From positions 1 to 60,442 of IMG/VR virus record IMGVR_UViG_3300021376_002324: a stretch of DNA of 60,442 bases; one strand, written 5' to 3'. The stretch is from a virus. Its lineage: Duplodnaviria > Caudoviricetes. A model generated the notes under the pieces. It saw nothing but the letters and a program-made list of their open reading frames with translations, had not been told where the DNA came from and did no database searches. Numbering within the stretch: the stretch's first letter is position 1; every line of letters begins with the position of its first letter. Both the position numbers and the translations under genes were made by a program. Of the stretch, positions 1 to 60,442 are shown piece after piece.

Positions 1-68
1 GCAATCTTTATTGGATTATGGCCTCCAACAATGTTAAGTTTGTTAAATTTTATTAATAGTAAAAAACA

Positions 69-464
69 ATGATAATGGATAATTTAGAGATAATAATTCT
101 TTCCAGTGTTGTAGTTACTTTATTTGTGGTGTTTATTATAGCAAATGTAAAAGAGTTTCGTAGGATGGATAAGGAAGGATATAATCCAAATCCAAAGGAA
201 AAAAAATATGGTAGAGAAGCACTATTTGTTTTGGCTTCAAAACTTTTTGAAGATGAAAAAGTACCAAATAGGGATAAAAAAATAATTCATAAAGCTGTGA
301 CTAGAACAATTTCAGATATGGAATCTGATGGAATATATTTCTCTGATGAAGTAAAAGAAGAATTAAAGAAAAAAAGAGAAGAACTTTATTGTGAATATAG
401 TGGTTTACCGTCTGTTTTTAGCTATCTAAAAAAAGAGGACGAATTCCATCAAGGACATTCTTAA
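69..464 (+). CDS. Hypothetical protein with N-terminal transmembrane helix
   Basis: 131-aa ORF; hydrophobic stretch IIILSSVVVTLFVVFIIA. Confidence 0.6.
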   Translation: MIMDNLEIIILSSVVVTLFVVFIIANVKEFRRMDKEGYNPNPKEKKYGREALFVLASKLFEDEKVPNRDKKIIHKAVTRTISDMESDGIYFSDEVKEELKKKREELYCEYSGLPSVFSYLKKEDEFHQGHS

Positions 465-2483
465 TTAGATGTCCAAAGCTTTAAGTATACCCTCAGAATC
501 AAAACCAAATTGTTTTTCGTGTAAATCTGGACTATCTTTTACCTCATGTAATCTTTGAATCAAAGAATAAAACATTTCAATATCATTCGATATGGTGGAA
601 TCCTTTGTATGGTCTAATAAAATCTCCCATTTATCTTCATACCCATCAAACTCCATCATATCAAGAAGACTAACGTCATTAATTTCTTCGTTCGCCTCAT
701 TCATTTGATTCCATAAATTCATAAACTTCTTGGTATCCAATTCCTCAATCACCACGTAGTAGTATTCACTTTCATCAAAGAAATTTGTTTCTTGACTGGG
801 TTTTATTCCAATCTTGTTAATCCATTCTCTATTTTTAAGTGGATACATTCCGTACACTTTGGGAAATATATCAGGGTTTTCCTCAAACATATAATACCAC
901 TCATTCACAATAAAGTCTGGACCGACTTTAATTAGTTTATTGGGGTATTTGATGGATTTGTAGATATTATGTTCCACCCCGTGATTAACAATTGTCTTAT
1001 CCTGTATATTCAATTCGTTCAAAAGATTTGTTTTCGATAACTCACTCCTATACTGATCAACTATTTTTTTAACACCTAATAAATAATCCTCATACCATGA
1101 CATATCCACATCAATTTTAGATATGTAAATTTTTACATTTTTATCAGGGTCAAAACTTTCATTTGCATCTAAAATAAATTGTTTGTATTGACGATTGTAA
1201 TCTTCCTTATTTCTTATTTTTTTTGTCATCCAAAAAGATTCATTCCACATGTCACTTCTGGCACGAAATTGATAATATTCAAAATCACCATTTAAATCAT
1301 CATCAATAGATTTGTTTGCATAATCAATAGTACTATAGTAAATTGGTGCACCATAATCTTCATTTTCCTGAAAAGGAATTGTATCATCTTTCAAATTAAT
1401 TAAAATAGAATCGTATTTTTTCTCTAATTCGATTATCTTTTTCTCCTTTGGGTCCATTTCAACTGGTTTAAACAGTTCTTTCATCCCCTTAAGTCTTGGA
1501 TAATCTGATTCTATAGCATTAAAGGGTTTTCCAAATGTGGCATCATATTCTTCCTCACCTTGGTTATCTGCGTTAGTTACGGTATACCAAATGGACTTCC
1601 TATATTCACCTGGTTCATGTACAAATAAAACCAATAAGTGATTGGGGTCAATAAAATCTCCTTCATCATTTTGTTCTGATGTTTTTGTGTCATCAAATAT
1701 GAAGTATGGTGTCCCTAATAAGTTAAATCTATAATGTGTATACATATTTTCTTCACCACGGGATGATATACAAAACGAATATCCGTTACCATACTTAATA
1801 CACGCGTTCTTAGTTTTACCAACATAGATTCGTAATCCATTTTCATTATATACTAAATTCGAATCACCACCGGGTTCACCATCATTAATTTTTCCGGCCT
1901 TTATACGTTTTGGTTGATTGGAATCCACAACGGTTTCCAATTGTTTCCATGTATATTTGGTGATATCTTTTTCCAATACTCTCGGACTATTTTTGATTTG
2001 AACAAACCGATTAATATAACTTATTATTATATCTTTTTCTAAATTTGGACTTTCTTGGTTAAATTTATTAACAAGAACATCGATAAGTTTAGTTGAGTAT
2101 TCTTTTAGAATAATTTTGGTGGTTTGTGACTCACTAATTCCTTTGGGATATCTTACCATACTATGTGAAACCTCTTGATCTGTGTTCTTTGTGAATCCGA
2201 ACCTTCTGTAGAACCTTTTAAGTCTATTGATAGATGTTCCCCCGAAATTGGTGTCAGGTGTTAAATAGATGGGTTTATTGACCTCTTCAGAGTATTCTAT
2301 CACCTTATTCATCACCTCAGTTCCCTTTCCTTGACCCCTGAGATGTTTTGGAATAATAATACTAGATAATTCTAACTTCTTTTCATCCTCCCATAATTCA
2401 AGAGCAATATCTTCATCCACCGGAATGTTTACATAACCCTCCAATAATTTATCATATTGTGTTTCCGTGATGATGATTTTCAT
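465..2483 (-). CDS. Multidomain protein: GNAT-like acetyltransferase + PcfJ-related domain + kinase-like domain
   Basis: GNAT motif A RGQGKGT and RLKRFYRRFGF; central KYGNGYSFCIS module; C-terminal GVEHNIY...LIKV...DLHEKQFG...LKALD resembles a protein-kinase-like fold; MKIIITETQ leader. Confidence 0.55.
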   Translation of the reverse strand: MKIIITETQYDKLLEGYVNIPVDEDIALELWEDEKKLELSSIIIPKHLRGQGKGTEVMNKVIEYSEEVNKPIYLTPDTNFGGTSINRLKRFYRRFGFTKNTDQEVSHSMVRYPKGISESQTTKIILKEYSTKLIDVLVNKFNQESPNLEKDIIISYINRFVQIKNSPRVLEKDITKYTWKQLETVVDSNQPKRIKAGKINDGEPGGDSNLVYNENGLRIYVGKTKNACIKYGNGYSFCISSRGEENMYTHYRFNLLGTPYFIFDDTKTSEQNDEGDFIDPNHLLVLFVHEPGEYRKSIWYTVTNADNQGEEEYDATFGKPFNAIESDYPRLKGMKELFKPVEMDPKEKKIIELEKKYDSILINLKDDTIPFQENEDYGAPIYYSTIDYANKSIDDDLNGDFEYYQFRARSDMWNESFWMTKKIRNKEDYNRQYKQFILDANESFDPDKNVKIYISKIDVDMSWYEDYLLGVKKIVDQYRSELSKTNLLNELNIQDKTIVNHGVEHNIYKSIKYPNKLIKVGPDFIVNEWYYMFEENPDIFPKVYGMYPLKNREWINKIGIKPSQETNFFDESEYYYVVIEELDTKKFMNLWNQMNEANEEINDVSLLDMMEFDGYEDKWEILLDHTKDSTISNDIEMFYSLIQRLHEVKDSPDLHEKQFGFDSEGILKALDI

Positions 2484-2489
2484 AATTAT

Positions 2490-2960
2490 TTATTTAAACC
2501 ACGTTTGTCCCGCAGCAATGTTAAAACATTCCACAATCTCGTTACCATTCGGGAAATTCGAAAGAGGCACTTGTTCTACGAATATTGTTAAGTTGATTCC
2601 CTTTTCTTTCTGCAATTTCATATCTTGGAATATTTCACGATATTCCTCCATGTTTTTAATATCGAAATGTTTTTTGATGTATTCATTTTTATCCAAATCT
2701 TTGATACTTGCTTTCAAAGGGGTGTGTTTCATAATCTTCTCCAACTTGGCCAATTCCATCACAAGAAAATTATCTTTAACATTTGATTTATAAGATTGGA
2801 TATATGCGTTCTTAAATTGTTCGTCCGTCTTTAATTTGTTCAAAAATTCCGTAGGATTTTCTAAAACTCCTTTAATATAGTCAGAAAATGTTGAATACTG
2901 TTCATTAATTACCCCCATCATCTTTCTCATTCTTTGAACTTGTTCTGTTAGATTTTTCAT
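2490..2960 (-). CDS. Hypothetical protein (possible head-packaged protein)
   Basis: 156-aa ORF with MKNLTEQVQRMRKMMGVINEQ leader; TATTTAT motif 4 nt upstream. Confidence 0.55.
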   Translation of the reverse strand: MKNLTEQVQRMRKMMGVINEQYSTFSDYIKGVLENPTEFLNKLKTDEQFKNAYIQSYKSNVKDNFLVMELAKLEKIMKHTPLKASIKDLDKNEYIKKHFDIKNMEEYREIFQDMKLQKEKGINLTIFVEQVPLSNFPNGNEIVECFNIAAGQTWFK

Positions 2961-2964
2961 ATTA

Positions 2965-2971
2965 ATAAATA
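2965..2971 (-). promoter_or_regulatory. TATTTAT motif, putative phage late promoter
   Basis: Sense-strand TATTTAT 4 nt before the ATG; recurs before about ten genes. Confidence 0.5.
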
Positions 2972-2979
2972 GTTGACTA

Positions 2980-3615
2980 CTATATAAGACTCGTGTCTTT
3001 GTTGAGTATCTTCTTTAGGAATATATTTGCAAGTTCCCTGTGACCACCCTCACTATAGTGCCCATCATCAACCACACCCTTTGTTTCCTGTCTTATGGTG
3101 GTGAGATTTTTAAAGGTGATTGCGTTTATCTTTGTGTCCACAAAATAGGACCAATGAATAACCCTACAATTTTTAAATGCAACATCTATTAGTTTTATCC
3201 ACGAATTAACCTCATCTGAATATCTTGACTCATAAGTTATTCTGTTGACAGCAAAAATATCCAATAAATCCATATTGAATTCTTTTGACTTATCAATTCT
3301 TAAAAATGGAAGTATGGATATCCAATCATTTAGTTTGGTGACCATTCTAAAACGATTAATATTTGACCATCCGATGATTATTATATCACCATCCTGTACC
3401 TTGTCAACAATATTACAAACATTTTCCATAATGGTGTAGTTATCACAACCACCCTTGGCTTCGATAACACAATCCATACCCAAACTCTCCGATACTATTT
3501 CCGAAAATATCTTTGGTGTATACCCCTTAAAGTTTATATAATCCTTACAAGATAAGTAAGGATCCTGACTAAATGGTGTCGAAAAACTATCACCGAAAGA
3601 CCAAAGAGTTGACAA
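2980..3615 (-). CDS. SGNH/GDSL-like hydrolase or acyltransferase paralog 1
   Basis: N-terminal FGDSF, GGCDN, C-terminal DGHYSEGGH; TTG start. Confidence 0.6.
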   Translation of the reverse strand: MSTLWSFGDSFSTPFSQDPYLSCKDYINFKGYTPKIFSEIVSESLGMDCVIEAKGGCDNYTIMENVCNIVDKVQDGDIIIIGWSNINRFRMVTKLNDWISILPFLRIDKSKEFNMDLLDIFAVNRITYESRYSDEVNSWIKLIDVAFKNCRVIHWSYFVDTKINAITFKNLTTIRQETKGVVDDGHYSEGGHRELANIFLKKILNKDTSLI

Positions 3616-3616
3616 A

Positions 3617-3835
3617 TTAAACTATTTTAGAATCGGGGTAAGATTTCAAGAGAAATCTTTTATTGTAAACATCGTCCCATGCCCTTCCATTAAAATGCCA
3701 TTTCGCATCATTATGAGCAGATTTTAGAGACTCCTCAACATGAACCTTGGCGAAACCAATCATCAACTCCTCAGTTGTGATGTTTTCATTCTCCAATTTC
3801 ATTTTTTCAATAAATTCCTTAGCGCTTAAAGTCAT
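3617..3835 (-). CDS. Hypothetical protein
   Basis: 72-aa ORF coupled to the downstream gene. Confidence 0.55.
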   Translation of the reverse strand: MTLSAKEFIEKMKLENENITTEELMIGFAKVHVEESLKSAHNDAKWHFNGRAWDDVYNKRFLLKSYPDSKIV

Positions 3836-3878
3836 ATAATTAAATATTAATTATCTTTGTATTTAAAATAATATAGTT

Positions 3879-3989
3879 ATGGCAAAAGTTAAAATTAAAA
3901 CAATCTACAAACACAATAGAGTTTCCAAGAGTGGAAAGATGACGACTGTTAAAACACACAAAAGAAACGTGGCAAGAAAGAAGAAATAA
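3879..3989 (+). CDS. Small highly basic protein (36 aa)
   Basis: Manual translation MAKVKIKTIYKHNRVSKSGKMTTVKTHKRNVARKKK; TATCTTTG -7 element at 3852-3859. Confidence 0.55.
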   Translation: MAKVKIKTIYKHNRVSKSGKMTTVKTHKRNVARKKK

Positions 3990-3990
3990 A

Positions 3991-4022
3991 TTTGGAATAT
4001 ACTAGAATATTCCATATCTTTG
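3991..4022 (+). promoter_or_regulatory. Bacteroidota-type housekeeping promoter (-33 TTTG / -7 TAnnTTTG)
   Basis: TTTG 3991-3994, 20-nt spacer, TATCTTTG 4015-4022, ATG 4 nt later. Confidence 0.7.
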
Positions 4023-4026
4023 TGTT

Positions 4027-4518
4027 ATGATTATTGTATACACCCTTTTTGGGATTAGTGGTTTATTAATTATAACTGCCCTATATAAATTCTTCACAGA
4101 AAGAACAGATAGGGTTTATAGTGTAAACTGTGATTATAATACTCTTTGTGCAAATATTGTGAATTGGGGTGTGGGTAATATACCACCAATAAAATCCTAC
4201 AATAAATTAAAGGTCAAAGTTTCATCTTACGAACATAAGAAAACTATGGCACTATTTTTTCCGGCACAAAAAGAGATTAAAATATACATCAAAAATCACG
4301 ATACTGTCCAAGAAATTGTGGATACACTTCTTCATGAAGTCACACACTATAAACAGCATTTAAGAAATCCAAGAGGAAACACCAAAGAGTATACTAAACT
4401 GATGGGTCTTTATGGTTATTTAAATCACCCCATGGAAATAGAGGCCGTTAACACCGCTAAATCTTATATGGGTGACTGTCTTAAATATTTGGAAAGAAAT
4501 GGACATATAGTATCCTAA
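4027..4518 (+). CDS. Membrane-anchored zincin-like metallopeptidase
   Basis: HEVTH (HExxH) plus downstream PMEIEA; N-terminal TM helix. Confidence 0.6.
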   Translation: MIIVYTLFGISGLLIITALYKFFTERTDRVYSVNCDYNTLCANIVNWGVGNIPPIKSYNKLKVKVSSYEHKKTMALFFPAQKEIKIYIKNHDTVQEIVDTLLHEVTHYKQHLRNPRGNTKEYTKLMGLYGYLNHPMEIEAVNTAKSYMGDCLKYLERNGHIVS

Positions 4519-4655
4519 TTAATATTTGAAATAAATTCTATTTTCAATATTACGGTTTCTATCCTAGTCTGTGAAACGATACTCAATAAATTTAGAGAAT
4601 AGTCTTTTTATCATATTTCCGACTTTGTCACGTTTTTACTTCCGACTTTGGCATT

Positions 4656-5300
4656 TTAATAGAACTTTCTGAGTACCTGAATAACATCCCAAGCATCTTC
4701 AAGAGCATCGTGAGTGACTTCACCACTTATGTTAGTTCTTTCTTTACAAGTTGTTAATGATGGTAAAGATGTATCGTTCTTCCAATCAACACATAAGATT
4801 GCGGGATCTAAAACCCTTTGTCTTGTTCTAATAAGTTTTTGCCACCAAGGGAGTTGTTGTAGAAATAGTTTATCAAATGTTCCGAAATTTTTACCCGCAA
4901 CATTTAATGTAATTGGTTTTGAGTTTGAATCGATTTTCGATGTTACCAATAATTGATTTGGAACCGCGTCACTATATCCGTTTAACCAAAGGAATTCATA
5001 AAACTTTTTTACTACATCTTCCTTTTCATAAAAAGAATAGTTAAGAATGGTATCCATATTAAATCTCGTCTCATCAGTTCCTTCTAAATATTCACCAATC
5101 ATGGCTATTAAACCTTTATTCATTGTTAATGCTCTTGGCGAACCAACAATTTCCCTTTGTAGAATAACCGCGTTGAATTTTGGGCATTCTTCATATGGTA
5201 ATTTTTTTTCTGTGTCTTCGATGATTGCCCCAATTGAAAGGACACAATTTTTTTCAGGATCAAGACCTGATGTCTCTATGTCAATGCTAACATAAATCAT
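4656..5300 (-). CDS. DEDDh 3'-5' exonuclease (DnaQ/oligoribonuclease-like)
   Basis: DIETSG (ExoI), NFGTFD (ExoII), HDALED (ExoIII). Confidence 0.85.
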   Translation of the reverse strand: MIYVSIDIETSGLDPEKNCVLSIGAIIEDTEKKLPYEECPKFNAVILQREIVGSPRALTMNKGLIAMIGEYLEGTDETRFNMDTILNYSFYEKEDVVKKFYEFLWLNGYSDAVPNQLLVTSKIDSNSKPITLNVAGKNFGTFDKLFLQQLPWWQKLIRTRQRVLDPAILCVDWKNDTSLPSLTTCKERTNISGEVTHDALEDAWDVIQVLRKFY

Positions 5301-5304
5301 AGTA

Positions 5305-5706
5305 TTAGTGTTTACTTCTACCTCTACCTAATTTTTCTAAATCAGAATATGAACCGGAATTTGATGGTTTTCTTCTTGGTGATTCATACCAAGTTTTTAA
5401 CCATTCAAATGGTTTCTTCGCATCTGTAAATGGACCACCAAAAGCAGGATACTCGTCTTTAAGATATTCTTCTTCCACTTCTTCCCATGTATCGGTTTTA
5501 AGTTGTGCCATAATCTCTCTTGTCAAACTACCGGCTGTTTTAGTTCCATCATTACTCCAATTAATAATCATGTTTTCAACCTCACGATAAAGTTTTATTT
5601 GATGTTCATTCATATTGTTTACGAATTTATGATATTCTAAATTTTCTTTATCTTTTTCAAGTACATCAGCTTGTCTCATCATCTCGTTATATTGTCTTGG
5701 TGTCAT
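5305..5706 (-). CDS. Hypothetical protein
   Basis: 133-aa ORF in operon context. Confidence 0.55.
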   Translation of the reverse strand: MTPRQYNEMMRQADVLEKDKENLEYHKFVNNMNEHQIKLYREVENMIINWSNDGTKTAGSLTREIMAQLKTDTWEEVEEEYLKDEYPAFGGPFTDAKKPFEWLKTWYESPRRKPSNSGSYSDLEKLGRGRSKH

Positions 5707-5723
5707 GTTAATTATAGTTTTTT

Positions 5724-5918
5724 TTATAAATTTCTAAAAATCCAAAATATAGGCGAGTTTTGATTTTTACCAACGTTGACTTTTTTTCGATGTTTACCTG
5801 GTTGATATTTGTTCTGTGACAAATTATGGTGTCTCATACCAGCACCCACAATATATAGTTTAGGGTTACATGATGTGAATGATACCATTACTAAAAAAAG
5901 TAATATCAACTTCTTCAT
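5724..5918 (-). CDS. Small putative lipoprotein
   Basis: MKKLILLFLVMVSFTSC signal peptide II/lipobox; start refined to ATG 5918. Confidence 0.55.
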   Translation of the reverse strand: MKKLILLFLVMVSFTSCNPKLYIVGAGMRHHNLSQNKYQPGKHRKKVNVGKNQNSPIFWIFRNL

Positions 5919-5922
5919 AATG

Positions 5923-5953
5923 TAAAAGTACAAATATTATTTGGAATATCAAA
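5923..5953 (-). promoter_or_regulatory. Bacteroidota-type promoter variant
   Basis: TTTG, 19 nt, TACTTTTA, then 4 nt to ATG. Confidence 0.5.
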
Positions 5954-5961
5954 AAAAAATA

Positions 5962-5991
5962 TGAAAAAATAAACCCCCAAGATTGGGGGTT
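5962..5991 (-). terminator. Intrinsic terminator
   Basis: AACCCCCAA/TTGGGGGTT inverted repeat at 5972-5991 followed by a T-rich run on the minus strand. Confidence 0.7.
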
Positions 5992-6010
5992 AAAAAATAT
6001 CATTAAAAAA

Positions 6011-6316
6011 TTAATTCTGTTTAGGTTTTCTACCTTTTCTCGCTGGTGTCTTTTCGGTTACAACCTTAACAACATCCTTACTTTGTTTTACCACCTCTTT
6101 TGCCGCTTTGGCCACGTCTTTAACCTCTTCAGCGACCTTTTTGGCTCTTTTCTTTACCTCAACAACGACTTCCTTGACATCTTCTACTTTTTCTTCTAAT
6201 TTATCAGGAATCCCGTTTTTATCCTCGTCTTTAAATGCTCCGAAGAACTTAGTTGCAACAAATACACCGATTGATGCTACGGCTAAAATTGATAGAACTA
6301 TTAATGTTGTATTCAT
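6011..6316 (-). CDS. Membrane-anchored coiled-coil protein
   Basis: N-terminal TM, DEDKNGIPD Ca-loop-like motif, K/E/V heptad-like tail; TATTTAT upstream (6333-6339). Confidence 0.6.
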   Translation of the reverse strand: MNTTLIVLSILAVASIGVFVATKFFGAFKDEDKNGIPDKLEEKVEDVKEVVVEVKKRAKKVAEEVKDVAKAAKEVVKQSKDVVKVVTEKTPARKGRKPKQN

Positions 6317-6367
6317 AATACTTTCTTTTTATATAAATATATGAAAAAACATTAAATTCTTCAAGTT

Positions 6368-6547
6368 TTAACCCACGTAATATTCTTCGATTAATTTATC
6401 CCCACTGAACTCCTTTCTAACCATATAACACTCTGATTCTGAATTTCTTAGTGATTTTATTTTTCTTTCAGCTTGTTCAAGTGACTCACACTCAAAGACC
6501 TCTTCCCCGCGAACGACTTCAAATTTGTATGTAATTTTTATTTTCAT
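6368..6547 (-). CDS. Hypothetical protein (59 aa, below ORF-track cutoff)
   Basis: Manual translation MKIKITYKFEVVRGEEVFECESLEQAERKIKSLRNSESECYMVRKEFSGDKLIEEYYVG; fills the operon gap. Confidence 0.55.
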   Translation of the reverse strand: MKIKITYKFEVVRGEEVFECESLEQAERKIKSLRNSESECYMVRKEFSGDKLIEEYYVG

Positions 6548-6548
6548 C

Positions 6549-6803
6549 TTATTTTTCTAAGTAACAATTCATTTTAGTTGAAACAATAAGTTTTATATTC
6601 TCTAAACACTCTTTGTCCGCCCATATAATGGTGTGATCAAGATTGTTATTGACCACCGATTCGACAAAATTTCCACCCACCATATAATTATCTCTCGTCA
6701 TCATTACAGATGCCATAATGTCAATTACGTGTGGTGATGGTGTTTCATCATATTCTTTTGCGAACTCTCTTACTCTTTCGTAATAATCTTGTTGTGTTGT
6801 CAT
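6549..6803 (-). CDS. Hypothetical protein
   Basis: 84-aa ORF, ATGA-coupled. Confidence 0.55.
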   Translation of the reverse strand: MTTQQDYYERVREFAKEYDETPSPHVIDIMASVMMTRDNYMVGGNFVESVVNNNLDHTIIWADKECLENIKLIVSTKMNCYLEK

Positions 6804-7345
6804 GATTTATATATTCTTAAGTTATTGTAATAAGCAACAGAATTGTTTTCTGCAATTAATCCGTATTCTTTTTTCACATTTTTATGAATAGTATTGGTGT
6901 CTTCACTGATATATTTTGAAATAATATTACAGAATCCAAAATTAGATTCATCAACCACTTCTTGTGGTGTACCGGGTAAACCACAATAAATTGCTTCACC
7001 CACCTCAGAAATAAACATACCACTATAAAATCCCTTTAGTTCATATTCGTTTACAAACCTATCGGCATTACACCATATAAAAACACTATTATCTCTTTCT
7101 TCCAATAAAGGGACAATAGTTTGGTCGATGATATACCCTCCACATTTTTTAAATTGACCCATTGAGAAGAGACCAAATGGTGATCCGTGTCCCATCATCA
7201 TGACTCTATCGTGAGACTTGATAAGTTTGTGCAGTTCTTCTTTGGTAATTCCACCAGTTATAACTGTCTTATTTTCAATTGGTTGATAGACTATGTCTAA
7301 AAAAGATGTAGTACTATCTTTTGGGTGTACAATTAATGTTTTCAT
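6800..7345 (-). CDS. Possible clan CD (caspase/gingipain-like) cysteine peptidase fold protein
   Basis: RVMMMGHGSP and VFIWCNA resemble strand-His-Gly and strand-Cys dyad motifs. Confidence 0.4.
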   Translation of the reverse strand: MKTLIVHPKDSTTSFLDIVYQPIENKTVITGGITKEELHKLIKSHDRVMMMGHGSPFGLFSMGQFKKCGGYIIDQTIVPLLEERDNSVFIWCNADRFVNEYELKGFYSGMFISEVGEAIYCGLPGTPQEVVDESNFGFCNIISKYISEDTNTIHKNVKKEYGLIAENNSVAYYNNLRIYKS

Positions 7346-7349
7346 ACCA

Positions 7350-7380
7350 CAAAGATAGGTACTATTTTTAATATACCAAA
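7350..7380 (-). promoter_or_regulatory. Bacteroidota-type promoter
   Basis: TTTG, 19 nt, TATCTTTG, then 4 nt to ATG 7345. Confidence 0.7.
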
Positions 7381-7396
7381 AAAAAACTAGTATTTT

Positions 7397-8161
7397 TTAT
7401 ATAATACTAATATTTGTATATTTTAGTAAATAATCATAAAAAAGTTCCCCTTGTACCCTGTGTCCATATTCTCCCAAGTGGGTTTCATTTAAAATCTTAT
7501 AGTCGGTTTCCTGTTCAATGGTTTTTCCGCCGTACTTAAAAATTACATCGAAAATTGTTCTAATCTTTTGATTATTGAAGTTAAAGGGTGGTAATTTGGA
7601 TATCTCATCGTGAAGAATATACCTATTATCCTTTAAGTCTTCGTTAGGTAAATCATTTATTATATCCACATCAGCAGACCAAAAAAATAAATAAAACTTT
7701 TTTGATTTAGAATATTCTGTTAGTATTTTCTGATAATTGTAAATCTCTTGTATGTGAAGTGGGTGTGATCTATTCATTGCAATTTCTTCCCTTATAATTT
7801 CTTTTATATATTGCCCATCTTCTCTATTTACTGAAAATCTTTTCCAATGAAATTTCTTTTCATTTTCATTCCATACAACCCATCTAAATCTATGATTGTA
7901 AGTCCAATTAACTATTACAATGTCATTATCATTAAATTCGTTACTATGATTACAAATTGTTTGGAAAATTTCAGGATTTGACATTCCAGCAACCGCATTA
8001 TTATTAAGAGTACATTTTAATTTTTCTTGTAAAATGTCCCCCCAAGTTGGTGGTAAATCTTTTTTTATGTATTCTTTCCATTCTTTATATGGTGGGAATG
8101 TGGTATCTAATAAATGACCTTGGGTATAACTGTCCCCAAATAAATGTAATTTTATTTTCAT
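7397..8161 (-). CDS. SGNH/GDSL-like paralog 2
   Basis: LFGDSY, AGMSN, ETHLGEYGH. Confidence 0.6.
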   Translation of the reverse strand: MKIKLHLFGDSYTQGHLLDTTFPPYKEWKEYIKKDLPPTWGDILQEKLKCTLNNNAVAGMSNPEIFQTICNHSNEFNDNDIVIVNWTYNHRFRWVVWNENEKKFHWKRFSVNREDGQYIKEIIREEIAMNRSHPLHIQEIYNYQKILTEYSKSKKFYLFFWSADVDIINDLPNEDLKDNRYILHDEISKLPPFNFNNQKIRTIFDVIFKYGGKTIEQETDYKILNETHLGEYGHRVQGELFYDYLLKYTNISII

Positions 8162-8163
8162 AT

Positions 8164-8874
8164 TTAATGTAACATATGTTTTCTAATGTGTTCATAAAAT
8201 AATTCAAATTGTATTTTATGACCAGACTGCCCAAGGTGAATGTCGTCAATTAATCCATTAGTTTCTTCATTAATTCTCAATCCACCCCTTCTAAGAACCT
8301 CATTAAAAATTGTTTCTCCTTCACCTTTTATTAAATCTAAACATAAATAAAATTTATGTGTAATTTTATTTATTAAAGAATTATACTTAAAATTGAAATC
8401 AGCGTTCCAAAAGAAAACACTAAATCCAACATATTTTGATAATGTTATAATTATATTTTCAAAATCATGTAATTGTTCGTAATATGCATCTGATGTTCTG
8501 TTTAATCCAATTTCTTCACTGGTTGTTTTTGAAATATATCTACTCATATTTTCATAAAAATGTATTGAAAAATTAGTCCATTCTTTTGAATCACAATTAA
8601 CCCACCTAAATCTATGCATATAAGTCCAATTAATTATTACAATGTCGTCTTTTTCAATCTTATCTGACATTTTGCAAAATCTGTTAAAGATTTCATCATT
8701 ACCTATTGAACCTTTGGCATGATTTACTAATTCATATTCCAATTTTTCAGATAAAAGTTCTCCCCACGTTTTAGGAAATATTCCATTTCTAAATTCCTTG
8801 TATTTTTTATAAGGGATATGTTCTTCTTCATAAGGGGCGCTATAACTGTCACCAAATAAATGTAATTTTTTCAT
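8164..8874 (-). CDS. SGNH/GDSL-like paralog 3
   Basis: LFGDSY, DIHLGQSGH; tandem paralog of 7397 (shared NWTYxHRFRWV). Confidence 0.6.
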   Translation of the reverse strand: MKKLHLFGDSYSAPYEEEHIPYKKYKEFRNGIFPKTWGELLSEKLEYELVNHAKGSIGNDEIFNRFCKMSDKIEKDDIVIINWTYMHRFRWVNCDSKEWTNFSIHFYENMSRYISKTTSEEIGLNRTSDAYYEQLHDFENIIITLSKYVGFSVFFWNADFNFKYNSLINKITHKFYLCLDLIKGEGETIFNEVLRRGGLRINEETNGLIDDIHLGQSGHKIQFELFYEHIRKHMLH

Positions 8875-8875
8875 T

Positions 8876-10246
8876 TTAAAATTTAGGAGTTATTTCTACA
8901 ACTTTTATTATTCTACCTCCCATAGAACCTTCTGAATTTATTCCTATAAATTTAAATACACCATTAACAACAAATGGTTTCAAGTAATCAACAAACAAAT
9001 CTTCTAATTTTATTTCAGTAGTTAACCTATTAAATTTTGTTCCATCATTCCTCCAAATAAGATTATTTAAAATAATACCTTTTTGTCTTGATACCCTAAA
9101 AAGACTTCCATGATGAAATGGTCTCAATACAATATCCTTATCACCATCACTATCATAATCAATCAAATCAAATTCTCTGAATTCCATCTCACCAACTCTT
9201 TCATTATAATCTGGTGAGTCTTGTATTGGTGCCATAAATTTTAATAAATCTTTTGGTATAAATTCTAAGTTACCCTTATTTTCATATAACTGTATTCCAT
9301 TGTATTGACCTTCGAAAGCCAATGCAAGATCAACATCACCATCACCGTCAAAATCATCGGCTTTTATAGATGTTGTTCCTATATTTGGGTTTTCGTAAAT
9401 TCCTAATTGGTTTGGTTCTCGAAATACTTCGTATTGTTCGGTTGAATTATTGAAAGAATAAATTAGTAATGAATATCTTTTTTCTGATGTAATTTTACCA
9501 TAAGTTGCCTTTATTATTTCTGGTCTACCATCCTTATTTAAATCTTGAACTAAAATTGCACCATTACTATTATACCAATTGTAGTTTCCTTTATCGTGAT
9601 TTACTAAATTTCTATTCTCAATAAAGGAACCATTTGTCGTTTGAGTAAATGTATGAAAAACATCACCCCAATCGTGGTTTTTTATACCCATATGAATCCC
9701 AACCAAATCTAATAAACCGTCTCCATTTATATCACCAGTAGATACTGCATGATAAAAACTTCTACCATTACCAACCGTAACTGTTGTCCATTTGATGTCA
9801 TCTCCCTGAAATTTACCGTAATGTAAATTACCAAATGGTCTTGGTTCACCCTCCCATCCGTGGTCGGCATAAACAATTCCATCCTTTGTAAATTCATAGT
9901 TTCTACCAACACCCATTGACGCTTCAGGGTATTTCTTTAGAAACCCCCAATTACCGTTAATTTTTTTTAGTTGAATGGTTGGTATTTCATTGTTATTATT
10001 AGGACTCAAGAGAATATACTCTTGATTACCAACCATATAATGTGTCATAGGACTTACATGATACGCAGATAATGAAATCTCTTTAGGTGACAAACTTGGT
10101 TCATTTATGACCAACGTGTCTACCTCAACTGTGGTTTTTAAAACCACGGGAGTAGTAATTTCGGTGGATTGATTTACCGGTAATATGTCCGTTTTCTCAC
10201 AAGAGATTATTAGTGAGGACAAAAAAGCAATAAAAACTATTCTCAT
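8876..10246 (-). CDS. FG-GAP/VCBS-repeat lipoprotein (beta-propeller)
   Basis: Lipobox LIISC; repeats GDINGDGLLDLV, DLNKDGRPEII, DFDGDGDVDLA, DYDSDGDKDIV; start refined to 10246. Confidence 0.75.
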   Translation of the reverse strand: MRIVFIAFLSSLIISCEKTDILPVNQSTEITTPVVLKTTVEVDTLVINEPSLSPKEISLSAYHVSPMTHYMVGNQEYILLSPNNNNEIPTIQLKKINGNWGFLKKYPEASMGVGRNYEFTKDGIVYADHGWEGEPRPFGNLHYGKFQGDDIKWTTVTVGNGRSFYHAVSTGDINGDGLLDLVGIHMGIKNHDWGDVFHTFTQTTNGSFIENRNLVNHDKGNYNWYNSNGAILVQDLNKDGRPEIIKATYGKITSEKRYSLLIYSFNNSTEQYEVFREPNQLGIYENPNIGTTSIKADDFDGDGDVDLALAFEGQYNGIQLYENKGNLEFIPKDLLKFMAPIQDSPDYNERVGEMEFREFDLIDYDSDGDKDIVLRPFHHGSLFRVSRQKGIILNNLIWRNDGTKFNRLTTEIKLEDLFVDYLKPFVVNGVFKFIGINSEGSMGGRIIKVVEITPKF

Positions 10247-10264
10247 CTTTGTTAATTTTGAATA

Positions 10265-10294
10265 CAAAGATACGAATAATTCAGAATATACAAA
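10265..10294 (-). promoter_or_regulatory. Bacteroidota-type promoter
   Basis: TTTG, 18 nt, TATCTTTG upstream of the lipoprotein gene. Confidence 0.6.
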
Positions 10295-10310
10295 AAAATT
10301 CTAGTATTTT

Positions 10311-10682
10311 TTAAAAATAAGAATATATCTTATTGATTATCAACTGAGTATGTTCACTATATCCTTCCTCACTATCACATCTGTTTTTGTGTACTCTAAT
10401 AGAATGTATAGCGGTAGTGTGATCTCTCCCACTAACCATCTTACCAATAGTTTCATATGAATAATTAAACTCTTTCTTCATAATGGCACAAAAAATGTGA
10501 CGTGCATTTACAATGGGTCCTTTTCTTGACCTTGATAAGATATCTTCTAAGGTTACACCACATTCTTCAGAAACAATTTTAAGAACGTCTTCTGGTTTAA
10601 CATGTAACCTTTTTTGGGTTTTAGATAGTTTTGGTAAATCTATTGAACGGATACCGGGAAAAACATAGGCACTTATCTTCAT
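10311..10682 (-). CDS. Stand-alone DnaA C-terminal (domain IV) helix-turn-helix protein
   Basis: SRSRKGPIVNARHI and IGKMVSGRDHTTAIHS match the DnaA domain IV signature; TATCTTTG at 10698-10705. Confidence 0.8.
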   Translation of the reverse strand: MKISAYVFPGIRSIDLPKLSKTQKRLHVKPEDVLKIVSEECGVTLEDILSRSRKGPIVNARHIFCAIMKKEFNYSYETIGKMVSGRDHTTAIHSIRVHKNRCDSEEGYSEHTQLIINKIYSYF

Positions 10683-10714
10683 AGGTTTTATTTTGTACAA
10701 AGATATGTTATTTT

Positions 10715-10948
10715 TTAATAATTACCCGATAAAAAAACATAAACAACTTCAGGAACCTTGGTGAATATTTTCACGTCCCCCTGTTCATTCGTGTACTCCA
10801 AATAGGGTAGGTTTTTAATGTATTTTTTTAACTCTTTAGGTCCTTTATTTAACCTATCAACCACATAATCTCTTGAGTATAATTTTTCAGAATCATAGTA
10901 TTCTAAAATTAATTTGTTGTATTGTGATTCTGATATTACGATTTTCAT
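10715..10948 (-). CDS. Small hypothetical protein with MKIVISESQ leader
   Basis: Leader similar to ORF 465; TATTTAT (10953-10959) 4 nt upstream. Confidence 0.6.
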   Translation of the reverse strand: MKIVISESQYNKLILEYYDSEKLYSRDYVVDRLNKGPKELKKYIKNLPYLEYTNEQGDVKIFTKVPEVVYVFLSGNY

Positions 10949-10963
10949 ACTAATAAATATACC

Positions 10964-11998
10964 CTAAACCCTATTCGGTTGTTCAAATACGTTTGTTTCA
11001 CTGACAGCGGAAAATGCACTAATAGGTGTATGGGTTGTTTCGAGAAAATAGTTTTCACTTACCACATCCCCAACTGGTATTTCCATTTGTTCTGCGGCTC
11101 TTTCTACCGCTCTTCTGATGTAGTTTGTCCTTTCAACTGGTTCTTCCAACCCAACAGGTTCAGGAGATAAAATCATTTTATCAGACTCAAATTGTTTTAA
11201 TACTTTGTCTTCTTTAATTCTTTCATCATCGGAAAGTAAAAAACGATTTGTCTTAGCTCCTTTAAATTTTGATTCATCTAAGATTATTTTTCTAAGTTCA
11301 TCGGTTAACTCTGTCTCCAAAGAATCTATTCTACTATCTTTTTGATTCCAAAAAGAAAACTCGGGGTCATCTTTATGGAGAGAATAAAATGATGCAACCT
11401 TATATCCAGTAATCTTATTAATACAATAAATCAAAACACCCCTCTTACTATACTTTAAAAAATATTCAGGATTATTTTCTGATGTTGTGCACCATTTTGT
11501 GTTTGATCCATATTTTTTTGAAGACAAGAATGTTAAAGGCCTAACTAAAATCCATTCATCATTTTCAAAAAGAATTTTAACTTGTTTTTCTAAATCTTTG
11601 ATGTCAGATGACAACTCAGCAATACTCAACGAATTCATAATTTCATCAAATGAACCATATCTACTTAAATCATTTTGTTTAATTAAACCTCTTTCATTGT
11701 ATTCACAAAATTTTCTAAATGATTTTAAATCTGTGTGATTGAACATGTCTATTATTCTATAAAAAAACAATTGTTCTAATTTCTCTAAAGAATCGAATTC
11801 AATTTCTTCGATTGTGAATTCTCTTTTAAGAATCTCTCTGACTTCACTAAGATGATTTTCGATTTTGGGTGTGTTATTTATAATCCTCAATAATGTTTCA
11901 GTATACTTGTCTTTTTTTTCAGGTACAAGTAATGAAAACAATTTGAATAAATTAATATTGTTTTCGGGGGCAGTTTTGATTTGTTTAATTCTTGACAT
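10964..11998 (-). CDS. Hypothetical protein with KYGxxTxWC (PcfJ-related) domain
   Basis: SSKKYGSNTKWCTTS module paralogous to the centre of ORF 465; start refined to MSRIKQ to avoid overlapping the ferredoxin. Confidence 0.55.
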   Translation of the reverse strand: MSRIKQIKTAPENNINLFKLFSLLVPEKKDKYTETLLRIINNTPKIENHLSEVREILKREFTIEEIEFDSLEKLEQLFFYRIIDMFNHTDLKSFRKFCEYNERGLIKQNDLSRYGSFDEIMNSLSIAELSSDIKDLEKQVKILFENDEWILVRPLTFLSSKKYGSNTKWCTTSENNPEYFLKYSKRGVLIYCINKITGYKVASFYSLHKDDPEFSFWNQKDSRIDSLETELTDELRKIILDESKFKGAKTNRFLLSDDERIKEDKVLKQFESDKMILSPEPVGLEEPVERTNYIRRAVERAAEQMEIPVGDVVSENYFLETTHTPISAFSAVSETNVFEQPNRV

Positions 11999-11999
11999 A

Positions 12000-12311
12000 C
12001 TATTTTGTAAATTTAAATCCGTAAAATTCATAATTTTTATAAACTGAGTCTTTATCTCCATTTCTAAATGCGTCTTCCTCATTTGGATAAATGGCATCAA
12101 CAGGACATTCGGGTAAACAAGCACCACAATCAATACATATATCGGGATTTATGTAAAGTTGTTTTCCTTTCAATTCTTCCTTAGACATTCTATCAACTTC
12201 TAATCCCATACCATCAACCTTAATTGGTCCGTTTATACAATCAACAGGACAAACTTTGACACAAGCGGCGTCACAAACAGAAACACATTTATTTCCAATT
12301 ATATATGACAT
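12000..12311 (-). CDS. 4Fe-4S dicluster ferredoxin
   Basis: CVSVCDAACVKVCPVDCI and CIDCGACLPECP motifs. Confidence 0.9.
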   Translation of the reverse strand: MSYIIGNKCVSVCDAACVKVCPVDCINGPIKVDGMGLEVDRMSKEELKGKQLYINPDICIDCGACLPECPVDAIYPNEEDAFRNGDKDSVYKNYEFYGFKFTK

Positions 12312-12312
12312 T

Positions 12313-12783
12313 TTATAATCCTAATACTTTCAATTGATCAATGGTATGTTTTGCATTCACGTGATGAATACCTATTCCACCTTTTTCTCTCCAACCGATT
12401 ATATTATCTATCCTATCATCAATTAAAATAGACATGGGATTAGACAAATCTTTCTTATCATTAGCATACTTTAATATTAACTCTACCTCAGGTAATTCTC
12501 TATCTAACCACCTAAATTTACCAATTCGAGATTCCACCTGTCTTGATGGTGCGGATAGTATTTTTGGACTATATTTTTGAATATATGACCACAATCTTTT
12601 ACCATCAGACATCCATTCCATGTTCAACCAAAATTTGACACCGGCCTTATTGATTGGTTCCCAAAAATCTGGTCCACTATGAAAATTATCTTTTATATCA
12701 ATACCCGTTAATTCAAAATAAGCCTTATCAAAGTCGGTAAGGACACCATCCATGTCACAATAAATTTTATACTTTGCGTCCAT
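12313..12783 (-). CDS. HAD-family 5'(3')-deoxyribonucleotidase-like protein
   Basis: DMDGVLTDF, ILSAP, LIDD motifs. Confidence 0.8.
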   Translation of the reverse strand: MDAKYKIYCDMDGVLTDFDKAYFELTGIDIKDNFHSGPDFWEPINKAGVKFWLNMEWMSDGKRLWSYIQKYSPKILSAPSRQVESRIGKFRWLDRELPEVELILKYANDKKDLSNPMSILIDDRIDNIIGWREKGGIGIHHVNAKHTIDQLKVLGL

Positions 12784-12810
12784 ACTTAAAAATATACATA
12801 ATTTTTTATT

Positions 12811-12844
12811 AAAAACAAAAAAACCCCAAATTTTTTGGGGTTTT
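12811..12844 (-). terminator. Intrinsic terminator
   Basis: AAAACCCCAAA/TTTGGGGTTTT inverted repeat with flanking A/T runs. Confidence 0.7.
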
Positions 12845-12865
12845 AGTAGTGAAATCTTTATTTAA

Positions 12866-13114
12866 TTATTTTGTTTTTAATACTACTTGTGGTTCTCCTG
12901 AACCATTATTTTTCATCACATAGAAATTACCATTTTCATCCTGACCTAAAGATAATTCAACAGAGTCATTATCTTCTCTTGGCACCTCATCGGCACCAAC
13001 CTGTCCTAATTGCATTATTGCAGGGTCATTTGATCCTTTCCACTCTTGTTCTTTGATTATACCTTCTACAATCTTCTCAATATCCGATTGTTTTAATTTG
13101 ATTACTTTAGCCAT
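12866..13114 (-). CDS. Hypothetical protein (possible head-packaged protein)
   Basis: MAKVIKLKQSDIEKIVEGIIKEQ leader; TATTTAT at 13133-13139; own terminator. Confidence 0.6.
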   Translation of the reverse strand: MAKVIKLKQSDIEKIVEGIIKEQEWKGSNDPAIMQLGQVGADEVPREDNDSVELSLGQDENGNFYVMKNNGSGEPQVVLKTK

Positions 13115-13257
13115 ATCATTAATACTTTATATATAAATACTTAGGATTAAGTCTTCTTTCTGTGAAGACCTTTTTTTTACTTAGTTTCCTTATGGCTTTA
13201 ACCATTTTGGTTCTGTTTTTATTCTTTTTTTCTTTTTTAGTTATGTAAATAAATACA

Positions 13258-13797
13258 TCACAAAGAAATAAAGGTTGGTAGTTCTTTGTCTTTATCGGAG
13301 ACGATTTCCTGTCCCTTCAGTATGCTCCAATTGATATTAAGCACTGAGTCATTGTAGATAATACCACCCTCGCTTTCTTTGTTGTAAATCTTATCTACTT
13401 TATATTGAAATATTGCTTTATCACTTTGAACAGAGAATCCATGTGCACATCCTCTTGGAACAAATAGCTGTCTTTCTAAACCTAAACCTAACTCAATTCT
13501 TACCACATTACCATAAGTGTGTGAATTCTTTCTGATGTCAACAACAACATCCAAGACTCTACCAAATGTGCACGTCACCAATTTTGTCTGTTCGAATTCA
13601 CCGGTTTGGAAATGTAAACCTCTAATCACATTCTTGTATGAATATGACATATTATCCTGAACAAATTCAACATTATAACCCACACCATCATTTAACCCAT
13701 CACGATTAAAGGGTACCGAGAAGTACCCTCTATCATCGTGAAATGTTTTATAAGTAATCAGATAACATCCGTCTATGTCTGTCTTTATAAATTTCAT
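13258..13797 (-). CDS. rmlC: dTDP-4-dehydrorhamnose 3,5-epimerase
   Basis: DDRGYF, VQDNMS, RGLHFQ, DVVVDIR, PRGCAHGF. Confidence 0.93.
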   Translation of the reverse strand: MKFIKTDIDGCYLITYKTFHDDRGYFSVPFNRDGLNDGVGYNVEFVQDNMSYSYKNVIRGLHFQTGEFEQTKLVTCTFGRVLDVVVDIRKNSHTYGNVVRIELGLGLERQLFVPRGCAHGFSVQSDKAIFQYKVDKIYNKESEGGIIYNDSVLNINWSILKGQEIVSDKDKELPTFISL

Positions 13798-13799
13798 AA

Positions 13800-13880
13800 T
13801 TAAATTGATTCGTAATCTATATCACCATAATCGTCTAAGTCATCATTCTCACGGTTATCATATCTGTCAATTTTTGCCAT
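13800..13880 (-). CDS. Acidic micro-ORF (26 aa)
   Basis: MAKIDRYDNRENDDLDDYGDIDYESI fills the gap between coupled genes exactly. Confidence 0.4.
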   Translation of the reverse strand: MAKIDRYDNRENDDLDDYGDIDYESI

Positions 13881-13881
13881 A

Positions 13882-14196
13882 TTACTTTTGCTTTTGAACT
13901 TTAACAATCGGATTATCTTTCTTCACCACTTTTTTCTTTTTTGATTTTAATTCGTTAGGATTTATGTAATCAAGTTCAGTTTCTCCTGGCTCTATATGTA
14001 ATATTTTTTTAACAAACAAATCTAAGTTAATGTAATAATATACAAATGCAATAGTAAACAGTCCAATAATACCAGATATAATATTAAGTGCAGTGTTCGC
14101 AGAAATTAATCCTGGAAAAACAATAAACGTCATGATTGCGAATGTACCGAATCCAACAAATATTGGTGAGAAAATTTTTTTTAATGGGTCTTTCAT
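13882..14196 (-). CDS. Two-TM membrane protein with basic tail
   Basis: Two hydrophobic helices and a Lys-rich C-terminus. Confidence 0.55.
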   Translation of the reverse strand: MKDPLKKIFSPIFVGFGTFAIMTFIVFPGLISANTALNIISGIIGLFTIAFVYYYINLDLFVKKILHIEPGETELDYINPNELKSKKKKVVKKDNPIVKVQKQK

Positions 14197-14419
14197 TTTA
14201 TGAGTTAAGTAAATTTGTTAAAGTGTGGTTGAGTTCAAAGTTCAAATTAAAATCTAGTTTGATGTTCATATGGTTTTATTTAAAATTTTCCCCACATGGA
14301 TTTGTCTCTGTTTTCTTCGGCAATCTTAAAACCTAAAAAAACTTCTTTAAAAAATGATTTTATCTTTTGAATTATTTTCATCATAAAAAATATAAAATAT
14401 ATTTTTGATAAAAAAAAAT

Positions 14420-15073
14420 TTAACCAACAATTCCTACAATATCATTTAAATGATGATCTAATGAACCAATTTCACTACCAATTTCTTTTTTCTTCAACAT
14501 CTTAATTACTTCATGAAGATTGTAGGGCTTAAAGTCGGGATTACCATCCATTCCAACGTCCATTCTTCTACCGTTACCGATTTTTTGGTTGTGCGGTAAA
14601 TGACAATGTCCATGTAAATGTATACGACCCTTACGAAGACCGTTCCAACTTGATATGGGATAGTGACACATCTCAATCGTTTCACCTTGATATTCGAATT
14701 GTTCGAACCAACTAACACTTTTGAATAGGTCTCTAACATTACCTCTGTTTCTGTCAATGTGGTGGTCATGATTTCCAAGTATCAAGTGAATATTCTTACA
14801 AACTAATCTATTATAAAACTCTTCTATGTTTTCAAATCCACCGAATGACCAGTCACCCAAATGTATTAATACATCGTCTTGTCCAACAAATTCGTTGATG
14901 TTATTTACGATTGCACTATTCATCCTTTCAATTGTATCGAAAGGACGGGTTTGTTTTTCGGGTATATCCCCATTTGGTAACCTCCAATTAGTAACACCAC
15001 GACATATATTCTTGTGAGAATAATGTGTGTCGGATGTTATCCATACTTTTATTTCATTATCTATTTTAATCAT
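14420..15073 (-). CDS. Calcineurin-like metallophosphoesterase
   Basis: SDTH, HLGD, GNHD, HGHCH motifs; start refined to 15073. Confidence 0.88.
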   Translation of the reverse strand: MIKIDNEIKVWITSDTHYSHKNICRGVTNWRLPNGDIPEKQTRPFDTIERMNSAIVNNINEFVGQDDVLIHLGDWSFGGFENIEEFYNRLVCKNIHLILGNHDHHIDRNRGNVRDLFKSVSWFEQFEYQGETIEMCHYPISSWNGLRKGRIHLHGHCHLPHNQKIGNGRRMDVGMDGNPDFKPYNLHEVIKMLKKKEIGSEIGSLDHHLNDIVGIVG

Positions 15074-15105
15074 AAAGTAAACTGACCAATTTCTTTTTTC
15101 TAAGA

Positions 15106-15136
15106 CAAAAGTAAGTATTATTTTGTATATTCCAAA
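15106..15136 (-). promoter_or_regulatory. Bacteroidota-type promoter
   Basis: TTTG, 19 nt, TACTTTTG. Confidence 0.65.
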
Positions 15137-15143
15137 ATATTTC

Positions 15144-15172
15144 AAAAAAAATCCCCACATTTCTGTGAGGAT
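15144..15172 (-). terminator. Intrinsic terminator
   Basis: Minus-strand ATCCTCACA-GAAA-TGTGGGGAT hairpin plus U-run. Confidence 0.65.
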
Positions 15173-15209
15173 GTACTAAACCCAAGTAGGGTCAATCCAT
15201 AATCAGTTG

Positions 15210-16490
15210 TTATGGATAGGTACTTTTGTTTTTTATTTGTTTAATCACATCTACGACTAAATTATCAAAGATATTTTCATTAATTCTTCTTCTACCACCT
15301 TCCATATCGGCTCTTTCTGGTGTTACTTTTCTTAGTACACTCTCAGGACTAATTGATGTCATTTTTTGTTTAAATTCATTAATAGCGGTAATAAGACCTC
15401 GTACTAATTGTGGATTATCCATTATTGTGTTTTCAGGTGTAAATTCTGTACCAGGATCGAGTTGTATATTTTTTACAACACCAACCTGTTTACCATCAAC
15501 TAAAGAACCGGGGTTATATTCTACAGCTTCTAATCTACCATCAACTCTTGATTGTCCAGGTTTTCTTCTTGCAAATTTGTTAACAAGAATTATGGACCAA
15601 GCAAATGAATTATCACCAATCATCTCACCTTTTACTTCAAAGGTCATCTCCAAAAACACTTCATTCTCTTTACCTTCCACATACCCAATTTTACGTAATT
15701 TGTAGATATCGGTAACACCGTAATCTTTTGTACTTCCTTTTTTCTCTTCTGCCTCCCAATTTGCGTATGTTTGATTAAATTGTCTGGCCAAGTATTGAGT
15801 ATCCATTTGTGCCGTTTCGTCACCAAAGATTCTATCGGTTACCATTTGGTTAAACTGTTCATTAGATTTATAAACATTATAACTTTGTGTTGTGAATGCC
15901 ACCTTTTCATTAGTCCATACGTCTGTATGTCTATCGAAATATTTTCTATTATCTAATGTAATGGCTGGTACACTTCTTTGACTTAGTAATTTATTAAAAT
16001 CATCATCAACGTTAGTTCTTAATATTTTCAAGAACATTCTTTTAATTTTCTCAGAACCTATTCGTTTTTCTCCCGTTGCAACTTGTTTTGATGTTTGTTT
16101 TACTGTACTAATTGGTTCACCTTCCTCACCTGGTAGTGGTTTACCTACTCTTACATCTCTGTGAGGTCTATCGGATGGACATTTTGTTTCTGACCATCTA
16201 AATGTTCCATATGCCTGTTTCAATTTTTCAACTACATCAGGATGTTCTTCCATAAATTTTTGAATGTCACAAGTAAAAACGATTTGAACTCTTTCTGAAT
16301 CGGGATCCTCATTAAATGGGTCAACCATCATGTCATAACCAATGTGGTTTTCTTGACTATCATATAATTTACTAGACGCAACCCTTACACCTGGTTTTTT
16401 CTTAGTCCAAAACTTAGCCATCTCCTCAATATCGGCGATGTAGTTACTTTCATTAAGTAGTGAAAGAAGTTTTTCTTTAGATATCTCCAT
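15210..16490 (-). CDS. Hypothetical protein (426 aa), possibly virion-associated
   Basis: Long ORF; LLNES near the N-terminus and RINE near the C-terminus; TATTTAT at 16512-16518; own terminator. Confidence 0.55.
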   Translation of the reverse strand: MEISKEKLLSLLNESNYIADIEEMAKFWTKKKPGVRVASSKLYDSQENHIGYDMMVDPFNEDPDSERVQIVFTCDIQKFMEEHPDVVEKLKQAYGTFRWSETKCPSDRPHRDVRVGKPLPGEEGEPISTVKQTSKQVATGEKRIGSEKIKRMFLKILRTNVDDDFNKLLSQRSVPAITLDNRKYFDRHTDVWTNEKVAFTTQSYNVYKSNEQFNQMVTDRIFGDETAQMDTQYLARQFNQTYANWEAEEKKGSTKDYGVTDIYKLRKIGYVEGKENEVFLEMTFEVKGEMIGDNSFAWSIILVNKFARRKPGQSRVDGRLEAVEYNPGSLVDGKQVGVVKNIQLDPGTEFTPENTIMDNPQLVRGLITAINEFKQKMTSISPESVLRKVTPERADMEGGRRRINENIFDNLVVDVIKQIKNKSTYP

Positions 16491-16518
16491 TATAATACGT
16501 ATTTTATTTATATAAATA

Positions 16519-16980
16519 TTAGGAAAACCAAAGAGGAGTTTGTCTATTTTTCCATTTACTGAAATATTTCTTCTCTCCTATATAATAATTCCTATATGAT
16601 TGAGTGACATCATCTACTTTAAAGGTGTCAGGCATTGCTCTTGGTGGGTCTTGAAAGGGTACATCGGGTATTTTTGGTTTGTTTACCACACACCACTCAA
16701 TGATTTGTTGTGATTTGTGTTTCTTTCCATATCGGTAAGAATATTCCTCACATAACTCTAATCCCAACTCACATAACCAAAGATAATTTTCCAATGAACT
16801 TCTAACCCAAATAGAACAGGGGTGGTTTTTATGAGATAACTTGTATGGTGCCTCACCACCATTGACCCAATGAACCCCACATAGAAGTTGTGCAGTTTCC
16901 AATATCATCTTGACAACATGTTTATCATTATGATACTCCGCACACTTTTTTGGGTCACTATCTAAATAAAAAATATTCAT
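16519..16980 (-). CDS. Pyrimidine-dimer DNA glycosylase/endonuclease V-like protein
   Basis: MNIFYLD...DKHVVKMILETAQLL, HKNHPCSIW, YRYGKKHKS, SYRNYY are typical of this phage family. Confidence 0.7.
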   Translation of the reverse strand: MNIFYLDSDPKKCAEYHNDKHVVKMILETAQLLCGVHWVNGGEAPYKLSHKNHPCSIWVRSSLENYLWLCELGLELCEEYSYRYGKKHKSQQIIEWCVVNKPKIPDVPFQDPPRAMPDTFKVDDVTQSYRNYYIGEKKYFSKWKNRQTPLWFS

Positions 16981-17342
16981 TACTGAGGTTTTTTTAATAC
17001 ACACTCCAAATGATTTGTTCCAACTAAATAATCATATTCAATTTCAGAGGTGTCTTTACCACAAATTTTACAAACCCATTGGTTTCTAATTGGTGGTTCT
17101 TTATCTTCATACTCCCTCCAATAATGTTGTCTAACTTTTGCACCCAACTCATAATTGTTAGAATATAGGTTTACCCAATGTTTTGGAATTGTAATGTGTT
17201 CCCTATTTGATGGACTCCCGTTCAAATAACATTCAGTACAAAGTTGTCCCGCTCCTTCAATGTATCCGACTCTAAAATCTATATGAGTAGATACATCAAC
17301 TGTGGTTTCTTTTCCACAGATGATACATTTTTCTTTTTGCAT
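16980..17342 (-). CDS. Small Zn-finger-like protein
   Basis: CIICG, YIEGAGQLCTEC, CKICG...HLEC. Confidence 0.55.
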   Translation of the reverse strand: MQKEKCIICGKETTVDVSTHIDFRVGYIEGAGQLCTECYLNGSPSNREHITIPKHWVNLYSNNYELGAKVRQHYWREYEDKEPPIRNQWVCKICGKDTSEIEYDYLVGTNHLECVLKKPQ

Positions 17343-17389
17343 GGTGATTAATTTTATATTAAAATAACTAAAATATTCCAAAAAAAAAA

Positions 17390-18715
17390 CTATGCTAATT
17401 CTTTGATTTTAGGATTTGATCCTGCATTGTATGATGCGACAACCTTACCAACTAAATCCCCCGTTCCCCATGTTTTTAGGGACTCACACTTAGCAATTTT
17501 GTCTGCTCCGATATCGTTTTTTAAACCATCAACAATACAATTATATCTACCGTTTTTAAGTGTTTTAATTGTTGCAATCATACCGTCAGCTAATGTTTGA
17601 TAGTTTTTTACACCGACACTATTAAAGTTAGTAGAACCCGGTAAATCCCAAGTGGTGTTGAATGGATTAAATTTACCCGCTTTACCTTCAGATTGTCTCC
17701 AAGCATATAAAAACTTTAGATTTTCCTCTGAAACAGGTGCACCCAAGTTTTCTAATAGTTTTGCATAAAAGTTTTGATCGGCCAAACCTTCTAAGTTTAC
17801 CTTGTCAACCAGTTTTCCTAAATCTTCAGAAGTGACCCCTTTATCTTTTAATAACTCAATCAATTTATTTAACATTTCAGGACTTGCACTTACAATTGAT
17901 TCGGTGTCTGAAGTAAAGTTGTCACTTACTTGTGAACCTATATATGGCATCGGGTCAACAACCTTTCCATCTTTATAGACTTCAAAGTGTAGATGAGCAC
18001 CATCTGACCTACCTCTACCAATATCACCAGCAGCTCCTCCAGTTAAACCTATGACTTGTCCCTTTTTGACTATTTCACCTTTAGAAACATTGATTTGTTT
18101 GCAATGACAATATCTTGTTTTTATATTGTCAGCATGTTTTAAATAGATTGTTCCACCACAAGCATCGTCTCTAATTTCTGCATCGATAACTTCACCATCT
18201 AATGGTGATTTAATTTGTGTACCTGATGATGCACTCAAGTCTGCACCTGCGTGCATTCTACCCCATCTTGGTCCAAATGGTGAGTTTAATTTTGTGTCTC
18301 CAATTGGTGAATCTAATGTTGCCTCACTCAGTGATTCCTTGTTTCCAAGTTTTTCTTCAGTAAACTTTTTTACTGCATTAGCGGTTTCTGGTCCAAACAA
18401 ACCATCTACACCGTATTTTGGTAATTGATACCCCAAAAGCATTAAACCGATTTGCATCGATTCAACACCTTTTTGAAATGACATTGATCCTTTTTGTTGT
18501 TGTGAAAGTCCACCAGATTGTGCCGCATCTTCAAGAGTTTTGAAAAAATCATTTACGTCATCGGAAACCAAATCAGCTTTCTTTGGTTCGTCGACCTTAT
18601 CTTTCAATCCAACCCCTTTTAAGATTCTATCTAAAAATCCTTGTTCTTCTATAACCTTCTTACCATAAGTTATAGTATGTATTCTTTCTAATTCTTCGGT
18701 GAGACTTCTTTTCAT
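17390..18715 (-). CDS. Modular cell-wall hydrolase: PG-binding domain + M23 peptidase + lysozyme-like C-terminal domain
   Basis: GVDGLFGPETANAVKKF (PG_binding_1); HAGAD and HLHFEV (M23); AWRQSEG...NPFNTT. Confidence 0.8.
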   Translation of the reverse strand: MKRSLTEELERIHTITYGKKVIEEQGFLDRILKGVGLKDKVDEPKKADLVSDDVNDFFKTLEDAAQSGGLSQQQKGSMSFQKGVESMQIGLMLLGYQLPKYGVDGLFGPETANAVKKFTEEKLGNKESLSEATLDSPIGDTKLNSPFGPRWGRMHAGADLSASSGTQIKSPLDGEVIDAEIRDDACGGTIYLKHADNIKTRYCHCKQINVSKGEIVKKGQVIGLTGGAAGDIGRGRSDGAHLHFEVYKDGKVVDPMPYIGSQVSDNFTSDTESIVSASPEMLNKLIELLKDKGVTSEDLGKLVDKVNLEGLADQNFYAKLLENLGAPVSEENLKFLYAWRQSEGKAGKFNPFNTTWDLPGSTNFNSVGVKNYQTLADGMIATIKTLKNGRYNCIVDGLKNDIGADKIAKCESLKTWGTGDLVGKVVASYNAGSNPKIKELA

Positions 18716-18730
18716 ACTTAAATAAATATC

Positions 18731-19132
18731 TCATATCTCAACTTTAATCCATTTCTGTGTTGAGTCTAATTTAAAAGAACCTATATAGTTTTGTTTCCAT
18801 TGAGATGGGTGGATTAAGGATAAAAATGTTGTGTCATTTTCCCTCATATAAAGATGATAAATCTCATTCATCACAGGAATAAAAGAATAATTCGATGTAT
18901 AAACGAGGCCATTCCAATTAACCTCATCAACAAGTTTACGAAACTCTTCCTTAAGTTCTTCATATTTTGTTTTAAACTGTTTGTTTGCGACGTTTGCTTG
19001 CATTTGTTTCCATCCACCAACGTCTTCAATCTTTATTGCTGGTGCCCCAACATTACTACCATAAGTTAATTCTTTGGAATAATAACCTCTTTCTTCATCC
19101 CAAGCAACTAAATCAGGTTTCTTTTTAGTCAT
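18731..19132 (-). CDS. DUF2452-like protein
   Basis: YGSNVGAPAI, YSFIPVMNEIYHLY, FLSLIHP resemble a Bacteroidota-associated family. Confidence 0.55.
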   Translation of the reverse strand: MTKKKPDLVAWDEERGYYSKELTYGSNVGAPAIKIEDVGGWKQMQANVANKQFKTKYEELKEEFRKLVDEVNWNGLVYTSNYSFIPVMNEIYHLYMRENDTTFLSLIHPSQWKQNYIGSFKLDSTQKWIKVEI

Positions 19133-19296
19133 CACATAATTTGATTTTTATCATCTTCATTCTCACCCCAATTTAAAAAATCTTCACCCTTATAATCAGG
19201 ATGATTTTTATGCATATAATCAATACCAATAACCCATCTCCAAGAGATGAATGCAACCACAATAAACATAATTATAAAAACCGGTAAGTATTCCAT
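19132..19296 (-). CDS. Small membrane protein (54 aa)
   Basis: Manual translation MEYLPVFIIMFIVVAFISWRWVIGIDYMHKNHPDYKGEDFL...; coupled to the downstream gene. Confidence 0.55.
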   Translation of the reverse strand: MEYLPVFIIMFIVVAFISWRWVIGIDYMHKNHPDYKGEDFLNWGENEDDKNQIM

Positions 19297-19302
19297 GTTA
19301 TT

Positions 19303-19896
19303 TTATATTAAGAATTTTAATATCTTTTCTTTGATTCCTGTTTGTTTGATGCCTTCAGTACTTTTTGGTGTTTCAACGAAGTTATCCAATCCCCATTCGT
19401 GTTCATGAAGTACACCATAGTGAAGACAGGTTTTTCCCATTTTTAAATCATCGATGGATACCCAATGAGTCACCTTAGGATGGTCAACAAGATATTGTTT
19501 TATTTCTATACTTCTTGTTTGTTCTGTTTCCCATTCACGCGACCAAACATATCCCGCAGGATACGCATCAATATACCAAGTACATTGTCCTAAGTTTGGT
19601 GTGAAGTCTATCGGTTTCTTTTTGATACCTTGTGACTCATAATATTCACCCATCTCCTCAACGTCGGCCCATCTTTTCCAATCAGAAGAGATAACAATTT
19701 CAGCACCAGTTTCTTCCAATATTTCATTTAAAACCCTAATCGCCTTTTTATTAAAATTATCAAAACGAGACATAACGGGTAATGATGATATTGATTGGGA
19801 TAATTTCCTGCCGGCCCTTATATGTTTTTTATGTCGACCACCCCATTCAGTAGATAAACAGATTACACCATCGTGGTCAAGAAATATTACTTTCAT
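19303..19896 (-). CDS. HAD domain protein (Swiss Army Knife RNA-repair type)
   Basis: KVIFLDHDGV, IVISSDW, WVSIDD. Confidence 0.75.
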   Translation of the reverse strand: MKVIFLDHDGVICLSTEWGGRHKKHIRAGRKLSQSISSLPVMSRFDNFNKKAIRVLNEILEETGAEIVISSDWKRWADVEEMGEYYESQGIKKKPIDFTPNLGQCTWYIDAYPAGYVWSREWETEQTRSIEIKQYLVDHPKVTHWVSIDDLKMGKTCLHYGVLHEHEWGLDNFVETPKSTEGIKQTGIKEKILKFLI

Positions 19897-20209
19897 TATT
19901 AATTCTTTTAACAACTAATCTAAATGTATTTAAAATTCCAAACAACATAAAAATTTGAACCGGCCAAAATGGAAAATTTTGTATTTCGTGTAACATCCAA
20001 AAGATATTCATAAAAACCCATGAAGCCAATGTAATATTTCCATCTATGTTATTTTTTTCTGTGAAAAGAATGTATATGGTTATTATCGAAGTAGGGAACA
20101 CCATAAAAGTCGCCATCCAAGTAAACTTCAGACACCAAAATATATCTTTAAACAACCACGAAGTTATATGTATTTCTTGTATATTCCAAAATTTTTTAAG
20201 ATTTTTCAT
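19877..20209 (-). CDS. Membrane protein
   Basis: Multiple Trp/Phe-rich hydrophobic helices. Confidence 0.55.
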   Translation of the reverse strand: MKNLKKFWNIQEIHITSWLFKDIFWCLKFTWMATFMVFPTSIITIYILFTEKNNIDGNITLASWVFMNIFWMLHEIQNFPFWPVQIFMLFGILNTFRLVVKRINNESNIS

Positions 20210-20621
20210 TAATATAATCAATTTGTTGACTCCAAAACCCTTCAGATGTTACTTTCGGAAAATCATTTCTGTCAATCATAATCCATTCATACCTTACGAT
20301 ACCCCATGATTCAAATTGTTCTAATACATCTTCTAAAGTGAAACACTTGCACGAATAGATATCGAATTGAGCCATGGCCGGTTCATAATGATCCCATATG
20401 TGAATCGACGCATGTGACGTCGCTAAAGTTACTGTTCCTGTTAAACCTTCGTTACCAGGATAATTGACATAAACACTAGTTGGTCCGGCAACCACCTCCA
20501 TTCCAACTTTATGAACTAAATCTGTAAACCAATTATTAAGAATCAATACATCAAATGGTGGGTTTTTAATCCAAACTTTCATCAATAAATGTTGATGATA
20601 GGGTTGAAATACTTCTTGCAT
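20196..20621 (-). CDS. S-adenosylmethionine decarboxylase-like proenzyme (SpeD/SpeH family)
   Basis: GLTGTVTLATSHASIHIW and FDIYSC; the canonical ES cleavage site is TS here. Confidence 0.75.
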   Translation of the reverse strand: MQEVFQPYHQHLLMKVWIKNPPFDVLILNNWFTDLVHKVGMEVVAGPTSVYVNYPGNEGLTGTVTLATSHASIHIWDHYEPAMAQFDIYSCKCFTLEDVLEQFESWGIVRYEWIMIDRNDFPKVTSEGFWSQQIDYINEKS

Positions 20622-20667
20622 CTATTACGATTTTACATTACATATATATCAGTAAAATTGTAATATT

Positions 20668-21354
20668 CTAAGATTCAACATTGAACTCTTTAAAATTTTT
20701 TATGAATCCTTTTTCGTATTTTTTCAATTCCTTTGTATCAAGTCCATTATATAATCCAGTAGACATAAATGCTTGAATTTCATCGTCAATAATTTTTTTA
20801 TCATCAATATAACCCATCTTAATAATTCTATTAGCTAATTTCTCATAATGATTTGGTTTTATCTCAGATATTAATTCAATACAATTTTGTTTATATTCTT
20901 TACTAGTATAATATAATCCATGTGCAATTTCATGATTCATCGTACTTGATTTAAAACTATCCGCACCAATCAAATACCATTTTGTTCTTGGTTTCTCAAA
21001 TTTAAGAGGATAGTTCTCACAATGATACCAAATATCTTTCATGATTTCATCATAAGGTCCTTTATCTTTACTAAAAACATCCAACCCCTTATCTATGATA
21101 TTTGACGGAATATTAAAACCACTCCAATCTTCGGGATACGTAAATAATTTTTTCTTCCATTTATTTTTATAAATGGACATGTATTTTTCCCAAGTGAAAA
21201 ACTTACCTCGTATTTCGGCAAATGGTGATTCGTAGAATTCTTGATATCTACAAAACAACATTGTTCTTTGATAATGATCTTTTATTGATACCGCAAATAT
21301 TTTAGATTTTATTTCTTTAACTTCACCTATAACATATTCATTTTTTATTTTCAT
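20668..21354 (-). CDS. Hypothetical protein with HExxH motif
   Basis: MNHEIAHGLY and downstream DEIQA. Confidence 0.5.
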   Translation of the reverse strand: MKIKNEYVIGEVKEIKSKIFAVSIKDHYQRTMLFCRYQEFYESPFAEIRGKFFTWEKYMSIYKNKWKKKLFTYPEDWSGFNIPSNIIDKGLDVFSKDKGPYDEIMKDIWYHCENYPLKFEKPRTKWYLIGADSFKSSTMNHEIAHGLYYTSKEYKQNCIELISEIKPNHYEKLANRIIKMGYIDDKKIIDDEIQAFMSTGLYNGLDTKELKKYEKGFIKNFKEFNVES

Positions 21355-21566
21355 TTCTTTTTATTTTTATAAAACCAATAAAGGTGTATTATTAAAACAG
21401 AAAAGTTAACCCCCATCAATGGTAAATCATTTTTTATAATACCATATATTAACCATAAAGTTGTTCCAATTGTGTTTATGAATCTTAGTAAAAACATATC
21501 TTTCTTTATGGTGAAAGATATCAATATAGCTATAGTTGCTAACCAACCGACTAAGTTTATAATCAT
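21351..21566 (-). CDS. Small three-TM protein (PQ-loop/YgjV-like)
   Basis: GWLATIAILISF, LRFINTIG, LWLIYG, PLMGVN. Confidence 0.55.
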   Translation of the reverse strand: MIINLVGWLATIAILISFTIKKDMFLLRFINTIGTTLWLIYGIIKNDLPLMGVNFSVLIIHLYWFYKNKKK

Positions 21567-22180
21567 TACATACAACTTTTTAATACTTCAAAACAAAGTT
21601 CATCTGGTATCTTACTTCTTTCATAGGCATTACTTCTACCTTGTGTTCCTGTTCTACTTCCTCTTGGTGCCGCAACATGACAAGGGTCACCATTCTTACA
21701 CATTGGTCTCGGTTCCCAAAGAATACTATTGGTCCATATATCTGTTGGTTTCATTCTTTCATCACCATATTGACAATATGTAACAGTCTTTCTTGGTAAT
21801 CCTTTCACAACCGGTAATTTACGAAGAATTCCTCTCGGGTTTTCCATAAACCAAAATGTCGGTTGGAAGTATTGAATAATTTCAATTGTCTTTTTTACCA
21901 ACTCTAAACCAAGTCTCGCACCATCAGTCTTAGGAATGTATGCACCTTTACCGCCAGTCCAATGGTGTCCAATTGAAGCAACACTAAAACTTGTACATGG
22001 TGGAGAAGCCCAAATTATATCGGGTTTAAATGGTACTTTAGTGATATCAAACTCCAAGATGTTAACAACATAATCAATACCTTCAAAATCATTAATGTCC
22101 GATGAGTAAATGTTCATTCCGAGCTTCTCGGCTTGTTTACCAATTGATCTACTACCAGCAAATAATTCTAATACATTCAC
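21566..22180 (-). CDS. C5 cytosine DNA methyltransferase (short form)
   Basis: LELFAG (motif I), WASPPC (IV), ENP (VI). Confidence 0.8.
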   Translation of the reverse strand: MNVLELFAGSRSIGKQAEKLGMNIYSSDINDFEGIDYVVNILEFDITKVPFKPDIIWASPPCTSFSVASIGHHWTGGKGAYIPKTDGARLGLELVKKTIEIIQYFQPTFWFMENPRGILRKLPVVKGLPRKTVTYCQYGDERMKPTDIWTNSILWEPRPMCKNGDPCHVAAPRGSRTGTQGRSNAYERSKIPDELCFEVLKSCM

Positions 22181-22515
22181 TATCTTATTATATTTCTAAT
22201 TATTATTGTTAAAGATATTATTATCCATATGGTATTGAAAACTATTAAAGTTGGTAATGATTTTTTCATACTAGCCCAAATCAATAAAGATGAAGTAGTC
22301 AAAGTAAAAAAATGTAAATACCAAATTTCAATACCGAATATTAAACCGGGTATAATAATAATTGCCTTAGCCATCCAAGCAGAAAATTCAATTATATTAT
22401 AATCGGTCCAATATATTTTATTAGTAAACATCATAATTCTATCCCATATTTTATTTATACCTATTACATAAAACAGGAGGAATAAAAATGAGACATATAT
22501 TAGTATGTAAATCAC
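22180..22515 (-). CDS. Membrane protein
   Basis: Several hydrophobic helices. Confidence 0.55.
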   Translation of the reverse strand: MIYILIYVSFLFLLFYVIGINKIWDRIMMFTNKIYWTDYNIIEFSAWMAKAIIIIPGLIFGIEIWYLHFFTLTTSSLLIWASMKKSLPTLIVFNTIWIIISLTIIIRNIIR

Positions 22516-22551
22516 ATATAAATTATAGAAAAAAAAAACGAAAATAAAAAA

Positions 22552-23244
22552 TCAAAAAATAGTTTTGTTGGTTTTAGTTTTTCTGTATTGATTCAGTGTC
22601 CCAACATTATGTATATTATTAAAAAAATCATTCCTGACCCTCCTTACCTCTAAATTTAATTTATTACAAATTGCATACATAATCAAACCTTCTAAGGATC
22701 CTTTACATCCATTATTGGGTTGATGGTTTATTGTCTTATCATTTAGGTTATCCCAACACTCAATAAACTCTTTTCTTCTCTCTACATCGTCAATTCTTAA
22801 TAATAAAATGAATTCATTAATAAATTCAAGACTATTATCATCTATTAATTTACCATATTCGGTTTGATTTATTTCATCTATTGTGATTTCTTTACCCATA
22901 TAATTAGTTTTGTTCTCTTTCCAACGAACTTCCATACCCTCATCTATAGATTCAATGTATTCAAAATCAATACGTTTGTTAATCAAAACATCGGTATCCA
23001 TAAAGACAACAATATTATAATACTCAAACGCGAACTCAATTGATTTTCTTTTGAGGTTGTAGTTAAAGGGTTCTTTTATTTCTTTAATGTGAACTTGTTT
23101 GTTATCTATAAGGTTTGAGTTATCGGTAATAACAAAAATGTCTAAGTGATTATTTAAATCAAATAGACATTTTACAGTTTCGTTAAATTCTAATATGTGT
23201 TCTTCACCAAAAGCCAAAAAGGTTATTCCGTATTTTTTTATCAT
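22552..23244 (-). CDS. GT-A-like glycosyltransferase
   Basis: FVITD, FNYNLKR, VFMDTD (DxD). Confidence 0.5.
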   Translation of the reverse strand: MIKKYGITFLAFGEEHILEFNETVKCLFDLNNHLDIFVITDNSNLIDNKQVHIKEIKEPFNYNLKRKSIEFAFEYYNIVVFMDTDVLINKRIDFEYIESIDEGMEVRWKENKTNYMGKEITIDEINQTEYGKLIDDNSLEFINEFILLLRIDDVERRKEFIECWDNLNDKTINHQPNNGCKGSLEGLIMYAICNKLNLEVRRVRNDFFNNIHNVGTLNQYRKTKTNKTIF

Positions 23245-23570
23245 AGAGAAAAGGATTCACCACATCCACATGTTCTTGATGCGTTTGGATTTACCCATTG
23301 AAAACCTTTTCCATTTAATCCACTTGAATATTGTAATTCAGTACCAAACAAATATAAAACAGACTTTTTATCAATTACAACCTTTAAATTTTCTAAATCA
23401 ACCACCTCATCGTTTTCTGTAATAGTATCATCAAAATCCATAATATAAGATAAACCACTACATCCACCCCCCTTTACACCCACTCTTAAATTAAACTTAT
23501 CCAATGGTAAGTTCTCTTCTTTCATTATATCAAATATGTGTTGCTTCGCTGTCTCACTTATGGTAATCAT
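23241..23570 (-). CDS. iscA: A-type Fe-S cluster carrier (IscA/SufA/HesB)
   Basis: GGGCSGLSY and NPNASRTCGCGESF. Confidence 0.93.
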   Translation of the reverse strand: MITISETAKQHIFDIMKEENLPLDKFNLRVGVKGGGCSGLSYIMDFDDTITENDEVVDLENLKVVIDKKSVLYLFGTELQYSSGLNGKGFQWVNPNASRTCGCGESFSL

Positions 23571-23752
23571 TGTAACCCTGTTTTCTTTAAAAGAGAATCC
23601 AAACTCTTCTTATCGGTTTTTATTTCAACCTCTTTATTTACTTCTTTTCTCAATCTTGCCAATTCTTTTTGTTGAAAATAACATATGAGTAATAATACAA
23701 TTGCCGCACCCATTGTTATATTTTTCTGATTTTTTTTAAAAAACTCTATCAT
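23567..23752 (-). CDS. Small membrane protein
   Basis: Single TM; TATTTAT at 23757-23763. Confidence 0.5.
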   Translation of the reverse strand: MIEFFKKNQKNITMGAAIVLLLICYFQQKELARLRKEVNKEVEIKTDKKSLDSLLKKTGLQ

Positions 23753-23765
23753 AATAATAAATATA

Positions 23766-24011
23766 TTAATCTAACAATTCGTCGGTATTTATGTTGTGGT
23801 CATTTAATATTTCATAAATCTTATCAAACACCATTTCAAGCACTTCATACTTGTCCAACTCTTTTGCTTCAATTGACCATTCCAAACCTTTTTTTGTGTT
23901 GTGGGTTAAATCCCACAAAGCCGAAGCCATGTCCAAAGACTTGATTGCCCTGAAATGTGACTTTCTATCGTCAGGATCATTTAAATCAAACGTTAACTTC
24001 GCTTCCGCCAT
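23766..24011 (-). CDS. Hypothetical protein
   Basis: 81-aa ORF. Confidence 0.55.
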   Translation of the reverse strand: MAEAKLTFDLNDPDDRKSHFRAIKSLDMASALWDLTHNTKKGLEWSIEAKELDKYEVLEMVFDKIYEILNDHNINTDELLD

Positions 24012-24145
24012 AAGTCACTTAGTTTTTTAGTTGGTCTTTTAGTTATTAGTCTTCCATCTTCTGTTTCTTCCATTAATGGTGCCCTCCAAATTTCATATGC
24101 CATCCACAATGTTGTGGTAATTGCTATTAGAATTATTAATTTCAT
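23993..24145 (-). CDS. Small membrane protein (50 aa)
   Basis: Manual translation MKLIILIAITTTLWMAYEIWRAPLMEETEDGRL...; fills the operon gap. Confidence 0.5.
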   Translation of the reverse strand: MKLIILIAITTTLWMAYEIWRAPLMEETEDGRLITKRPTKKLSDLWRKRS

Positions 24146-24155
24146 AGTAATTGTT

Positions 24156-24500
24156 TTATTGTAATGAAAAATATTTTGTTTTCCAAAACTGCCACCATTT
24201 TCTTTTCACAATTGGTTTACATTCAGAAAACGGGTTGTTACCGAAAGAAACTTTATTTAAATATTTCGCCGTCAATACGTTTAGAAATATTTCATGATAT
24301 TTTGATGCAATGTCATCAAAATCTGCGGTTATTTTGACATTAAGCACCTGTGGACCATCATCAGTTTGAACAAGAAATTGTTCATTCAATGTGATTATAG
24401 TACTTGCTTTGATGTTTACGTATTGCGAACCAAAACCCAATTCTCCGGTTATGTGTTCTTTGTATTGTTCATCTAATATGTTTTTTTTATTCTGTTTCAT
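24156..24500 (-). CDS. Hypothetical protein
   Basis: 114-aa ORF with a KRKWWQFWK amphipathic motif near the C-terminus. Confidence 0.55.
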   Translation of the reverse strand: MKQNKKNILDEQYKEHITGELGFGSQYVNIKASTIITLNEQFLVQTDDGPQVLNVKITADFDDIASKYHEIFLNVLTAKYLNKVSFGNNPFSECKPIVKRKWWQFWKTKYFSLQ

Positions 24501-24789
24501 CTGAAATTATTGTTCCATATTGCTCAGCCGCTTTGGGATTTCTTTTTAAAAAAATATTATAAGCAACTTCGTATCTATTTAATTCAATTTCCATAATAAA
24601 CATTTCATTTTTTAAACTATCTATTGTTTGAATTAATTCTGCTTTCTGAATATCACCACCTTCTACAAAACCCTTGTCAGTTTGACATTTTAATAGTTCG
24701 TCTTTTTGATTTATATATTTAATAACTAAACACAAAAATGCTAATAAAGATATTACCAAGTAAAGTCTTATTTGAGTTAAAATTTTCAT
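24487..24789 (-). CDS. TM plus coiled-coil protein
   Basis: N-terminal TM followed by a heptad-like region. Confidence 0.55.
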   Translation of the reverse strand: MKILTQIRLYLVISLLAFLCLVIKYINQKDELLKCQTDKGFVEGGDIQKAELIQTIDSLKNEMFIMEIELNRYEVAYNIFLKRNPKAAEQYGTIISDETE

Positions 24790-25094
24790 AGGTTTTGGAT
24801 TTGAATTAATAAGTCAGTAACGTCTTCTTCTGTAAGATACCCTTTTACGTCTCCACCGGCTACAGGGTTGTCATAATGTATCTCATTTTCAAATAATACT
24901 GCAAGTTCATATAGTCCTTCGGCACCACCATATGAAGAATTATGACTAACAACAGAAGCACCCCACCCATTTTCAAAATTAATACGGGTTTTTTTGCCAC
25001 TAATAACTTCATTTTTAATTTCTTCAAACTCTAAGTCTTTGAATGTTTTCATTTTAATTTTTTTTACAAGCGCAGGGATTAAATAAAAGTTCAT
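24786..25094 (-). CDS. Conserved-looking phage hypothetical protein
   Basis: FENGWGASVV...SYGG..GLYELAV...DVKGYLT. Confidence 0.6.
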   Translation of the reverse strand: MNFYLIPALVKKIKMKTFKDLEFEEIKNEVISGKKTRINFENGWGASVVSHNSSYGGAEGLYELAVLFENEIHYDNPVAGGDVKGYLTEEDVTDLLIQIQNL

Positions 25095-25096
25095 TT

Positions 25097-25261
25097 TTAA
25101 ACAATTTCTTCGGCGATGCCTAAGGCCTCGGCGATAATTAATAATCCACCAGCGGACATTAAATCACCTAAACATAAGGTAATTCCCGCCCCAATTCTAA
25201 AACCAGACTTAACAAGACTGATATAGAAATGTGTATTTGAATTTGATTCTTTTGGTTGCAT
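25097..25261 (-). CDS. Small membrane protein (54 aa)
   Basis: Manual translation MQPKESNSNTHFYISLVKSGFRIGAG...IAEALGIAEEIV. Confidence 0.6.
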   Translation of the reverse strand: MQPKESNSNTHFYISLVKSGFRIGAGITLCLGDLMSAGGLLIIAEALGIAEEIV

Positions 25262-25291
25262 CAAGCTAATATATAAAAATTATTTTATTTT

Positions 25292-26269
25292 TCAAAATCT
25301 TCTTTCTTTTATTGGTTTCGTATACTCAAAAAATCTACTGGTCAAAGGGATTGACCACCCATTACCAATCATTTTGATTCTGGCGGTGTCCGAAACACCC
25401 TCTACGTTGGTATAACCCTCAGGTAAACCCATTAAAATTTCCGCCTGAGTGATTGTTAATGGTTTTATTATTCCCGATTTATCTTGATAAAAAGATGTTC
25501 CATAGTATTTTCCATCTTCACTTATAGATCCCATTTTAGTTGTCAAACAGTTTGCTTTAAAATCTTTTCTTACTGTTTTAGGATATGAATAAAAATTATT
25601 GTTTTTTAATTTACGTCCTCTGAATCCAACACCAGTTACCGCATCTTTTATTACATCTGAAAGAACAATACCTAAATCATTTGGAAACGACATGTTATCT
25701 GCAAAGTCAGACCAAAAATAACGGTACCTGTTTTGTGCGGAAACTGAAGACGCGTTTATTTTAATTGTTGGTACATTTAAAATATTTGTTATTACACTCT
25801 CCCATTTTTTTGTCATTTTAACGTTTTCTAAAAGAAATTTACACACGTTTATCCCCTCTTCAATCTGTAATTCCCTAATACCGAATAGCATTCTACAATA
25901 TTCATAAAATAAAAATGATTGACCCATAAAATCAAATCCATCTTCTTTAAGTTTCATATATTGTTCTACGGTGTAAATTTCTATGTTTCCTTGTTTGGTT
26001 ATCATACCCTTTCTTTTTCCTGCAAAAGATAAATCGGTACAAGGTGAACCACCACAGAAATGAGTAACATCTTTGAAATCCTTTGGATTTAAATTTCTAA
26101 TGTCACCAACAAAAATTGCATCGGGATAATGTTTTTTTAAGACTTTGATAGCGTCTTTGTTGATTTCAGATATGTAACGTTTTTTGACCTTTACCCTTGC
26201 ATACTCCGCTGACAACTCTGCTCCGCCAAATCCAGCAAATGCATCAAATAATACAATTCCATTTTTCAT
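25292..26269 (-). CDS. C5 cytosine DNA methyltransferase
   Basis: FAGFGG (I), GGSPC (IV), ENV (VI), QNRYR (VIII), GNGW (X). Confidence 0.92.
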   Translation of the reverse strand: MKNGIVLFDAFAGFGGAELSAEYARVKVKKRYISEINKDAIKVLKKHYPDAIFVGDIRNLNPKDFKDVTHFCGGSPCTDLSFAGKRKGMITKQGNIEIYTVEQYMKLKEDGFDFMGQSFLFYEYCRMLFGIRELQIEEGINVCKFLLENVKMTKKWESVITNILNVPTIKINASSVSAQNRYRYFWSDFADNMSFPNDLGIVLSDVIKDAVTGVGFRGRKLKNNNFYSYPKTVRKDFKANCLTTKMGSISEDGKYYGTSFYQDKSGIIKPLTITQAEILMGLPEGYTNVEGVSDTARIKMIGNGWSIPLTSRFFEYTKPIKERRF

Positions 26270-26370
26270 ATTAGTAAGTTTAAATTTGTTTAAAAAAAAT
26301 CTAACAAAATTTTTTTCAAAAAAAAAATTAGGTAGAAAAAAATTGTAACTTACTTATAACTAATTGAATA

Positions 26371-27765
26371 TCAATTGTTTATGAATTGATATTTTATTTT
26401 GGCCCAAGTGTACGTTTGATATTTTTTAAATTTTTGACTTAGTACATCTAAAAATGGTAAAAATATACCAGGTACCGATGTATTTGATTTACCATATGAC
26501 TGCACAAGTGAACCTTTTCTATATTGTATATTAATATGTCTACCATTTAATGATCCCCTCAAGTAAATGTATAAAAGTCCATTATTAAATTGTTTGGACA
26601 TACAATTTTTCATAAAGATTCCTTCGTTGATAAAGTCTTCTTCTGTAATTAATATTTTAACTTTTAATATTTCACTATTAATTTCTATGTCTTTTTCTAT
26701 GTCTTCAATAAACTCTTGTGTATGAATGTATTTTACTTTATAACCTCTTCGATAATATTGTTTTAAATTATTTAATCTCTCCATAAATCCAATAAATTGA
26801 TTATCATTTTTTGGTGTTAATGAAATTTGAATACCTTTTGATTCTAAATCTTTTCTCAATTTCAATAGTTTATTTATGCTTATAAACAAACAATCTAAAT
26901 TAGTAGCAGTGGAATTCCAATTATTAATTAATTTAATAAAACTATTTTTTTCTACATCGTTTTTAAGTGTAATTGGTTTTATACTTAATCTTTTTGTGTC
27001 TGAACAATGTGTTTGCCAATTTATTTTTTTCAAACAATCTAAATAATTATCACCAAAAAGTTTACAAAGATAATTTAGTAATAGGATGTTTATTGGAAGA
27101 TTTGAGATGTTCAATTCTTTAATTAGATATTTTGATTTAATACCTAATGAATCTAATGCGGCGGGTAAAAATTTATTATCATTTTGTTTCAGATATTTTT
27201 TTGATGGGTATAAATCAATTATATCATAATATACATTATCGTGCCCTTTTATATCTTTTTTACTTAAATGAAAATCAACAATTATATCATATAACTCATT
27301 AACCGATGGTTTTTCTTTATATGATTTATTTACGTAGAATTCTGAATTAAGATATGGTTTTAGATTATTACTTACAATTAAACTTATTTCATTTATGGCT
27401 CTTTCGTATTTGACCCCCCAATAGTTTAATCTTTTTTCACCTCTATATAAACCATTTTCAATCAAATCATTTAACAAACTAAAATTATTTTTTTTCATTT
27501 TGTATGATGATTTGTATACATTCTCATCAGTTAAATTATCATTTAAGATTCTATAGGTGACGGTTATATCTCCATTGAATAAACAAATATTCAAAGCATG
27601 TTCAAACCTTACATTCTTTCTTGAACCGTATCTACTAAACTCTAAATCAAATGTTCCTGTGTAAATTAAAAATTTATCGTCACCAAAAAGTTTTAAATCA
27701 CAAACAGATGTCGCAGGACTTTTTCTATCTTTTTTTACTTGATTATGTTTAAATAATAAATCCAC
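26371..27765 (-). CDS. PcfJ-like domain protein A
   Basis: C-terminal EDFINEGIFMKNCMS; paralog of the downstream ORF (shared YPxxKYLKxND). Confidence 0.6.
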   Translation of the reverse strand: MDLLFKHNQVKKDRKSPATSVCDLKLFGDDKFLIYTGTFDLEFSRYGSRKNVRFEHALNICLFNGDITVTYRILNDNLTDENVYKSSYKMKKNNFSLLNDLIENGLYRGEKRLNYWGVKYERAINEISLIVSNNLKPYLNSEFYVNKSYKEKPSVNELYDIIVDFHLSKKDIKGHDNVYYDIIDLYPSKKYLKQNDNKFLPAALDSLGIKSKYLIKELNISNLPINILLLNYLCKLFGDNYLDCLKKINWQTHCSDTKRLSIKPITLKNDVEKNSFIKLINNWNSTATNLDCLFISINKLLKLRKDLESKGIQISLTPKNDNQFIGFMERLNNLKQYYRRGYKVKYIHTQEFIEDIEKDIEINSEILKVKILITEEDFINEGIFMKNCMSKQFNNGLLYIYLRGSLNGRHINIQYRKGSLVQSYGKSNTSVPGIFLPFLDVLSQKFKKYQTYTWAKIKYQFINN

Positions 27766-27811
27766 ATATAAAATATATATGGATTATTTTTCAAAGTGTA
27801 TGGTATTTTAT

Positions 27812-29590
27812 TTAAAAGAAGTTTTCAATATCTAATCCGAATAATCTAGTTGGTTCTTCTTTTTTCACTTCTACGCCATTTATTTTCAATGGTACTTTTA
27901 ATTTTTCTGACGCATGTAATAAACCGAGTCTAGCGTATTTTTTTACTTTTGGTGATAGGTCATTTATGATTACATGTTCGATGTCTGCTGGCGGTTTTCT
28001 GTTACAAAAATGTCTCGCTTGTATTAACATACCATCTTGACAATTAAATTCACATGTCACTCTATCGGTAGAGTCTTTTGTTCTTACAGATATAATAATA
28101 GATTTCTCTTTATCAGCATAAGTGGCAACACAGTGATGCATAAATGAACCCTCTTCTATATAATCTTCTTCTCTTTTTAAAATAACAGGATAAAATGAAA
28201 TACCCATATCTTCAGCAAATGTTGGTTCTGTTTCACTACCCAAATTTATTTTAAGTGGTAGTGGTCTTTCAACATCCTCAGACATTTTTTCATTAAATTT
28301 ATATTCAATAACCCAACCCTTTTTAATTGCTGTAACCATTTTAGATAGTTCACGATGTTCATCATGGAATTCTTTTGGTGTTCTGGCTTTCATATATAAA
28401 TCAGGGTCATAATCTCTAATCTTTTCTATCATATTTAAATGGTCTTCTAAAAGTTGTATAAATCTCTCATCAAATATATTATCAAGTGGTCTGTCTTGTG
28501 GTGAATTAAATAATTTCACCATATTTTCTTTTTCTTTATCTATCAATAGATATGGTTTCTGTTTGTAATTTAATAAAACTGATTTTGTATTGGCAGGATC
28601 AAAGGTACTTTGTTTTCTAACAGAGTTCTCAAAAACATTTGGGTGAATATTACCAAGATATTTTGAAAAGTCGTTACCGAAAATTTTACAAACTTTATAG
28701 AATCCGATTATATCTAAATTAGGATACTCATGTAGGATTTTGATTGTTGATTTGGATTTAATTCCCAACATATCGAGAATAGAAGATATAAGTTTTCTAT
28801 CATTCTTTTTTAGGTATTTTTCTGTTGGATAAAACTTAGTTATCCAAAATTCAAAATCACCATTCGGAATCTTTATTTTTTTTAAATTGATAAAGACTTT
28901 ACATAAATCTGTTTTAAATTGTTGTGGTTTTGAGGAATATGAAATACAACCCATTTCAATTCCCAAAGATTCTTGTACTGCGGACGTAAATTTCAAATTA
29001 TCAAAAACACTTTCCATTTCTTTTTTTATTCTACTATTTGAACTTAAAAAAACATGAACATTAAAAATAGATTTACCGGCTAATAATTTTTCAACTTCGA
29101 AAAAACTATTTGTTTTAAAAACTTTTGTAAGTGATTTACCTCTTTTCAATATGGTTGAGGTTGTTATGTTACCGGTTTTTAAATTTATAGTAATTGCACT
29201 CACATCGTACCACTTTTTAAAGTAGATACAATTGAATCCCCTTGATTTAGTGTAGTGTAAAAGTTTGATAGTTATTTTATCACCGTTTCTTCTGATAGAC
29301 CTTTCCAAAGTGTTTACCATTATAGAAGAGAACGACCTACCATAATGTCTTTTTATTTGTGTATCTGAAGTGGTTTCATAACTACCTCCTTCTTTATTTT
29401 TAAGAACATACTCAAAAGTGAATTTTTCTTGTACATCATCGTTATTAGTAAAAAAATGTACCTTTTTTTTCTTTTTTGTGGGGAATGAAAATATCTTACC
29501 AATCTTTTCGGTTTTATTGGTTATGAGACTGTAATCTTTGAATGGGGTTATTGTTGCATATGTGAACTTCTGTTCTATTATATCTTCCAT
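27812..29590 (-). CDS. PcfJ-like domain protein B
   Basis: EEGSFMHHCVATY...RVTCE...QARHFCN. Confidence 0.7.
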   Translation of the reverse strand: MEDIIEQKFTYATITPFKDYSLITNKTEKIGKIFSFPTKKKKKVHFFTNNDDVQEKFTFEYVLKNKEGGSYETTSDTQIKRHYGRSFSSIMVNTLERSIRRNGDKITIKLLHYTKSRGFNCIYFKKWYDVSAITINLKTGNITTSTILKRGKSLTKVFKTNSFFEVEKLLAGKSIFNVHVFLSSNSRIKKEMESVFDNLKFTSAVQESLGIEMGCISYSSKPQQFKTDLCKVFINLKKIKIPNGDFEFWITKFYPTEKYLKKNDRKLISSILDMLGIKSKSTIKILHEYPNLDIIGFYKVCKIFGNDFSKYLGNIHPNVFENSVRKQSTFDPANTKSVLLNYKQKPYLLIDKEKENMVKLFNSPQDRPLDNIFDERFIQLLEDHLNMIEKIRDYDPDLYMKARTPKEFHDEHRELSKMVTAIKKGWVIEYKFNEKMSEDVERPLPLKINLGSETEPTFAEDMGISFYPVILKREEDYIEEGSFMHHCVATYADKEKSIIISVRTKDSTDRVTCEFNCQDGMLIQARHFCNRKPPADIEHVIINDLSPKVKKYARLGLLHASEKLKVPLKINGVEVKKEEPTRLFGLDIENFF

Positions 29591-29661
29591 TTTAGTAAGT
29601 TTTGTTTATCAAAAATAATGAAAAAACTTATTATATATCTATTTATATAAAAAAATATATT

Positions 29662-29796
29662 ATGGCTAAAGGAAAGGGCACCGGTGAATCAAGAAAGATT
29701 ACTTTTGGTAAAAAAAGTGGTAAAGGTAAGGCTAGAAAAAAATTCGGACCAAAAGACCAAAAACCAAAAAAGTATAGGGGTCAAGGTAGGTCTTAA
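29662..29796 (+). CDS. Small K/G/R-rich basic protein (44 aa)
   Basis: MAKGKGTGESRKITFGKK...KKYRGQGRS; TATTTAT at 29640-29646. Confidence 0.65.
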   Translation: MAKGKGTGESRKITFGKKSGKGKARKKFGPKDQKPKKYRGQGRS

Positions 29797-29799
29797 GTC

Positions 29800-30114
29800 C
29801 TACCCCCCTTGTAATATTCCAATTAAATAATAAGAAATTTTATAACCCGTGAAGGCCCCTAAAGCTGAGGGTATTGGAAATACTATTAGTTTACCTAAAT
29901 CAGTTACGTATTTTGGTCTATTGACAATCTTACCCATAAAAAAATAATAGGTTAGATAACCAATTAATACCGCGATATCGGTTCTAGTTGCAATAAAAAC
30001 AACAAGTGTTGCACCTATAAATCCAAATGTGAAATTGTCACTTATACCCTCCCAAATTTCAAACCAAGAGGCATCTTTCCATTCTTTATATATTTTCTGT
30101 GTCCGTTTTCTCAT
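29800..30114 (-). CDS. Membrane protein
   Basis: Three hydrophobic segments. Confidence 0.55.
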   Translation of the reverse strand: MRKRTQKIYKEWKDASWFEIWEGISDNFTFGFIGATLVVFIATRTDIAVLIGYLTYYFFMGKIVNRPKYVTDLGKLIVFPIPSALGAFTGYKISYYLIGILQGG

Positions 30115-31122
30115 TTAATTTGATAAAGGTGCTTTTATTTTTGGGTGTGATTGATAGTTTATTAATTCAAAACAATCGGGTCTATATGATAGTATCTTTT
30201 CACTCAATGTTTTCTCACCCAAATGTTCTTTTACTTTTTCGTGCATATACCAATTTCTTTCGGTTATGGTTACCGATGGTAAATCATAAGGTCTTCTATA
30301 CATTTGTTCTTTTGCCTGTTCGATATGATTTTTATACAAATGTACATCTCCCAAATTACCAATCAATTCATCAGGTATCATATTTACTTCCTTTGCAATA
30401 ATCTCCAATAGTAATCCATAAGAAGCAATGTTAAATGGTAATCCTAAAAATGTATCCACACTTCTCTGATTCCACATTAAAGAAAGATATCTTTTTCCAT
30501 CTTGCTCTCTTGTGTAAACTTGAAATCCGTAATGGCAAGGTGGTAGAACCATTTGGTCTAACTCACCTACATTCCAAGCCGAAACCATTAATCTTCTACT
30601 ATCAGGATTTGTTTTGAGTTCGTTGATTAGGTTTAGGATTTGGTCTATGACTACCTTACCTAATAAAGTATGATTACCATTATTTTCCACCTTAAGTGTT
30701 TTACTCATTTCCCAATCTCTCCATTGTTTACCATAGATTGGTCCTAATTCACCCCACTTCTTAGCAAACTCATCATCTGTTTTGATTTTCTTAATGAATT
30801 GTTCTTTTGTAAATTGTTCACCTGGATTAAGTGAAGTCTTGGAAGCGTAGTTCTTATATGCATCGCCATCCCAAATATGACAATCGTAATCTAATAAGAA
30901 TTTGATGTTAGTATCACCTCTTAAAAACCACAGCAATTCAGTTACCATAGTTTTCCAAGCCATTTTTTTAGTAGTAAGTAAAGGGAATCCTCCACTCATT
31001 TTGTGACGGATTTGTCTACCGAATACTGAGAGTGTTCCAGTACCTGTCCTATCTTTTTTTTCAACACCGTTATCTAAAATGTCTCTGAGTAGTTGTTGAT
31101 ATTGTCTTTCTATATTATTCAT
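30115..31122 (-). CDS. thyA: Thymidylate synthase
   Basis: DRTGTGT, ELLWFL, LPPCH, QRSVDTFLGLPFN, HLYKNH. Confidence 0.97.
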   Translation of the reverse strand: MNNIERQYQQLLRDILDNGVEKKDRTGTGTLSVFGRQIRHKMSGGFPLLTTKKMAWKTMVTELLWFLRGDTNIKFLLDYDCHIWDGDAYKNYASKTSLNPGEQFTKEQFIKKIKTDDEFAKKWGELGPIYGKQWRDWEMSKTLKVENNGNHTLLGKVVIDQILNLINELKTNPDSRRLMVSAWNVGELDQMVLPPCHYGFQVYTREQDGKRYLSLMWNQRSVDTFLGLPFNIASYGLLLEIIAKEVNMIPDELIGNLGDVHLYKNHIEQAKEQMYRRPYDLPSVTITERNWYMHEKVKEHLGEKTLSEKILSYRPDCFELINYQSHPKIKAPLSN

Positions 31123-31754
31123 ATTATTTTTCCTTTTATCTGTTGTATTAATAAATCTGCGATATTTTTTTGTCCGTTTTCACTAAAGTGAATATCATTT
31201 ATATATCCACCAGTTTCACTTTTTACCGTCTCAATCCCATCGAAATATAAAACATTAAATTCGTCGATTGGTTTAAAGGGACTCCAAAATAAACATTTTA
31301 TTGGTTTCATGACATGTTCAATCATAATCATCCACCAATTAATTTCATTTATATATAGTTTGTGGTTTCTATTTATAACAATTTCTTTAATTGTTTCAAA
31401 AGAGTAATTTGTATCTTTAAATTTTACTTTGTTCTCATCAACCGAATCCATCAATATTGTTCTCCAATTATCATCTTTTGTGGGTATTCTGAATCTGTTA
31501 ATTCCTGACCAACCAAAAATTAATATATCATTATCTCCAATATCTATAACATTTTTACAAAATGATTCAAATATCGTATAGTTATCGGTTCCACCAACCC
31601 CTAAATTTTTAACTTCCATATCTAATGTTTCACCAATAAAGTCCGCGTATACTTTTGGTTGTCTATTTTTCCATTTTATATATTCATTAGACCAACTATA
31701 ATTTGGGTTATATGGTTCAGTAAAACTGTCCCCAAAAGTCCATACACAACTCAT
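31119..31754 (-). CDS. SGNH/GDSL-like paralog 4
   Basis: FGDSF, GGTDN, DIHFSENG. Confidence 0.6.
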   Translation of the reverse strand: MSCVWTFGDSFTEPYNPNYSWSNEYIKWKNRQPKVYADFIGETLDMEVKNLGVGGTDNYTIFESFCKNVIDIGDNDILIFGWSGINRFRIPTKDDNWRTILMDSVDENKVKFKDTNYSFETIKEIVINRNHKLYINEINWWMIMIEHVMKPIKCLFWSPFKPIDEFNVLYFDGIETVKSETGGYINDIHFSENGQKNIADLLIQQIKGKII

Positions 31755-32437
31755 AATATTTTTCTGTTTACACTTTCATTACCCACAAATATTTTTTTTA
31801 TCATTTCTTCAGAAAATAAATAATGACTTTCTTCACACCAATGACCGTCACTAATTTTTCCTTTTGTTTCTCCGGTTATTGTTTTATATCCAAAGGCATA
31901 ATGAATACTATCACAGGATTTGAAGGTCGGGTACCAACTCCAATGTATTGTTTTGATTTTTTTTAATGATAAATTTATGAGTTTAATCCAATTACAAACT
32001 TCTGACATATAAAATTCATGTTCTCTGTTTACCATCACCTCTGTGATTGTTTTGTTAGATAAAAATTCAAAACTATCTAAAGGTTTGTGTGAAAAAAAAC
32101 CATCACTATTTTTCATATCTGAATTGAAAAACCCCCATTCGTTATCTTTGTTAACTAATCTAAACCTTTCTTGACCAGTCCAACCAAAAATCACAACATC
32201 ACCTTCTTTTATTTCCTCACATACTTTACAAAACTCTTCGAAAATATAAGAGTTATCACATCCTCCCATACCTTTATTGACAAGTTTCATATTTAATTTC
32301 TCGGCAACAATTTCACCAAATACCTTTGGTACATAACCCTTCCATTCAACATACTTATGTCTCCAATGTCTTTTGTCATCACTATAAGGTTTTAAAAAAT
32401 CGGTAAATGAATCACCGAATGTCCAAAGGGTACTCAT
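31751..32437 (-). CDS. SGNH/GDSL-like paralog 5
   Basis: FGDSF, GGCDN, DGHWCE; close to paralog 1 (MSTLW, KGYxPK). Confidence 0.6.
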   Translation of the reverse strand: MSTLWTFGDSFTDFLKPYSDDKRHWRHKYVEWKGYVPKVFGEIVAEKLNMKLVNKGMGGCDNSYIFEEFCKVCEEIKEGDVVIFGWTGQERFRLVNKDNEWGFFNSDMKNSDGFFSHKPLDSFEFLSNKTITEVMVNREHEFYMSEVCNWIKLINLSLKKIKTIHWSWYPTFKSCDSIHYAFGYKTITGETKGKISDGHWCEESHYLFSEEMIKKIFVGNESVNRKIL

Positions 32438-32664
32438 CTTTTATAATAAGCGTTTCTTTGTATTTGAATTCCTGCAAAAAATATTAACCACCTAAATGAA
32501 AACCCAATGGCTGGTGTCGTGATGCCGGTTTCGAAGAAAACGTCGTCTCTATAAAAAAATACTATTGTTGGTATAATAAACCAATGATATTTCTTTTTGT
32601 AAACAAAGTAATCTATAAGGTATTTTGGTTCTTTATTCGTCATAATTTCCGATGTTAGATCCAT
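32434..32664 (-). CDS. Hypothetical protein
   Basis: Aromatic-rich 76-aa ORF. Confidence 0.5.
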   Translation of the reverse strand: MDLTSEIMTNKEPKYLIDYFVYKKKYHWFIIPTIVFFYRDDVFFETGITTPAIGFSFRWLIFFAGIQIQRNAYYKR

Positions 32665-32854
32665 TTTCTTTTAATTTTTTAAGACTTTTGTAAATGAAGT
32701 AAGTTTCTTGTACTGAAAATATATTTTGTGAATGAGAATATTCCATCGCCTTCTCAATAATCAAAAGAGCACTTGATTTATCCATTCCTTTTACAAAGGA
32801 TTCAAACTCCTCCTCATTCTGGAATTCTATAAGACCACCAAAAATATTATCCAT
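32633..32854 (-). CDS. Hypothetical protein
   Basis: 73-aa ORF. Confidence 0.5.
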   Translation of the reverse strand: MDNIFGGLIEFQNEEEFESFVKGMDKSSALLIIEKAMEYSHSQNIFSVQETYFIYKSLKKLKENGSNIGNYDE

Positions 32855-32901
32855 ATTTGAAATATACTATTTTATTTTGAATATACCAAATAATTATAGA
32901 T

Positions 32902-33267
32902 ATGGAAGTTATTGTTGGAAATCAAAGATTTAATGGTGAATATCTAACTCAACCTGAGGATATACAAAGGGGAATGATGGATAGAAAAGAACTAAATGGT
33001 TGTATGGTATTCAAAATGGGTATGGGTCATCATTCATTTTGGATGAAAAATTGTTTAATACCTTTAGACATTGTCTTTGTAAATAAGAACACAATTTCTA
33101 AAATCCATCACGATTGTCCTCCTGCTGACCCACATTCAATGAACCCACCAAGATATACAGGAATAGGTGACCATGTAATTGAATTCCCTGGTGGTACCTG
33201 TAAAGATATGAAGGTAGGGGATAGGATTAACCTATATCTTGGGACACCCCGAAATCCTGTGAAATAA
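32902..33267 (+). CDS. DUF192-family protein
   Basis: RGMM.R, GCMVF, FWMKNCLIPLDIVF, VIEFPGG. Confidence 0.85.
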   Translation: MEVIVGNQRFNGEYLTQPEDIQRGMMDRKELNGCMVFKMGMGHHSFWMKNCLIPLDIVFVNKNTISKIHHDCPPADPHSMNPPRYTGIGDHVIEFPGGTCKDMKVGDRINLYLGTPRNPVK

Positions 33268-33916
33268 AATCATAAGTAACCTTAGATTTAACTTTTTCAA
33301 ACACCCAAAAATAAGAATGATACTTTCTAGCGTGATGTTGTTTAGTCCATTTGGTTCCGTTGAAAGCGTTAACCCTAACATTTGATGTAAGAACAAACAT
33401 ATCCCTTGGATAAAATCCAAGTTTATAGGCTATATTCATAACCATTACATGACTGAAATAATTTTTACCTCCCGATACTGTATCCTGACATTTCATAACA
33501 AGAAATCCTCCTTTATCAAGTATTCGATATAATTCTTTCAGAGTGTTATAGTAATTCGATTTCAATTCTTCATAAGTACCATATCCCTCAAATCTTTTAG
33601 CAATAATAGAACTACCCTCTTTATTGTTTCTATGACCCATACCACTTCCAACAATAACGAATGGAGGATCGTACATAATACTTTTCATTGAGTTATCTTC
33701 AAATGGTAAGTCTTCAGAACTGGCTTCCAACACTGTTTCATTTACTGGATATAAGTCACTTTTATGTTTAGGACTTGGAAGGTCTTTCCAAAAATTCCCT
33801 TTTGAGTATGTACAGTCTAAATCGAATTGTTCTATTTCATAAAGTTCCATTATATTTTTGATAGCCTCGAAGTTTGAGGTATAGACACTTTTTACCATTT
33901 TGAAATCCTTTTCCAT
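33227..33916 (-). CDS. Amino (m6A/m4C) DNA methyltransferase
   Basis: LDCTYSKG motif I-like, DPPF motif IV, RILDKGG. Confidence 0.75.
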   Translation of the reverse strand: MEKDFKMVKSVYTSNFEAIKNIMELYEIEQFDLDCTYSKGNFWKDLPSPKHKSDLYPVNETVLEASSEDLPFEDNSMKSIMYDPPFVIVGSGMGHRNNKEGSSIIAKRFEGYGTYEELKSNYYNTLKELYRILDKGGFLVMKCQDTVSGGKNYFSHVMVMNIAYKLGFYPRDMFVLTSNVRVNAFNGTKWTKQHHARKYHSYFWVFEKVKSKVTYDFISQDFGVSQDIG

Positions 33917-34007
33917 TGATTTTTACGTTTTAATTTCTTATATTTTAAGTAAAGTATAGACAAAAAAAATTAATAAACCAAACTATTTATAATTAAAACA
34001 GAACACT

Positions 34008-34184
34008 ATGGGATGCGGATGTAAAAAGAAACAACAGACAACTACACAAACACAGACTCCTCCTCCACCGACTATTAATGTTAGTCTGGCCGAGAGTACT
34101 AGTCATAATTTGACACAATCACAAGAAAATTTAGTGAACCAAATTGTTGAAAAATTGAGACAAGTTGGTGAAAAATCCGAATAG
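34008..34184 (+). CDS. Small MGCGC-leader protein (58 aa)
   Basis: Manual translation MGCGCKKKQQTTTQTQTPPPPTINVSLAES...; TATTTAT at 33984-33990 and its own terminator. Confidence 0.65.
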   Translation: MGCGCKKKQQTTTQTQTPPPPTINVSLAESTSHNLTQSQENLVNQIVEKLRQVGEKSE

Positions 34185-34221
34185 ATAACGGGTAATATTT
34201 TTTTACCCGTTATTATTTTTT
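34185..34221 (+). terminator. Intrinsic terminator
   Basis: ATAACGGGTAA/TTACCCGTTAT perfect 11-bp stem followed by a T-run. Confidence 0.75.
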
Positions 34222-34252
34222 CAAAATAATATATAAAAATATATATACTAAT

Positions 34253-34450
34253 ATGAAATCAGAAACAAAATTAACAAGTGTAAACATCTTAGATGACGTT
34301 TATAAAAAGTTTAAGATTAAATCAATTGAGAGTTCAATAAACCTACAAAAGTTAGTTAATAGGTCTTTAGATTTATACAATAAAGATGAAAAGTTTAGAG
34401 ATGTGATTGATAATCATAATGGTTTGGCGTCAAGTGGTTCAAAATTTTAA
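34253..34450 (+). CDS. Ribbon-helix-helix-like DNA-binding protein
   Basis: KLTSVNI strand followed by two helices; heads the GT operon. Confidence 0.55.
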   Translation: MKSETKLTSVNILDDVYKKFKIKSIESSINLQKLVNRSLDLYNKDEKFRDVIDNHNGLASSGSKF

Positions 34451-35808
34451 TGAAAAAGAAAATTTTATTATTATCTGATGACTTGAGAATGACATCAGGT
34501 ATTTCTACTATGTCTAAAGAATTTGTACTTGGAACAATTCATAAGTACAATTGGGTTCAATTGGGTGCGGCAATTAAACATCCTGAATTAGGTAAAATTG
34601 TAGATATCAGTGAAGATGCTCAAAAAAAAACCAACGTATCAGACGCAGATTTAAAAATATATCCTGCGAATGGTTATGGTGATATTGGTGCGTTACGTAA
34701 ATTAATATTAGAGGAAAAGCCTGATGCAATTTTACATTTTACTGATCCTCATTATTGGCAGTGGTTATACGATAATGAAAGTGAAATAAGACAACACGTT
34801 CCAATATTATATTATCACGTTTGGGATAATTTACCTGACCCAATTTACAATAGAGATTATTATGAAAGTTGTGATTGGATTGGTTGTATATCAAAACAAA
34901 CTTATGGAATAGTTAACAGAGTTGGTTCTTTGACAACACACAGTACTTATAATCCTTTAAATAGAAATCAAGTATCATATGTTCCTCACGGTGTGAATGA
35001 AAACACATTTAAACCATTGGAAGGGGTAGATGAAGATACACTAAGTTTGATTCACGGCAATAAAAAATATGAGTTTGTTTTATTCTATAACAATAGAAAC
35101 ATAAGAAGAAAACAAACATCAGATGTGATATATTCCTATAAAATGTTTTGTGACATGTTACCTAAAGAGGAGTCAGAAAAATGTTTATTGTTTATGCACA
35201 CATCATCCGTGGATTCCAACGGAACAGATTTACCTGCAGTTATTGATGTACTATGTGAAGAATATGATGTGAAGATAACAGATAAAAAGTTTGATCAAGA
35301 AAAATTAAATCAAATATATAATTCCGTGGATTGTACAATCAACATTGCAAGTAACGAAGGATTTGGTTTAACTACATTAGAAAGTTTAATGTCGGGAACA
35401 CCAATTATTGTCAATGTTACCGGTGGATTACAGGATCAATGTGGTTTTAATTTCACAGAGGATGATTTTATTTCATTAGGTTCGTTGCATAATAAGAGTG
35501 AGAGGTCACAAACAAAACATGGTGAGTGGGTGGTTCCTGTGTGGTCATCATCCAATACATTAAACGGTTCACCAGCAACACCATATATTTTTGATGATAA
35601 GATTAATAATCAAGATGTTGCGGAATCTATTTTTAAAATGTATAAGAAAGGTAAAGAAGAAAGAAATAGAATTGGTTTACTTGGTAGGGAGTTCTCAATA
35701 GAAAACTTCTCGAGTAAAGTAATGTCAGATAAATTAATTGAGGGTATTGAAATGACTCTTGAAAATTGGAAACCGAAAAAGAGATTTAATTTATATAAAA
35801 TTGTATGA
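34450..35808 (+). CDS. GT4 (GT-B) glycosyltransferase
   Basis: PHGV, NRNIRRK, EGFGLTTLES signature. Confidence 0.88.
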   Translation: MKKKILLLSDDLRMTSGISTMSKEFVLGTIHKYNWVQLGAAIKHPELGKIVDISEDAQKKTNVSDADLKIYPANGYGDIGALRKLILEEKPDAILHFTDPHYWQWLYDNESEIRQHVPILYYHVWDNLPDPIYNRDYYESCDWIGCISKQTYGIVNRVGSLTTHSTYNPLNRNQVSYVPHGVNENTFKPLEGVDEDTLSLIHGNKKYEFVLFYNNRNIRRKQTSDVIYSYKMFCDMLPKEESEKCLLFMHTSSVDSNGTDLPAVIDVLCEEYDVKITDKKFDQEKLNQIYNSVDCTINIASNEGFGLTTLESLMSGTPIIVNVTGGLQDQCGFNFTEDDFISLGSLHNKSERSQTKHGEWVVPVWSSSNTLNGSPATPYIFDDKINNQDVAESIFKMYKKGKEERNRIGLLGREFSIENFSSKVMSDKLIEGIEMTLENWKPKKRFNLYKIV

Positions 35809-37058
35809 GTAAACCCACATTATTATTTAGAGGACCGGTAGAAACAAGAAGTGGATACGGTGCACACGCGAGAGATTTACTCCATTCATTATATGAAATG
35901 GATTTATTTGATATAAAAGTTGATAGTTGTGCTTGGGGTCACACACCAAGAACTGCTTTAGAAATTGGAAATAAATTTCATAATTGGATAAGAAAAACAA
36001 TTGTAAAAAACATTTCACAGGTGCCGGATTTATATGTACAAGTTACCGTACCAAATGAATTTCAAAGACTTGGTAAATTTAATATAGGAATCACCGCGGG
36101 TATTGAAACCACTGTGGCACCAAAGAATTGGGTGGATGGTTGTAACTTGATGGATTTGGTAATCACAACATCAAAATTTTCTAAAGATGTTCTATTACAA
36201 ACCGTTTACAATGAGACGGAAAAGTTAACAGGAAAATTAGTTGGTCAACATAGAATAACAAAACCAATCGAAGTTCTATTCGAGGGTGTCGATACAAAGG
36301 TGTTTAACAATCAAGGGAATGAATTTGATTTGAATATTAAAGAAGATTTTGTATACCTATTTGTTGGTCATTGGTTAAAAGGTAATTTAGGTCAAGATAG
36401 AAAAGATGTTGGTATGTTGATTAGATGTTTTATGGAGTCTTTTAATGGACAAGAAAACAAACCAGGATTAATTCTAAAAACATCTCACGCAACATTTTCA
36501 GTAAAAGAAAGAGAGGTATTAAGAAAAAAAATACAAGATATATGTTCAGGATTTAGTGATCCACCGTCAATATATCTTTTGTTTGGTGAATTGACAGAAG
36601 ATGAGATGAACTCACTCTATAATCACCCGAAAGTAAAATCAATGGTTTCAATTACTAAGGGTGAGGGATTTGGTAGACCTTTATTAGAATTTTCTATGAC
36701 CGGTAAACCAATTATTGCTTCAAATTGGTCGGGACATAAAGATTTCTTACCAATGGACAAAGCAATTATGATTGGTGGTAAATTAGTTGAGGTTGATGAT
36801 AGTGTTGTTGATGATTTTATTATCAAAGGTTCAAAATGGTTCAAGGCCAACTATAATGAATTTATTGAAGTATTAAGAGTAGTGATGAAGGATTATGATA
36901 ATTTCAAAAATAATTCAGAAGAACTCAGAAAAATAAATTCGGAAAACCTTAGTTTATCAAAAATGACTGATAAATTTAAACAAATCATAACACCACATAT
37001 TAATAATCAACCTAAGGAACATAAATTGGTTTTACCCAAATTAACAAAAGTAAAATAA
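35805..37058 (+). CDS. GT4 (GT-B) glycosyltransferase
   Basis: SGYG, DRKD, EGFGRPLLE signature. Confidence 0.88.
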   Translation: MSKPTLLFRGPVETRSGYGAHARDLLHSLYEMDLFDIKVDSCAWGHTPRTALEIGNKFHNWIRKTIVKNISQVPDLYVQVTVPNEFQRLGKFNIGITAGIETTVAPKNWVDGCNLMDLVITTSKFSKDVLLQTVYNETEKLTGKLVGQHRITKPIEVLFEGVDTKVFNNQGNEFDLNIKEDFVYLFVGHWLKGNLGQDRKDVGMLIRCFMESFNGQENKPGLILKTSHATFSVKEREVLRKKIQDICSGFSDPPSIYLLFGELTEDEMNSLYNHPKVKSMVSITKGEGFGRPLLEFSMTGKPIIASNWSGHKDFLPMDKAIMIGGKLVEVDDSVVDDFIIKGSKWFKANYNEFIEVLRVVMKDYDNFKNNSEELRKINSENLSLSKMTDKFKQIITPHINNQPKEHKLVLPKLTKVK

Positions 37059-37300
37059 TGAGTTTTAAATTATTAAGAGGAGAAGAAACTCCAACATTAA
37101 CGTTATCTCCAACTTTTTATCAACCGAGAAGATTAAATAATGTCGAGTTTTGTTTTCAGTTTGGTGATTGTGAACCCGTAAGTTTTGGTACTGGACCAAA
37201 TGATTTACACATACACATAACCCCAACTGAAAATGGTATTATAACTTTTACAGATAATGATGGAAAAACATTTAAAATTTTTGCGAGAGAGATACAATGA
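37058..37300 (+). CDS. Hypothetical protein
   Basis: 80-aa coupled ORF. Confidence 0.5.
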   Translation: MSFKLLRGEETPTLTLSPTFYQPRRLNNVEFCFQFGDCEPVSFGTGPNDLHIHITPTENGIITFTDNDGKTFKIFAREIQ

Positions 37301-37917
37301 AAATAAGTTTTGCTATTACAGTATGTAATGAATTAACAGAGATTAAAACCCTATTACCATTCATTCTTGATAATAAAAGAGAATGTGATGAGGTAGTGGT
37401 TTTATATGATGAAAAAAACGGAAACGAAGATGTGATATCGTTTCTGAATGATTTTGATAATGGTTCATCAGTAAAAATCCATAGTGATTTATTTGATGAT
37501 GATTTTGCATCATGGAAAAATAAATTAAATTCTTATTGTAATGGTGATTATATTTTTCAATTAGACGCAGATGAAATTATTAGTGAACATTTAATAAAAA
37601 ACTTAAGTGATATCATTTCACTAAACACTGAAGTAGATTTATTTTATGTTCCGAGAAAAAATATCGTCAACGGAATCACGGAAGAACACATAAAAAAATG
37701 GAGATGGAGGGTAAACGAAAGTGGTTGGGTTAATTTTCCAGACTATCAAGGTAGAATATATAAGAAAGGTCTTCATTGGTATGGTAAGGTACACGAAAGA
37801 ATTACTAGCGGTAGGATTTATTCGTTACTTCCACCTGAAGATGAAAAATTTTTTATTACACATATTAAAACAATAAATAAACAAGAAAAACAAAACAACT
37901 ATTATAGTTCTTTATGA
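37297..37917 (+). CDS. GT2 glycosyltransferase
   Basis: ISFAITVCNE, LDADE, PDYQGR, VHE. Confidence 0.85.
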   Translation: MKISFAITVCNELTEIKTLLPFILDNKRECDEVVVLYDEKNGNEDVISFLNDFDNGSSVKIHSDLFDDDFASWKNKLNSYCNGDYIFQLDADEIISEHLIKNLSDIISLNTEVDLFYVPRKNIVNGITEEHIKKWRWRVNESGWVNFPDYQGRIYKKGLHWYGKVHERITSGRIYSLLPPEDEKFFITHIKTINKQEKQNNYYSSL

Positions 37918-38903
37918 AAATATTAATTACTGGAGTTGCGGGACTTTTAGGTTCAAGGTTGGCGGATTATATAATTGAAAATTATCCAGAAGTAAAGGTT
38001 GTGGGGATGGATGATTTAAGTGGTGGTTATAAGGAAAACGTACACCCAAAAGTAGAATTTTGGCAAATGAATTTGGTTACCCACCCAATTGAGAATTGTT
38101 TTGAGGTTCATAAATTTGATTATGTATATCACTTCGCAGCTTACGCCGCGGAGGGGTTAAGTCCGTTTATAAGAAGTTATAATTATCAAAATAACTTAGT
38201 TTCAACATCGAGAATAGTAAATGAGTGTATTAAAAATGATGTAAAAAGATTAGTATTCACCTCAACTATGGCCGTTTATGGTCACGGTAGTGGAGAAATC
38301 TTTGATGAGGCCCAAATACCAAACCCTATTGATCCTTATGGTATTGCCAAATACGCTTGTGAAATGGATATCAAAGTTGCGGGTGAACAACATGGATTGG
38401 ACTGGTGTATCATTCGTCCACATAATGTTTATGGTATTAAACAAAACATATGGGACAAGTACAGAAATGTTTTGGGTATTTGGATGTATCAACACATGTG
38501 TGGTGAAGCAATGACAATATTTGGTGATGGGGAACAAAAAAGAGCGTTCAGTTATATTGACGATTGTTTAGAGGGTATTTGGAAAGCATCACAAGAACCC
38601 GTATGTTCAAAAGAAATAATCAACTTAGGTGGTACTAAACATTTTACAATTAACGAAGCCAATAATATACTACGTGAAGTAATTCGTGACGGTGAAACAG
38701 TGTACAAAGAACAAAGACATGAAGTAAAAACCGCAATACCAACTTGGTCAAAGTCTGTCAGACTCTTGGGTTATGAGGATAAAACATCGTTATATGACGG
38801 ACTTAAGGTGATGTGGGAATGGGTACAGAAACAACCAAAAAGAGATAGATTCGTGTGGGGCAAATACGAACTTGATAAGGGAATATATAGTTTTTGGAAA
38901 TAA
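37914..38903 (+). CDS. NAD-dependent sugar epimerase/dehydratase
   Basis: TGVAGLLG, YGIAK, HNVYG, GDGEQKRAF. Confidence 0.9.
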   Translation: MKILITGVAGLLGSRLADYIIENYPEVKVVGMDDLSGGYKENVHPKVEFWQMNLVTHPIENCFEVHKFDYVYHFAAYAAEGLSPFIRSYNYQNNLVSTSRIVNECIKNDVKRLVFTSTMAVYGHGSGEIFDEAQIPNPIDPYGIAKYACEMDIKVAGEQHGLDWCIIRPHNVYGIKQNIWDKYRNVLGIWMYQHMCGEAMTIFGDGEQKRAFSYIDDCLEGIWKASQEPVCSKEIINLGGTKHFTINEANNILREVIRDGETVYKEQRHEVKTAIPTWSKSVRLLGYEDKTSLYDGLKVMWEWVQKQPKRDRFVWGKYELDKGIYSFWK

Positions 38904-38904
38904 T

Positions 38905-39486
38905 ATGAGTGAAATAGAATTTATTATACCGACATATCAAAGAACAGATCATTTAATGTGTATTATGTGTTCAATAAAATCACAAACATCAAGTAGATGG
39001 AAAATACATGTGATTGCTGATTGCCCTCCTGAAGGTACATTAGATAAAGTAATTGATTATTTTAAAGGTGATAATAGAATTAAATTTACAATATTACCTC
39101 AAAGGTATAATGATTGGGGGCACACCCCAAGGAATTATGGATTAGATGAAGCAACTGAAGATTGGGTTGTTATGACAGGTGAAGACAATTATTATGCGCC
39201 GACCTTTGTTGAAGAAATGTTGTTACAAGCAACACCAAACGTACATTTTGTTTATTGTAATATGATTCATAATTGGTTACGTTCGGACTACATTGCAATG
39301 TCTTGTGAACCGAAATGGGGTAAAATTGACATGGGTAATTTTATATGCAGAAGAGAATATGCTAAAGAAATTAAATTAGATGTTACTATGATACAAGCCG
39401 ATGGTAAATTTGTTGATGAATACATTAGAAAGTACCCAACAAAAACCGCCAAAAAAGTAGATAAGTTTTTATACGTTCACAATTAA
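38905..39486 (+). CDS. GT2 glycosyltransferase
   Basis: FIIPTYQR, PRNYG, GEDNY; start refined to 38905. Confidence 0.8.
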   Translation: MSEIEFIIPTYQRTDHLMCIMCSIKSQTSSRWKIHVIADCPPEGTLDKVIDYFKGDNRIKFTILPQRYNDWGHTPRNYGLDEATEDWVVMTGEDNYYAPTFVEEMLLQATPNVHFVYCNMIHNWLRSDYIAMSCEPKWGKIDMGNFICRREYAKEIKLDVTMIQADGKFVDEYIRKYPTKTAKKVDKFLYVHN

Positions 39487-39490
39487 ATAT

Positions 39491-40252
39491 ATGAATAAAT
39501 TAATATTATCAACAGGTTCAGATTTTAATTACTTAAATAGAATAGTACCTTATTTAAATTCTATTAGTCAAAATTCAAACTTTGATAAAAATATTTTAAT
39601 TTTTGTTGAGGATAATCAACATATTAATAATGGTTTAAATAGACTAGAAATAAATAAAATTAACATAAAAGACATTCAGTGTTTGAATTCTAATAAATGT
39701 ATACAACATGGTGATTTTTTAAATTCAATTGAGTTTGATAAATCGACAGATGAATCAGACGTGATTTTTTTTACCGACGGTGACATAATACTACAAAGAG
39801 GTCTAACAGAGGATGAGATTAATTTCTATAAAAATTTTAAAGATGGTGACGTATCAGTTGGATACAACTCATCTCCAACCGATACTTTATTTGATGAATC
39901 AAACAGGTTAGGTAGAACAGGATTTATTTCCTCTGAAATTAGAACAGATGGTTGGGATAAGATTAAAATTTATAATACCGGTGTTCTTTGTATGAATAAG
40001 AAAACTTGGAGAGAATTATTGAAAAGATATGTTAGATTATTTTCACAAATAGATAAAATGTTTTATCACTACGCAAAACAACAGTGGTTAATATCGTATA
40101 TTATCGGCACAGATACAAATTTTAATGTTATTGAGATGCCATATGAAATACATAATCATAGACATTATCCAAGTCCTCAAGGTACACACCAAGATAAAGA
40201 CGGGATGGTTTATTTTAACGATAAAAAAGTTTTATTTAAACACAAATGGTAG
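39491..40252 (+). CDS. GT-A-like glycosyltransferase
   Basis: FFTDGDI (DxD), YNTGV, QQW. Confidence 0.55.
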   Translation: MNKLILSTGSDFNYLNRIVPYLNSISQNSNFDKNILIFVEDNQHINNGLNRLEINKINIKDIQCLNSNKCIQHGDFLNSIEFDKSTDESDVIFFTDGDIILQRGLTEDEINFYKNFKDGDVSVGYNSSPTDTLFDESNRLGRTGFISSEIRTDGWDKIKIYNTGVLCMNKKTWRELLKRYVRLFSQIDKMFYHYAKQQWLISYIIGTDTNFNVIEMPYEIHNHRHYPSPQGTHQDKDGMVYFNDKKVLFKHKW

Positions 40253-40282
40253 AATTATTTAGAAAAATAATTGAACTTTAAT

Positions 40283-41368
40283 ATGTATGATTATTTAATA
40301 GTTGGTTCAGGATTTTTTGGTTCAATATGTGCATATGAACTAACCAAATCGGGAAAGAAAGTTTTGGTTATTGATTCTCGTAATCATATCGGAGGTAATT
40401 GTTACACAGAAAACAGAGACGGTATAAACCTACAAGTATATGGTGCACACATCTTCCATACATCAAACAAAGAAGTGTGGGATTGGATCAATCAATTTGC
40501 TGAGTTCAATACTTACCGACATCATGTTTTGGCAAAATATGATGAAGAAATATATTCTTTACCATTTAGTATGTTCACCTTCAATAAATTGTGGGGAGTG
40601 AATTATCCACAAGAGGCTCAAGAGATTATCAAAGAACAATCATCCAAGATTGATGAACCGACAAACTTAGAAGAACAATCAATAAAACTAGTCGGTAAAG
40701 ATGTATATGAAAAACTCATCAAAGGTTATACTCACAAACAATGGATGAAAGACCCAAAAGAATTACCAAAGGAAATCATTAAGAGATTACCAGTTCGTTT
40801 CATATGGGATAACAATTACTTTTTTGACAAGTATCAAGGAATACCAATTGGTGGATATACACAAATATTTGAGAGGTTGTTAGAAGGTATTGATGTTCAA
40901 CTGAACACAGATTACTTTAACAGTAATTTACCTCCTCATAATAAACTAATCTTCACTGGTCCGATTGATAAATTCTTTGGTTACAAGTATGGTAAGTTAG
41001 AATACAAGACGGTTAGATTTGAACATAAACATTTAAATCAATCAAACTATCAAGGTGTTCCTGTAATGAATTATACAAATTATAATATTCCATATACAAG
41101 AATAATCGAACATAAACACTTTGAGGGTGTTGATACGAATACAACATGGATTACTCACGAATATCCAACAGAATATGTTGCAGATGTTACTGATCCATAC
41201 TATCCCGTTAATGATATGGAAAATAATAAAATGTTTTCCAAATATAAAGAAGAGGCCGAGAAAGTAAAGGAATGTGTATTATTTGGTGGTCGTTTGGGCG
41301 AATACAAATACTACGATATGCATCAAGTTGTTGAATCAGCACTTAAATTTGTAAAAGAAAAATTATAA
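40283..41368 (+). CDS. glf: UDP-galactopyranose mutase
   Basis: GSGFFG, IGGNCY, YGAHIFHT, RLPVR, GRLGEYKYYDM. Confidence 0.95.
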   Translation: MYDYLIVGSGFFGSICAYELTKSGKKVLVIDSRNHIGGNCYTENRDGINLQVYGAHIFHTSNKEVWDWINQFAEFNTYRHHVLAKYDEEIYSLPFSMFTFNKLWGVNYPQEAQEIIKEQSSKIDEPTNLEEQSIKLVGKDVYEKLIKGYTHKQWMKDPKELPKEIIKRLPVRFIWDNNYFFDKYQGIPIGGYTQIFERLLEGIDVQLNTDYFNSNLPPHNKLIFTGPIDKFFGYKYGKLEYKTVRFEHKHLNQSNYQGVPVMNYTNYNIPYTRIIEHKHFEGVDTNTTWITHEYPTEYVADVTDPYYPVNDMENNKMFSKYKEEAEKVKECVLFGGRLGEYKYYDMHQVVESALKFVKEKL

Positions 41369-41369
41369 A

Positions 41370-42482
41370 ATGGATATAACATTTGTATTGGCGGTATACA
41401 ATAAATTAGACTTAACTAAATCATGTTATGATAGAGTTCGAAACTTATATCCCGAAGTACCGTTGGTAATAAGTAGTGGTGGTTCTACCGATGGTACTAA
41501 AGAGTGGTTAGAAGAAATATCAAATACCGATGATTATATAACAATATTTCACGACGACCAAAGACTTACTTTTTCAGACACATATAATACAGGTATTAAA
41601 TTAGTTGACACCGAAAAACTAGTTTTAATACACAATGATATGATTATTGGTGAAGGTTTTTTAGAATCAATAGAAAGACTCTCAACACCTGATACATTGT
41701 TATCATACACAACTATTGAGCCCCCAATATTCAGAGGACATCAAAGACCCGGTAAAGTTATATTAGACTTTGGAAGTGGTTTTGATAATTTTGACTATGA
41801 CGGATTTAATCGTTATGTTTCTGAAAATAATAAAATCGACCACGTATACGATGGTGCGGTTTTCTTTATGTCAGGTTACAAGGAAATGTTTGTTGACGTT
41901 GGGGGTTTTGATGGTTTTAGTTTTGTACCTGCATTTTGTGAAGACGACGATTTTTTAATTCGTACCAAACTAAAAGGGTATAAACTTAAAACATGTACTT
42001 CTGCAATAACATATCATTTTGTTTCTCAGACATCAAGATTTAGTGAAGAATATAAAAATGACAGACATAGAATTGAAGTTTCTTCGAATAGAAATTTCGT
42101 TAGAAAATGGGGAATACCAATTAATGCATTCAATGAATTAAGATACTGGGAGGACGAAATTTTTTCTTTTAAATCATTTACAATTGGTTTAATAACAAGA
42201 AATAAAAATCGTCTATTTGAGGTTGAGCCTTTTTTTGATAAAATAGATTTGGGGGATATTCCATTTGATTATGTGGAAAATGAACAAAAAAATACAAGAT
42301 ATGATTTAAGAAGTAAATTTACTCTTACAGATACGGTAGATGTTATTATAATAGAAGTAGAACCTTTTACAAATGAAGACATAATAAATCTTCAGAAGCT
42401 TAGACTTTCTATTCCCTATTATGAACCTGGTGAATATCATATCGGAAACATGTTAATAGAAATAAAAAAGGGACTCAATTGA
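41370..42482 (+). CDS. GT2 glycosyltransferase
   Basis: VLAVYN, GSTDGT, HNDM, EDDDF. Confidence 0.85.
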   Translation: MDITFVLAVYNKLDLTKSCYDRVRNLYPEVPLVISSGGSTDGTKEWLEEISNTDDYITIFHDDQRLTFSDTYNTGIKLVDTEKLVLIHNDMIIGEGFLESIERLSTPDTLLSYTTIEPPIFRGHQRPGKVILDFGSGFDNFDYDGFNRYVSENNKIDHVYDGAVFFMSGYKEMFVDVGGFDGFSFVPAFCEDDDFLIRTKLKGYKLKTCTSAITYHFVSQTSRFSEEYKNDRHRIEVSSNRNFVRKWGIPINAFNELRYWEDEIFSFKSFTIGLITRNKNRLFEVEPFFDKIDLGDIPFDYVENEQKNTRYDLRSKFTLTDTVDVIIIEVEPFTNEDIINLQKLRLSIPYYEPGEYHIGNMLIEIKKGLN

Positions 42483-42497
42483 ATCCCTTTTCTTTTT
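42466..42497. terminator. Bidirectional terminator between convergent genes
   Basis: AAAAGGGACTC-AATT-GAATCCCTTTT imperfect stem with A/T runs on both sides. Confidence 0.55.
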
Positions 42498-45168
42498 ATT
42501 TATTTTTTAATTCGTCTATTTGTTTTTGTTGTTCTTTAACACATTCGATAAGAAGTGCAACTAACCTTTCGTATTTAACAGCTTTGAATCCGTTTTCTCT
42601 TGTTGTAACAATTTCAGGTAAGATTGATTCAATCTCTTGTGCAATAACCCCGATATCATGTCCTTCATTCTCATGTATTCCTTCCATTGGAATCCAATCA
42701 TATTCATAACCACCAATTTGATTTAATTTTTCTAAAGGATTAGAAATTGGTGTTACATTTTCTTTAAGTCTTGAGTCGGAACCATAGAACGCGATTACAT
42801 CATTTGTTGCTCTGATTAAACCTGTCGTTGATGGTGCTGCGGTGCCAACACCTAAAGCGTTGAATTGAACATTCGAGTTGGTCGCCACAGCTTGTCCAAT
42901 TGAAATTGTTACTGCCCCTGTTGCAGCACTTACACTAATACCCGTTCCTGCAACCGCCGATGTCACACCTGCGTTATTTAATGTTACCGATGACCCTAAT
43001 GCAACTGATCCTCCACCACTCATACCTGTACCAGCCGTAACTGTTAAAGATGAGTTAGCTAATTTACTGTTTGTTACAGATGCATCAACTAATTGAGAAG
43101 CGTTGATGGTTTTATTTGTTAAAGTTTGTGATGTGGTTCTTAAAACAATATCATCCTCAGAACCTAAAGGACCCGCAATCCACTTATCATTTGTTGTATC
43201 CCAAAGGAAAGAACCCGATGTTAAAGTTGATGCTGTAGCATCTCTTACAACTAAACCGGCATTTGTTGCTCCAGAACCATTCAATTGAATGATATTATCT
43301 GCGATATTAACAGTTGTTGAGTTTACAGTGGTTTGTGTACCTGAAACCACTAGATTACCACCAATTGTTACCGTCGTACCGTCATCTGTAATTGAAGAGT
43401 TACCTACAGTTGTTGATGAAGTAAATTTAACTATTGTGTTATTAGTTCCAGATGTTGTAATTGATGTACCAGAACTTCCTGATGTTCCACTACTTCCACT
43501 AGAACCTGAACTACCCGAGCTTCCTGAAGAACCACTTGAACCTGAACTACCTGATGTTCCACTACTTCCACTTGAACCAGATGTTCCACTACTTCCACTA
43601 GAACCTGAACTACCCGAGCTTCCTGAAGAACCACTAGAACCTGAACTACCTGATGTTCCACTACTTCCACTAGAACCTGAACTACCTGATGTTCCACTAC
43701 TTCCACTAGAACCTGAACTACCTGATGTTCCACTACTTCCACTAGAACCTGAACTTCCTGATGTTCCACTACTTCCTGAAGAACCACTAGAACCTGATGT
43801 TCCTGAAGAACCACTAGAACCTGAAGAACCACTAGAACCTGATGTCCCGCTACTTCCTGAAGATCCAGATGTACCTGAAGAACCACTACTTCCTGAACTA
43901 CCTGAACTACCTGAACTACCTGAAGTACCAGATGAACCGCTAGAACCACTTGAACCCGATGTTCCACTACTTCCTGAACTACCTGAAGTACCAGATGAAC
44001 CTGATGAACCTGAACTTCCAGAACTTCCCGAACTACCTGAAGTACCAGATGAACCGGAACTACCTGAAGTGCCAGATGAACCGGAAGACCCAGATGTTCC
44101 ACTCGTTCCAGATGTACCAGCGGCACTTAACCATGTGTTTCCATTATATCTATAAATGTTAGTATCTGTTGTATTATAAAATAATTGACCAGTAATAGAT
44201 CCCAAAGCCTCACCCGTTGTAGATGCGGTCGGAATTACCATTGATCCCGTTACTCTAAGTGAACCTGTAAATTGATGTACATCCGCTTGATCATTACCAA
44301 ATGCGGTAGAACCACTTGCGAATTGAACGGTCATATTAGTTACTGATGAACTAACAATATATTGTTGTGCTGTTAAGTTTCCTAAAACAGTTAAATTATT
44401 ACTTATTGTTTGACTTCCTGTTAAAGATAATGTCGTACCATCAAATCTTAAATTAGACTCAACTGTTGCGTTTGGTGATGAACCATTTAATGTAATTATA
44501 CCATTATCGGTTTCGCCAACCATAGTAACCGTACCTGAACTACCACTGGAACCTGACGATCCTGAAGTACCTGAAGTTCCTGAAGAACCAGATGAGCCCG
44601 ATGAGCCACTAGAACCTGATGTACCAGAAGAACCTGAAGAACCTGAACTTCCTGATGAACCAGATGAACCCGAAGTACCAGATGTTCCTGATGTACCTGA
44701 AGTTCCTGAACTTCCACTTGACCCACTAGAACCTGATGTACCAGATGAGCCCGATGAGCCACTAGAACCTGATGTACCAGAAGAACCTGAAGTTCCAGAT
44801 GAACCACTTGAACCTGAACTACCTGATGAACCCGAACTTCCTGAAGTACCACTTGTTCCCGATGTTGCCGCGGTATATGATGTTCCGTTTATAAATAAAC
44901 TACCAGTAACGGCCAAAGATCCATCGATTTGTTGGTCACCAACAAAATCATTACTGCCGGTAATTGCGAATTCTAATGAATCCTTACCGTCTAATAGTTG
45001 TGAATTTAACGCTACTGAAGCGGTTTGTGCGTAAGATGAACTTATAGCGTTTGAGGTGGTACCACTGATTGTCGCGTTAATCGTACCTAATACTGTAAGG
45101 TCACCCTGAATGTGACCTGAACCTGAAACTGATAATGATCCGGTTATGTGTGGTTCAAATACTTTCAT
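42496..45168 (-). CDS. Tail fibre protein with Gly-Ser/Thr-Ser triplet tracts and C-terminal intramolecular chaperone (peptidase S74)
   Basis: SDSRLKEN, GVIAQE, LLIECVKEQQKQIDEL; LTNKTI fibre motif; TATTTAT at 45192-45198. Confidence 0.88.
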   Translation of the reverse strand: MKVFEPHITGSLSVSGSGHIQGDLTVLGTINATISGTTSNAISSSYAQTASVALNSQLLDGKDSLEFAITGSNDFVGDQQIDGSLAVTGSLFINGTSYTAATSGTSGTSGSSGSSGSSGSSGSSGTSGSSGTSGSSGSSGSSGTSGSSGSSGSSGTSGTSGTSGTSGSSGSSGSSGSSGSSGTSGSSGSSGSSGSSGTSGTSGSSGSSGSSGTVTMVGETDNGIITLNGSSPNATVESNLRFDGTTLSLTGSQTISNNLTVLGNLTAQQYIVSSSVTNMTVQFASGSTAFGNDQADVHQFTGSLRVTGSMVIPTASTTGEALGSITGQLFYNTTDTNIYRYNGNTWLSAAGTSGTSGTSGSSGSSGTSGSSGSSGTSGSSGSSGSSGSSGSSGTSGSSGSSGTSGSSGSSGSSGTSGSSGSSGSSGSSGSSGTSGSSGSSGTSGSSGSSGSSGSSGTSGSSGSSGSSGTSGSSGSSGSSGTSGSSGSSGSSGTSGSSGSSGSSGTSGSSGSSGSSGSSGSSGSSGSSGTSGSSGSSGTSGSSGSSGSSGSSGSSGSSGSSGTSGSSGTSITTSGTNNTIVKFTSSTTVGNSSITDDGTTVTIGGNLVVSGTQTTVNSTTVNIADNIIQLNGSGATNAGLVVRDATASTLTSGSFLWDTTNDKWIAGPLGSEDDIVLRTTSQTLTNKTINASQLVDASVTNSKLANSSLTVTAGTGMSGGGSVALGSSVTLNNAGVTSAVAGTGISVSAATGAVTISIGQAVATNSNVQFNALGVGTAAPSTTGLIRATNDVIAFYGSDSRLKENVTPISNPLEKLNQIGGYEYDWIPMEGIHENEGHDIGVIAQEIESILPEIVTTRENGFKAVKYERLVALLIECVKEQQKQIDELKNK
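43463..44118 (-). repeat. (G-S/T-S)n coding repeat tract 2 (about 70 triplets)
   Basis: 9-bp periodicity; near-exact 36-bp tandem units at 43631-43774. Confidence 0.9.
44531..44866 (-). repeat. (G-S/T-S)n coding repeat tract 1 (about 37 triplets)
   Basis: Uninterrupted SGT/SGS triplets in the translation. Confidence 0.9.
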
Positions 45169-45235
45169 TTAGATAAATTATTTTATATCTTATAAATACT
45201 TGGTATTCGTATTCAAGTATTAAATATTTGAAACT

Positions 45236-47350
45236 TTAGAATAATTTTTCTATTTTACCAATAACTTCCTCGGGTGTAATCTCTTTTGAACACTCAAATT
45301 GTCTATCCGTGTTCTCGTGTATTGGGCACCAATTCCAATTACCAGCATCGAATTTATGTGTCTGCCAACAACTATTACAGACATTTTTGTTGATTATCCT
45401 ATTGATATTTTCAAATGGTTCTAAATACACATCAGTAAATCCAGATATTAAAACCACTGGTATACCGGAAGACCAAGCTAGCCAACTCAAACCACTACTA
45501 ATCCCTATAAAAAAATGTGATTCCTGTAGAACTTTCAAGACTTCCTTAGTTGAACTTGGTGGTTGTGTCTTTATTCCTTTGGGGTGTTTATTTCCCATAT
45601 ATCCATCCTCTTCTCTTGACAATAATCTCACTTCATATCCCTTAGATTTAATAAAGTCAACAACCTTTTGCCAACCTTCAGGATTATTCCAATACTTACA
45701 TTGTGCCGTGGAATGAATAGCAATACAAACCCTTTTCTTTTTATGTCCACCTAATTTTGGGACATTTGGTATAATTTCTTTATAATCTAAACCTAATATA
45801 TCCGACGCAATTTTTTGTAGTGGTTCTTGAAGTGGGTTATATGGATGTCTTTCATAATCAACTTGATTTCCATTATAAAATAAACCAAGTCTATACATAC
45901 CATATATATTATTAACTTGTGAGCCTGGATTTACAAATTCTATTTCGGGATATTCCTTTTCAAACAACTCATTATGAAAAGTAGAACAAACTACTTTACA
46001 GTCTCTTTGTTTCCTAAATTCTTCGACATAAGGAATAAATGCTAAAGTATCACCTAACGATTTACTTTCAAAAGAAATGTAAAACCTATTGTTTTTTGGG
46101 TTAAATTCATGGTATCCATTGTAGTCATTATCAATACCTATAATTCTAATCCCCCAATCTATATAATATTTAAAGGAGGGTTTGCACCATTGATTACTAC
46201 TTAATATTGTTTGGTAAACTACATTCCCATTTTTTTTATTTATAAATTGAACATTGTATTTGTATGGTAAATCATCTAATATTTCAACAAATGGTCCGTC
46301 AACAAAGTGGATATTAAACCTTCTATTTGATTGTTTATTTTTCCACTCTAAAATATTTTTTCTTCTAAAATCATATAAATCTTCATTAAGTCGTTGGGTG
46401 AATATTTCTATTCCTTGATAAAAAACTCTAACAGTTTCATTTTTTATGTAATCACCTAATAACTCTAAATGATATTCTCCCTTTTTAACGGTATAAAAAA
46501 ACCTTTTATTACCATAGTTCACTTCACATAAGTAATCCTTATCTGCCGGTTTTTCTGAGAATCCAGATATAAAATGAATATATAAATTATTATTATCTAC
46601 CGCAAGATATGTTTGAAATATTGCGCCATTCTTTAGAATACCATTTCTATTCCAAGCAGCATATATATTGAGTTCATTATCGTTAGGGATATACTTACTA
46701 ACAAAAACATTATTTGTAATAGTTTTTAAGGTTTGATAAAAAACCCTTTCTAATTGCCAACCATTTGGTTTATTTTTAAAATATTCCTCCTTTGTGTTAA
46801 TCTTATTTATTAATGAAAGGGCGATATCGGTTCTAATTGAGAAAATGTATGTTGATGAATATGGTTGTGGTTCATTTGTGGATCCCTTCATATATTCATA
46901 TACAACAGCATCATGGCTTCTAATGTATTCCATAAAAGACTGACGATATTGTGTCTCATCGGGTAAGTTATCATATTCCAAAAAATGAATATATTTCTTA
47001 CCTAATTGTTTGGCTAAGTTGAATGCGTTTTTCATAGTTAACCATATCGCATAATCATGATGAAAATCGACTTTATTGAATACCTTATAGTCATTCATTA
47101 TTGTCCATCTATCACTAACAACTTCATATTCTCTAAAATCTTTTTCTAATAGGATGTCATTGTTACTATCATATATGAAATAATCAACCTGTTTTTGAAT
47201 CCTTGGTTTCACGGGGTAATGTCCACATAATATTATTGGGACATTGAAAATTTTTAATCTATCAATTAATTTTAGTAAGGTTTTTTCTTTTTCTTCAGTG
47301 TCTAACCAACAGTCAACAATAAAAATATCTTCATTAAAAGTGTACGCCAT
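45236..47350 (-). CDS. Autotransporter O-heptosyltransferase-like (TibC/Aah type, GT9-like) protein with extra N-terminal domain
   Basis: FNIHFVDGPFVEI, SLGDTLA, KYWNNPEGW, GISSGLSWLAW, VVLISGF, Fe-finger-like CNSCW...WCP...FECSKEI. Confidence 0.75.
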   Translation of the reverse strand: MAYTFNEDIFIVDCWLDTEEKEKTLLKLIDRLKIFNVPIILCGHYPVKPRIQKQVDYFIYDSNNDILLEKDFREYEVVSDRWTIMNDYKVFNKVDFHHDYAIWLTMKNAFNLAKQLGKKYIHFLEYDNLPDETQYRQSFMEYIRSHDAVVYEYMKGSTNEPQPYSSTYIFSIRTDIALSLINKINTKEEYFKNKPNGWQLERVFYQTLKTITNNVFVSKYIPNDNELNIYAAWNRNGILKNGAIFQTYLAVDNNNLYIHFISGFSEKPADKDYLCEVNYGNKRFFYTVKKGEYHLELLGDYIKNETVRVFYQGIEIFTQRLNEDLYDFRRKNILEWKNKQSNRRFNIHFVDGPFVEILDDLPYKYNVQFINKKNGNVVYQTILSSNQWCKPSFKYYIDWGIRIIGIDNDYNGYHEFNPKNNRFYISFESKSLGDTLAFIPYVEEFRKQRDCKVVCSTFHNELFEKEYPEIEFVNPGSQVNNIYGMYRLGLFYNGNQVDYERHPYNPLQEPLQKIASDILGLDYKEIIPNVPKLGGHKKKRVCIAIHSTAQCKYWNNPEGWQKVVDFIKSKGYEVRLLSREEDGYMGNKHPKGIKTQPPSSTKEVLKVLQESHFFIGISSGLSWLAWSSGIPVVLISGFTDVYLEPFENINRIINKNVCNSCWQTHKFDAGNWNWCPIHENTDRQFECSKEITPEEVIGKIEKLF

Positions 47351-48009
47351 TATCTCTTTGTTATAATAATAATTCCATTTAGGAAGTTTATTGATTCAAC
47401 ATCCACCAAACAACCTGGTTGAGTTCTTTTTGATAAATCAATTAACCAATCTTCTCTTCTACCGTGTACATTTGGCACATCAAAATTCATTAATCCTCTA
47501 AAGTTGACATCATCAACTAAAGATTTAAAAACCTCAACACTTGTTGTTGGTTTTAAGTAACCTCCTTCATAATCTTCCCAATACGCCGTTCCACAGTCCT
47601 CTATAATGTAAACACCACCCGACTTTAAACTTGTCCATAGATACTGAAAAGAGTACACGACATGTGAATTTAAATGTGAACCATCGTCTAATATCATATC
47701 AAATGGTCCGTACTCATTTCTAATTTTAGTTAAAAATTCACCATCAGCCTGTGAACCAATCTCAACTTTAATTCTTTCTTCTTCATATTGTTTACATTCA
47801 GGAGTAATGTCAATACCTAAAATATTGGAACGATAAAAATACTCTTTCCATGTCTTTAATGATTTACCCTTTAAGATACCAATCTCTAAAATGTTTAAGT
47901 TATCGTACCTGTTGAATGGTAAATATTTTTCGTACTTCACACAGTAATTGTGAATGTCAGAACTCTTGTCTGTTCCATACGATTGTGCTATTTTGTTTAA
48001 TGTACTCAT
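47350..48009 (-). CDS. Class I SAM-dependent sugar O-methyltransferase (MycE-like)
   Basis: GTDK...HNY, ILEIGI, DDGSH, GGVYIIED. Confidence 0.8.
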   Translation of the reverse strand: MSTLNKIAQSYGTDKSSDIHNYCVKYEKYLPFNRYDNLNILEIGILKGKSLKTWKEYFYRSNILGIDITPECKQYEEERIKVEIGSQADGEFLTKIRNEYGPFDMILDDGSHLNSHVVYSFQYLWTSLKSGGVYIIEDCGTAYWEDYEGGYLKPTTSVEVFKSLVDDVNFRGLMNFDVPNVHGRREDWLIDLSKRTQPGCLVDVESINFLNGIIIITKR

Positions 48010-50732
48010 CTTATAAAATATATCATTTGTAATGCATTATTTGAACCCATAAACATAAGGTAGGAATTAAATCCAAGAATAACCATTCTGTTTATAAGTT
48101 TCTGTCTTAGTTCTTCATCATAATTGAAATGTGAGTGGTGATATTCCATAGAGATTGTTTTTACCTTCATCAAGTTTTCATCACTGATTCCTGATAGAGC
48201 ATAGTGTTCAGCACCCTCGATATCAACCTTTAAAAAATCAATTCTATCAATTATTCCTGTGTCAAATAGATAATCTAATGTGTAAGTTCGTACTTTATAT
48301 GATTCGGAATTCTCTTGTGTTCCAAATAAATTAGATCCACCTAAATGAACACTTTCATATAAATTCATTTCCCCAACTTGATTACTCATCGCAGCGTTAA
48401 ATAAAATTGAATTTGGACCCGCATTTAATGAAAGTAGTTTGAAGTATCTTTTATCGGGTTCAAAAGAAATAACTTTACCTGCACCTTCACTATGAGCCCA
48501 TCTATTGAATACTCCGATGTTACCTCCTAAATCTACAACGATGTCACCTTCGTGTATTGTCTTTTCTCTATTTTTATAATAGTCTCTTAAGTTGTATATT
48601 TCATGAAAGATAGCAGGTGCCCAACCAAATTTTTCAGCGACTTGCATTGTGCTACCCTCATATTCAAATAGATTTTCAAAATTTTCCAACTTATAAACAT
48701 CAGTATAAAAACACTTTGATTTATAAAATGAATTATCTCTTTTCATTTTAATATACTCAATCATTTTATCTGATATTTCTGCGTTCTTGTTGCCGTGAAA
48801 ATAAATGATGTCAGATTTATCTTTTGGAATATATTGATACCCAAAAATTCTATTAAAGTTTTGTGGTCCATCTTCATTCCAAAATTTATAAAACTGATGT
48901 AGAGTTCTATCTATAAATCCTTCATCACCATCATATGATGAAGTATCGAAGTTTGATAATGGTAAATGATTAGTGTACCCATACTTCCATCTCATTGCAT
49001 TATCAATACCCTCGTCGTTCCATAGATATAGTCTTTTATAATCGTTAGGATTTTCTTTCATTATTGTTTCATAATGATTAATTATCTCTTCAAACCATGT
49101 TTTAGAACTATCGTTATAAATGTAGAAACAAACGTGGGCATAAGGATTACCTTTACTTATTCCCCATTCGTTACTTAATTGTTCATTGAACAATTGTGAT
49201 TTTTTACCATTATCGTACATACCAAAAAATTCTTCCTGTACATGTATATCAGACAATGGATATCTACCAACTTTATTAAAATATTTTCTAACTGTATCTA
49301 TATTATGGTTTACAACAACATCACCATCAATCCATATCAGATGTTCGAAACCTTCATTTAAAGATTCGATACAAGCATGTTGTTTCCAATACCACTTATC
49401 GTGTTCAGAAATTTTGGGTGGGTTAATTGTTCTTTTAATAACATTTGGGTAATTAAATGGAACTTCACAATGAACACCATATACTATAATTTTTTGTTCG
49501 GAAAATTCTATTAACGATTGTACTAATTTTTCGATAACGGGCATATATCCAAGATTACCTGTTGTAACAAACGCAAAAGGTTTTTTATTCCTCATTAATA
49601 TTTCGGACGCATCTTTCGCAATCTTATTCCAATTAAAGTTTTTATGAATTTCTTTAGAATCGGATACCGCATTAACCCACATCGCTGTGTTATAGTCATA
49701 TGCATTTCTCATCTTTACTTTTAAGTCATCCCAATCTGGTTCACAATACTCGCCAGGCCATTCTTTGTGTTCGATATTTGCGGGTCTCATTCCTTTTATT
49801 GCCACAGGAACACCTTTATCTTTTGCAAATTGTAATTGTCCACCCCAATCAGAATATATAGAAGGGGTACCACACGCCATCGCTTCAATCAATGGTAGAT
49901 TCCACCCTTCACTTCTTGCACAAGAAACAAATACGTGTGCCGTTTGTAAATATTTTACATACTCTTCTCGAGATGGGAAGTTTAAAAATTTAATATTTTT
50001 TGTGTCAATACCGTAATGTTTAACTCTTTCTTCAGTAGAATTTAATCCATCGTAAGGATATGGATTTTCTACAGATGCAAGTAACTCAACATCATTTGTA
50101 TCTTTAAATTCTTCTGAGAAAGCTTTTAATATTTCTGTGGTCCCTTTTCTATAATCCCATCTTCCAAAATGTACAAATCTAATTTTCTCTCTTTTTGGGA
50201 ATTTTTTAATTGGTTTAAAAGTATTAATATCAACACCTTCGGGAACAATGAATATTTTTTCGGATGGATAACCCTGTTCAACTAAACAATCAAACTGCCA
50301 TTGCGTTGGTACCCATATTTCATCAAAATAAAAAAGTCTTTTGAAAAATTCATCGGGGTATCTGGTTGATTCCCATACATTATATGCAATTTTATAACCT
50401 TCATATTCCTCATAGAAATAGTGGTTATTAGTTTCCATCAAAACGATATGAACGTCAGGTACAAAATCACCTTTGTAATTGTACATTGGTTCGTCTATCC
50501 TACCATTACCATCCGCCTTGTGTAGTGTTTGTAGGATTAACATATCACCAATTTCTTTGGTGAAATAGGATTCACCATCATGTGGACGATTGTTCATACC
50601 CTTCCAACTGTTACCAATTGTTAGGTTTCTGATTTTGACTGTGTGATATTTGTTTAACGCACAAAAAAATGAACGTGCGTGATTGGCGTATCCTGTTGTA
50701 CCAATAAAAGGTGCGTGTCCAAGTATTTTCAT
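48006..50732 (-). CDS. Fusion: GT4 glycosyltransferase + GT-A-like domain + FkbM methyltransferase
   Basis: EGWNLPLIEAMACG; WIDGD; VDLGGNIG, FEP, LKVDIEGAE. Confidence 0.82.
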   Translation of the reverse strand: MKILGHAPFIGTTGYANHARSFFCALNKYHTVKIRNLTIGNSWKGMNNRPHDGESYFTKEIGDMLILQTLHKADGNGRIDEPMYNYKGDFVPDVHIVLMETNNHYFYEEYEGYKIAYNVWESTRYPDEFFKRLFYFDEIWVPTQWQFDCLVEQGYPSEKIFIVPEGVDINTFKPIKKFPKREKIRFVHFGRWDYRKGTTEILKAFSEEFKDTNDVELLASVENPYPYDGLNSTEERVKHYGIDTKNIKFLNFPSREEYVKYLQTAHVFVSCARSEGWNLPLIEAMACGTPSIYSDWGGQLQFAKDKGVPVAIKGMRPANIEHKEWPGEYCEPDWDDLKVKMRNAYDYNTAMWVNAVSDSKEIHKNFNWNKIAKDASEILMRNKKPFAFVTTGNLGYMPVIEKLVQSLIEFSEQKIIVYGVHCEVPFNYPNVIKRTINPPKISEHDKWYWKQHACIESLNEGFEHLIWIDGDVVVNHNIDTVRKYFNKVGRYPLSDIHVQEEFFGMYDNGKKSQLFNEQLSNEWGISKGNPYAHVCFYIYNDSSKTWFEEIINHYETIMKENPNDYKRLYLWNDEGIDNAMRWKYGYTNHLPLSNFDTSSYDGDEGFIDRTLHQFYKFWNEDGPQNFNRIFGYQYIPKDKSDIIYFHGNKNAEISDKMIEYIKMKRDNSFYKSKCFYTDVYKLENFENLFEYEGSTMQVAEKFGWAPAIFHEIYNLRDYYKNREKTIHEGDIVVDLGGNIGVFNRWAHSEGAGKVISFEPDKRYFKLLSLNAGPNSILFNAAMSNQVGEMNLYESVHLGGSNLFGTQENSESYKVRTYTLDYLFDTGIIDRIDFLKVDIEGAEHYALSGISDENLMKVKTISMEYHHSHFNYDEELRQKLINRMVILGFNSYLMFMGSNNALQMIYFIR

Positions 50733-50769
50733 TACTTAAAATATAATGAAAATGTCTTTAAAAATCAAA

Positions 50770-51837
50770 CTAAATTAGGGTTTTTTCTATTGGTAAAAAC
50801 TCGTGTAAATTGTGAAATACGAATGGATCAGTTGCAACTTTTTTAAACTCTCTTAAAAAATAGTTGTGTTCAGGATGTTTCGGGTCCCAAATTTTTAATT
50901 TTTCAAACTGTTCAGGTGTGAAGGTTCCCCAATTATTTATTTTACCATAGAAAACCTTTGTTTTCGTTCCAAATATCTCTTTCATTTTATTAAGAAAGGG
51001 CCCCATTTCTCTATAGTTAGACTTTTGGACTACAAATGATGTTTTTACTTTTCTCATACTTTTGATGGTAGCAATGAATTTAAGGTTAGATATAAGAATA
51101 TCCCAATTACCTCCCAATCTTGTAACCATTTCATATGTTTTCCTTGTTCCCGCATCAATACTAATTTCACAGCTCTTAACATATTTGTGTATGTTCGGCA
51201 TAGAATCCCACATTTCCTTATTCCAAAGACTGGCGTTGGTGTGAAGATGTATTGAATTAAGTTTTGGATATTTCTTTGGGTCGAAGTTCCTAAGGTAATT
51301 TCTGTAAGATACAGATGCAAATGGATCCGCAGTACCCGAACAATAAATCATTTCAATTGAATCCGAAAATGTTTCTTCCATTTCTTCAATTGTAGTGTTT
51401 ATTCTTTTAATTGACGATGAATTAGCAACAATCATATCTACCCTACAGGAAGGACATTTATAGTTACAAGTTCTGTCAAAAGACATTTGTAAAATTGTTG
51501 GTCCATAATCAATCTTTGTTTTTTTCTCGAGTACGTTATCTTTTATATAATCAGGTAAATCTTGAATTCTTTTTATTGGTCCAAAAATATCCATATTATA
51601 GTTCAAAAGTTGTGATAAAAATGGACATTGTTTTTTATCACAAAACCTATAAGATCCGTCCATAACAGACTCCCTTATTTCCATAGCCTCAGTACTATTC
51701 CATAATTCTTTTAATGGTACGTTTCTTGGTAGTTCCTTTTTTAACCAACTCGCACAACACATAAAGTTTCGAGTTTCATGTATTTCTAATGCTTGAAATG
51801 GAACAGTACAAACGTAGTCTTTCAAATCTATAATCAT
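50770..51837 (-). CDS. Radical SAM protein with N-terminal SPASM/Twitch-like Cys domain
   Basis: CNYKCPSC (CxxxCxxC); N-terminal CTVPF...MCC...C...CP. Confidence 0.85.
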   Translation of the reverse strand: MIIDLKDYVCTVPFQALEIHETRNFMCCASWLKKELPRNVPLKELWNSTEAMEIRESVMDGSYRFCDKKQCPFLSQLLNYNMDIFGPIKRIQDLPDYIKDNVLEKKTKIDYGPTILQMSFDRTCNYKCPSCRVDMIVANSSSIKRINTTIEEMEETFSDSIEMIYCSGTADPFASVSYRNYLRNFDPKKYPKLNSIHLHTNASLWNKEMWDSMPNIHKYVKSCEISIDAGTRKTYEMVTRLGGNWDILISNLKFIATIKSMRKVKTSFVVQKSNYREMGPFLNKMKEIFGTKTKVFYGKINNWGTFTPEQFEKLKIWDPKHPEHNYFLREFKKVATDPFVFHNLHEFLPIEKTLI

Positions 51838-52487
51838 ATTAATCCGCTAATTTTTTGATTTATTCTAACCTTTTTATATGGTGAGTTAATCCATTCATCA
51901 ATACATGTTTGATTGTGTGATATTTTTAAATACTCTAATAACTTGTCTAATGTTGGTCTATCTTTTCTAATAAATAGATTTTCATATGTAACCAAAGGAT
52001 AACCCCTTTTTGACATATTTTTTAAAAATTCTGACTCATTCTCTAAGTGTTGGGATATCCCAAAAATTTCCTCTTCGTCCTCTTTTTTCAAATCATAAAA
52101 TTTTTGTTTATGCCAAAGTGGGGATATGGTTCTATTTTTTGATAATTTTAAATGATAGAATAGACTTTCAGCTTGTTTTCTTTTGTCTTCTCTCTCTAAT
52201 ATTATAATTTTATCAAAATACGAATACACCCACACTAAATAATCTTCAAAACATTCAAATGATTCGTATGGGTAATTATCCCTATCTATAAAGGTTTTGA
52301 CTAAAACATCATTCGTATTAATAAATTCTTCTATAGTTTTAGGTTTACTCTCTTTATCAATATTGAGGTAATTAAATGGTTCAAAAAAAAGTTTATGGTT
52401 CTTTTTTTCTTTTGTTAATAAACAATTAATGAGATAAAATAAGGATGTTGATCCACTCCTACCATTGCAAAAAATCACAATTCTCAT
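51834..52487 (-). CDS. Sulfotransferase-like protein (Stf0-like)
   Basis: GRSGSTSL 5'-PSB loop, EPF, R...QAES 3'-PB, YENL. Confidence 0.65.
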   Translation of the reverse strand: MRIVIFCNGRSGSTSLFYLINCLLTKEKKNHKLFFEPFNYLNIDKESKPKTIEEFINTNDVLVKTFIDRDNYPYESFECFEDYLVWVYSYFDKIIILEREDKRKQAESLFYHLKLSKNRTISPLWHKQKFYDLKKEDEEEIFGISQHLENESEFLKNMSKRGYPLVTYENLFIRKDRPTLDKLLEYLKISHNQTCIDEWINSPYKKVRINQKISGLI

Positions 52488-53029
52488 AATAATTTTTTAT
52501 TGGTGTCTGATTTATAATATTTAAAATCAGTATTAGTTATCCAAATATTAAGAGCACATCTGATACCTTCATTAACCGGCATTACACCATGATAAATTTT
52601 ACTACCATCAAATGAAATACATTCACCAATTTCTAATTTATACTTTTCACATTCCTTAATATTTTTTGGTTTTTCTGAAAGTACAAATCTCCCATCAGAA
52701 AAGTTTTTTGATAATACTATGACCGTTGTTAATTGAGAAGTCGAATCTAAATGTAGGTCTAACCACCTTCCGTCGTAATATTTGGTAAGGCTTATGTTAG
52801 AGTCTTTAATATGAAAATTGTTTAAATCAAACCATAATTTAAACTCTCCTGAAATGTATTTTTCTTTTAATTTACTTATGATTTTTTCTTTAAATTCGTC
52901 AACATAAACTCTCTTACAATCCCATGTTTCGGATGAATGATATGAGAATTGTGTTCCATTTTCTTCACAAAATTTAATTATATCATCACATTCCGACTCA
53001 TCAAAAAATTTATTTACTGAAAAATTCAT
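52484..53029 (-). CDS. 2OG-Fe(II) oxygenase
   Basis: HLD...HGV..V.EG.R. Confidence 0.8.
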   Translation of the reverse strand: MNFSVNKFFDESECDDIIKFCEENGTQFSYHSSETWDCKRVYVDEFKEKIISKLKEKYISGEFKLWFDLNNFHIKDSNISLTKYYDGRWLDLHLDSTSQLTTVIVLSKNFSDGRFVLSEKPKNIKECEKYKLEIGECISFDGSKIYHGVMPVNEGIRCALNIWITNTDFKYYKSDTNKKLL

Positions 53030-53862
53030 ATTATTCGTTTATTTATGTCTTTAGTAATATAATTTAATATATTTTTCTCTAAAATCCAATGGTATAATTC
53101 TTTTGCAATTAATTGATAACCAAATTTATTTGGATGTTTTCCACCATAATGATTATCATCCCATAATTTTTTGTCTTCCCATACCTCTTTTTTATTTGTT
53201 TCACATAAATGGTCTTTAAATGTTTTATTTGAAAAATTCCAATAATGATTTTTATTAATGTAATCGGTTTTATCTATTTCTTTCAAAATATTCTTCTTTA
53301 TCATAGTATCAAATGCATCACAAAAAACATATCTAACACCAATTCTATCGAACATAAACTGAAGATACAGAATATAATTTTGATTTATAATATTATAATA
53401 CTGATCAGAAAAGAGATTTTCTAAAAAGAATTCTTTGTAATCTTTTTTTAGATTTATATTTATGTGTGAGTCAGTATTATTTAATTTGGTTGTATTTACG
53501 ATGAATTGGTAAACGTGTTTTTTATTTAAGTATCTTTCCCCCCAAAAATGCCAAGGATTATCATCAGGAAAAAATGGTAAAGAATCTCTTAGAGATGAAG
53601 ACCACATAATAACAACTAAATCATTTTTAGAAAAAGTTTGATTATGTATTGAATGGGAAACCACATCAAATATTGTTTTATTTGATGATGCGCCCATTCC
53701 GAAATTACAAAACTCTATTTCCAATAAATCAGATAGATACTTCGGCCAACAAAAATTTTGTCTAATTTTAGTTCTCTCCTCAGGTGTGTTTGTTTTTCCC
53801 TCTTCAATTAAGTCACCGCCAACACCTTCAGTCCAACTATCTCCAAATGTAAACAACTTCAT
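53026..53862 (-). CDS. SGNH/GDSL-like paralog 6
   Basis: FGDSWTEG, GASSN, KHPNKFGY. Confidence 0.65.
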   Translation of the reverse strand: MKLFTFGDSWTEGVGGDLIEEGKTNTPEERTKIRQNFCWPKYLSDLLEIEFCNFGMGASSNKTIFDVVSHSIHNQTFSKNDLVVIMWSSSLRDSLPFFPDDNPWHFWGERYLNKKHVYQFIVNTTKLNNTDSHININLKKDYKEFFLENLFSDQYYNIINQNYILYLQFMFDRIGVRYVFCDAFDTMIKKNILKEIDKTDYINKNHYWNFSNKTFKDHLCETNKKEVWEDKKLWDDNHYGGKHPNKFGYQLIAKELYHWILEKNILNYITKDINKRII

Positions 53863-53868
53863 AATTCA

Positions 53869-54009
53869 TTATGAAAGATGTTTTTCCTTTACCTTGTTAA
53901 TAAAACTTTGAAATGCGTTAGAAACCTTTACCTTTAACTCATTTGATAAAGGTACGATAGTCGGTTTAATTGTTTGAATTGGTCTTTCTACTTTTACGTT
54001 GTTTGCCAT
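53869..54009 (-). CDS. Small protein (46 aa) downstream of the Hint-precursor gene
   Basis: Manual translation MANNVKVERPIQTIKPTIVPLSNELKVKVSNAFQSFINKVKEKHLS; fills the gap. Confidence 0.6.
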   Translation of the reverse strand: MANNVKVERPIQTIKPTIVPLSNELKVKVSNAFQSFINKVKEKHLS

Positions 54010-54031
54010 TACTACTTATTTTTAATATTTT

Positions 54032-55522
54032 TTATAATTTTGGTGATGGTTGACATCCTCCACAGGTGTTATCATAACAATAGTTTCCACAGAATGACCA
54101 AGGACACCAACAACCGTTGTGCATAACAGTAAAATCACCATCACCAATATCAACTAAAAATAAATCTGATGGTTCAAAATCTAATCCGTAAATGGTCATA
54201 TTTGCATGTTCCATTTGTAAATTGGTTATTTCTAATGTTGTGAGTTCTTGTGTGTTTGAATCGGTGATTACTAATTTATCACCAACATACATTTGGTTTA
54301 ATTTTTCAAACTTTGTTGATAATGAACCTGATTCCTCTATATAGTACGTACATGACGGCGAATCAACCCAAGATTTACCGTCGGCGGTTGTTACTCTAAT
54401 ATAAATCGTATCAATTGATGCGGATGTAATTGTTTGTAAAGATGATGAAACTTGAGTAAGTGTTTGATTACTTTTTGATAAAGTACTGTCCCAACCTAAT
54501 ACGTCCATTTTACCCTCTTCAAAATTTGCGGCATGATTATCGTTAAAATCAATAAAGTCTATCGATCTTATATAGTCACCAATTTGAATTGTATTTACAT
54601 CTTTTAATGAACCGGTATAATCTAAAATCACAGAGTCTTCATCGGTATGATAATTATTTACCGGATGTTTTTCTTTAATACCCACCTCTTTTGTTATAAA
54701 TCTATGTCTACTTTTTCTATTTAATATTGTAGTTCCCTCGATAAATTCATTATTAAAGAAATTAACAGGTACAACAGTGGATTGTTTATATCCACCAAGA
54801 TTTATTACATCTAGATTTGAACCATATACAATGTCGATACCTCTTATTATTGCATATTTTCCGTCCACCAAATTATCATTTGAAAAAATAAATTCTTGTA
54901 TCAAATAATCCTCTGGTAAATTTGTTTTTAAATCATTTAACTGAGATGAATTCGATAAAACATGTATTTCAGGGTATAGAGATAAATCGTAATTTGGTAT
55001 TCTTGATTTTATAATTGCATTAGGATTTTGAGACTGGTAGTCAACGTTAGTTAAAGTGTCTACGTTTCCGTTAGATGAGACAAAATATGTATTTGGGACG
55101 TATGTACTTCCACTCATTAATGAAAAAAATCCAAATTTATCTGCACAGTAAGTATCATCAATAAGTGCGGTCGTATCATATGACTGTCTCAAAATAAACT
55201 TGTTGGGGGCATCTTCAATAAACGGTACTGTAACAGAATTAATAGGAACAGGATATTCATTGAACGATATGTTGTTTTCCACACATTTTTCTTGTAATTT
55301 TTGTTTAAAAACAAACGGACCATTTATTGGTGTATATGACTCTAGTTCGTTATAAATAAAATGAAATTCTGTTATGTTTAAAGAATTTAATGTATTAAAT
55401 AACACGTCATAATCGAGAAACGACGCCCCGTCAGAATATATCGTTGTATTTGTGTTTGTCTCTAATATCTTAACGTCTCCGTTAATTTCTAATAAATCGG
55501 TACCTAGAATTACACCTCTCAT
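54032..55522 (-). CDS. Circularly permuted ATP-grasp-like domain + Hint domain + C-terminal Cys-rich peptide
   Basis: GTDLL...KILETNTN, YVPNTY, AIIKS, LIQEFI; Hint blocks SLKDVNTIQIGDYIRS and IYGLDFEPSDLFLV...VMHN; tail GCWCPWSFCGNYCYDNTCGGCQPSPKL. Confidence 0.7.
   Translation of the reverse strand: MRGVILGTDLLEINGDVKILETNTNTTIYSDGASFLDYDVLFNTLNSLNITEFHFIYNELESYTPINGPFVFKQKLQEKCVENNISFNEYPVPINSVTVPFIEDAPNKFILRQSYDTTALIDDTYCADKFGFFSLMSGSTYVPNTYFVSSNGNVDTLTNVDYQSQNPNAIIKSRIPNYDLSLYPEIHVLSNSSQLNDLKTNLPEDYLIQEFIFSNDNLVDGKYAIIRGIDIVYGSNLDVINLGGYKQSTVVPVNFFNNEFIEGTTILNRKSRHRFITKEVGIKEKHPVNNYHTDEDSVILDYTGSLKDVNTIQIGDYIRSIDFIDFNDNHAANFEEGKMDVLGWDSTLSKSNQTLTQVSSSLQTITSASIDTIYIRVTTADGKSWVDSPSCTYYIEESGSLSTKFEKLNQMYVGDKLVITDSNTQELTTLEITNLQMEHANMTIYGLDFEPSDLFLVDIGDGDFTVMHNGCWCPWSFCGNYCYDNTCGGCQPSPKL
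54116..54649 (-). other. Hint (intein-like) domain, about aa 292-469, predicted C-terminal cleavage only
   Basis: Terminal His-Asn retained; position 1 aligns to His instead of Cys; block B TxxH absent; +1 residue is Gly. Confidence 0.7.
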
Positions 55523-55544
55523 TTTTTAATTTAGTTTTACATTA

Positions 55545-55551
55545 ATAAATA
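55545..55551 (-). promoter_or_regulatory. TATTTAT putative late promoter of the Hint-precursor gene
   Basis: Same motif as upstream of the tail fibre gene. Confidence 0.45.
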
Positions 55552-55611
55552 TAACCAAATATAAAAACTTTCTAAATAGTTTTTTAAATTTTTATATATG
55601 TATATATCTAT

Positions 55612-55902
55612 TTAAATTATCGTTTTATTGTTTTTATTCTCCAATTTTTCAATAAATTTTACATCCACTTCCTTCCATTTTTTTATTGGACATGAATTAT
55701 AAAATTTTGAGTATACCTTTTTACTTAGTGGACAACCGCATAGTTTGCAAATTTCGGACCATCTATTGTTTTTAAATAGTTCTTTTCTATGTTCACAACC
55801 TTCACAAATATTTAATCTTTTTTGAGCCAATATCTTTTCATCAGTACTTGGATTAATATAAGTAACCCAAGCATCAAATATTTCCTTAAAATTAGGTATC
55901 AT
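55612..55902 (-). CDS. Small Cys-rich metal-binding protein
   Basis: RLNICEGC...CKLCGC...CPIKKW. Confidence 0.65.
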   Translation of the reverse strand: MIPNFKEIFDAWVTYINPSTDEKILAQKRLNICEGCEHRKELFKNNRWSEICKLCGCPLSKKVYSKFYNSCPIKKWKEVDVKFIEKLENKNNKTII

Positions 55903-56660
55903 ATTAGTGTTTTTTTATTTTTTGGCAAGTCATAGTAGTCATAAATACTATTATATTTATTTTTAAATTCATCATTTAACTCTAAATTAACTTTAATATC
56001 TGAACGTGAATTTACGTGTTTTAATATAAATTTTTTACCAGTTATATTTGAAACCCAGTCTTGTAATTTAGAGATTTCATCAATATTAAACCATGTTATA
56101 TTTTCATCATTATTATGCCAAATAGATTTTGGTGTAATTAGTATATTAAATATATTAATAAGATAACATTCGCGATTTAATCGAGTTGTCCTTGGTGGTA
56201 TCCTAACATATTTTTCTATAAAACCATTTTTTATCATATATTCATTTATAACCTTCCACCGTTTATCAATATTTGTTAAATCATTGGAATTAAAAAAGAA
56301 TAATTCATCTATTGATATTTTGGATAACCAATCTGATATATTATCCCACCCGGTTCGTTTGAGGTCAAAAACGACATGCTTGTATAATGAAAAGAAAGAA
56401 TCATGCCTATCCCTATTCACTGCAATTACTGGTAAGTGATTTCCAAATTTTTCTTTTAAATCCATAAGTGATTCATGCCCATGTGCTATTAAATCCATTA
56501 TTTTAGATTCGTCTATATTTTTAAAATCAATTGAATCATTGTGTTCATCCCAAATGTTCAAATTTTTAACATCTAATCCACTAAGTATACATGAATAATG
56601 AAATGAAGTGGAACCACATCTAGGTAAAGAAACATATAAAAATTTATTATCTACTAACAT
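55899..56660 (-). CDS. Sulfotransferase-family protein
   Basis: FLYVSLPRCGSTS 5'-PSB loop; R...SFFSLY; HVN. Confidence 0.65.
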   Translation of the reverse strand: MLVDNKFLYVSLPRCGSTSFHYSCILSGLDVKNLNIWDEHNDSIDFKNIDESKIMDLIAHGHESLMDLKEKFGNHLPVIAVNRDRHDSFFSLYKHVVFDLKRTGWDNISDWLSKISIDELFFFNSNDLTNIDKRWKVINEYMIKNGFIEKYVRIPPRTTRLNRECYLINIFNILITPKSIWHNNDENITWFNIDEISKLQDWVSNITGKKFILKHVNSRSDIKVNLELNDEFKNKYNSIYDYYDLPKNKKTLI

Positions 56661-57283
56661 TAAACTAAACTTTTAAATTCATTTTTAACCTTGGCCGCGA
56701 AATTAAAATTTATAATAAATCTGTCTTCGGATATTGGGTAATTTGCATGATGTGCAAACCTTCCATCAAAAACCAAACAACGTCCTTTTTTTGGTGATAC
56801 TTTAGTTAACAACTCATATGAATTTAAATCAACTTTGTTAAAGTTTCCCCGATATGTTTCTGCGTTATTACCAAATTTATTATTATATATATGTGTGTCT
56901 CCTGTTGAATCGTTTATATAATAAACCACAGCTATATGTTCAGTAATTCTATCATAGTGTAATAAATCCATTGGGTTATATTCATGATTTAGTGGTTCCG
57001 TCCAATTTATTTTCCATCTATAATTTTTTACGAATTCCAAATCAAGTTTTTTACTTACTATAATTTGTATATTATCTATTAAACTTCTTATACTATCGTT
57101 TTTACAAGACATCTGAGGATGTACCTTGGCGGGGAAAAGATGAGTTTCTTTTTTTCCACCGTATTCACCGGTTATATTTTTCAAATCTTCCCACCTTATT
57201 GTTTCATCTTTAACATAATTGTAAATTACATCCTGTTCTTCTTTCGATAGTATGTCATCAAATACGTAATAATTGTGTTTCAT
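56660..57283 (-). CDS. 2OG-Fe(II) oxygenase
   Basis: HYD, YYINDSTGDT, PKKGR..FDG...HH, RFIINFN. Confidence 0.8.
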   Translation of the reverse strand: MKHNYYVFDDILSKEEQDVIYNYVKDETIRWEDLKNITGEYGGKKETHLFPAKVHPQMSCKNDSIRSLIDNIQIIVSKKLDLEFVKNYRWKINWTEPLNHEYNPMDLLHYDRITEHIAVVYYINDSTGDTHIYNNKFGNNAETYRGNFNKVDLNSYELLTKVSPKKGRCLVFDGRFAHHANYPISEDRFIINFNFAAKVKNEFKSLV

Positions 57284-57287
57284 ATTT

Positions 57288-57947
57288 TTAAATAAAACTT
57301 TTTTCTTTTTTTATAAATTCAAAACCCACATTACCCGCCATAACTACTCTATCTATAGTTGCTTTTGGTGCATTATTTGGTGCATGTGGTATCGACCCTG
57401 GCATTATTATAAGTTCGTCTTCTTTTGGTCTTATAAAATATTCTTTATCGTTCCAACCTTTTATATATAAAACACCATCTTCATTTTCCATTACATCTGG
57501 CATTTGTATATAATAAACAAAAGTGTAATTTGGATAGAATTTTTTTTGGCTTTGGTTTATTTCAGTATGCGTATGAAATTTATCAACACCTTTTATTTCT
57601 TCATGTTTAAATTGAATTTGTATGGGATTTTTTGACCTTACTATGTTTATCCAAGCATCCGTATTTATTTTATTAAATTCTTTTTTTACATCATTTTCAT
57701 AAATTTCTTTACAGGCGTTTATACCTTCTTGATGAATTAAGTCTAAATTATTTTTAATGTCAATTTTACCTATAAAATTAATGTTTTGTTTCCACTCCTC
57801 TCTGTATCCGTAACCGTCTGTTTTAACGGTATCTTTTTTCGAATCTACTACAATATAAGACTCTCTTAATATTTCACTTTTTAATTTTACTAAATCCAAA
57901 GATTTAATCCAAATATATGTTTTATCATCAAAAAATATTTTTTTCAT
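57288..57947 (-). CDS. 2OG-Fe(II) oxygenase-like protein
   Basis: HTH, FVYYIQMP, PH, RVVMAGN. Confidence 0.7.
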   Translation of the reverse strand: MKKIFFDDKTYIWIKSLDLVKLKSEILRESYIVVDSKKDTVKTDGYGYREEWKQNINFIGKIDIKNNLDLIHQEGINACKEIYENDVKKEFNKINTDAWINIVRSKNPIQIQFKHEEIKGVDKFHTHTEINQSQKKFYPNYTFVYYIQMPDVMENEDGVLYIKGWNDKEYFIRPKEDELIIMPGSIPHAPNNAPKATIDRVVMAGNVGFEFIKKEKSFI

Positions 57948-59200
57948 TATATTAAACTTTTTGATATTCCTTTTTTATTTTTTTTAAATATGGTATTATA
58001 ATTCTGTACAAAAAATGTCAACTCATTCTCTTTCCAATCATATAGTTCAAATGCACTTATTAAATCGGTATCATTTGTAACCGAAATTTTATTTGTTTCA
58101 TCTAAAATTAATTTTAATTTATTTGGTATCGGTGCGTTATATGCGTCTTTCCAAAATGGTGTGTTCATTCTTTCATTTAAATAATGATATCGAATAAACA
58201 TCATGTTTTGCTCATTTGTTTCTCTACATATTTTATTAAACGTGTCTTTATATGACACATCAAAATTATTATCGATTAATCTTTTCAATTGTATAATAGT
58301 CGACATAAGTGAAGTTGCCTCCAATGGTTCTAAAAAACCATATGATAAACCAATAGAAATACTATTGCCTATCCAACTTCTCGTATGTGTTCCTGCTTTA
58401 AAATCAAATACCTTTTCTGTTTTTATTTCGTGTCCTAAGTATTCTTCAATTTCTTTTTTAGCGTCTTCAACAGATGTATATGAATCGTTAAAAACATAAC
58501 CACACCCCCAACGATGTTTTAATGGTATTTGAAACATCCAACCCGATTTCATAGCATGCATATAAGTATGTGTGAGGTCTTTATTTGTCAATTGTTTTGT
58601 TTGTGGTAAAAAGTAACCAAGTGCTTTATTGAGTAGTAGATATTTTGAATAATCTATCCATTCCTCTTTATGTACCCCTTGAATTATTAATCTAGCAAAA
58701 CCACTACAATCAAATATAAAATCTAAATTAATTACGGTTCCGTCTGTTAATTCGATATTATCTATATTTTCTGACGTATGATTTATTTTTTTAACTTGTC
58801 CATCTACCCATTTAACCCCCCTATCTATTGCGGTTTTTTTAAAATATTCAGAAACACGTCTGGCATCAAAATGAAACGCGGAATATTTTCTTATGTCATT
58901 TGTTTGTTTATTGATTTGATGAAATAGATGTTCGGATTGACTACCGACATGTGTCCAATTTATCAGTTTAATTCCATCTTTTGTTGTTGATCCTGTTTTT
59001 TTCGTAAAATCTTCAATGTTAATGTCTAATAATTTCAAAAACAAACCAAAATTAGAGGTTCCTCCTTCTCCTGCACCTAATATTCCAATTTTAGAACTTT
59101 CAACTAGAGTGACATCCACATTTAACCAATATTTTTGTACAGATAATGCCGTTGCCCATCCAGCAGTACCACCACCAATTATGATTACTCTTTTATTCAT
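57947..59200 (-). CDS. Flavin-dependent (tryptophan halogenase family) halogenase
   Basis: GGGTAGW, GAGEG, conserved Lys in TTKDGI, HFDA, DCSGF, GWMFQIP, GFLEPLEAT; start refined to 59200. Confidence 0.88.
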   Translation of the reverse strand: MNKRVIIIGGGTAGWATALSVQKYWLNVDVTLVESSKIGILGAGEGGTSNFGLFLKLLDINIEDFTKKTGSTTKDGIKLINWTHVGSQSEHLFHQINKQTNDIRKYSAFHFDARRVSEYFKKTAIDRGVKWVDGQVKKINHTSENIDNIELTDGTVINLDFIFDCSGFARLIIQGVHKEEWIDYSKYLLLNKALGYFLPQTKQLTNKDLTHTYMHAMKSGWMFQIPLKHRWGCGYVFNDSYTSVEDAKKEIEEYLGHEIKTEKVFDFKAGTHTRSWIGNSISIGLSYGFLEPLEATSLMSTIIQLKRLIDNNFDVSYKDTFNKICRETNEQNMMFIRYHYLNERMNTPFWKDAYNAPIPNKLKLILDETNKISVTNDTDLISAFELYDWKENELTFFVQNYNTIFKKNKKGISKSLI

Positions 59201-59757
59201 ATTAAAGTGTTTACAAAATTTTCTTTTGGTTCTAATTGAATCCAATTAACTAAAGAATATCTGACCCCTTCGGTCACTGGTGTTACTCTATGTAATAAAT
59301 TAGAGTAAAATATAAATAAATTACCAATACCTTTTTGTAATTTTACTATATTTTTCTTCCCACTATCTATGCTTATTTCTAAACAACCTCCTTCATATTC
59401 ATCATTCAATTGTAAAACTATTGATACGAATCTATTTTTATAATTATCTGATGAGTCGGTGTGCCAGTTATAAAATTCACCAACCTTATATTCTGTAAAT
59501 TGATACGGTCCTAATCCCGTAACTTTAAAACCTTTAACTTTTATTAGTTCTTCTAATTTAGTTTTAATTTTATCATCTAAAATTTCAATGTTATCTATAA
59601 ACCCAACCGAAGACTTTCTTGCAAGTTCAGAGGATACATCAACCCCATCAATAGTTACTTCCGCCTTTTTTAATTTTAATTCTAATTTATATTTTTCTAA
59701 AATGTAGGAAGATTCTTCAACCGTTAGAAAATTATTAATAATCCAAAATCTGTCCAT
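59197..59757 (-). CDS. 2OG-Fe(II) oxygenase (P4H/PKHD-like)
   Basis: WHTD, YEGG, HRVTPVTEGVRYSLVNW. Confidence 0.88.
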   Translation of the reverse strand: MDRFWIINNFLTVEESSYILEKYKLELKLKKAEVTIDGVDVSSELARKSSVGFIDNIEILDDKIKTKLEELIKVKGFKVTGLGPYQFTEYKVGEFYNWHTDSSDNYKNRFVSIVLQLNDEYEGGCLEISIDSGKKNIVKLQKGIGNLFIFYSNLLHRVTPVTEGVRYSLVNWIQLEPKENFVNTLI

Positions 59758-60327
59758 TTAAATAAGTGTTTTAGATTTTATTGATGTAGGCCACGCATTT
59801 ATAGAATACCTATTTCCTAATTCTATTACGTCAACAAAGTGGGATATATTAGAATCAAATAAAAAAATACTACCTCTTTTTTTTGGTAGAGTATTTTCAA
59901 CTCCATCAATTAAATATTTAACATATCCACCTTCATAATTATCATTTAATTGAAGAATAATTGTAATTGTTGCCCCACCCATTATTTCATGTTTATCCTC
60001 ATGCCAATTTAAAAAATCACCATTAGAATATTTGTTAAAAGAATATTTTAGAACATTTTCATATTTTATAGATTTAAATGGTGTTGTGTTATTTGAAATA
60101 TTAATTATTTTATTTGTTAAACTAATAATAAATTCATCCTCTAATGTTTCGTTAATAAAATAACAACCTTTTCTTTTATTACCAACATACTCTAAATTTT
60201 GATTTATTATTTTTTCATTCAAAAATTTAGAAGACTTCATATCAATGAGATTTTTTGATTCACCTAATTTAATTAGATAATCACATTCTTCTTTTGATAA
60301 AAATTCCTCTATAAATTTTGTAAACAT
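59758..60327 (-). CDS. 2OG-Fe(II) oxygenase (P4H/PKHD-like)
   Basis: WHED, YEGG, HFV...GNRYSINAW. Confidence 0.85.
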   Translation of the reverse strand: MFTKFIEEFLSKEECDYLIKLGESKNLIDMKSSKFLNEKIINQNLEYVGNKRKGCYFINETLEDEFIISLTNKIINISNNTTPFKSIKYENVLKYSFNKYSNGDFLNWHEDKHEIMGGATITIILQLNDNYEGGYVKYLIDGVENTLPKKRGSIFLFDSNISHFVDVIELGNRYSINAWPTSIKSKTLI

Positions 60328-60442
60328 TACATTTTATTTTTTAAACCATACTTAATCCAATTATACCAAACTCTTTCATGTAAAAAGTATATCAATGGTT
60401 TAATTACAAGTTCCCCTAAACCAACCATTCCTGCCCACTTCA
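60327..60442 (-). CDS. 3' part of a DUF2061-like membrane protein (truncated by window edge)
   Basis: Manual translation ...GELVIKPLIYFLHERVWYNWIKYGLKNKM*. Confidence 0.6.
   Translation of the reverse strand, partial: KWAGMVGLGELVIKPLIYFLHERVWYNWIKYGLKNKM

What the first reader, a model, noticed from the sequence alone, without database searches (positions are those of the whole stretch)
42496..47350. Proline-free Ser/Thr collagen-like fibre next to a serine O-heptosyltransferase-like enzyme
The two tracts keep Gly at every third residue (G-S-S/G-T-S), a Gly-X-Y register inside a trimeric S74-chaperoned fibre, but without Pro. TibC/Aah-type enzymes hyper-glycosylate Ser in repetitive autotransporter passengers, and Thr glycosylation is known to stabilise some invertebrate collagens. 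Inference: the phage builds a heavily O-glycosylated triple-helical or mucin-like stalk, with about 200 acceptor residues per chain.
Basis: partly seen in the sequence, partly recalled or inferred. Interest (0 to 1): 0.7.

Follow-up and report, generated by a model that had tools for sequence, protein, structure and literature searches.

The report
Phage collagen-like fibre with glycosyltransferase partner
A very large phage encodes a tail fibre whose long stalks consist only of glycine, serine and threonine, directly behind an enzyme related to those that coat bacterial adhesins with sugar; many phages and some bacteria keep this pairing, which points to a sugar-coated collagen-like fibre that has not been described.

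Summary
ORF 42496-45168 (-) is an 890-aa fibre with two uninterrupted Gly-X-Y tracts (37 and 73 triplets, all G-S-S or G-T-S but one). The tracts have no Pro and no charged residue, and the protein ends in an S74 chaperone domain. ORF 45236-47350 (-) is a two-enzyme fusion. Its C-terminal half is a true TibC/Aah-family member (TIGR04414, 288 bits against a cut-off of 200; TM 0.86 to TibC).

New evidence: the pairing is conserved. 33 of 80 viral loci with a relative of the enzyme hold a Pro-free Ser/Thr Gly-X-Y ORF, against 0 of 80 control loci. In 18 of the 27 closest loci it starts 48-86 nt downstream. Ten of 80 bacterial loci show the same pairing, there with small secreted-looking proteins that share only the tract. 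On a tree, one well-supported branch separates the tract-linked enzymes from the classical autotransporter-linked ones.

Best reading (about 0.6): the enzyme O-glycosylates the G-[S/T]-S tracts. The sugar is uncertain, because the adenine-contacting Arg of TibC is Val here and no heptose pathway genes were found in relatives. Glycosylation and a triple helix remain untested.

The parts
42464..42493 (-). Terminator-like hairpin (13-pair stem, then a T run) directly after the fibre stop codon
   Evidence: the only terminator-like site in 42300-51000 on either strand. It is a consensus scan only (1 found, 3.4 expected in shuffles), so only its position is suggestive.
42496..45168 (-). Fibre gene, 890 aa: N-terminal anchor, tract 1, middle domain, tract 2, distal domain, S74 chaperone
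   Evidence: PHROG tail-fibre families match (phrog_8745 E 1.1e-48, phrog_5073 E 4.8e-47). The C-terminus matches a long tail fibre distal subunit, 6f45 (E 3.6e-8).
44860..45168 (-). Fibre N-terminal domain, aa 1-103 (probable virion attachment)
   Evidence: 34-78% identical over this part in 10 of 11 related fibres, while the other non-repeat modules are shuffled among them. The attachment role is inferred.
44527..44859 (-). Tract 1, aa 104-214: 37 G-X-Y triplets (24 GSS, 12 GTS, 1 GTV)
44119..44526 (-). Middle non-repeat domain, aa 215-350
   Evidence: 71-74% identical to the matching module in L012 and L018, but only partly present in the closest relatives. The fibre is mosaic.
43462..44118 (-). 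Tract 2, aa 351-569: 73 G-X-Y triplets (54 GSS, 19 GTS)
42781..43461 (-). Distal non-repeat domain, aa 570-796 (probable receptor-binding part)
   Evidence: The receptor-binding role is inferred from its position before the S74 chaperone.
42499..42780 (-). S74 intramolecular chaperone, aa 797-890, beginning SDSRLK
   Evidence: PF13884, aa 797-854, 62.8 bits, cut-off 22; motif at aa 797. Release by self-cleavage is inferred from the family.
45236..47350 (-). Bifunctional glycosyltransferase, 704 aa (GT-A domain, beta-sandwich, BAHT domain)
46661..47350 (-). GT-A-fold domain, aa 1 to about 230; invariant D56, D127 (in EYD), E201
   Evidence: Model pLDDT 86.3. Foldseek PDB hits are GT-A enzymes: GfsA galactofuranosyltransferase 8yrl (E 3e-6), alpha-1,3-GalT, LH3/ColGalT1, GlcAT-P (TM normalised to the target 0.19-0.56). 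Invariant residues from A1. The module recurs as separate ORFs beside BAHT genes elsewhere.
46343..46618 (-). Beta-sandwich, aa 245-336, between the two catalytic domains
   Evidence: strands 245-336, pLDDT mostly 78-96. No function assigned.
45242..46306 (-). BAHT (TibC/Aah-type) domain, aa 349-703: D434, T548, K552, W623, C658/C661/C675/C687 conserved; V604 at the TibC Arg-286 column; S618 at the Pro-300 column
47350..48009 (-). Methyltransferase (Methyltransf_24 type), overlapping the next gene by one base
   Evidence: E 8.3e-6; phrog_21658 (E 1.7e-30). It is 33% identical (E 3e-26) to an internal part of the Mel-JY01 fusion protein that ends in BAHT.
48006..50732 (-). 908-aa protein: GT4 glycosyltransferase (N-terminal), a stretch without a Pfam match (about aa 385-700), FkbM methyltransferase (aa 734-879)
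   Evidence: Residues 3-417 are 42% identical (E 2e-104) to the N-terminus of the same Mel-JY01 fusion protein.
34450..42482 (+). Converging sugar-gene block: GT4, GT4, GT2, GalE-like epimerase, GT2, unknown ORF, UDP-galactopyranose mutase (Glf), GT2
   Evidence: Glf TIGR00031, 401 bits, cut-off 304. That it belongs to the fibre pathway is inferred from position only.

Best explanation
The fibre is made as a glycoprotein. ORF 45236 joins a TibC/Aah-type O-glycosyltransferase to a GT-A glycosyltransferase. In the infected cell's cytoplasm it acts on the Ser (and perhaps Thr) hydroxyls of the G-[S/T]-S tracts of the fibre encoded directly downstream. The BAHT domain puts on the first sugar. The GT-A domain, the upstream GT4 and the two methyltransferases extend and decorate it, possibly with the converging sugar-gene block, whose Glf would supply UDP-galactofuranose. 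The S74 chaperone trimerises the chains.

The tracts, about 32 and 63 nm long if triple-helical, then form a Pro-free, charge-free stalk. Its stability, solubility and protease resistance would come from the glycan rather than from Pro or salt bridges.

Shown here: the domain identities, the conserved catalytic residues, the gene order, the conserved pairing and the family split. Inferred: the transfer itself, the acceptor positions, the sugar, the order of steps, and the triple helix (I lean 60:40 to triple helix over an extended mucin-like brush in the phage fibres). Heptose is the family default, but I give it only about 0.4.
For: 1. Enzyme identity. TIGR04414 hepto_Aah_TibC scores 288.4 bits (cut-off 200) over aa 349-703. 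TibC 4rap matches at E 9.7e-54. The model (pLDDT 90.8) superposes on TibC at TM 0.86, against 0.44-0.54 for LPS heptosyltransferases. The catalytic Asp, the beta-phosphate contacts Thr and Lys, the heptose-O4 contact Trp and all four iron-finger Cys are invariant, except the Thr (nearly invariant, at least 90%), in 29 aligned domains (roles from PMC4358343).

2. Conserved pairing. 33 of 80 viral loci with a relative of the enzyme hold a Pro-free Ser/Thr Gly-X-Y ORF of 20 or more triplets, against 0 of 80 thymidylate-synthase control loci of similar total length. Of the 27 loci at 50% identity or more, 18 have it 48-86 nt downstream on the same strand, 2 have it at 2118 nt, 2 have it 4-5 kb upstream, 1 has none, and 4 are cut within 704 nt. 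In a second clade, 11 of 12 have it 409-1293 nt downstream and the 12th is cut.

3. Reverse direction. Of 33 loci found with the fibre as query, 12 hold such tracts and 4 of those hold the enzyme; 21 hold no tract and none holds the enzyme. In 3 of 4 further tract-bearing contigs searched whole, the enzyme family lies elsewhere on the contig.

4. Bacteria. 10 of 80 bacterial loci show the same pairing. There the partners are small proteins that look secreted or lipid-anchored (by eye). With the tracts masked, 0 of 13 resemble the window's fibre, so the tract is the only shared feature.

5. Family split. On a tree of 132 non-redundant domains, one branch (support 100) has 39 tract-linked and 0 AIDA-linked rows on one side, and 19 AIDA-linked and 0 tract-linked rows on the other (AIDA repeats confirmed in 19 of 26 neighbours tested).

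6. Tract pattern. Over 39 partner fibres, X is S or T in 4332 of 4754 triplets and Y is S in 4079 of 4754.

7. One pathway. Microcystis phage Mel-JY01 fuses counterparts of the window's GT4, GT-A-like domain, methyltransferase and BAHT into one 1226-aa protein, 1.7 kb from a G-T-S/G-S-S ORF.

8. Transcription. The four genes are co-oriented with small gaps or overlaps, and the only terminator-like hairpin follows the fibre.
Against: There is no direct evidence of any glycan.

41 of the 80 viral loci, the more distant enzymes at 33-46% identity, have no Ser/Thr-rich ORF within about 6 kb. Two control loci hold distant relatives of the enzyme without tracts. Adjacency is therefore a property of certain clades, not of the whole branch.

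In a complete relative (335,630 bp), 4 of 5 tract-bearing ORFs lie 46-65 kb from the two enzyme genes. One tract-bearing contig fragment had no enzyme.

The Arg that binds adenine N1 in TibC, and whose Ala mutant loses or largely loses activity, is Val-604 here and Val/Ile throughout the clade. The beta-hairpin thumb needed for the TibC dodecamer is 4 residues shorter.

No gmhA, and no rfaE domain II above cut-off, was found in 4 large relatives, and none of the window's ORFs of 100 aa or more matched such families.

Known BAHT acceptors are Ser in strand-loop-strand turns of a beta-helix, not Gly-X-Y. The Fisher-type contrasts ignore relatedness. 'Other' rows in the tree include loci whose neighbours were cut off or not tested.
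Confidence: 0.6

Rival explanations
1. The enzyme does glycosylate the fibre, but at Ser in beta-structured, strand-loop-strand segments of the non-repeat domains, as TibC does on TibA. The G-S-S tracts are plain unglycosylated spacers or recombination-friendly linkers.
For: BAHT acceptors known so far sit in beta-helix turns (PMC4358343; the NCBIfam name 'strand-loop-strand'). The fibre has Ser/Thr/Gly-rich beta-looking stretches outside the tracts (translation). The modules between tracts are shuffled among relatives, as expected if tracts serve as joints.
Against: The bacterial partners are little more than a signal peptide plus the tract. They share nothing else with the fibre (0 of 13), and the non-repeat domains of the phage fibres vary while the pairing persists. 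Ser at Y is kept in 86% of 4754 triplets, using both codon families.
Confidence: 0.12
2. The enzyme and the surrounding sugar genes act on the host envelope (LPS, capsule, host adhesins) or on another phage component. The fibre is unglycosylated and lies next to them only because both sit in a variable host-interaction island.
For: Phage glycosyltransferase islands are usually read as DNA or O-antigen modification (passages of PMC7029224 and PMC10202952). 41 of 80 viral loci have the enzyme inside enzyme clusters without a tract ORF nearby. GT9 relatives act on LPS.
Against: A 48-86 nt same-strand spacing is kept down to 50% enzyme identity. The pairing recurs in unrelated bacterial contexts. 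Control loci gave 0 of 80. Tract-linked and AIDA-linked enzymes separate cleanly on the tree. The enzyme groups with protein-modifying BAHTs (TM 0.86), not LPS heptosyltransferases (TM 0.44-0.54).
Confidence: 0.15
3. The BAHT domain has lost transferase activity in this clade (Arg-286 lost, thumb shortened) and serves as a chaperone or assembly scaffold that threads the fibre chains. Only the GT-A domain, or nothing, adds sugar.
For: The R286A mutant of TibC abolishes or largely diminishes activity, and the thumb is needed for the active dodecamer (PMC4358343). Both features differ here. TibC grips its substrate inside a ring.
Against: The catalytic Asp, the phosphate-binding Lys, the Trp and the iron finger are invariant across 29 domains, and the phosphate-binding Thr nearly so. 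That conservation is hard to explain without catalysis. A clade-specific Lys two residues after the lost Arg (K606) could replace it.
Confidence: 0.08

Closest known systems
TibC-TibA and Aah-AIDA-I: bacterial autotransporter heptosyltransferases (BAHT) of E. coli
   Same: Same protein family and fold, with the same catalytic Asp, phosphate contacts and iron finger. As there, the enzyme gene sits directly upstream of a long repetitive Ser-rich surface protein that it would hyper-glycosylate in the cytoplasm (gene order as described in PMC4358343; confirmed for 19 of 26 bacterial neighbours).
   Different: The partner is a Gly-X-Y fibre with an S74 chaperone, not an AIDA-repeat beta-helix with an autotransporter barrel. 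The enzyme is fused to a GT-A domain. Arg-286 (adenine contact) is Val and the thumb is shorter. The enzyme lies on the other side of the deepest well-supported branch of the tree. The setting is a phage.
BclA of the Bacillus anthracis exosporium (collagen-like GXT repeats carrying O-linked oligosaccharides)
   Same: A microbial collagen-like region rich in Thr that is heavily O-glycosylated and forms a surface filament. (I saw BclA only as a weak PDB hit, 1wck E 1.6e-4, and as the title of Daubenspeck 2004 in a reference list. The rest is recalled.)
   Different: BclA repeats contain Pro (GPT; recalled). Its glycosyltransferases are not BAHT-type (recalled), and it is not a phage fibre.
Virion glycosylation in mycobacteriophages
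   Same: Phage-encoded glycosyltransferases next to structural genes that modify virion proteins. (I recall the primary paper. I saw only listings and abstracts of papers that use the term.)
   Different: There the capsid and tail-tube subunits are modified by GT2/GT4-type enzymes in Actinobacteria phages (recalled). No collagen-like acceptor and no BAHT are involved.
Prophage collagen-like fibre proteins of E. coli O157 (EPclA/B)
   Same: Trimeric phage tail-fibre proteins with a Gly-X-Y domain flanked by trimerisation modules (passages of PMC3368898).
   Different: Their tracts are rich in Pro and charged residues (GPK, GPQ, GER), melt at 42 C and were found unglycosylated by PAS staining. 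Here the tracts have no Pro and no charge, so that mode of stabilisation is not available.
Glycosylated Thr in invertebrate cuticle collagen ('Sweet is stable', Bann et al. 2000)
   Same: The principle that O-glycosylation can replace hydroxyproline as a stabiliser of a triple helix. (Cited in PMC3368898; details recalled.)
   Different: There the sugar is galactose on Thr at the Y position of Gly-Pro-Thr (recalled). Here Y is Ser, Thr occurs only at X, and there is no Pro.

Membership tests
BAHT (TibC/Aah; NCBIfam TIGR04414) | Sequence match above the curated family cut-off | tested here: met
   288.4 bits against a cut-off of 200, aa 349-703, model positions 16-374 of 374.
BAHT (TibC/Aah; NCBIfam TIGR04414) | TibC fold: flattened N-terminal beta-barrel plus a GT-B-like catalytic domain | tested here: met
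   Model pLDDT 90.8; TM 0.86-0.87 to 4rap/4rb4 at 32-33% identity; the next best are LPS heptosyltransferases at TM 0.44-0.54.
BAHT (TibC/Aah; NCBIfam TIGR04414) | Catalytic base Asp-110 and donor contacts Thr-226, Lys-230, Trp-305 | tested here: met
   D434, T548, K552, W623. Asp, Lys and Trp are invariant in 29 of 29 aligned domains; the Thr is nearly invariant (at least 90%). Residue roles from PMC4358343.
BAHT (TibC/Aah; NCBIfam TIGR04414) | Arg-286, hydrogen-bonded to adenine N1 (basis of ADP-sugar specificity) | tested here: not met
   Val-604 in the window and Val/Ile throughout its clade. Arg is kept in the other phage clades and in the TibC-like L081. A clade-specific Lys lies two residues on.
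BAHT (TibC/Aah; NCBIfam TIGR04414) | Iron finger: four Cys (339, 342, 358, 370 in TibC) | tested here: met
   C658, C661, C675, C687, invariant in 29 of 29. Iron binding itself cannot be tested here.
BAHT (TibC/Aah; NCBIfam TIGR04414) | Beta-hairpin thumb with two hydrophobic tip residues, and dodecamer assembly | tested here: inconclusive
   The hairpin is present but 4 residues shorter in this clade. Tyr-Met stand at the Phe-265/Val-266 columns. The oligomeric state was not tested.
BAHT (TibC/Aah; NCBIfam TIGR04414) | Partner gene encodes an autotransporter with AIDA-type repeats | tested here: not met
   The downstream gene has Collagen and S74 domains only. AIDA repeats were found in 19 of 26 neighbours of bacterial BAHTs, all on the other side of the tree.
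BAHT (TibC/Aah; NCBIfam TIGR04414) | Transfers heptose from ADP-heptose to Ser | not testable with these tools
   No assay was possible. gmhA was found in 0 of 4 relatives and rfaE domain II above cut-off in 0 of 4. Ser-618 stands at the TibC Pro-300/Aah Ser-294 column.
Collagen-like triple-helix proteins (Pfam PF01391) | Uninterrupted Gly-X-Y register | tested here: met
   37 and 73 consecutive triplets without a break; PF01391 E 4.3e-46.
Collagen-like triple-helix proteins (Pfam PF01391) | Stabilising Pro/Hyp or charged pairs at X and Y | tested here: not met
   0 Pro and 0 charged residues in 330 tract residues. Compare the Pro- and charge-rich EPclA (PMC3368898).
Collagen-like triple-helix proteins (Pfam PF01391) | A flanking trimerisation module | tested here: met
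   C-terminal S74 chaperone domain. The bacterial tract proteins lack one.
Collagen-like triple-helix proteins (Pfam PF01391) | Actual triple-helix formation | not tested
S74-chaperoned phage fibres and spikes (Pfam PF13884) | C-terminal Peptidase_S74 domain above the cut-off, starting at the conserved Ser-Asp motif | tested here: met
   62.8 bits against 22, aa 797-854, profile positions 1-57 of 58; SDSRLK at aa 797. Self-cleavage was not tested.
GT-A fold glycosyltransferases | Rossmann-like alpha/beta/alpha fold with a DxD-type acidic motif | tested here: inconclusive
   Foldseek probability 1.00 to many GT-A enzymes, but TM only 0.19-0.56 and 8-13% identity. There is no Pfam, PHROG or NCBIfam match for aa 1-346. 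Invariant D127 lies in 'EYD', with D56 and E201 also invariant. The donor and activity are unknown.

The most novel reading that the evidence does not exclude
A sister branch of the autotransporter heptosyltransferases has taken on a different acceptor: a portable (Gly-Ser/Thr-Ser)n cassette. Wherever the cassette occurs (phage tail fibres with up to about 1100 triplets, or small secreted-looking bacterial proteins), the enzyme turns it into a densely O-glycosylated 'glyco-collagen'. This would be a triple helix, or a rod, held together by sugars instead of proline. In this clade the donor may not be an ADP-sugar at all, since Arg-286 is replaced by Val.
Probability: 0.4. Interest if true: 0.8.

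Novelty: new variant of a known kind. Interest (0 to 1): 0.72.

Why it matters
If true, four things follow.

1. The BAHT family gains a second substrate class and reaches from pathogen adhesins to environmental phages and bacteria.

2. It would be a natural collagen-like helix with neither proline nor charge. That is a clean system for asking how far glycans alone can stabilise a triple helix, and a simple repeat-plus-enzyme pair for making glycosylated rods.

3. Glycosylated receptor-binding fibres would add a layer to phage host range, stability and recognition that genome annotation does not now see. The family is large: 2273 proteins at E <= 1e-10 in the length range searched.

4. Databases already label some phage proteins 'Aah/TibC' automatically. 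Eight full-text searches found no paper that links them to collagen-like fibres. Subscription journals are not covered by that library.

Tried and rejected
I dropped that step. The reverse-association question was then addressed only with the window's fibre as query and a family search on whole contigs. The reverse sample is therefore small and related to this lineage.
No job ran, so it gives no result either way.
- No near DNA match among 50,697 phage records for 40000-60000. The host is unknown and I did not pursue it.
- I looked for other Ser/Thr-rich or repetitive candidate substrates near the 'tract-less' viral enzymes, in 14 representative loci. No ORF had a 60-aa window with 55% or more Ser+Thr. 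Their substrates remain unknown.
- I looked for nucleotide-heptose genes near the Mel-JY01 enzyme. The annotated 'cytidylyltransferase like protein' and its neighbours gave no Pfam match at E <= 1e-4.
- PDB matches to animal collagens and to 8zxl 'spindle/axial fibril' reflect only the Gly register and are not informative.
- I considered and rejected a wrong-frame artefact for the tracts. The same frame carries the PHROG fibre modules and the S74 domain, whereas the opposite strand reads as P/E/L-rich nonsense.
Full report
WHAT IS THERE

The window is AT-rich (25-37% G+C). By gene content it belongs to a very large phage. It carries an M23 peptidase with a peptidoglycan-binding domain, DNA methylases, thymidylate synthase, many 2OG-Fe(II) oxygenases and a long run of sugar genes. 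Its closest relatives in the viral collection are contigs of 181-336 kb. No whole genome is held, and no phage record matches 40000-60000 at the DNA level.

The finding covers two co-oriented genes on the minus strand.

THE FIBRE (42496-45168, 890 aa)

- Two tracts keep Gly at every third residue without a single break. The first is aa 104-214 (37 triplets: 24 GSS, 12 GTS, 1 GTV). The second is aa 351-569 (73 triplets: 54 GSS, 19 GTS).
- The 330 tract residues are S 187, G 110, T 32, V 1. There is no Pro and no charged residue.
- X is Ser or Thr, and Y is Ser in 109 of 110 triplets.
- Ser is written with both TCN and AGY codons at both positions. The DNA shows only degenerate higher-order repeats. 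The pattern is therefore held at the protein level.
- Pfam gives Collagen (E 4.3e-46) and a C-terminal Peptidase_S74 chaperone (aa 797-854, E 3.8e-17). That domain begins at SDSRLK, aa 797.
- PHROGs places the protein among tail fibres.
- Against related fibres, the N-terminal 103 residues are conserved (34-78% in 10 of 11). The middle and distal modules are shuffled. This is usual for receptor-binding fibres.

THE ENZYME (45236-47350, 704 aa)

The C-terminal half (aa 349-703) is a true member of the TibC/Aah family:
- NCBIfam TIGR04414 scores 288.4 bits against a cut-off of 200.
- TibC 4rap matches at E 9.7e-54.
- An AlphaFold model (pLDDT 90.8) superposes on TibC at TM 0.86. LPS heptosyltransferases reach only 0.44-0.54.

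I used the residue roles given in the TibC structure paper (passages of PMC4358343). In an alignment of 29 domains, the following hold:
- The catalytic Asp (D434) is invariant.
- Of the beta-phosphate contacts, K552 is invariant and T548 nearly so (at least 90% of rows).
- The heptose-O4 contact (W623) is invariant.
- The four iron-finger Cys (658, 661, 675, 687) are invariant.

Two things differ in the window's clade:
- The Arg that hydrogen-bonds adenine N1, and thereby explains ADP specificity, is Val-604 here (Val/Ile in the clade, Arg in the other clades). A clade-specific Lys lies two residues on.
- The beta-hairpin 'thumb' is four residues shorter.

The position that sets D,D- against L,D-heptose choice (Pro-300 in TibC, Ser-294 in Aah) is Ser-618.

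It is strongly conserved (61-91% identity in the 120 proteins listed, all but one of which carry a GT9 or a methyltransferase Pfam domain). It folds with pLDDT 86.3 into an alpha/beta domain (aa 1 to about 230) plus a beta-sandwich (aa 245-336).

Foldseek matches the first domain to GT-A glycosyltransferases. These include a fungal galactofuranosyltransferase, alpha-1,3-galactosyltransferase and the collagen glycosyltransferases LH3 and ColGalT1 (probability 1.00, TM 0.19-0.56). D56, D127 (in 'EYD') and E201 are invariant in 25 sequences. The same module turns up as separate ORFs beside BAHT genes in other loci.

THE NEIGHBOURHOOD

Upstream on the same strand, with overlaps of 1 and 4 bases, lie two genes:
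- a Methyltransf_24-type methyltransferase (47350-48009);
- a 908-aa protein (48006-50732) with a GT4 domain and an FkbM methyltransferase domain.

The only terminator-like hairpin in 42300-51000 stands directly after the fibre's stop codon. This is a simple scan, so only the position is suggestive.

Converging on the fibre from the other side is a block of GT4, GT4, GT2, GalE-like epimerase, GT2, an unknown ORF, UDP-galactopyranose mutase and GT2.

In Microcystis phage Mel-JY01, one 1226-aa protein carries four matching parts, and it lies 1.7 kb from an ORF full of GTS/GSS triplets:
- a GT4 domain 42% identical to the window's (E 2e-104);
- a stretch similar to the window's GT-A domain;
- a stretch 33% identical to the window's methyltransferase (E 3e-26);
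- a BAHT domain.

Such a fusion argues that these activities belong to one pathway.

IS THE ADJACENCY MORE THAN CHANCE?

Forward test. I took the BAHT domain to the viral collection and kept 80 loci with up to 10 kb on each side.
- 33 of 80 hold a Pro-free Gly-X-Y ORF of 20 or more triplets with at least 70% Ser+Thr at X and Y.
- 0 of 80 control loci do. The controls were fetched with the window's thymidylate synthase (1.30 Mb against 1.21 Mb).
- Of the 27 loci whose enzyme is at least 50% identical: 18 have the ORF 48-86 nt downstream on the same strand; 2 have it at 2118 nt; 2 have it 4-5 kb upstream; 1 has none; 4 contigs end within 704 nt of the enzyme (two of these show the first 7-9 triplets).
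- In a second clade of 12 (enzymes of about 1020-1280 aa, 41-46% identity), 11 have it 409-1293 nt downstream and the 12th is cut.
- The remaining 41 loci (33-46% identity) have none. In 14 representatives of them I found no other Ser/Thr-rich ORF nearby.

Tract pattern. Across 39 partner ORFs the motif is the same. X is S or T in 4332 of 4754 triplets, and Y is S in 4079.

Reverse test. With the fibre as query, 33 loci came back.
- 12 hold such tracts, and 4 of these hold the enzyme within the flank.
- 21 hold no tract, and none of these holds the enzyme.
- Most of the other 8 start at a contig end or at the flank limit.
- 4 of those contigs could be searched whole. In 3 the family lies elsewhere on the contig, and 2 of these pass the cut-off.

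A complete relative. In a 335,630-bp phage record there are two BAHT genes and five Ser/Thr Gly-X-Y ORFs. One follows a BAHT gene directly. Four sit in a fibre cluster 46-65 kb away. The enzyme, if it acts on tracts, must also act in trans.

BEYOND PHAGES

A profile scan of one genome per prokaryotic species gave 80 loci.
- Ten hold a Ser/Thr Gly-X-Y ORF within 77-894 nt of the enzyme gene. They come from Methylococcales, Burkholderiaceae and other Gammaproteobacteria, among others.
- Most of these partners are small (122-330 aa). By eye they start with a signal peptide or a lipoprotein-type Cys, run into (GTS)n or (GSS)n, and often end in Asp runs. No signal-peptide predictor was available.
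- With the tracts masked, 0 of the 13 such ORFs resemble the window's fibre. The tract is what they share.
- By contrast, 19 of 26 large neighbours of other bacterial BAHT genes carry AIDA repeats, the classical substrate.

The tree. I built a FastTree tree of 132 domains, non-redundant at 95% identity, with 34 near-copies dropped.
- One branch with support 100 has 52 rows on one side: 19 AIDA-linked, 33 unclassified, 0 tract-linked.
- The other side has 80 rows: 39 tract-linked, 41 unclassified, 0 AIDA-linked.
- A single change explains the two labels.
- The window's own clade has 21 rows, 19 of them tract-linked. Of the two exceptions, L197's contig holds a tract-bearing ORF 38 kb from the enzyme gene, and L024 has none within its flanks.
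- Caveats: 'unclassified' includes truncated loci and neighbours that I did not test. FastTree support is local. Related sequences share labels, so the Fisher values are rough.

HOW IT MOST LIKELY WORKS

The simplest account of a conserved enzyme-then-substrate gene order, in a family whose known members hyper-glycosylate the repetitive protein encoded next to them, is that this enzyme glycosylates the tracts. The near-fixed Ser at Y is the obvious acceptor.

- Timing would be as for AIDA-I/TibA: in the cytoplasm, on chains not yet assembled (family knowledge from PMC4358343).
- The fused GT-A domain, the GT4 and the methyltransferases would build on the first sugar.
- Glf next door suggests galactofuranose. 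This is position only, apart from the weak structural echo of a galactofuranosyltransferase.
- After S74-driven trimerisation the tracts would span about 32 and 63 nm at 0.286 nm per residue (a recalled value for collagen).
- A characterised phage collagen-like fibre is rich in Pro and charge, melts at 42 C and is unglycosylated (PMC3368898). These tracts have neither Pro nor charge. Either sugars stabilise a helix (the principle of Bann et al. 2000, cited there), or the tracts are extended glycosylated rods.
- The bacterial partners have no trimerisation module. That keeps the second option open.

THE SUGAR

Heptose is the family default, but three results weaken it here:
- Arg-286 is lost.
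- gmhA was found in 0 of 4 large relatives, and rfaE domain II above cut-off in 0 of 4 (one weak hit of 93.8 bits).
- The window itself has no such genes.

The donor would have to come from the host, or it may be a different nucleotide sugar.

WHAT IS KNOWN

The TibC paper describes BAHTs as enzymes of pathogens followed by autotransporter genes and does not contain the word 'phage'. UniProt-derived names in the viral structure library already call one uncultured phage protein 'Glycosyltransferase Aah/TibC' (TM 0.97 to my model). JGI labels many relatives with the NCBIfam name.

Eight full-text searches found no paper on a phage BAHT, a heptosylated or otherwise glycosylated tail fibre, or Pro-free Ser/Thr collagen-like tracts. 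The library lacks most subscription journals. I read passages only of PMC4358343, PMC3368898, PMC10202952 and PMC7029224.

VERDICT

It is not proven. No glycan has been seen, the sugar is doubtful, and the triple helix is untested because the complex predictor never ran.

I rate it a new variant of a known kind. The enzyme family is known, and virion and collagen glycosylation are known principles. The substrate class and the setting are new.

Noticed in passing
L191:2-10855, L194:107-10585, L193:108-10585: Other phage contigs carry giant Pro-free Ser/Thr Gly-X-Y ORFs of 3,493-3,618 aa with 1,053-1,141 triplets (in L193 read as two ORFs of 2,024 and 1,621 aa). Each is followed by a second collagen-like ORF that does contain Pro (14-15%). 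The L194 contig has a BAHT gene about 10 kb downstream.
   Followed up: partly
L211:9154-10047, L223:6500-6889 and 9243-9869, L244:9154-9774 and 10107-10583, L208:9187-9552, L213:6829-7791: Bacterial (mostly Gammaproteobacteria MAG) BAHT genes are flanked by small proteins that look secreted or lipid-anchored. These consist of (GTS)n/(GSS)n and often end in Asp runs. This may be a bacterial family of glycosylated collagen-like surface proteins.
   Followed up: partly
window 50770-60327 (- strand): Upstream of the sugar genes on the same strand lie a twitch-type radical SAM-like protein (50770-51837), four 2OG-Fe(II) oxygenases (52484-53029, 56660-57283, 59197-59757, 59758-60327), a GDSL-like hydrolase (53026-53862) and a tryptophan halogenase (57947-59245, E 1.7e-83). 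This is an unusual tailoring-enzyme set for a phage.
   Followed up: no
window 21566-22180 and 25292-26269: There are two C-5 cytosine methylase ORFs. The first (204 aa) matches only profile positions 1-116 of 324, so it may be a truncated or split gene.
   Followed up: no
window 10311-10700: A 129-aa ORF consists essentially of the DnaA C-terminal helix-turn-helix domain (E 4e-20) without the ATPase part.
   Followed up: no
window 13258-13797: A full-length RmlC (dTDP-4-dehydrorhamnose 3,5-epimerase; 200 bits, cut-off 156) stands alone, 20 kb from the sugar island. No other rml genes are seen in the window.
   Followed up: no
window 20196-20621, 23241-23570, 8876-10267: Host-like metabolic and surface genes are present: an S-adenosylmethionine decarboxylase-like ORF, an Fe-S cluster assembly (IscA-type) ORF, and a 463-aa FG-GAP repeat protein.
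   Followed up: no
G005:C1:226475-245421 (L292, L293): A complete 335,630-bp relative has a cluster of four large Ser/Thr Gly-X-Y ORFs (up to 1,634 aa, 211 triplets) and a second, stand-alone BAHT gene at 286331-287464 (49% identical to the window's domain).
   Followed up: partly
L201 (contig of 238,277 bp filed under a Pseudobdellovibrionaceae MAG): The best 'bacterial' match to the enzyme (55%) sits on a 238-kb, 37% G+C contig with a tract-bearing ORF nearby. This may be a large phage binned into a bacterial genome.
   Followed up: no

Follow-up and report, generated by a model that had tools for sequence, protein, structure and literature searches.

A short C-terminal tail shared by unrelated enzymes of a phage-encoded tailoring cluster

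Protein C-termini act as recognition elements in several well-described systems. Class I PDZ ligands follow the pattern [ST]-x-hydrophobic-COOH, while the peroxisomal signal PTS1 ([SAC]-[KRH]-[LM]-COOH, as in SKL-COOH) requires a basic next-to-last residue, and the ClpX 'C-motif 2' (MuA-type) consists of basic residues followed by hydrophobic ones at the C-terminus. Encapsulin cargo-loading peptides are likewise C-terminal, follow a flexible linker and are common to unrelated enzymes that are encoded together with a partner of phage capsid fold. Ligases with the YgiC/GspS/glutathione-synthetase fold, for their part, bind peptide or protein tails at the carboxylate of the C-terminus.

Among the closest described systems are the dioxygenase-halogenase arrays of T4-like cyanophages and pelagiphages, for which Iyer et al. 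(2010; PMC2938197) predict peptide modification. The arrays of Syn9, P-SSM2 and HTVC008M resemble the locus described here in their tightly packed, homologous 2OG oxygenases and Trp halogenases (28-32% identity), yet they lack both the ATP-grasp-Hint protein at the center of our locus and the C-terminal tail common to its enzymes, the motif [KN]x[LIF][ILV]-stop being present in 0/54 of their ORFs.

The window analysed here, a 60,442-nucleotide stretch of DNA from a large uncultured phage (Caudoviricetes; IMG/VR record IMGVR_UViG_3300021376_002324), carries on its minus strand, at 50770-60327, a cluster of 11 enzymes around a 496-aa precursor, hereafter the core protein. All 11 bear C-termini of the K/N-x-[LIF]-[ILV] type (Table 1). 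An earlier note on this DNA had listed these termini, and each was re-read from the ORF ends exactly as listed; the core and a 46-aa ORF lack the tail, as the note also stated. It had further contrasted the cluster with a coupled operon at 34-42 kb that mostly lacks the tag, a contrast borne out by the operon's termini (LYKIV, LTKVK, AREIQ, YYSSL, YSFWK, LYVHN, FKHKW, VKEKL and KKGLN). The start of the halogenase-like gene had to be corrected, from a TTG at 59245 to the ATG at 59200, which shares bases with the stop codon of the gene before it. We found no published paper on this tag.

Table 1. Genes of the cluster and further SGNH-like ORFs of the window, with their C-terminal ends
Feature	Length (aa)	Position	Strand	C-terminal end	Matches and tag frequency in the family
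Radical-SAM-like enzyme	355	50770..51837	-	EKTLI (tag codons 50773-50784, stop 50770-50772)	Pfam Radical_SAM match weak (E 0.0046, below cut-off); 22/22 unique members tagged
P-loop protein	217	51834..52487	-	ISGLI	68/68 tagged
2OG-Fe(II) oxygenase	181	52484..53029	-	NKKLL	Pfam 2OG-FeII_Oxy_3 E 6.4e-8; large family, 151/156 tagged
GDSL/SGNH hydrolase-like protein	278	53026..53862	-	NKRII	Pfam Lipase_GDSL (E 4.8e-6) and DUF6071; SGNH family, 57/69 tagged
Conserved basic protein, untagged	46	53869..54009	-	EKHLS	
Core protein, untagged	496	54032..55522	-	PSPKL	1/77 tagged
Cys-rich (zinc-ribbon-like) protein	96	55612..55902	-	NKTII	PHROG 13558, unknown function; 62/64 tagged
P-loop protein	253	55899..56660	-	KKTLI	65/65 tagged
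2OG-Fe(II) oxygenase-like protein	207	56660..57283	-	FKSLV	Pfam 2OG-FeII_Oxy_3 E 5.3e-5, just under cut-off; 16/16 tagged
Unknown-family protein	219	57288..57947	-	EKSFI	PHROG 274 match weak; 60/60 tagged, mostly as IKKEKS[LIFV][IL]
Flavin-dependent tryptophan-halogenase-like enzyme	417 (from ATG 59200)	57947..59200	-	SKSLI	Pfam Trp_halogenase E 1.4e-83; 36/36 tagged
2OG-Fe(II) oxygenase	186	59197..59757	-	VNTLI	PHROG 61 (2OG-Fe(II) oxygenase) E 8e-31
2OG-Fe(II) oxygenase	189	59758..60327	-	SKTLI	PHROG 61 E 1.4e-18
SGNH-like ORF		2980-3477		DTSLI	
SGNH-like ORF		7397-8161		NISII	
SGNH-like ORF		31119-31754		KGKII	
SGNH-like ORF		31751-32437		NRKIL	

Pfam gave no match for the 219-aa protein or for either P-loop protein. 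The latter two may be sulfotransferase-like, as read solely from an N-terminal G-x-S-G-S-T motif in the 217-aa protein and an LPRCGSTSF motif in the 253-aa protein. In almost every related locus, the gene immediately upstream of the core encodes the 96-aa Cys-rich protein.

To see how the tag is distributed, we compared its frequency inside and outside the cluster. Of the cluster ORFs that reach 60 aa, 10/12 ended in [KN]x[LIF][ILV]-stop, as opposed to 1/68 of the other ORFs in the window (Fisher p=4.3e-10). Within those 12 proteins the same motif occupied 28 of 3046 positions, a rate that predicts 0.11 termini (binomial P=2.8e-19). This excludes chance, and the tail is, in line with the earlier note, no effect of composition. 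A related phage genome (G002; 287,455 bp, 351 ORFs, CheckV-100% complete) gave a similar picture: 13/15 ORFs of the homologous block were tagged versus 10/336 in the remaining genome (p=7e-16), and under a looser rule of two terminal hydrophobic residues this rose to 14/15, leaving the core alone without a tag. The tag is hence concentrated in the cluster and does not occur at a similar frequency in all phage genes. Separately, outside the cluster the window has four SGNH-like ORFs with tag-like ends (Table 1); since these paralogues lie far from the cluster, the tagged set is not defined by location alone.

Well over 100 related viral contigs show the same tail pattern around the precursor. 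A comparison of 86 related loci put the tag frequency at 0.89-0.98 for the four genes that lie upstream of the core gene and at ~0.1 eight genes off. Of the 577 unique neighbours between gene positions -6 and +5 relative to the core, 525 were tagged, and these define a consensus broader than the K-T/S-L-I tag originally described: K298, N78 and S43 at position -4; S166, T159, K80 and N43 at -3; L404, I103, V10, F6 and M2, and never a basic residue, at -2; and I389, L126 and F4 at -1, where I, L, M, F or V stands in all tagged neighbours because they were selected for it. The tag is present in 83-100% of the members of at least 12 unrelated enzyme families, and while related clusters differ in gene content and order, the tail is retained on the exchanged enzymes. 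Other co-encoded families are untagged (a 126-aa family, 0/38; DUF2061, 0/34; carbamoyltransferase, 0/18; GT-FkbM, 0/8), and a two-hydrophobic end was found in 6/31 members of the APS kinase family (Pfam E 2.5e-19). The tag is the mark of a single phage-encoded cluster whose enzymes tailor proteins or peptides.

We then asked at which level the tail is conserved. In 585 tagged unique genes, Ser within the tag was encoded by AGT in 30% and by TCN in 67% of cases, versus 23% and 74% internally; Leu was encoded by TTA (69%), TTG (15%) and CTA (10%); and all three stop codons were used. The last codon was biased to ATA (75% versus 47% internally). In the first 17 loci, the next start lay within 5 nt of the tagged gene in 82/114 cases and farther away in the remaining 32, of which 14 were more than 60 nt off. 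The distance from tag to next start ranged from -4 to >60 nt, and 70 equally coupled genes had no tag. In the radical-SAM-like gene the next start is 38 nt downstream, and therefore the tag overlaps no start there. The possibility of conservation at the nucleotide level, raised in the earlier note, thus fails, given synonymous codons at internal usage and 32/114 tagged genes that are not start-coupled. At the protein level, entropy in the tagged families was 0.3-1.7 bits at the last two positions and 2-3.5 bits in the preceding 5-8 residues. An alignment of 43 sequences of the Cys-rich family displayed a variable, indel-bearing linker, after which K90 is invariant and the end, [TS]-[LI]-[IL], is conserved. 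The tail is a short linear motif, namely a variable Lys-rich linker followed by K/N-[S/T/K/N]-[L/I]-[I/L]-COOH, and these data show it to be selected as a peptide, strictly C-terminal and specific to the cluster.

The tail was also compared with known signals. The class I PDZ pattern was matched by 325/525 tagged neighbours (62%, S166 plus T159), and the two share a hydrophobic last residue throughout and the need for a free C-terminus; however, K or N takes the S/T position in 123/525 tags. A search of phage genomes with PDZ_2 (PF13180, the one PDZ family used, E<=0.01) gave no match in three genomes that are 95-100% complete (G001, 316 kb; G002, 287 kb; G003, 237 kb), while 14/14 cellular control genomes gave a match. 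The proposal that the tag is a PDZ-ligand-like docking, targeting or degradation signal is therefore upheld as regards a real peptide signal on interchangeable enzymes, most often of PDZ-like form, but not as regards a PDZ_2 reader in these three genomes. PTS1 is likewise a very short C-terminal signal common to unrelated proteins; identity with it is ruled out, as the next-to-last residue of the tag is L or I in 507/525 and never basic.

The core protein was characterized further. It had no Pfam or PHROG match. Its AF2 model (pLDDT 89.8) predicts an ATP-grasp domain at residues 1-280, a Hint/BIL domain at 289-471 and a disordered, hypervariable, Cys-rich tail at 472-496. The second domain matched BIL, intein and hedgehog domains (VIA Z 14-16; 15.9 for BIL2 6tmm), with further support from Foldseek (hedgehog 1at0, E 1e-7) and from a profile match to the KlbA intein (E 1.9e-8). 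H468 and N469, each with a conservation of 90% or more across 90 sequences, end this domain, so that the model combines the Hint fold with the terminal His-Asn on which a Hint/BIL assignment depends. The first domain matched YgiC (7uka, VIA Z 9.9), GspS (2io7, 9.2) and glutathione synthetases (Z 8-9) at an rmsd of 4-5 A and, more weakly, TTLL, LysX/ArgX and RimK. E21, N23, R112, D122 and R227 are invariant and K172 is among the invariant or nearly invariant charged residues, and this retention suggests a working enzyme rather than a pure docking module. The core is thus predicted to be a fusion of a YgiC/GspS-like ATP-grasp and a Hint/BIL domain with a disordered Cys-rich tail. It is also the most acidic of the 80 ORFs of the window (pI 4.37; net charge -35, the lowest), and the G002 core, equally at -35, falls in the 1st percentile of 351 ORFs. 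By comparison, the last 12 residues carry a net charge of +1.68 in tagged tails versus +0.60 in untagged ones. The precursor's own C-terminus has a conserved K-[LIV] end, which the predicted carboxylate site may serve.

Tail and core occur together. Starting from 57 loci found via the 253-aa P-loop family, we located the core gene 0.1-3 kb downstream in 55; the other two run into a contig edge, and the core is hence present in 55/55 evaluable cases. Conversely, no relative of the core was detected in a collection of 50,697 phage records, which, alongside the tail-less arrays mentioned above, ties the tail to the core's presence without thereby proving a receptor role. Cores of one clade carry a further Hint domain at the C-terminus; there, the tag's final residue shifts to Phe (F6 L4 I3 V1, n=14), as compared to Phe in 4 of 525 in the window-like clade; co-variation of this residue with core type is possible. 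The small 46-aa protein also accompanies the core: 8/10 loci, the window included, have a homologous ORF (ERPxTxIK...KIKEKHL(S)) behind the core gene, and at loci L010 and L011 its place is taken by a divergent, shorter ORF (about 29-33 aa). The 46-aa protein had no PHROG match and no longer fused relative.

Of the possible functions, we lean, at a little short of an even chance, toward the tail being a docking label read by a common receptor, probably the precursor; both the docking and its partner are what we infer from the data above. With its hydrophobic free C-terminus and the preceding basic residues, the tail would plug an enzyme of any fold onto one receptor, the candidate being the precursor's strongly acidic ATP-grasp-Hint portion. 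The substrate would be the precursor's own disordered Cys/Trp/Pro/Tyr-rich tail, and the terminal His-Asn of the Hint domain would bring about its release. The ATP-grasp fold, being that of ligases that bind peptide carboxylates, fits a tail reader. Charge complementarity between acidic core and basic tails argues weakly for docking, as does the shift to Phe with core type, which involves few sequences from related clades whose hosts may differ. Against docking to the precursor, a carbamoyltransferase and a GT-methyltransferase adjoin the cluster and are also of tailoring type, yet are untagged. The tag-like ends of the remote SGNH paralogues, the negative PDZ_2 search and the retained charged residues of the ATP-grasp domain count on the same side.

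The arrangement invites comparison with RiPP biosynthesis, where radical SAM enzymes, halogenases and oxygenases similarly converge on one precursor with a variable C-terminal core. Ordinarily, recognition elements of the enzymes read the leader; here, the label would sit on the enzymes and a folded leader would be the reader, and release would proceed through the Hint His-Asn instead of a leader peptidase. A Pfam scan of 10 cluster proteins (E<=0.01) found no RRE/PqqD-type domain. Such a reversed logic, in which the precursor's ATP-grasp and Hint domains serve as a large, folded and acidic 'leader' that reads a four-residue label on every tailoring enzyme, perhaps through the predicted peptide-carboxylate site, is conceivable, though on the unlikely side.

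The evidence for a peptide-level, cluster-specific signal would equally suit a targeting label with a destination other than the precursor, such as the 46-aa protein, a compartment or capsid interior, the membrane or a host scaffold. We consider this unlikely. The 46-aa protein is, besides the core, the sole constant untagged member of the cluster; it is, however, basic by its sequence, as are the tails. Encapsulin and microcompartment peptides offer a precedent, being short terminal peptides past a variable linker on enzymes encoded beside their partner, and encapsulin shells have the phage-capsid fold. The tag resembles these peptides in its variable linker and conserved end, as entropy and alignment show, and in its nearness to the partner gene, as its fall-off with distance from the core shows. 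It differs from them in having about four residues, in requiring a free end and in being unlike the Gly/Ser/Leu-rich encapsulin motif, and the constant partner gene here is the ATP-grasp-Hint precursor. Moreover, Pfam and PHROG searches of the 13 cluster ORFs, plus fold comparison for the core only, revealed enzymes, the core and small proteins but no HK97-fold or otherwise shell-like gene. The need for soluble cofactors (2-oxoglutarate, FADH2, SAM and PAPS) would also argue against a sealed compartment, and two hydrophobic residues cannot form a membrane anchor.

We rate it as quite unlikely that the tail limits enzyme lifetime as a C-terminal degron or a handle for an unfoldase, akin to the ClpX C-motif 2 or to the end read by a tail-specific protease. 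The tag does share with the ClpX motif a very short C-terminal form on unrelated proteins, basic residues and then two aliphatics at the free end, a resemblance of form alone; and host PDZ proteases are universal, in keeping with PDZ_2 in every control genome. Still, there is no evident reason for degrading the enzymes of this cluster but not the other ~97% of phage proteins, and a degron predicts neither the strict co-occurrence with the core nor, unless hosts differ, the clade-specific shift to Phe.

Very unlikely is a role of the tail as substrate of the core's ATP-grasp ligase, whereby the terminal carboxylate would be activated and joined to an amine, creating a covalent enzyme-substrate tether; such an amine could, for example, be the N-terminus newly exposed on release of the Cys-rich peptide. 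The fold matches to peptide-carboxylate ligases, the invariant charged residues of the domain and the strictly C-terminal motif are consistent with this, but a precursor tethered to one enzyme would be inaccessible to a dozen others, and the precursor's K-[LIV] end and the paired 46-aa protein are more obvious candidates. Finally, a tail that is functionless as a peptide, whether a by-product of coupling and termination or a remnant of recombination sites at cassette boundaries, would suit the frequent close starts, the ATA bias (as ATGA and TAATG overlaps require) and the shuffled gene order between loci, but is largely refuted by the ordinary frequencies of alternative Ser (AGT and TCN) and Leu (TTA, TTG and CTN) codons, the tagged genes remote from any start, the coupled yet untagged genes (those of the 34-42 kb operon included) and the lack of any conserved stretch of nucleotides whose length would suffice for homologous exchange.

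Should the tail indeed be a docking label, enzymes could be gained, lost and shuffled as single-gene cassettes, and substrate recognition would not have to re-evolve. If, in addition, the folded leader reads the label, the swapping of enzymes by phages would diversify a hypervariable, self-released Cys-rich peptide.

The cluster's ORFs are tightly packed on one strand, and 11 of the 13 end in EKTLI, ISGLI, NKKLL, NKRII, NKTII, KKTLI, FKSLV, EKSFI, SKSLI, VNTLI or SKTLI; the two untagged members are the 496-aa precursor (hereafter the core) and a 46-aa ORF. The true start of the halogenase is an ATG that overlaps the stop of the upstream gene. An earlier note had claimed a C-terminal tag common to the proteins around the precursor, and the termini were as it described. 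When ORFs of at least 60 aa were picked greedily and without overlap, the window yielded 80, and the motif proposed in that note, [KN]x[LIF][ILV]-stop, closed 10 of the 12 cluster ORFs versus 1 of the 68 others (Fisher 4.3e-10). Internally, the cluster proteins contain the same pattern at 28 of 3046 positions, from which 0.11 termini would be expected (binomial 2.8e-19), and the translationally coupled operon at 34-42 kb is without it.

Coordinates of the features discussed, in the window unless stated otherwise
Feature	Position	Strand	C-terminal end
Tagged cluster, 13 ORFs	50770-60327	-	
Core, 496 aa	54032-55522	-	PSPKL
Conserved end of core	54032-54046	-	PSPKL
Small basic ORF, 46 aa	53869-54009	-	EKHLS
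Halogenase start (ATG)	59200	-	
DUF2061 member, last partial ORF	60327-60442	-	
Collagen-repeat protein with Peptidase_S74 chaperone, 890 aa	42496-45168	-	untagged
Glycosyltransferase-FkbM methyltransferase fusion, 908 aa	48006-50732	-	untagged
SGNH/GDSL-like paralogue	2980-3477	-	DTSLI
SGNH/GDSL-like paralogue	7397-8161	-	NISII
SGNH/GDSL-like paralogue	8164-8874	-	KHMLH
SGNH/GDSL-like paralogue	31119-31754	-	KGKII
SGNH/GDSL-like paralogue	31751-32437	-	NRKIL
Upstream untagged trio, related locus L014	7891-8874		

The genome-wide comparison was made on a complete related phage genome, G002 (287,455 bp, CheckV completeness 100%, 351 ORFs), where 13 of the 15 ORFs in the cluster block were tagged versus 10 of 336 in the remaining genome (p=7e-16). 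The only paralogue of a tagged family outside the G002 cluster, a 484-aa SGNH protein, is untagged, a single case for the question of position versus family. In the window, four SGNH/GDSL-like paralogues far from the cluster, at 3-8 kb and at 31-32 kb, have tag-like ends, and the paralogue next to the one at 7397-8161, which ends in KHMLH, does not; the label may thus extend to pathway members encoded elsewhere.

We collected about 160 related loci from IMG/VR, taking as queries the core itself, the halogenase, a P-loop enzyme and two of the core's distant relatives. The core gene could be placed in 86 of the first 103, and unique same-strand proteins were scored by offset from it under a four-residue rule; separately, 1462 unique proteins were clustered into 317 families. 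The tag was nearly universal in one set of families and rare or absent in another, and the tagged share dropped to around 0.1 beyond about eight genes on either side of the core. Immediately after the core (offset +1), 60 of 63 proteins end in two hydrophobic residues.

Tagged proteins by offset from the core gene and by family in the related loci
Group	Tagged/unique proteins	Share
Offset -4	55/58	0.95
Offset -3	59/60	0.98
Offset -2	61/63	0.97
Offset -1	54/61	0.89
Offset +1	26/63	0.41
Offset +2	50/58	0.86
Offset +3	43/57	0.75
2OG oxygenases	151/156	
P-loop family, 174 aa	68/68	
P-loop family, 253 aa	65/65	
Cys-rich family, 95 aa	62/64	
215-aa family	60/60	
SGNH	57/69	
Halogenase	36/36	
Radical SAM	22/22	
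414-aa family	21/22	
Three further families	16/16, 16/16, 8/8	
Core family	1/77	
126-aa family	0/38	
DUF2061	0/34	
APS kinase	6/31	
Carbamoyltransferase	0/18	
GT-FkbM	0/8	

What is conserved is the peptide and not its coding sequence. Across the 11 window junctions the codons vary (Thr ACC/ACG/ACA/ACT, Leu CTA/TTA/CTT, stops TAG/TGA/TAA), and among 585 unique tagged genes from the related loci, Ser at -3 was encoded by AGT (30%), TCA (27%), TCT (17%), TCG (15%), TCC (8%) and AGC (2%), compared with internal usage in the same genes of 23% AGT and 74% TCN. The Lys, Asn and Leu codons of the tag likewise match internal usage; the sole skewed codon is the last (ATA 75% vs 47% internally), owing to ATGA and TAATG overlaps. 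In the first 17 loci, the next start lies at most 5 nt away in 82 of 114 tagged genes, the other 32 having none within 5 nt (14 of these more than 60 nt away), and 70 untagged genes are equally coupled. Entropy falls to 0.3-1.7 bits at the last two positions vs 2-3.5 bits in the preceding linker; when 43 sequences of the 96-aa family are aligned, the linker proves variable, with an indel, K90 is invariant and the end reads [TS]-[LI]-[IL]. Two grounds for doubt named in the earlier note, a similar motif frequency in all phage genes and conservation at the nucleotide level, are thus removed by the motif enrichment, codon usage and junction spacing. We conclude that the tail is very probably a selected, cluster-specific peptide signal.

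The core protein was modelled from a 90-sequence alignment with a pLDDT of 89.8 (10 sequences gave only 48.6). Residues 289-471 form a Hint/BIL domain (VIA Z 15.9 to 6tmm, 15.7 to 2lwy and 14.9 to hedgehog 1at0; Foldseek E 1e-7), and a profile search matched the KlbA intein at E 1.9e-8. Residues 1-280 are modelled as an ATP-grasp fold resembling YgiC, glutathionylspermidine synthetase and glutathione synthetase (VIA Z 9.9, 9.2 and 8-9, rmsd 4-5 Å), with weaker matches to TTLL, LysX/ArgX and RimK; the model leaves residues 472-496 disordered. Some charged residues of the ATP-grasp domain are invariant, so it is probably an enzyme. The family comprises 389 representatives at 50% identity clustering; no Pfam or PHROG model matched it, no relatives were found in 50,697 phage records or 185,579 species genomes, and the region as a whole had no megablast match among phages. 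Among the 150 core relatives listed, N-terminal extensions reach about 25 residues at most. In the core family a conserved domain of roughly 460 aa with a terminal His-Asn precedes a hypervariable, Cys-rich stretch (20-70 residues), beyond which some relatives have a second Hint domain with a canonical Hint/intein start (P0125 and P0245, for example) and others the self-cleaving chaperone Peptidase_S74 (P0192, L008) or BACON domains (P0261, P0264). With such Hint or Peptidase_S74 elements downstream, the variable peptide sits between self-cleaving elements, a layout resembling BIL-Ubl-BIL proteins or split-intein cyclisation. In the related loci L029-L032 the core has a second Hint domain; clusters of this kind can be as small as one to three tagged genes, and more of their tags end in Phe.

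In 8 of 10 loci examined, the window included, the core gene has on its 3' side a conserved ORF that encodes a basic protein of 44-48 aa with the pattern ERPxTxIK...KIKEKHL(S), and the remaining two have a shorter, divergent ORF (29-33 aa) in the same place. No fused relative of 82-2000 aa was found for the 46-aa protein, which, by analogy with LysW and S6, could serve the ATP-grasp domain as substrate or small partner. In relatives, the genes just 5' of the tagged array form an untagged trio: an APS kinase (Pfam E 2.5e-19), a familyless 121-aa protein and a DUF2061 membrane protein. The window's last partial ORF is a DUF2061 member; PAPS supply from this APS kinase would fit with the P-loop enzymes as putative sulfotransferases. 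The glycosyltransferase-FkbM fusion and the tail-fibre-type collagen-repeat protein adjoin the cluster, and the latter would be a possible alternative substrate for the prolyl-hydroxylase-type oxygenases beside the fibre gene.

The tag and the core travel together. Among 57 loci seeded with the tagged 253-aa enzyme, the core was present in 55, and the other two stop at a contig edge. In the homologous arrays of Syn9 (17 ORFs), HTVC008M (18) and P-SSM2 (19), no core relative was found, the motif ended 0 of 54 ORFs, and two hydrophobic end residues occurred in 3 of 54. The core and the small protein are the only untagged constant cluster members. Tagged tails are basic, with a net charge of +1.68 over the last 12 residues vs +0.60 for untagged tails; the core has a net charge of -35 and a pI of 4.37, the lowest of the 80 window ORFs, and the G002 core, also at -35, falls in the 1st percentile of 351 ORFs. 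The last tag residue is Phe in 6 of 14 proteins of the clade with a second-Hint core vs 4 of 525 window-like ones, and the I/L mix at this position varies continuously from locus to locus.

The data are consistent with a short linear motif that requires a free C-terminus and is read by one partner common to all tagged enzymes. We lean, tentatively, towards docking of the enzymes on a common receptor, with the precursor as the first candidate; that the precursor as such is this receptor is distinctly less likely. Its constant, untagged presence, its acidity against the basic tails, its fold class, members of which bind peptide carboxylates, and the Phe shift point weakly to it. Complex prediction of core residues 1-471 (90-row alignment) with the C-terminal 30 residues of the tagged 96-aa protein (43-row) gave scores of 0.01 and 0.00, the mark being 0.32, and weighs neither way. 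The core ends in a conserved sequence of its own, mostly P-x-P-K-[LIV] or S-K-L, which differs from the enzyme tag although both have Lys and an aliphatic last residue, and the ATP-grasp site may be handling this end. Short terminal address labels common to unrelated enzymes are familiar from peroxisomes, encapsulins and microcompartments; that the tail addresses the enzymes to a destination other than the precursor is unlikely. A degron, marking the same enzymes for degradation, is somewhat less likely still. A tail serving as a ligase substrate is improbable. A non-peptide by-product, in the face of the codon usage and the uncoupled tagged genes, is scarcely credible.

In peptide-tailoring pathways each enzyme normally recognises the substrate leader, and to our knowledge short terminal address labels are not known there. 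In kind, the nearest parallels are encapsulin cargo-loading peptides, microcompartment encapsulation peptides and PTS1, all of them short terminal labels borne by unrelated enzymes that are co-regulated; the closest in form is the class I PDZ ligand, and no phage PDZ_2 was found in three related phage genomes (95-100% complete). In biology, the nearest are RiPP pathways and the dioxygenase and halogenase arrays of cyanophages. The parts of Iyer et al. 2010 (PMC2938197) that discuss these arrays mention no common tail, and full-text literature searches turned up nothing on the tail or on an ATP-grasp-BIL fusion. The tail is a real, strong and undescribed feature, and a variant of a known signal type. 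A near-identical contig (L009, 98-100% identical to part of the cluster) is labelled GVMAG; a giant-virus origin was rejected, since an M23 peptidoglycan peptidase and a collagen-like fibre carrying an S74 chaperone are encoded in the window, its genes lie in overlapping operons and the related records are phages at 95-100% completeness. The label is probably a binning error.

In an abundant group of uncultured phages of 240-330 kb, one four-residue label, linked with a single ATP-grasp-Hint precursor, is shared by a dozen or more unrelated enzyme families. If this label is a docking handle, it would explain the free exchange of enzymes between clusters, give a simple rule for finding pathway members anywhere in the genome, and provide a tiny, portable tag with which enzymes could be brought to a scaffold.
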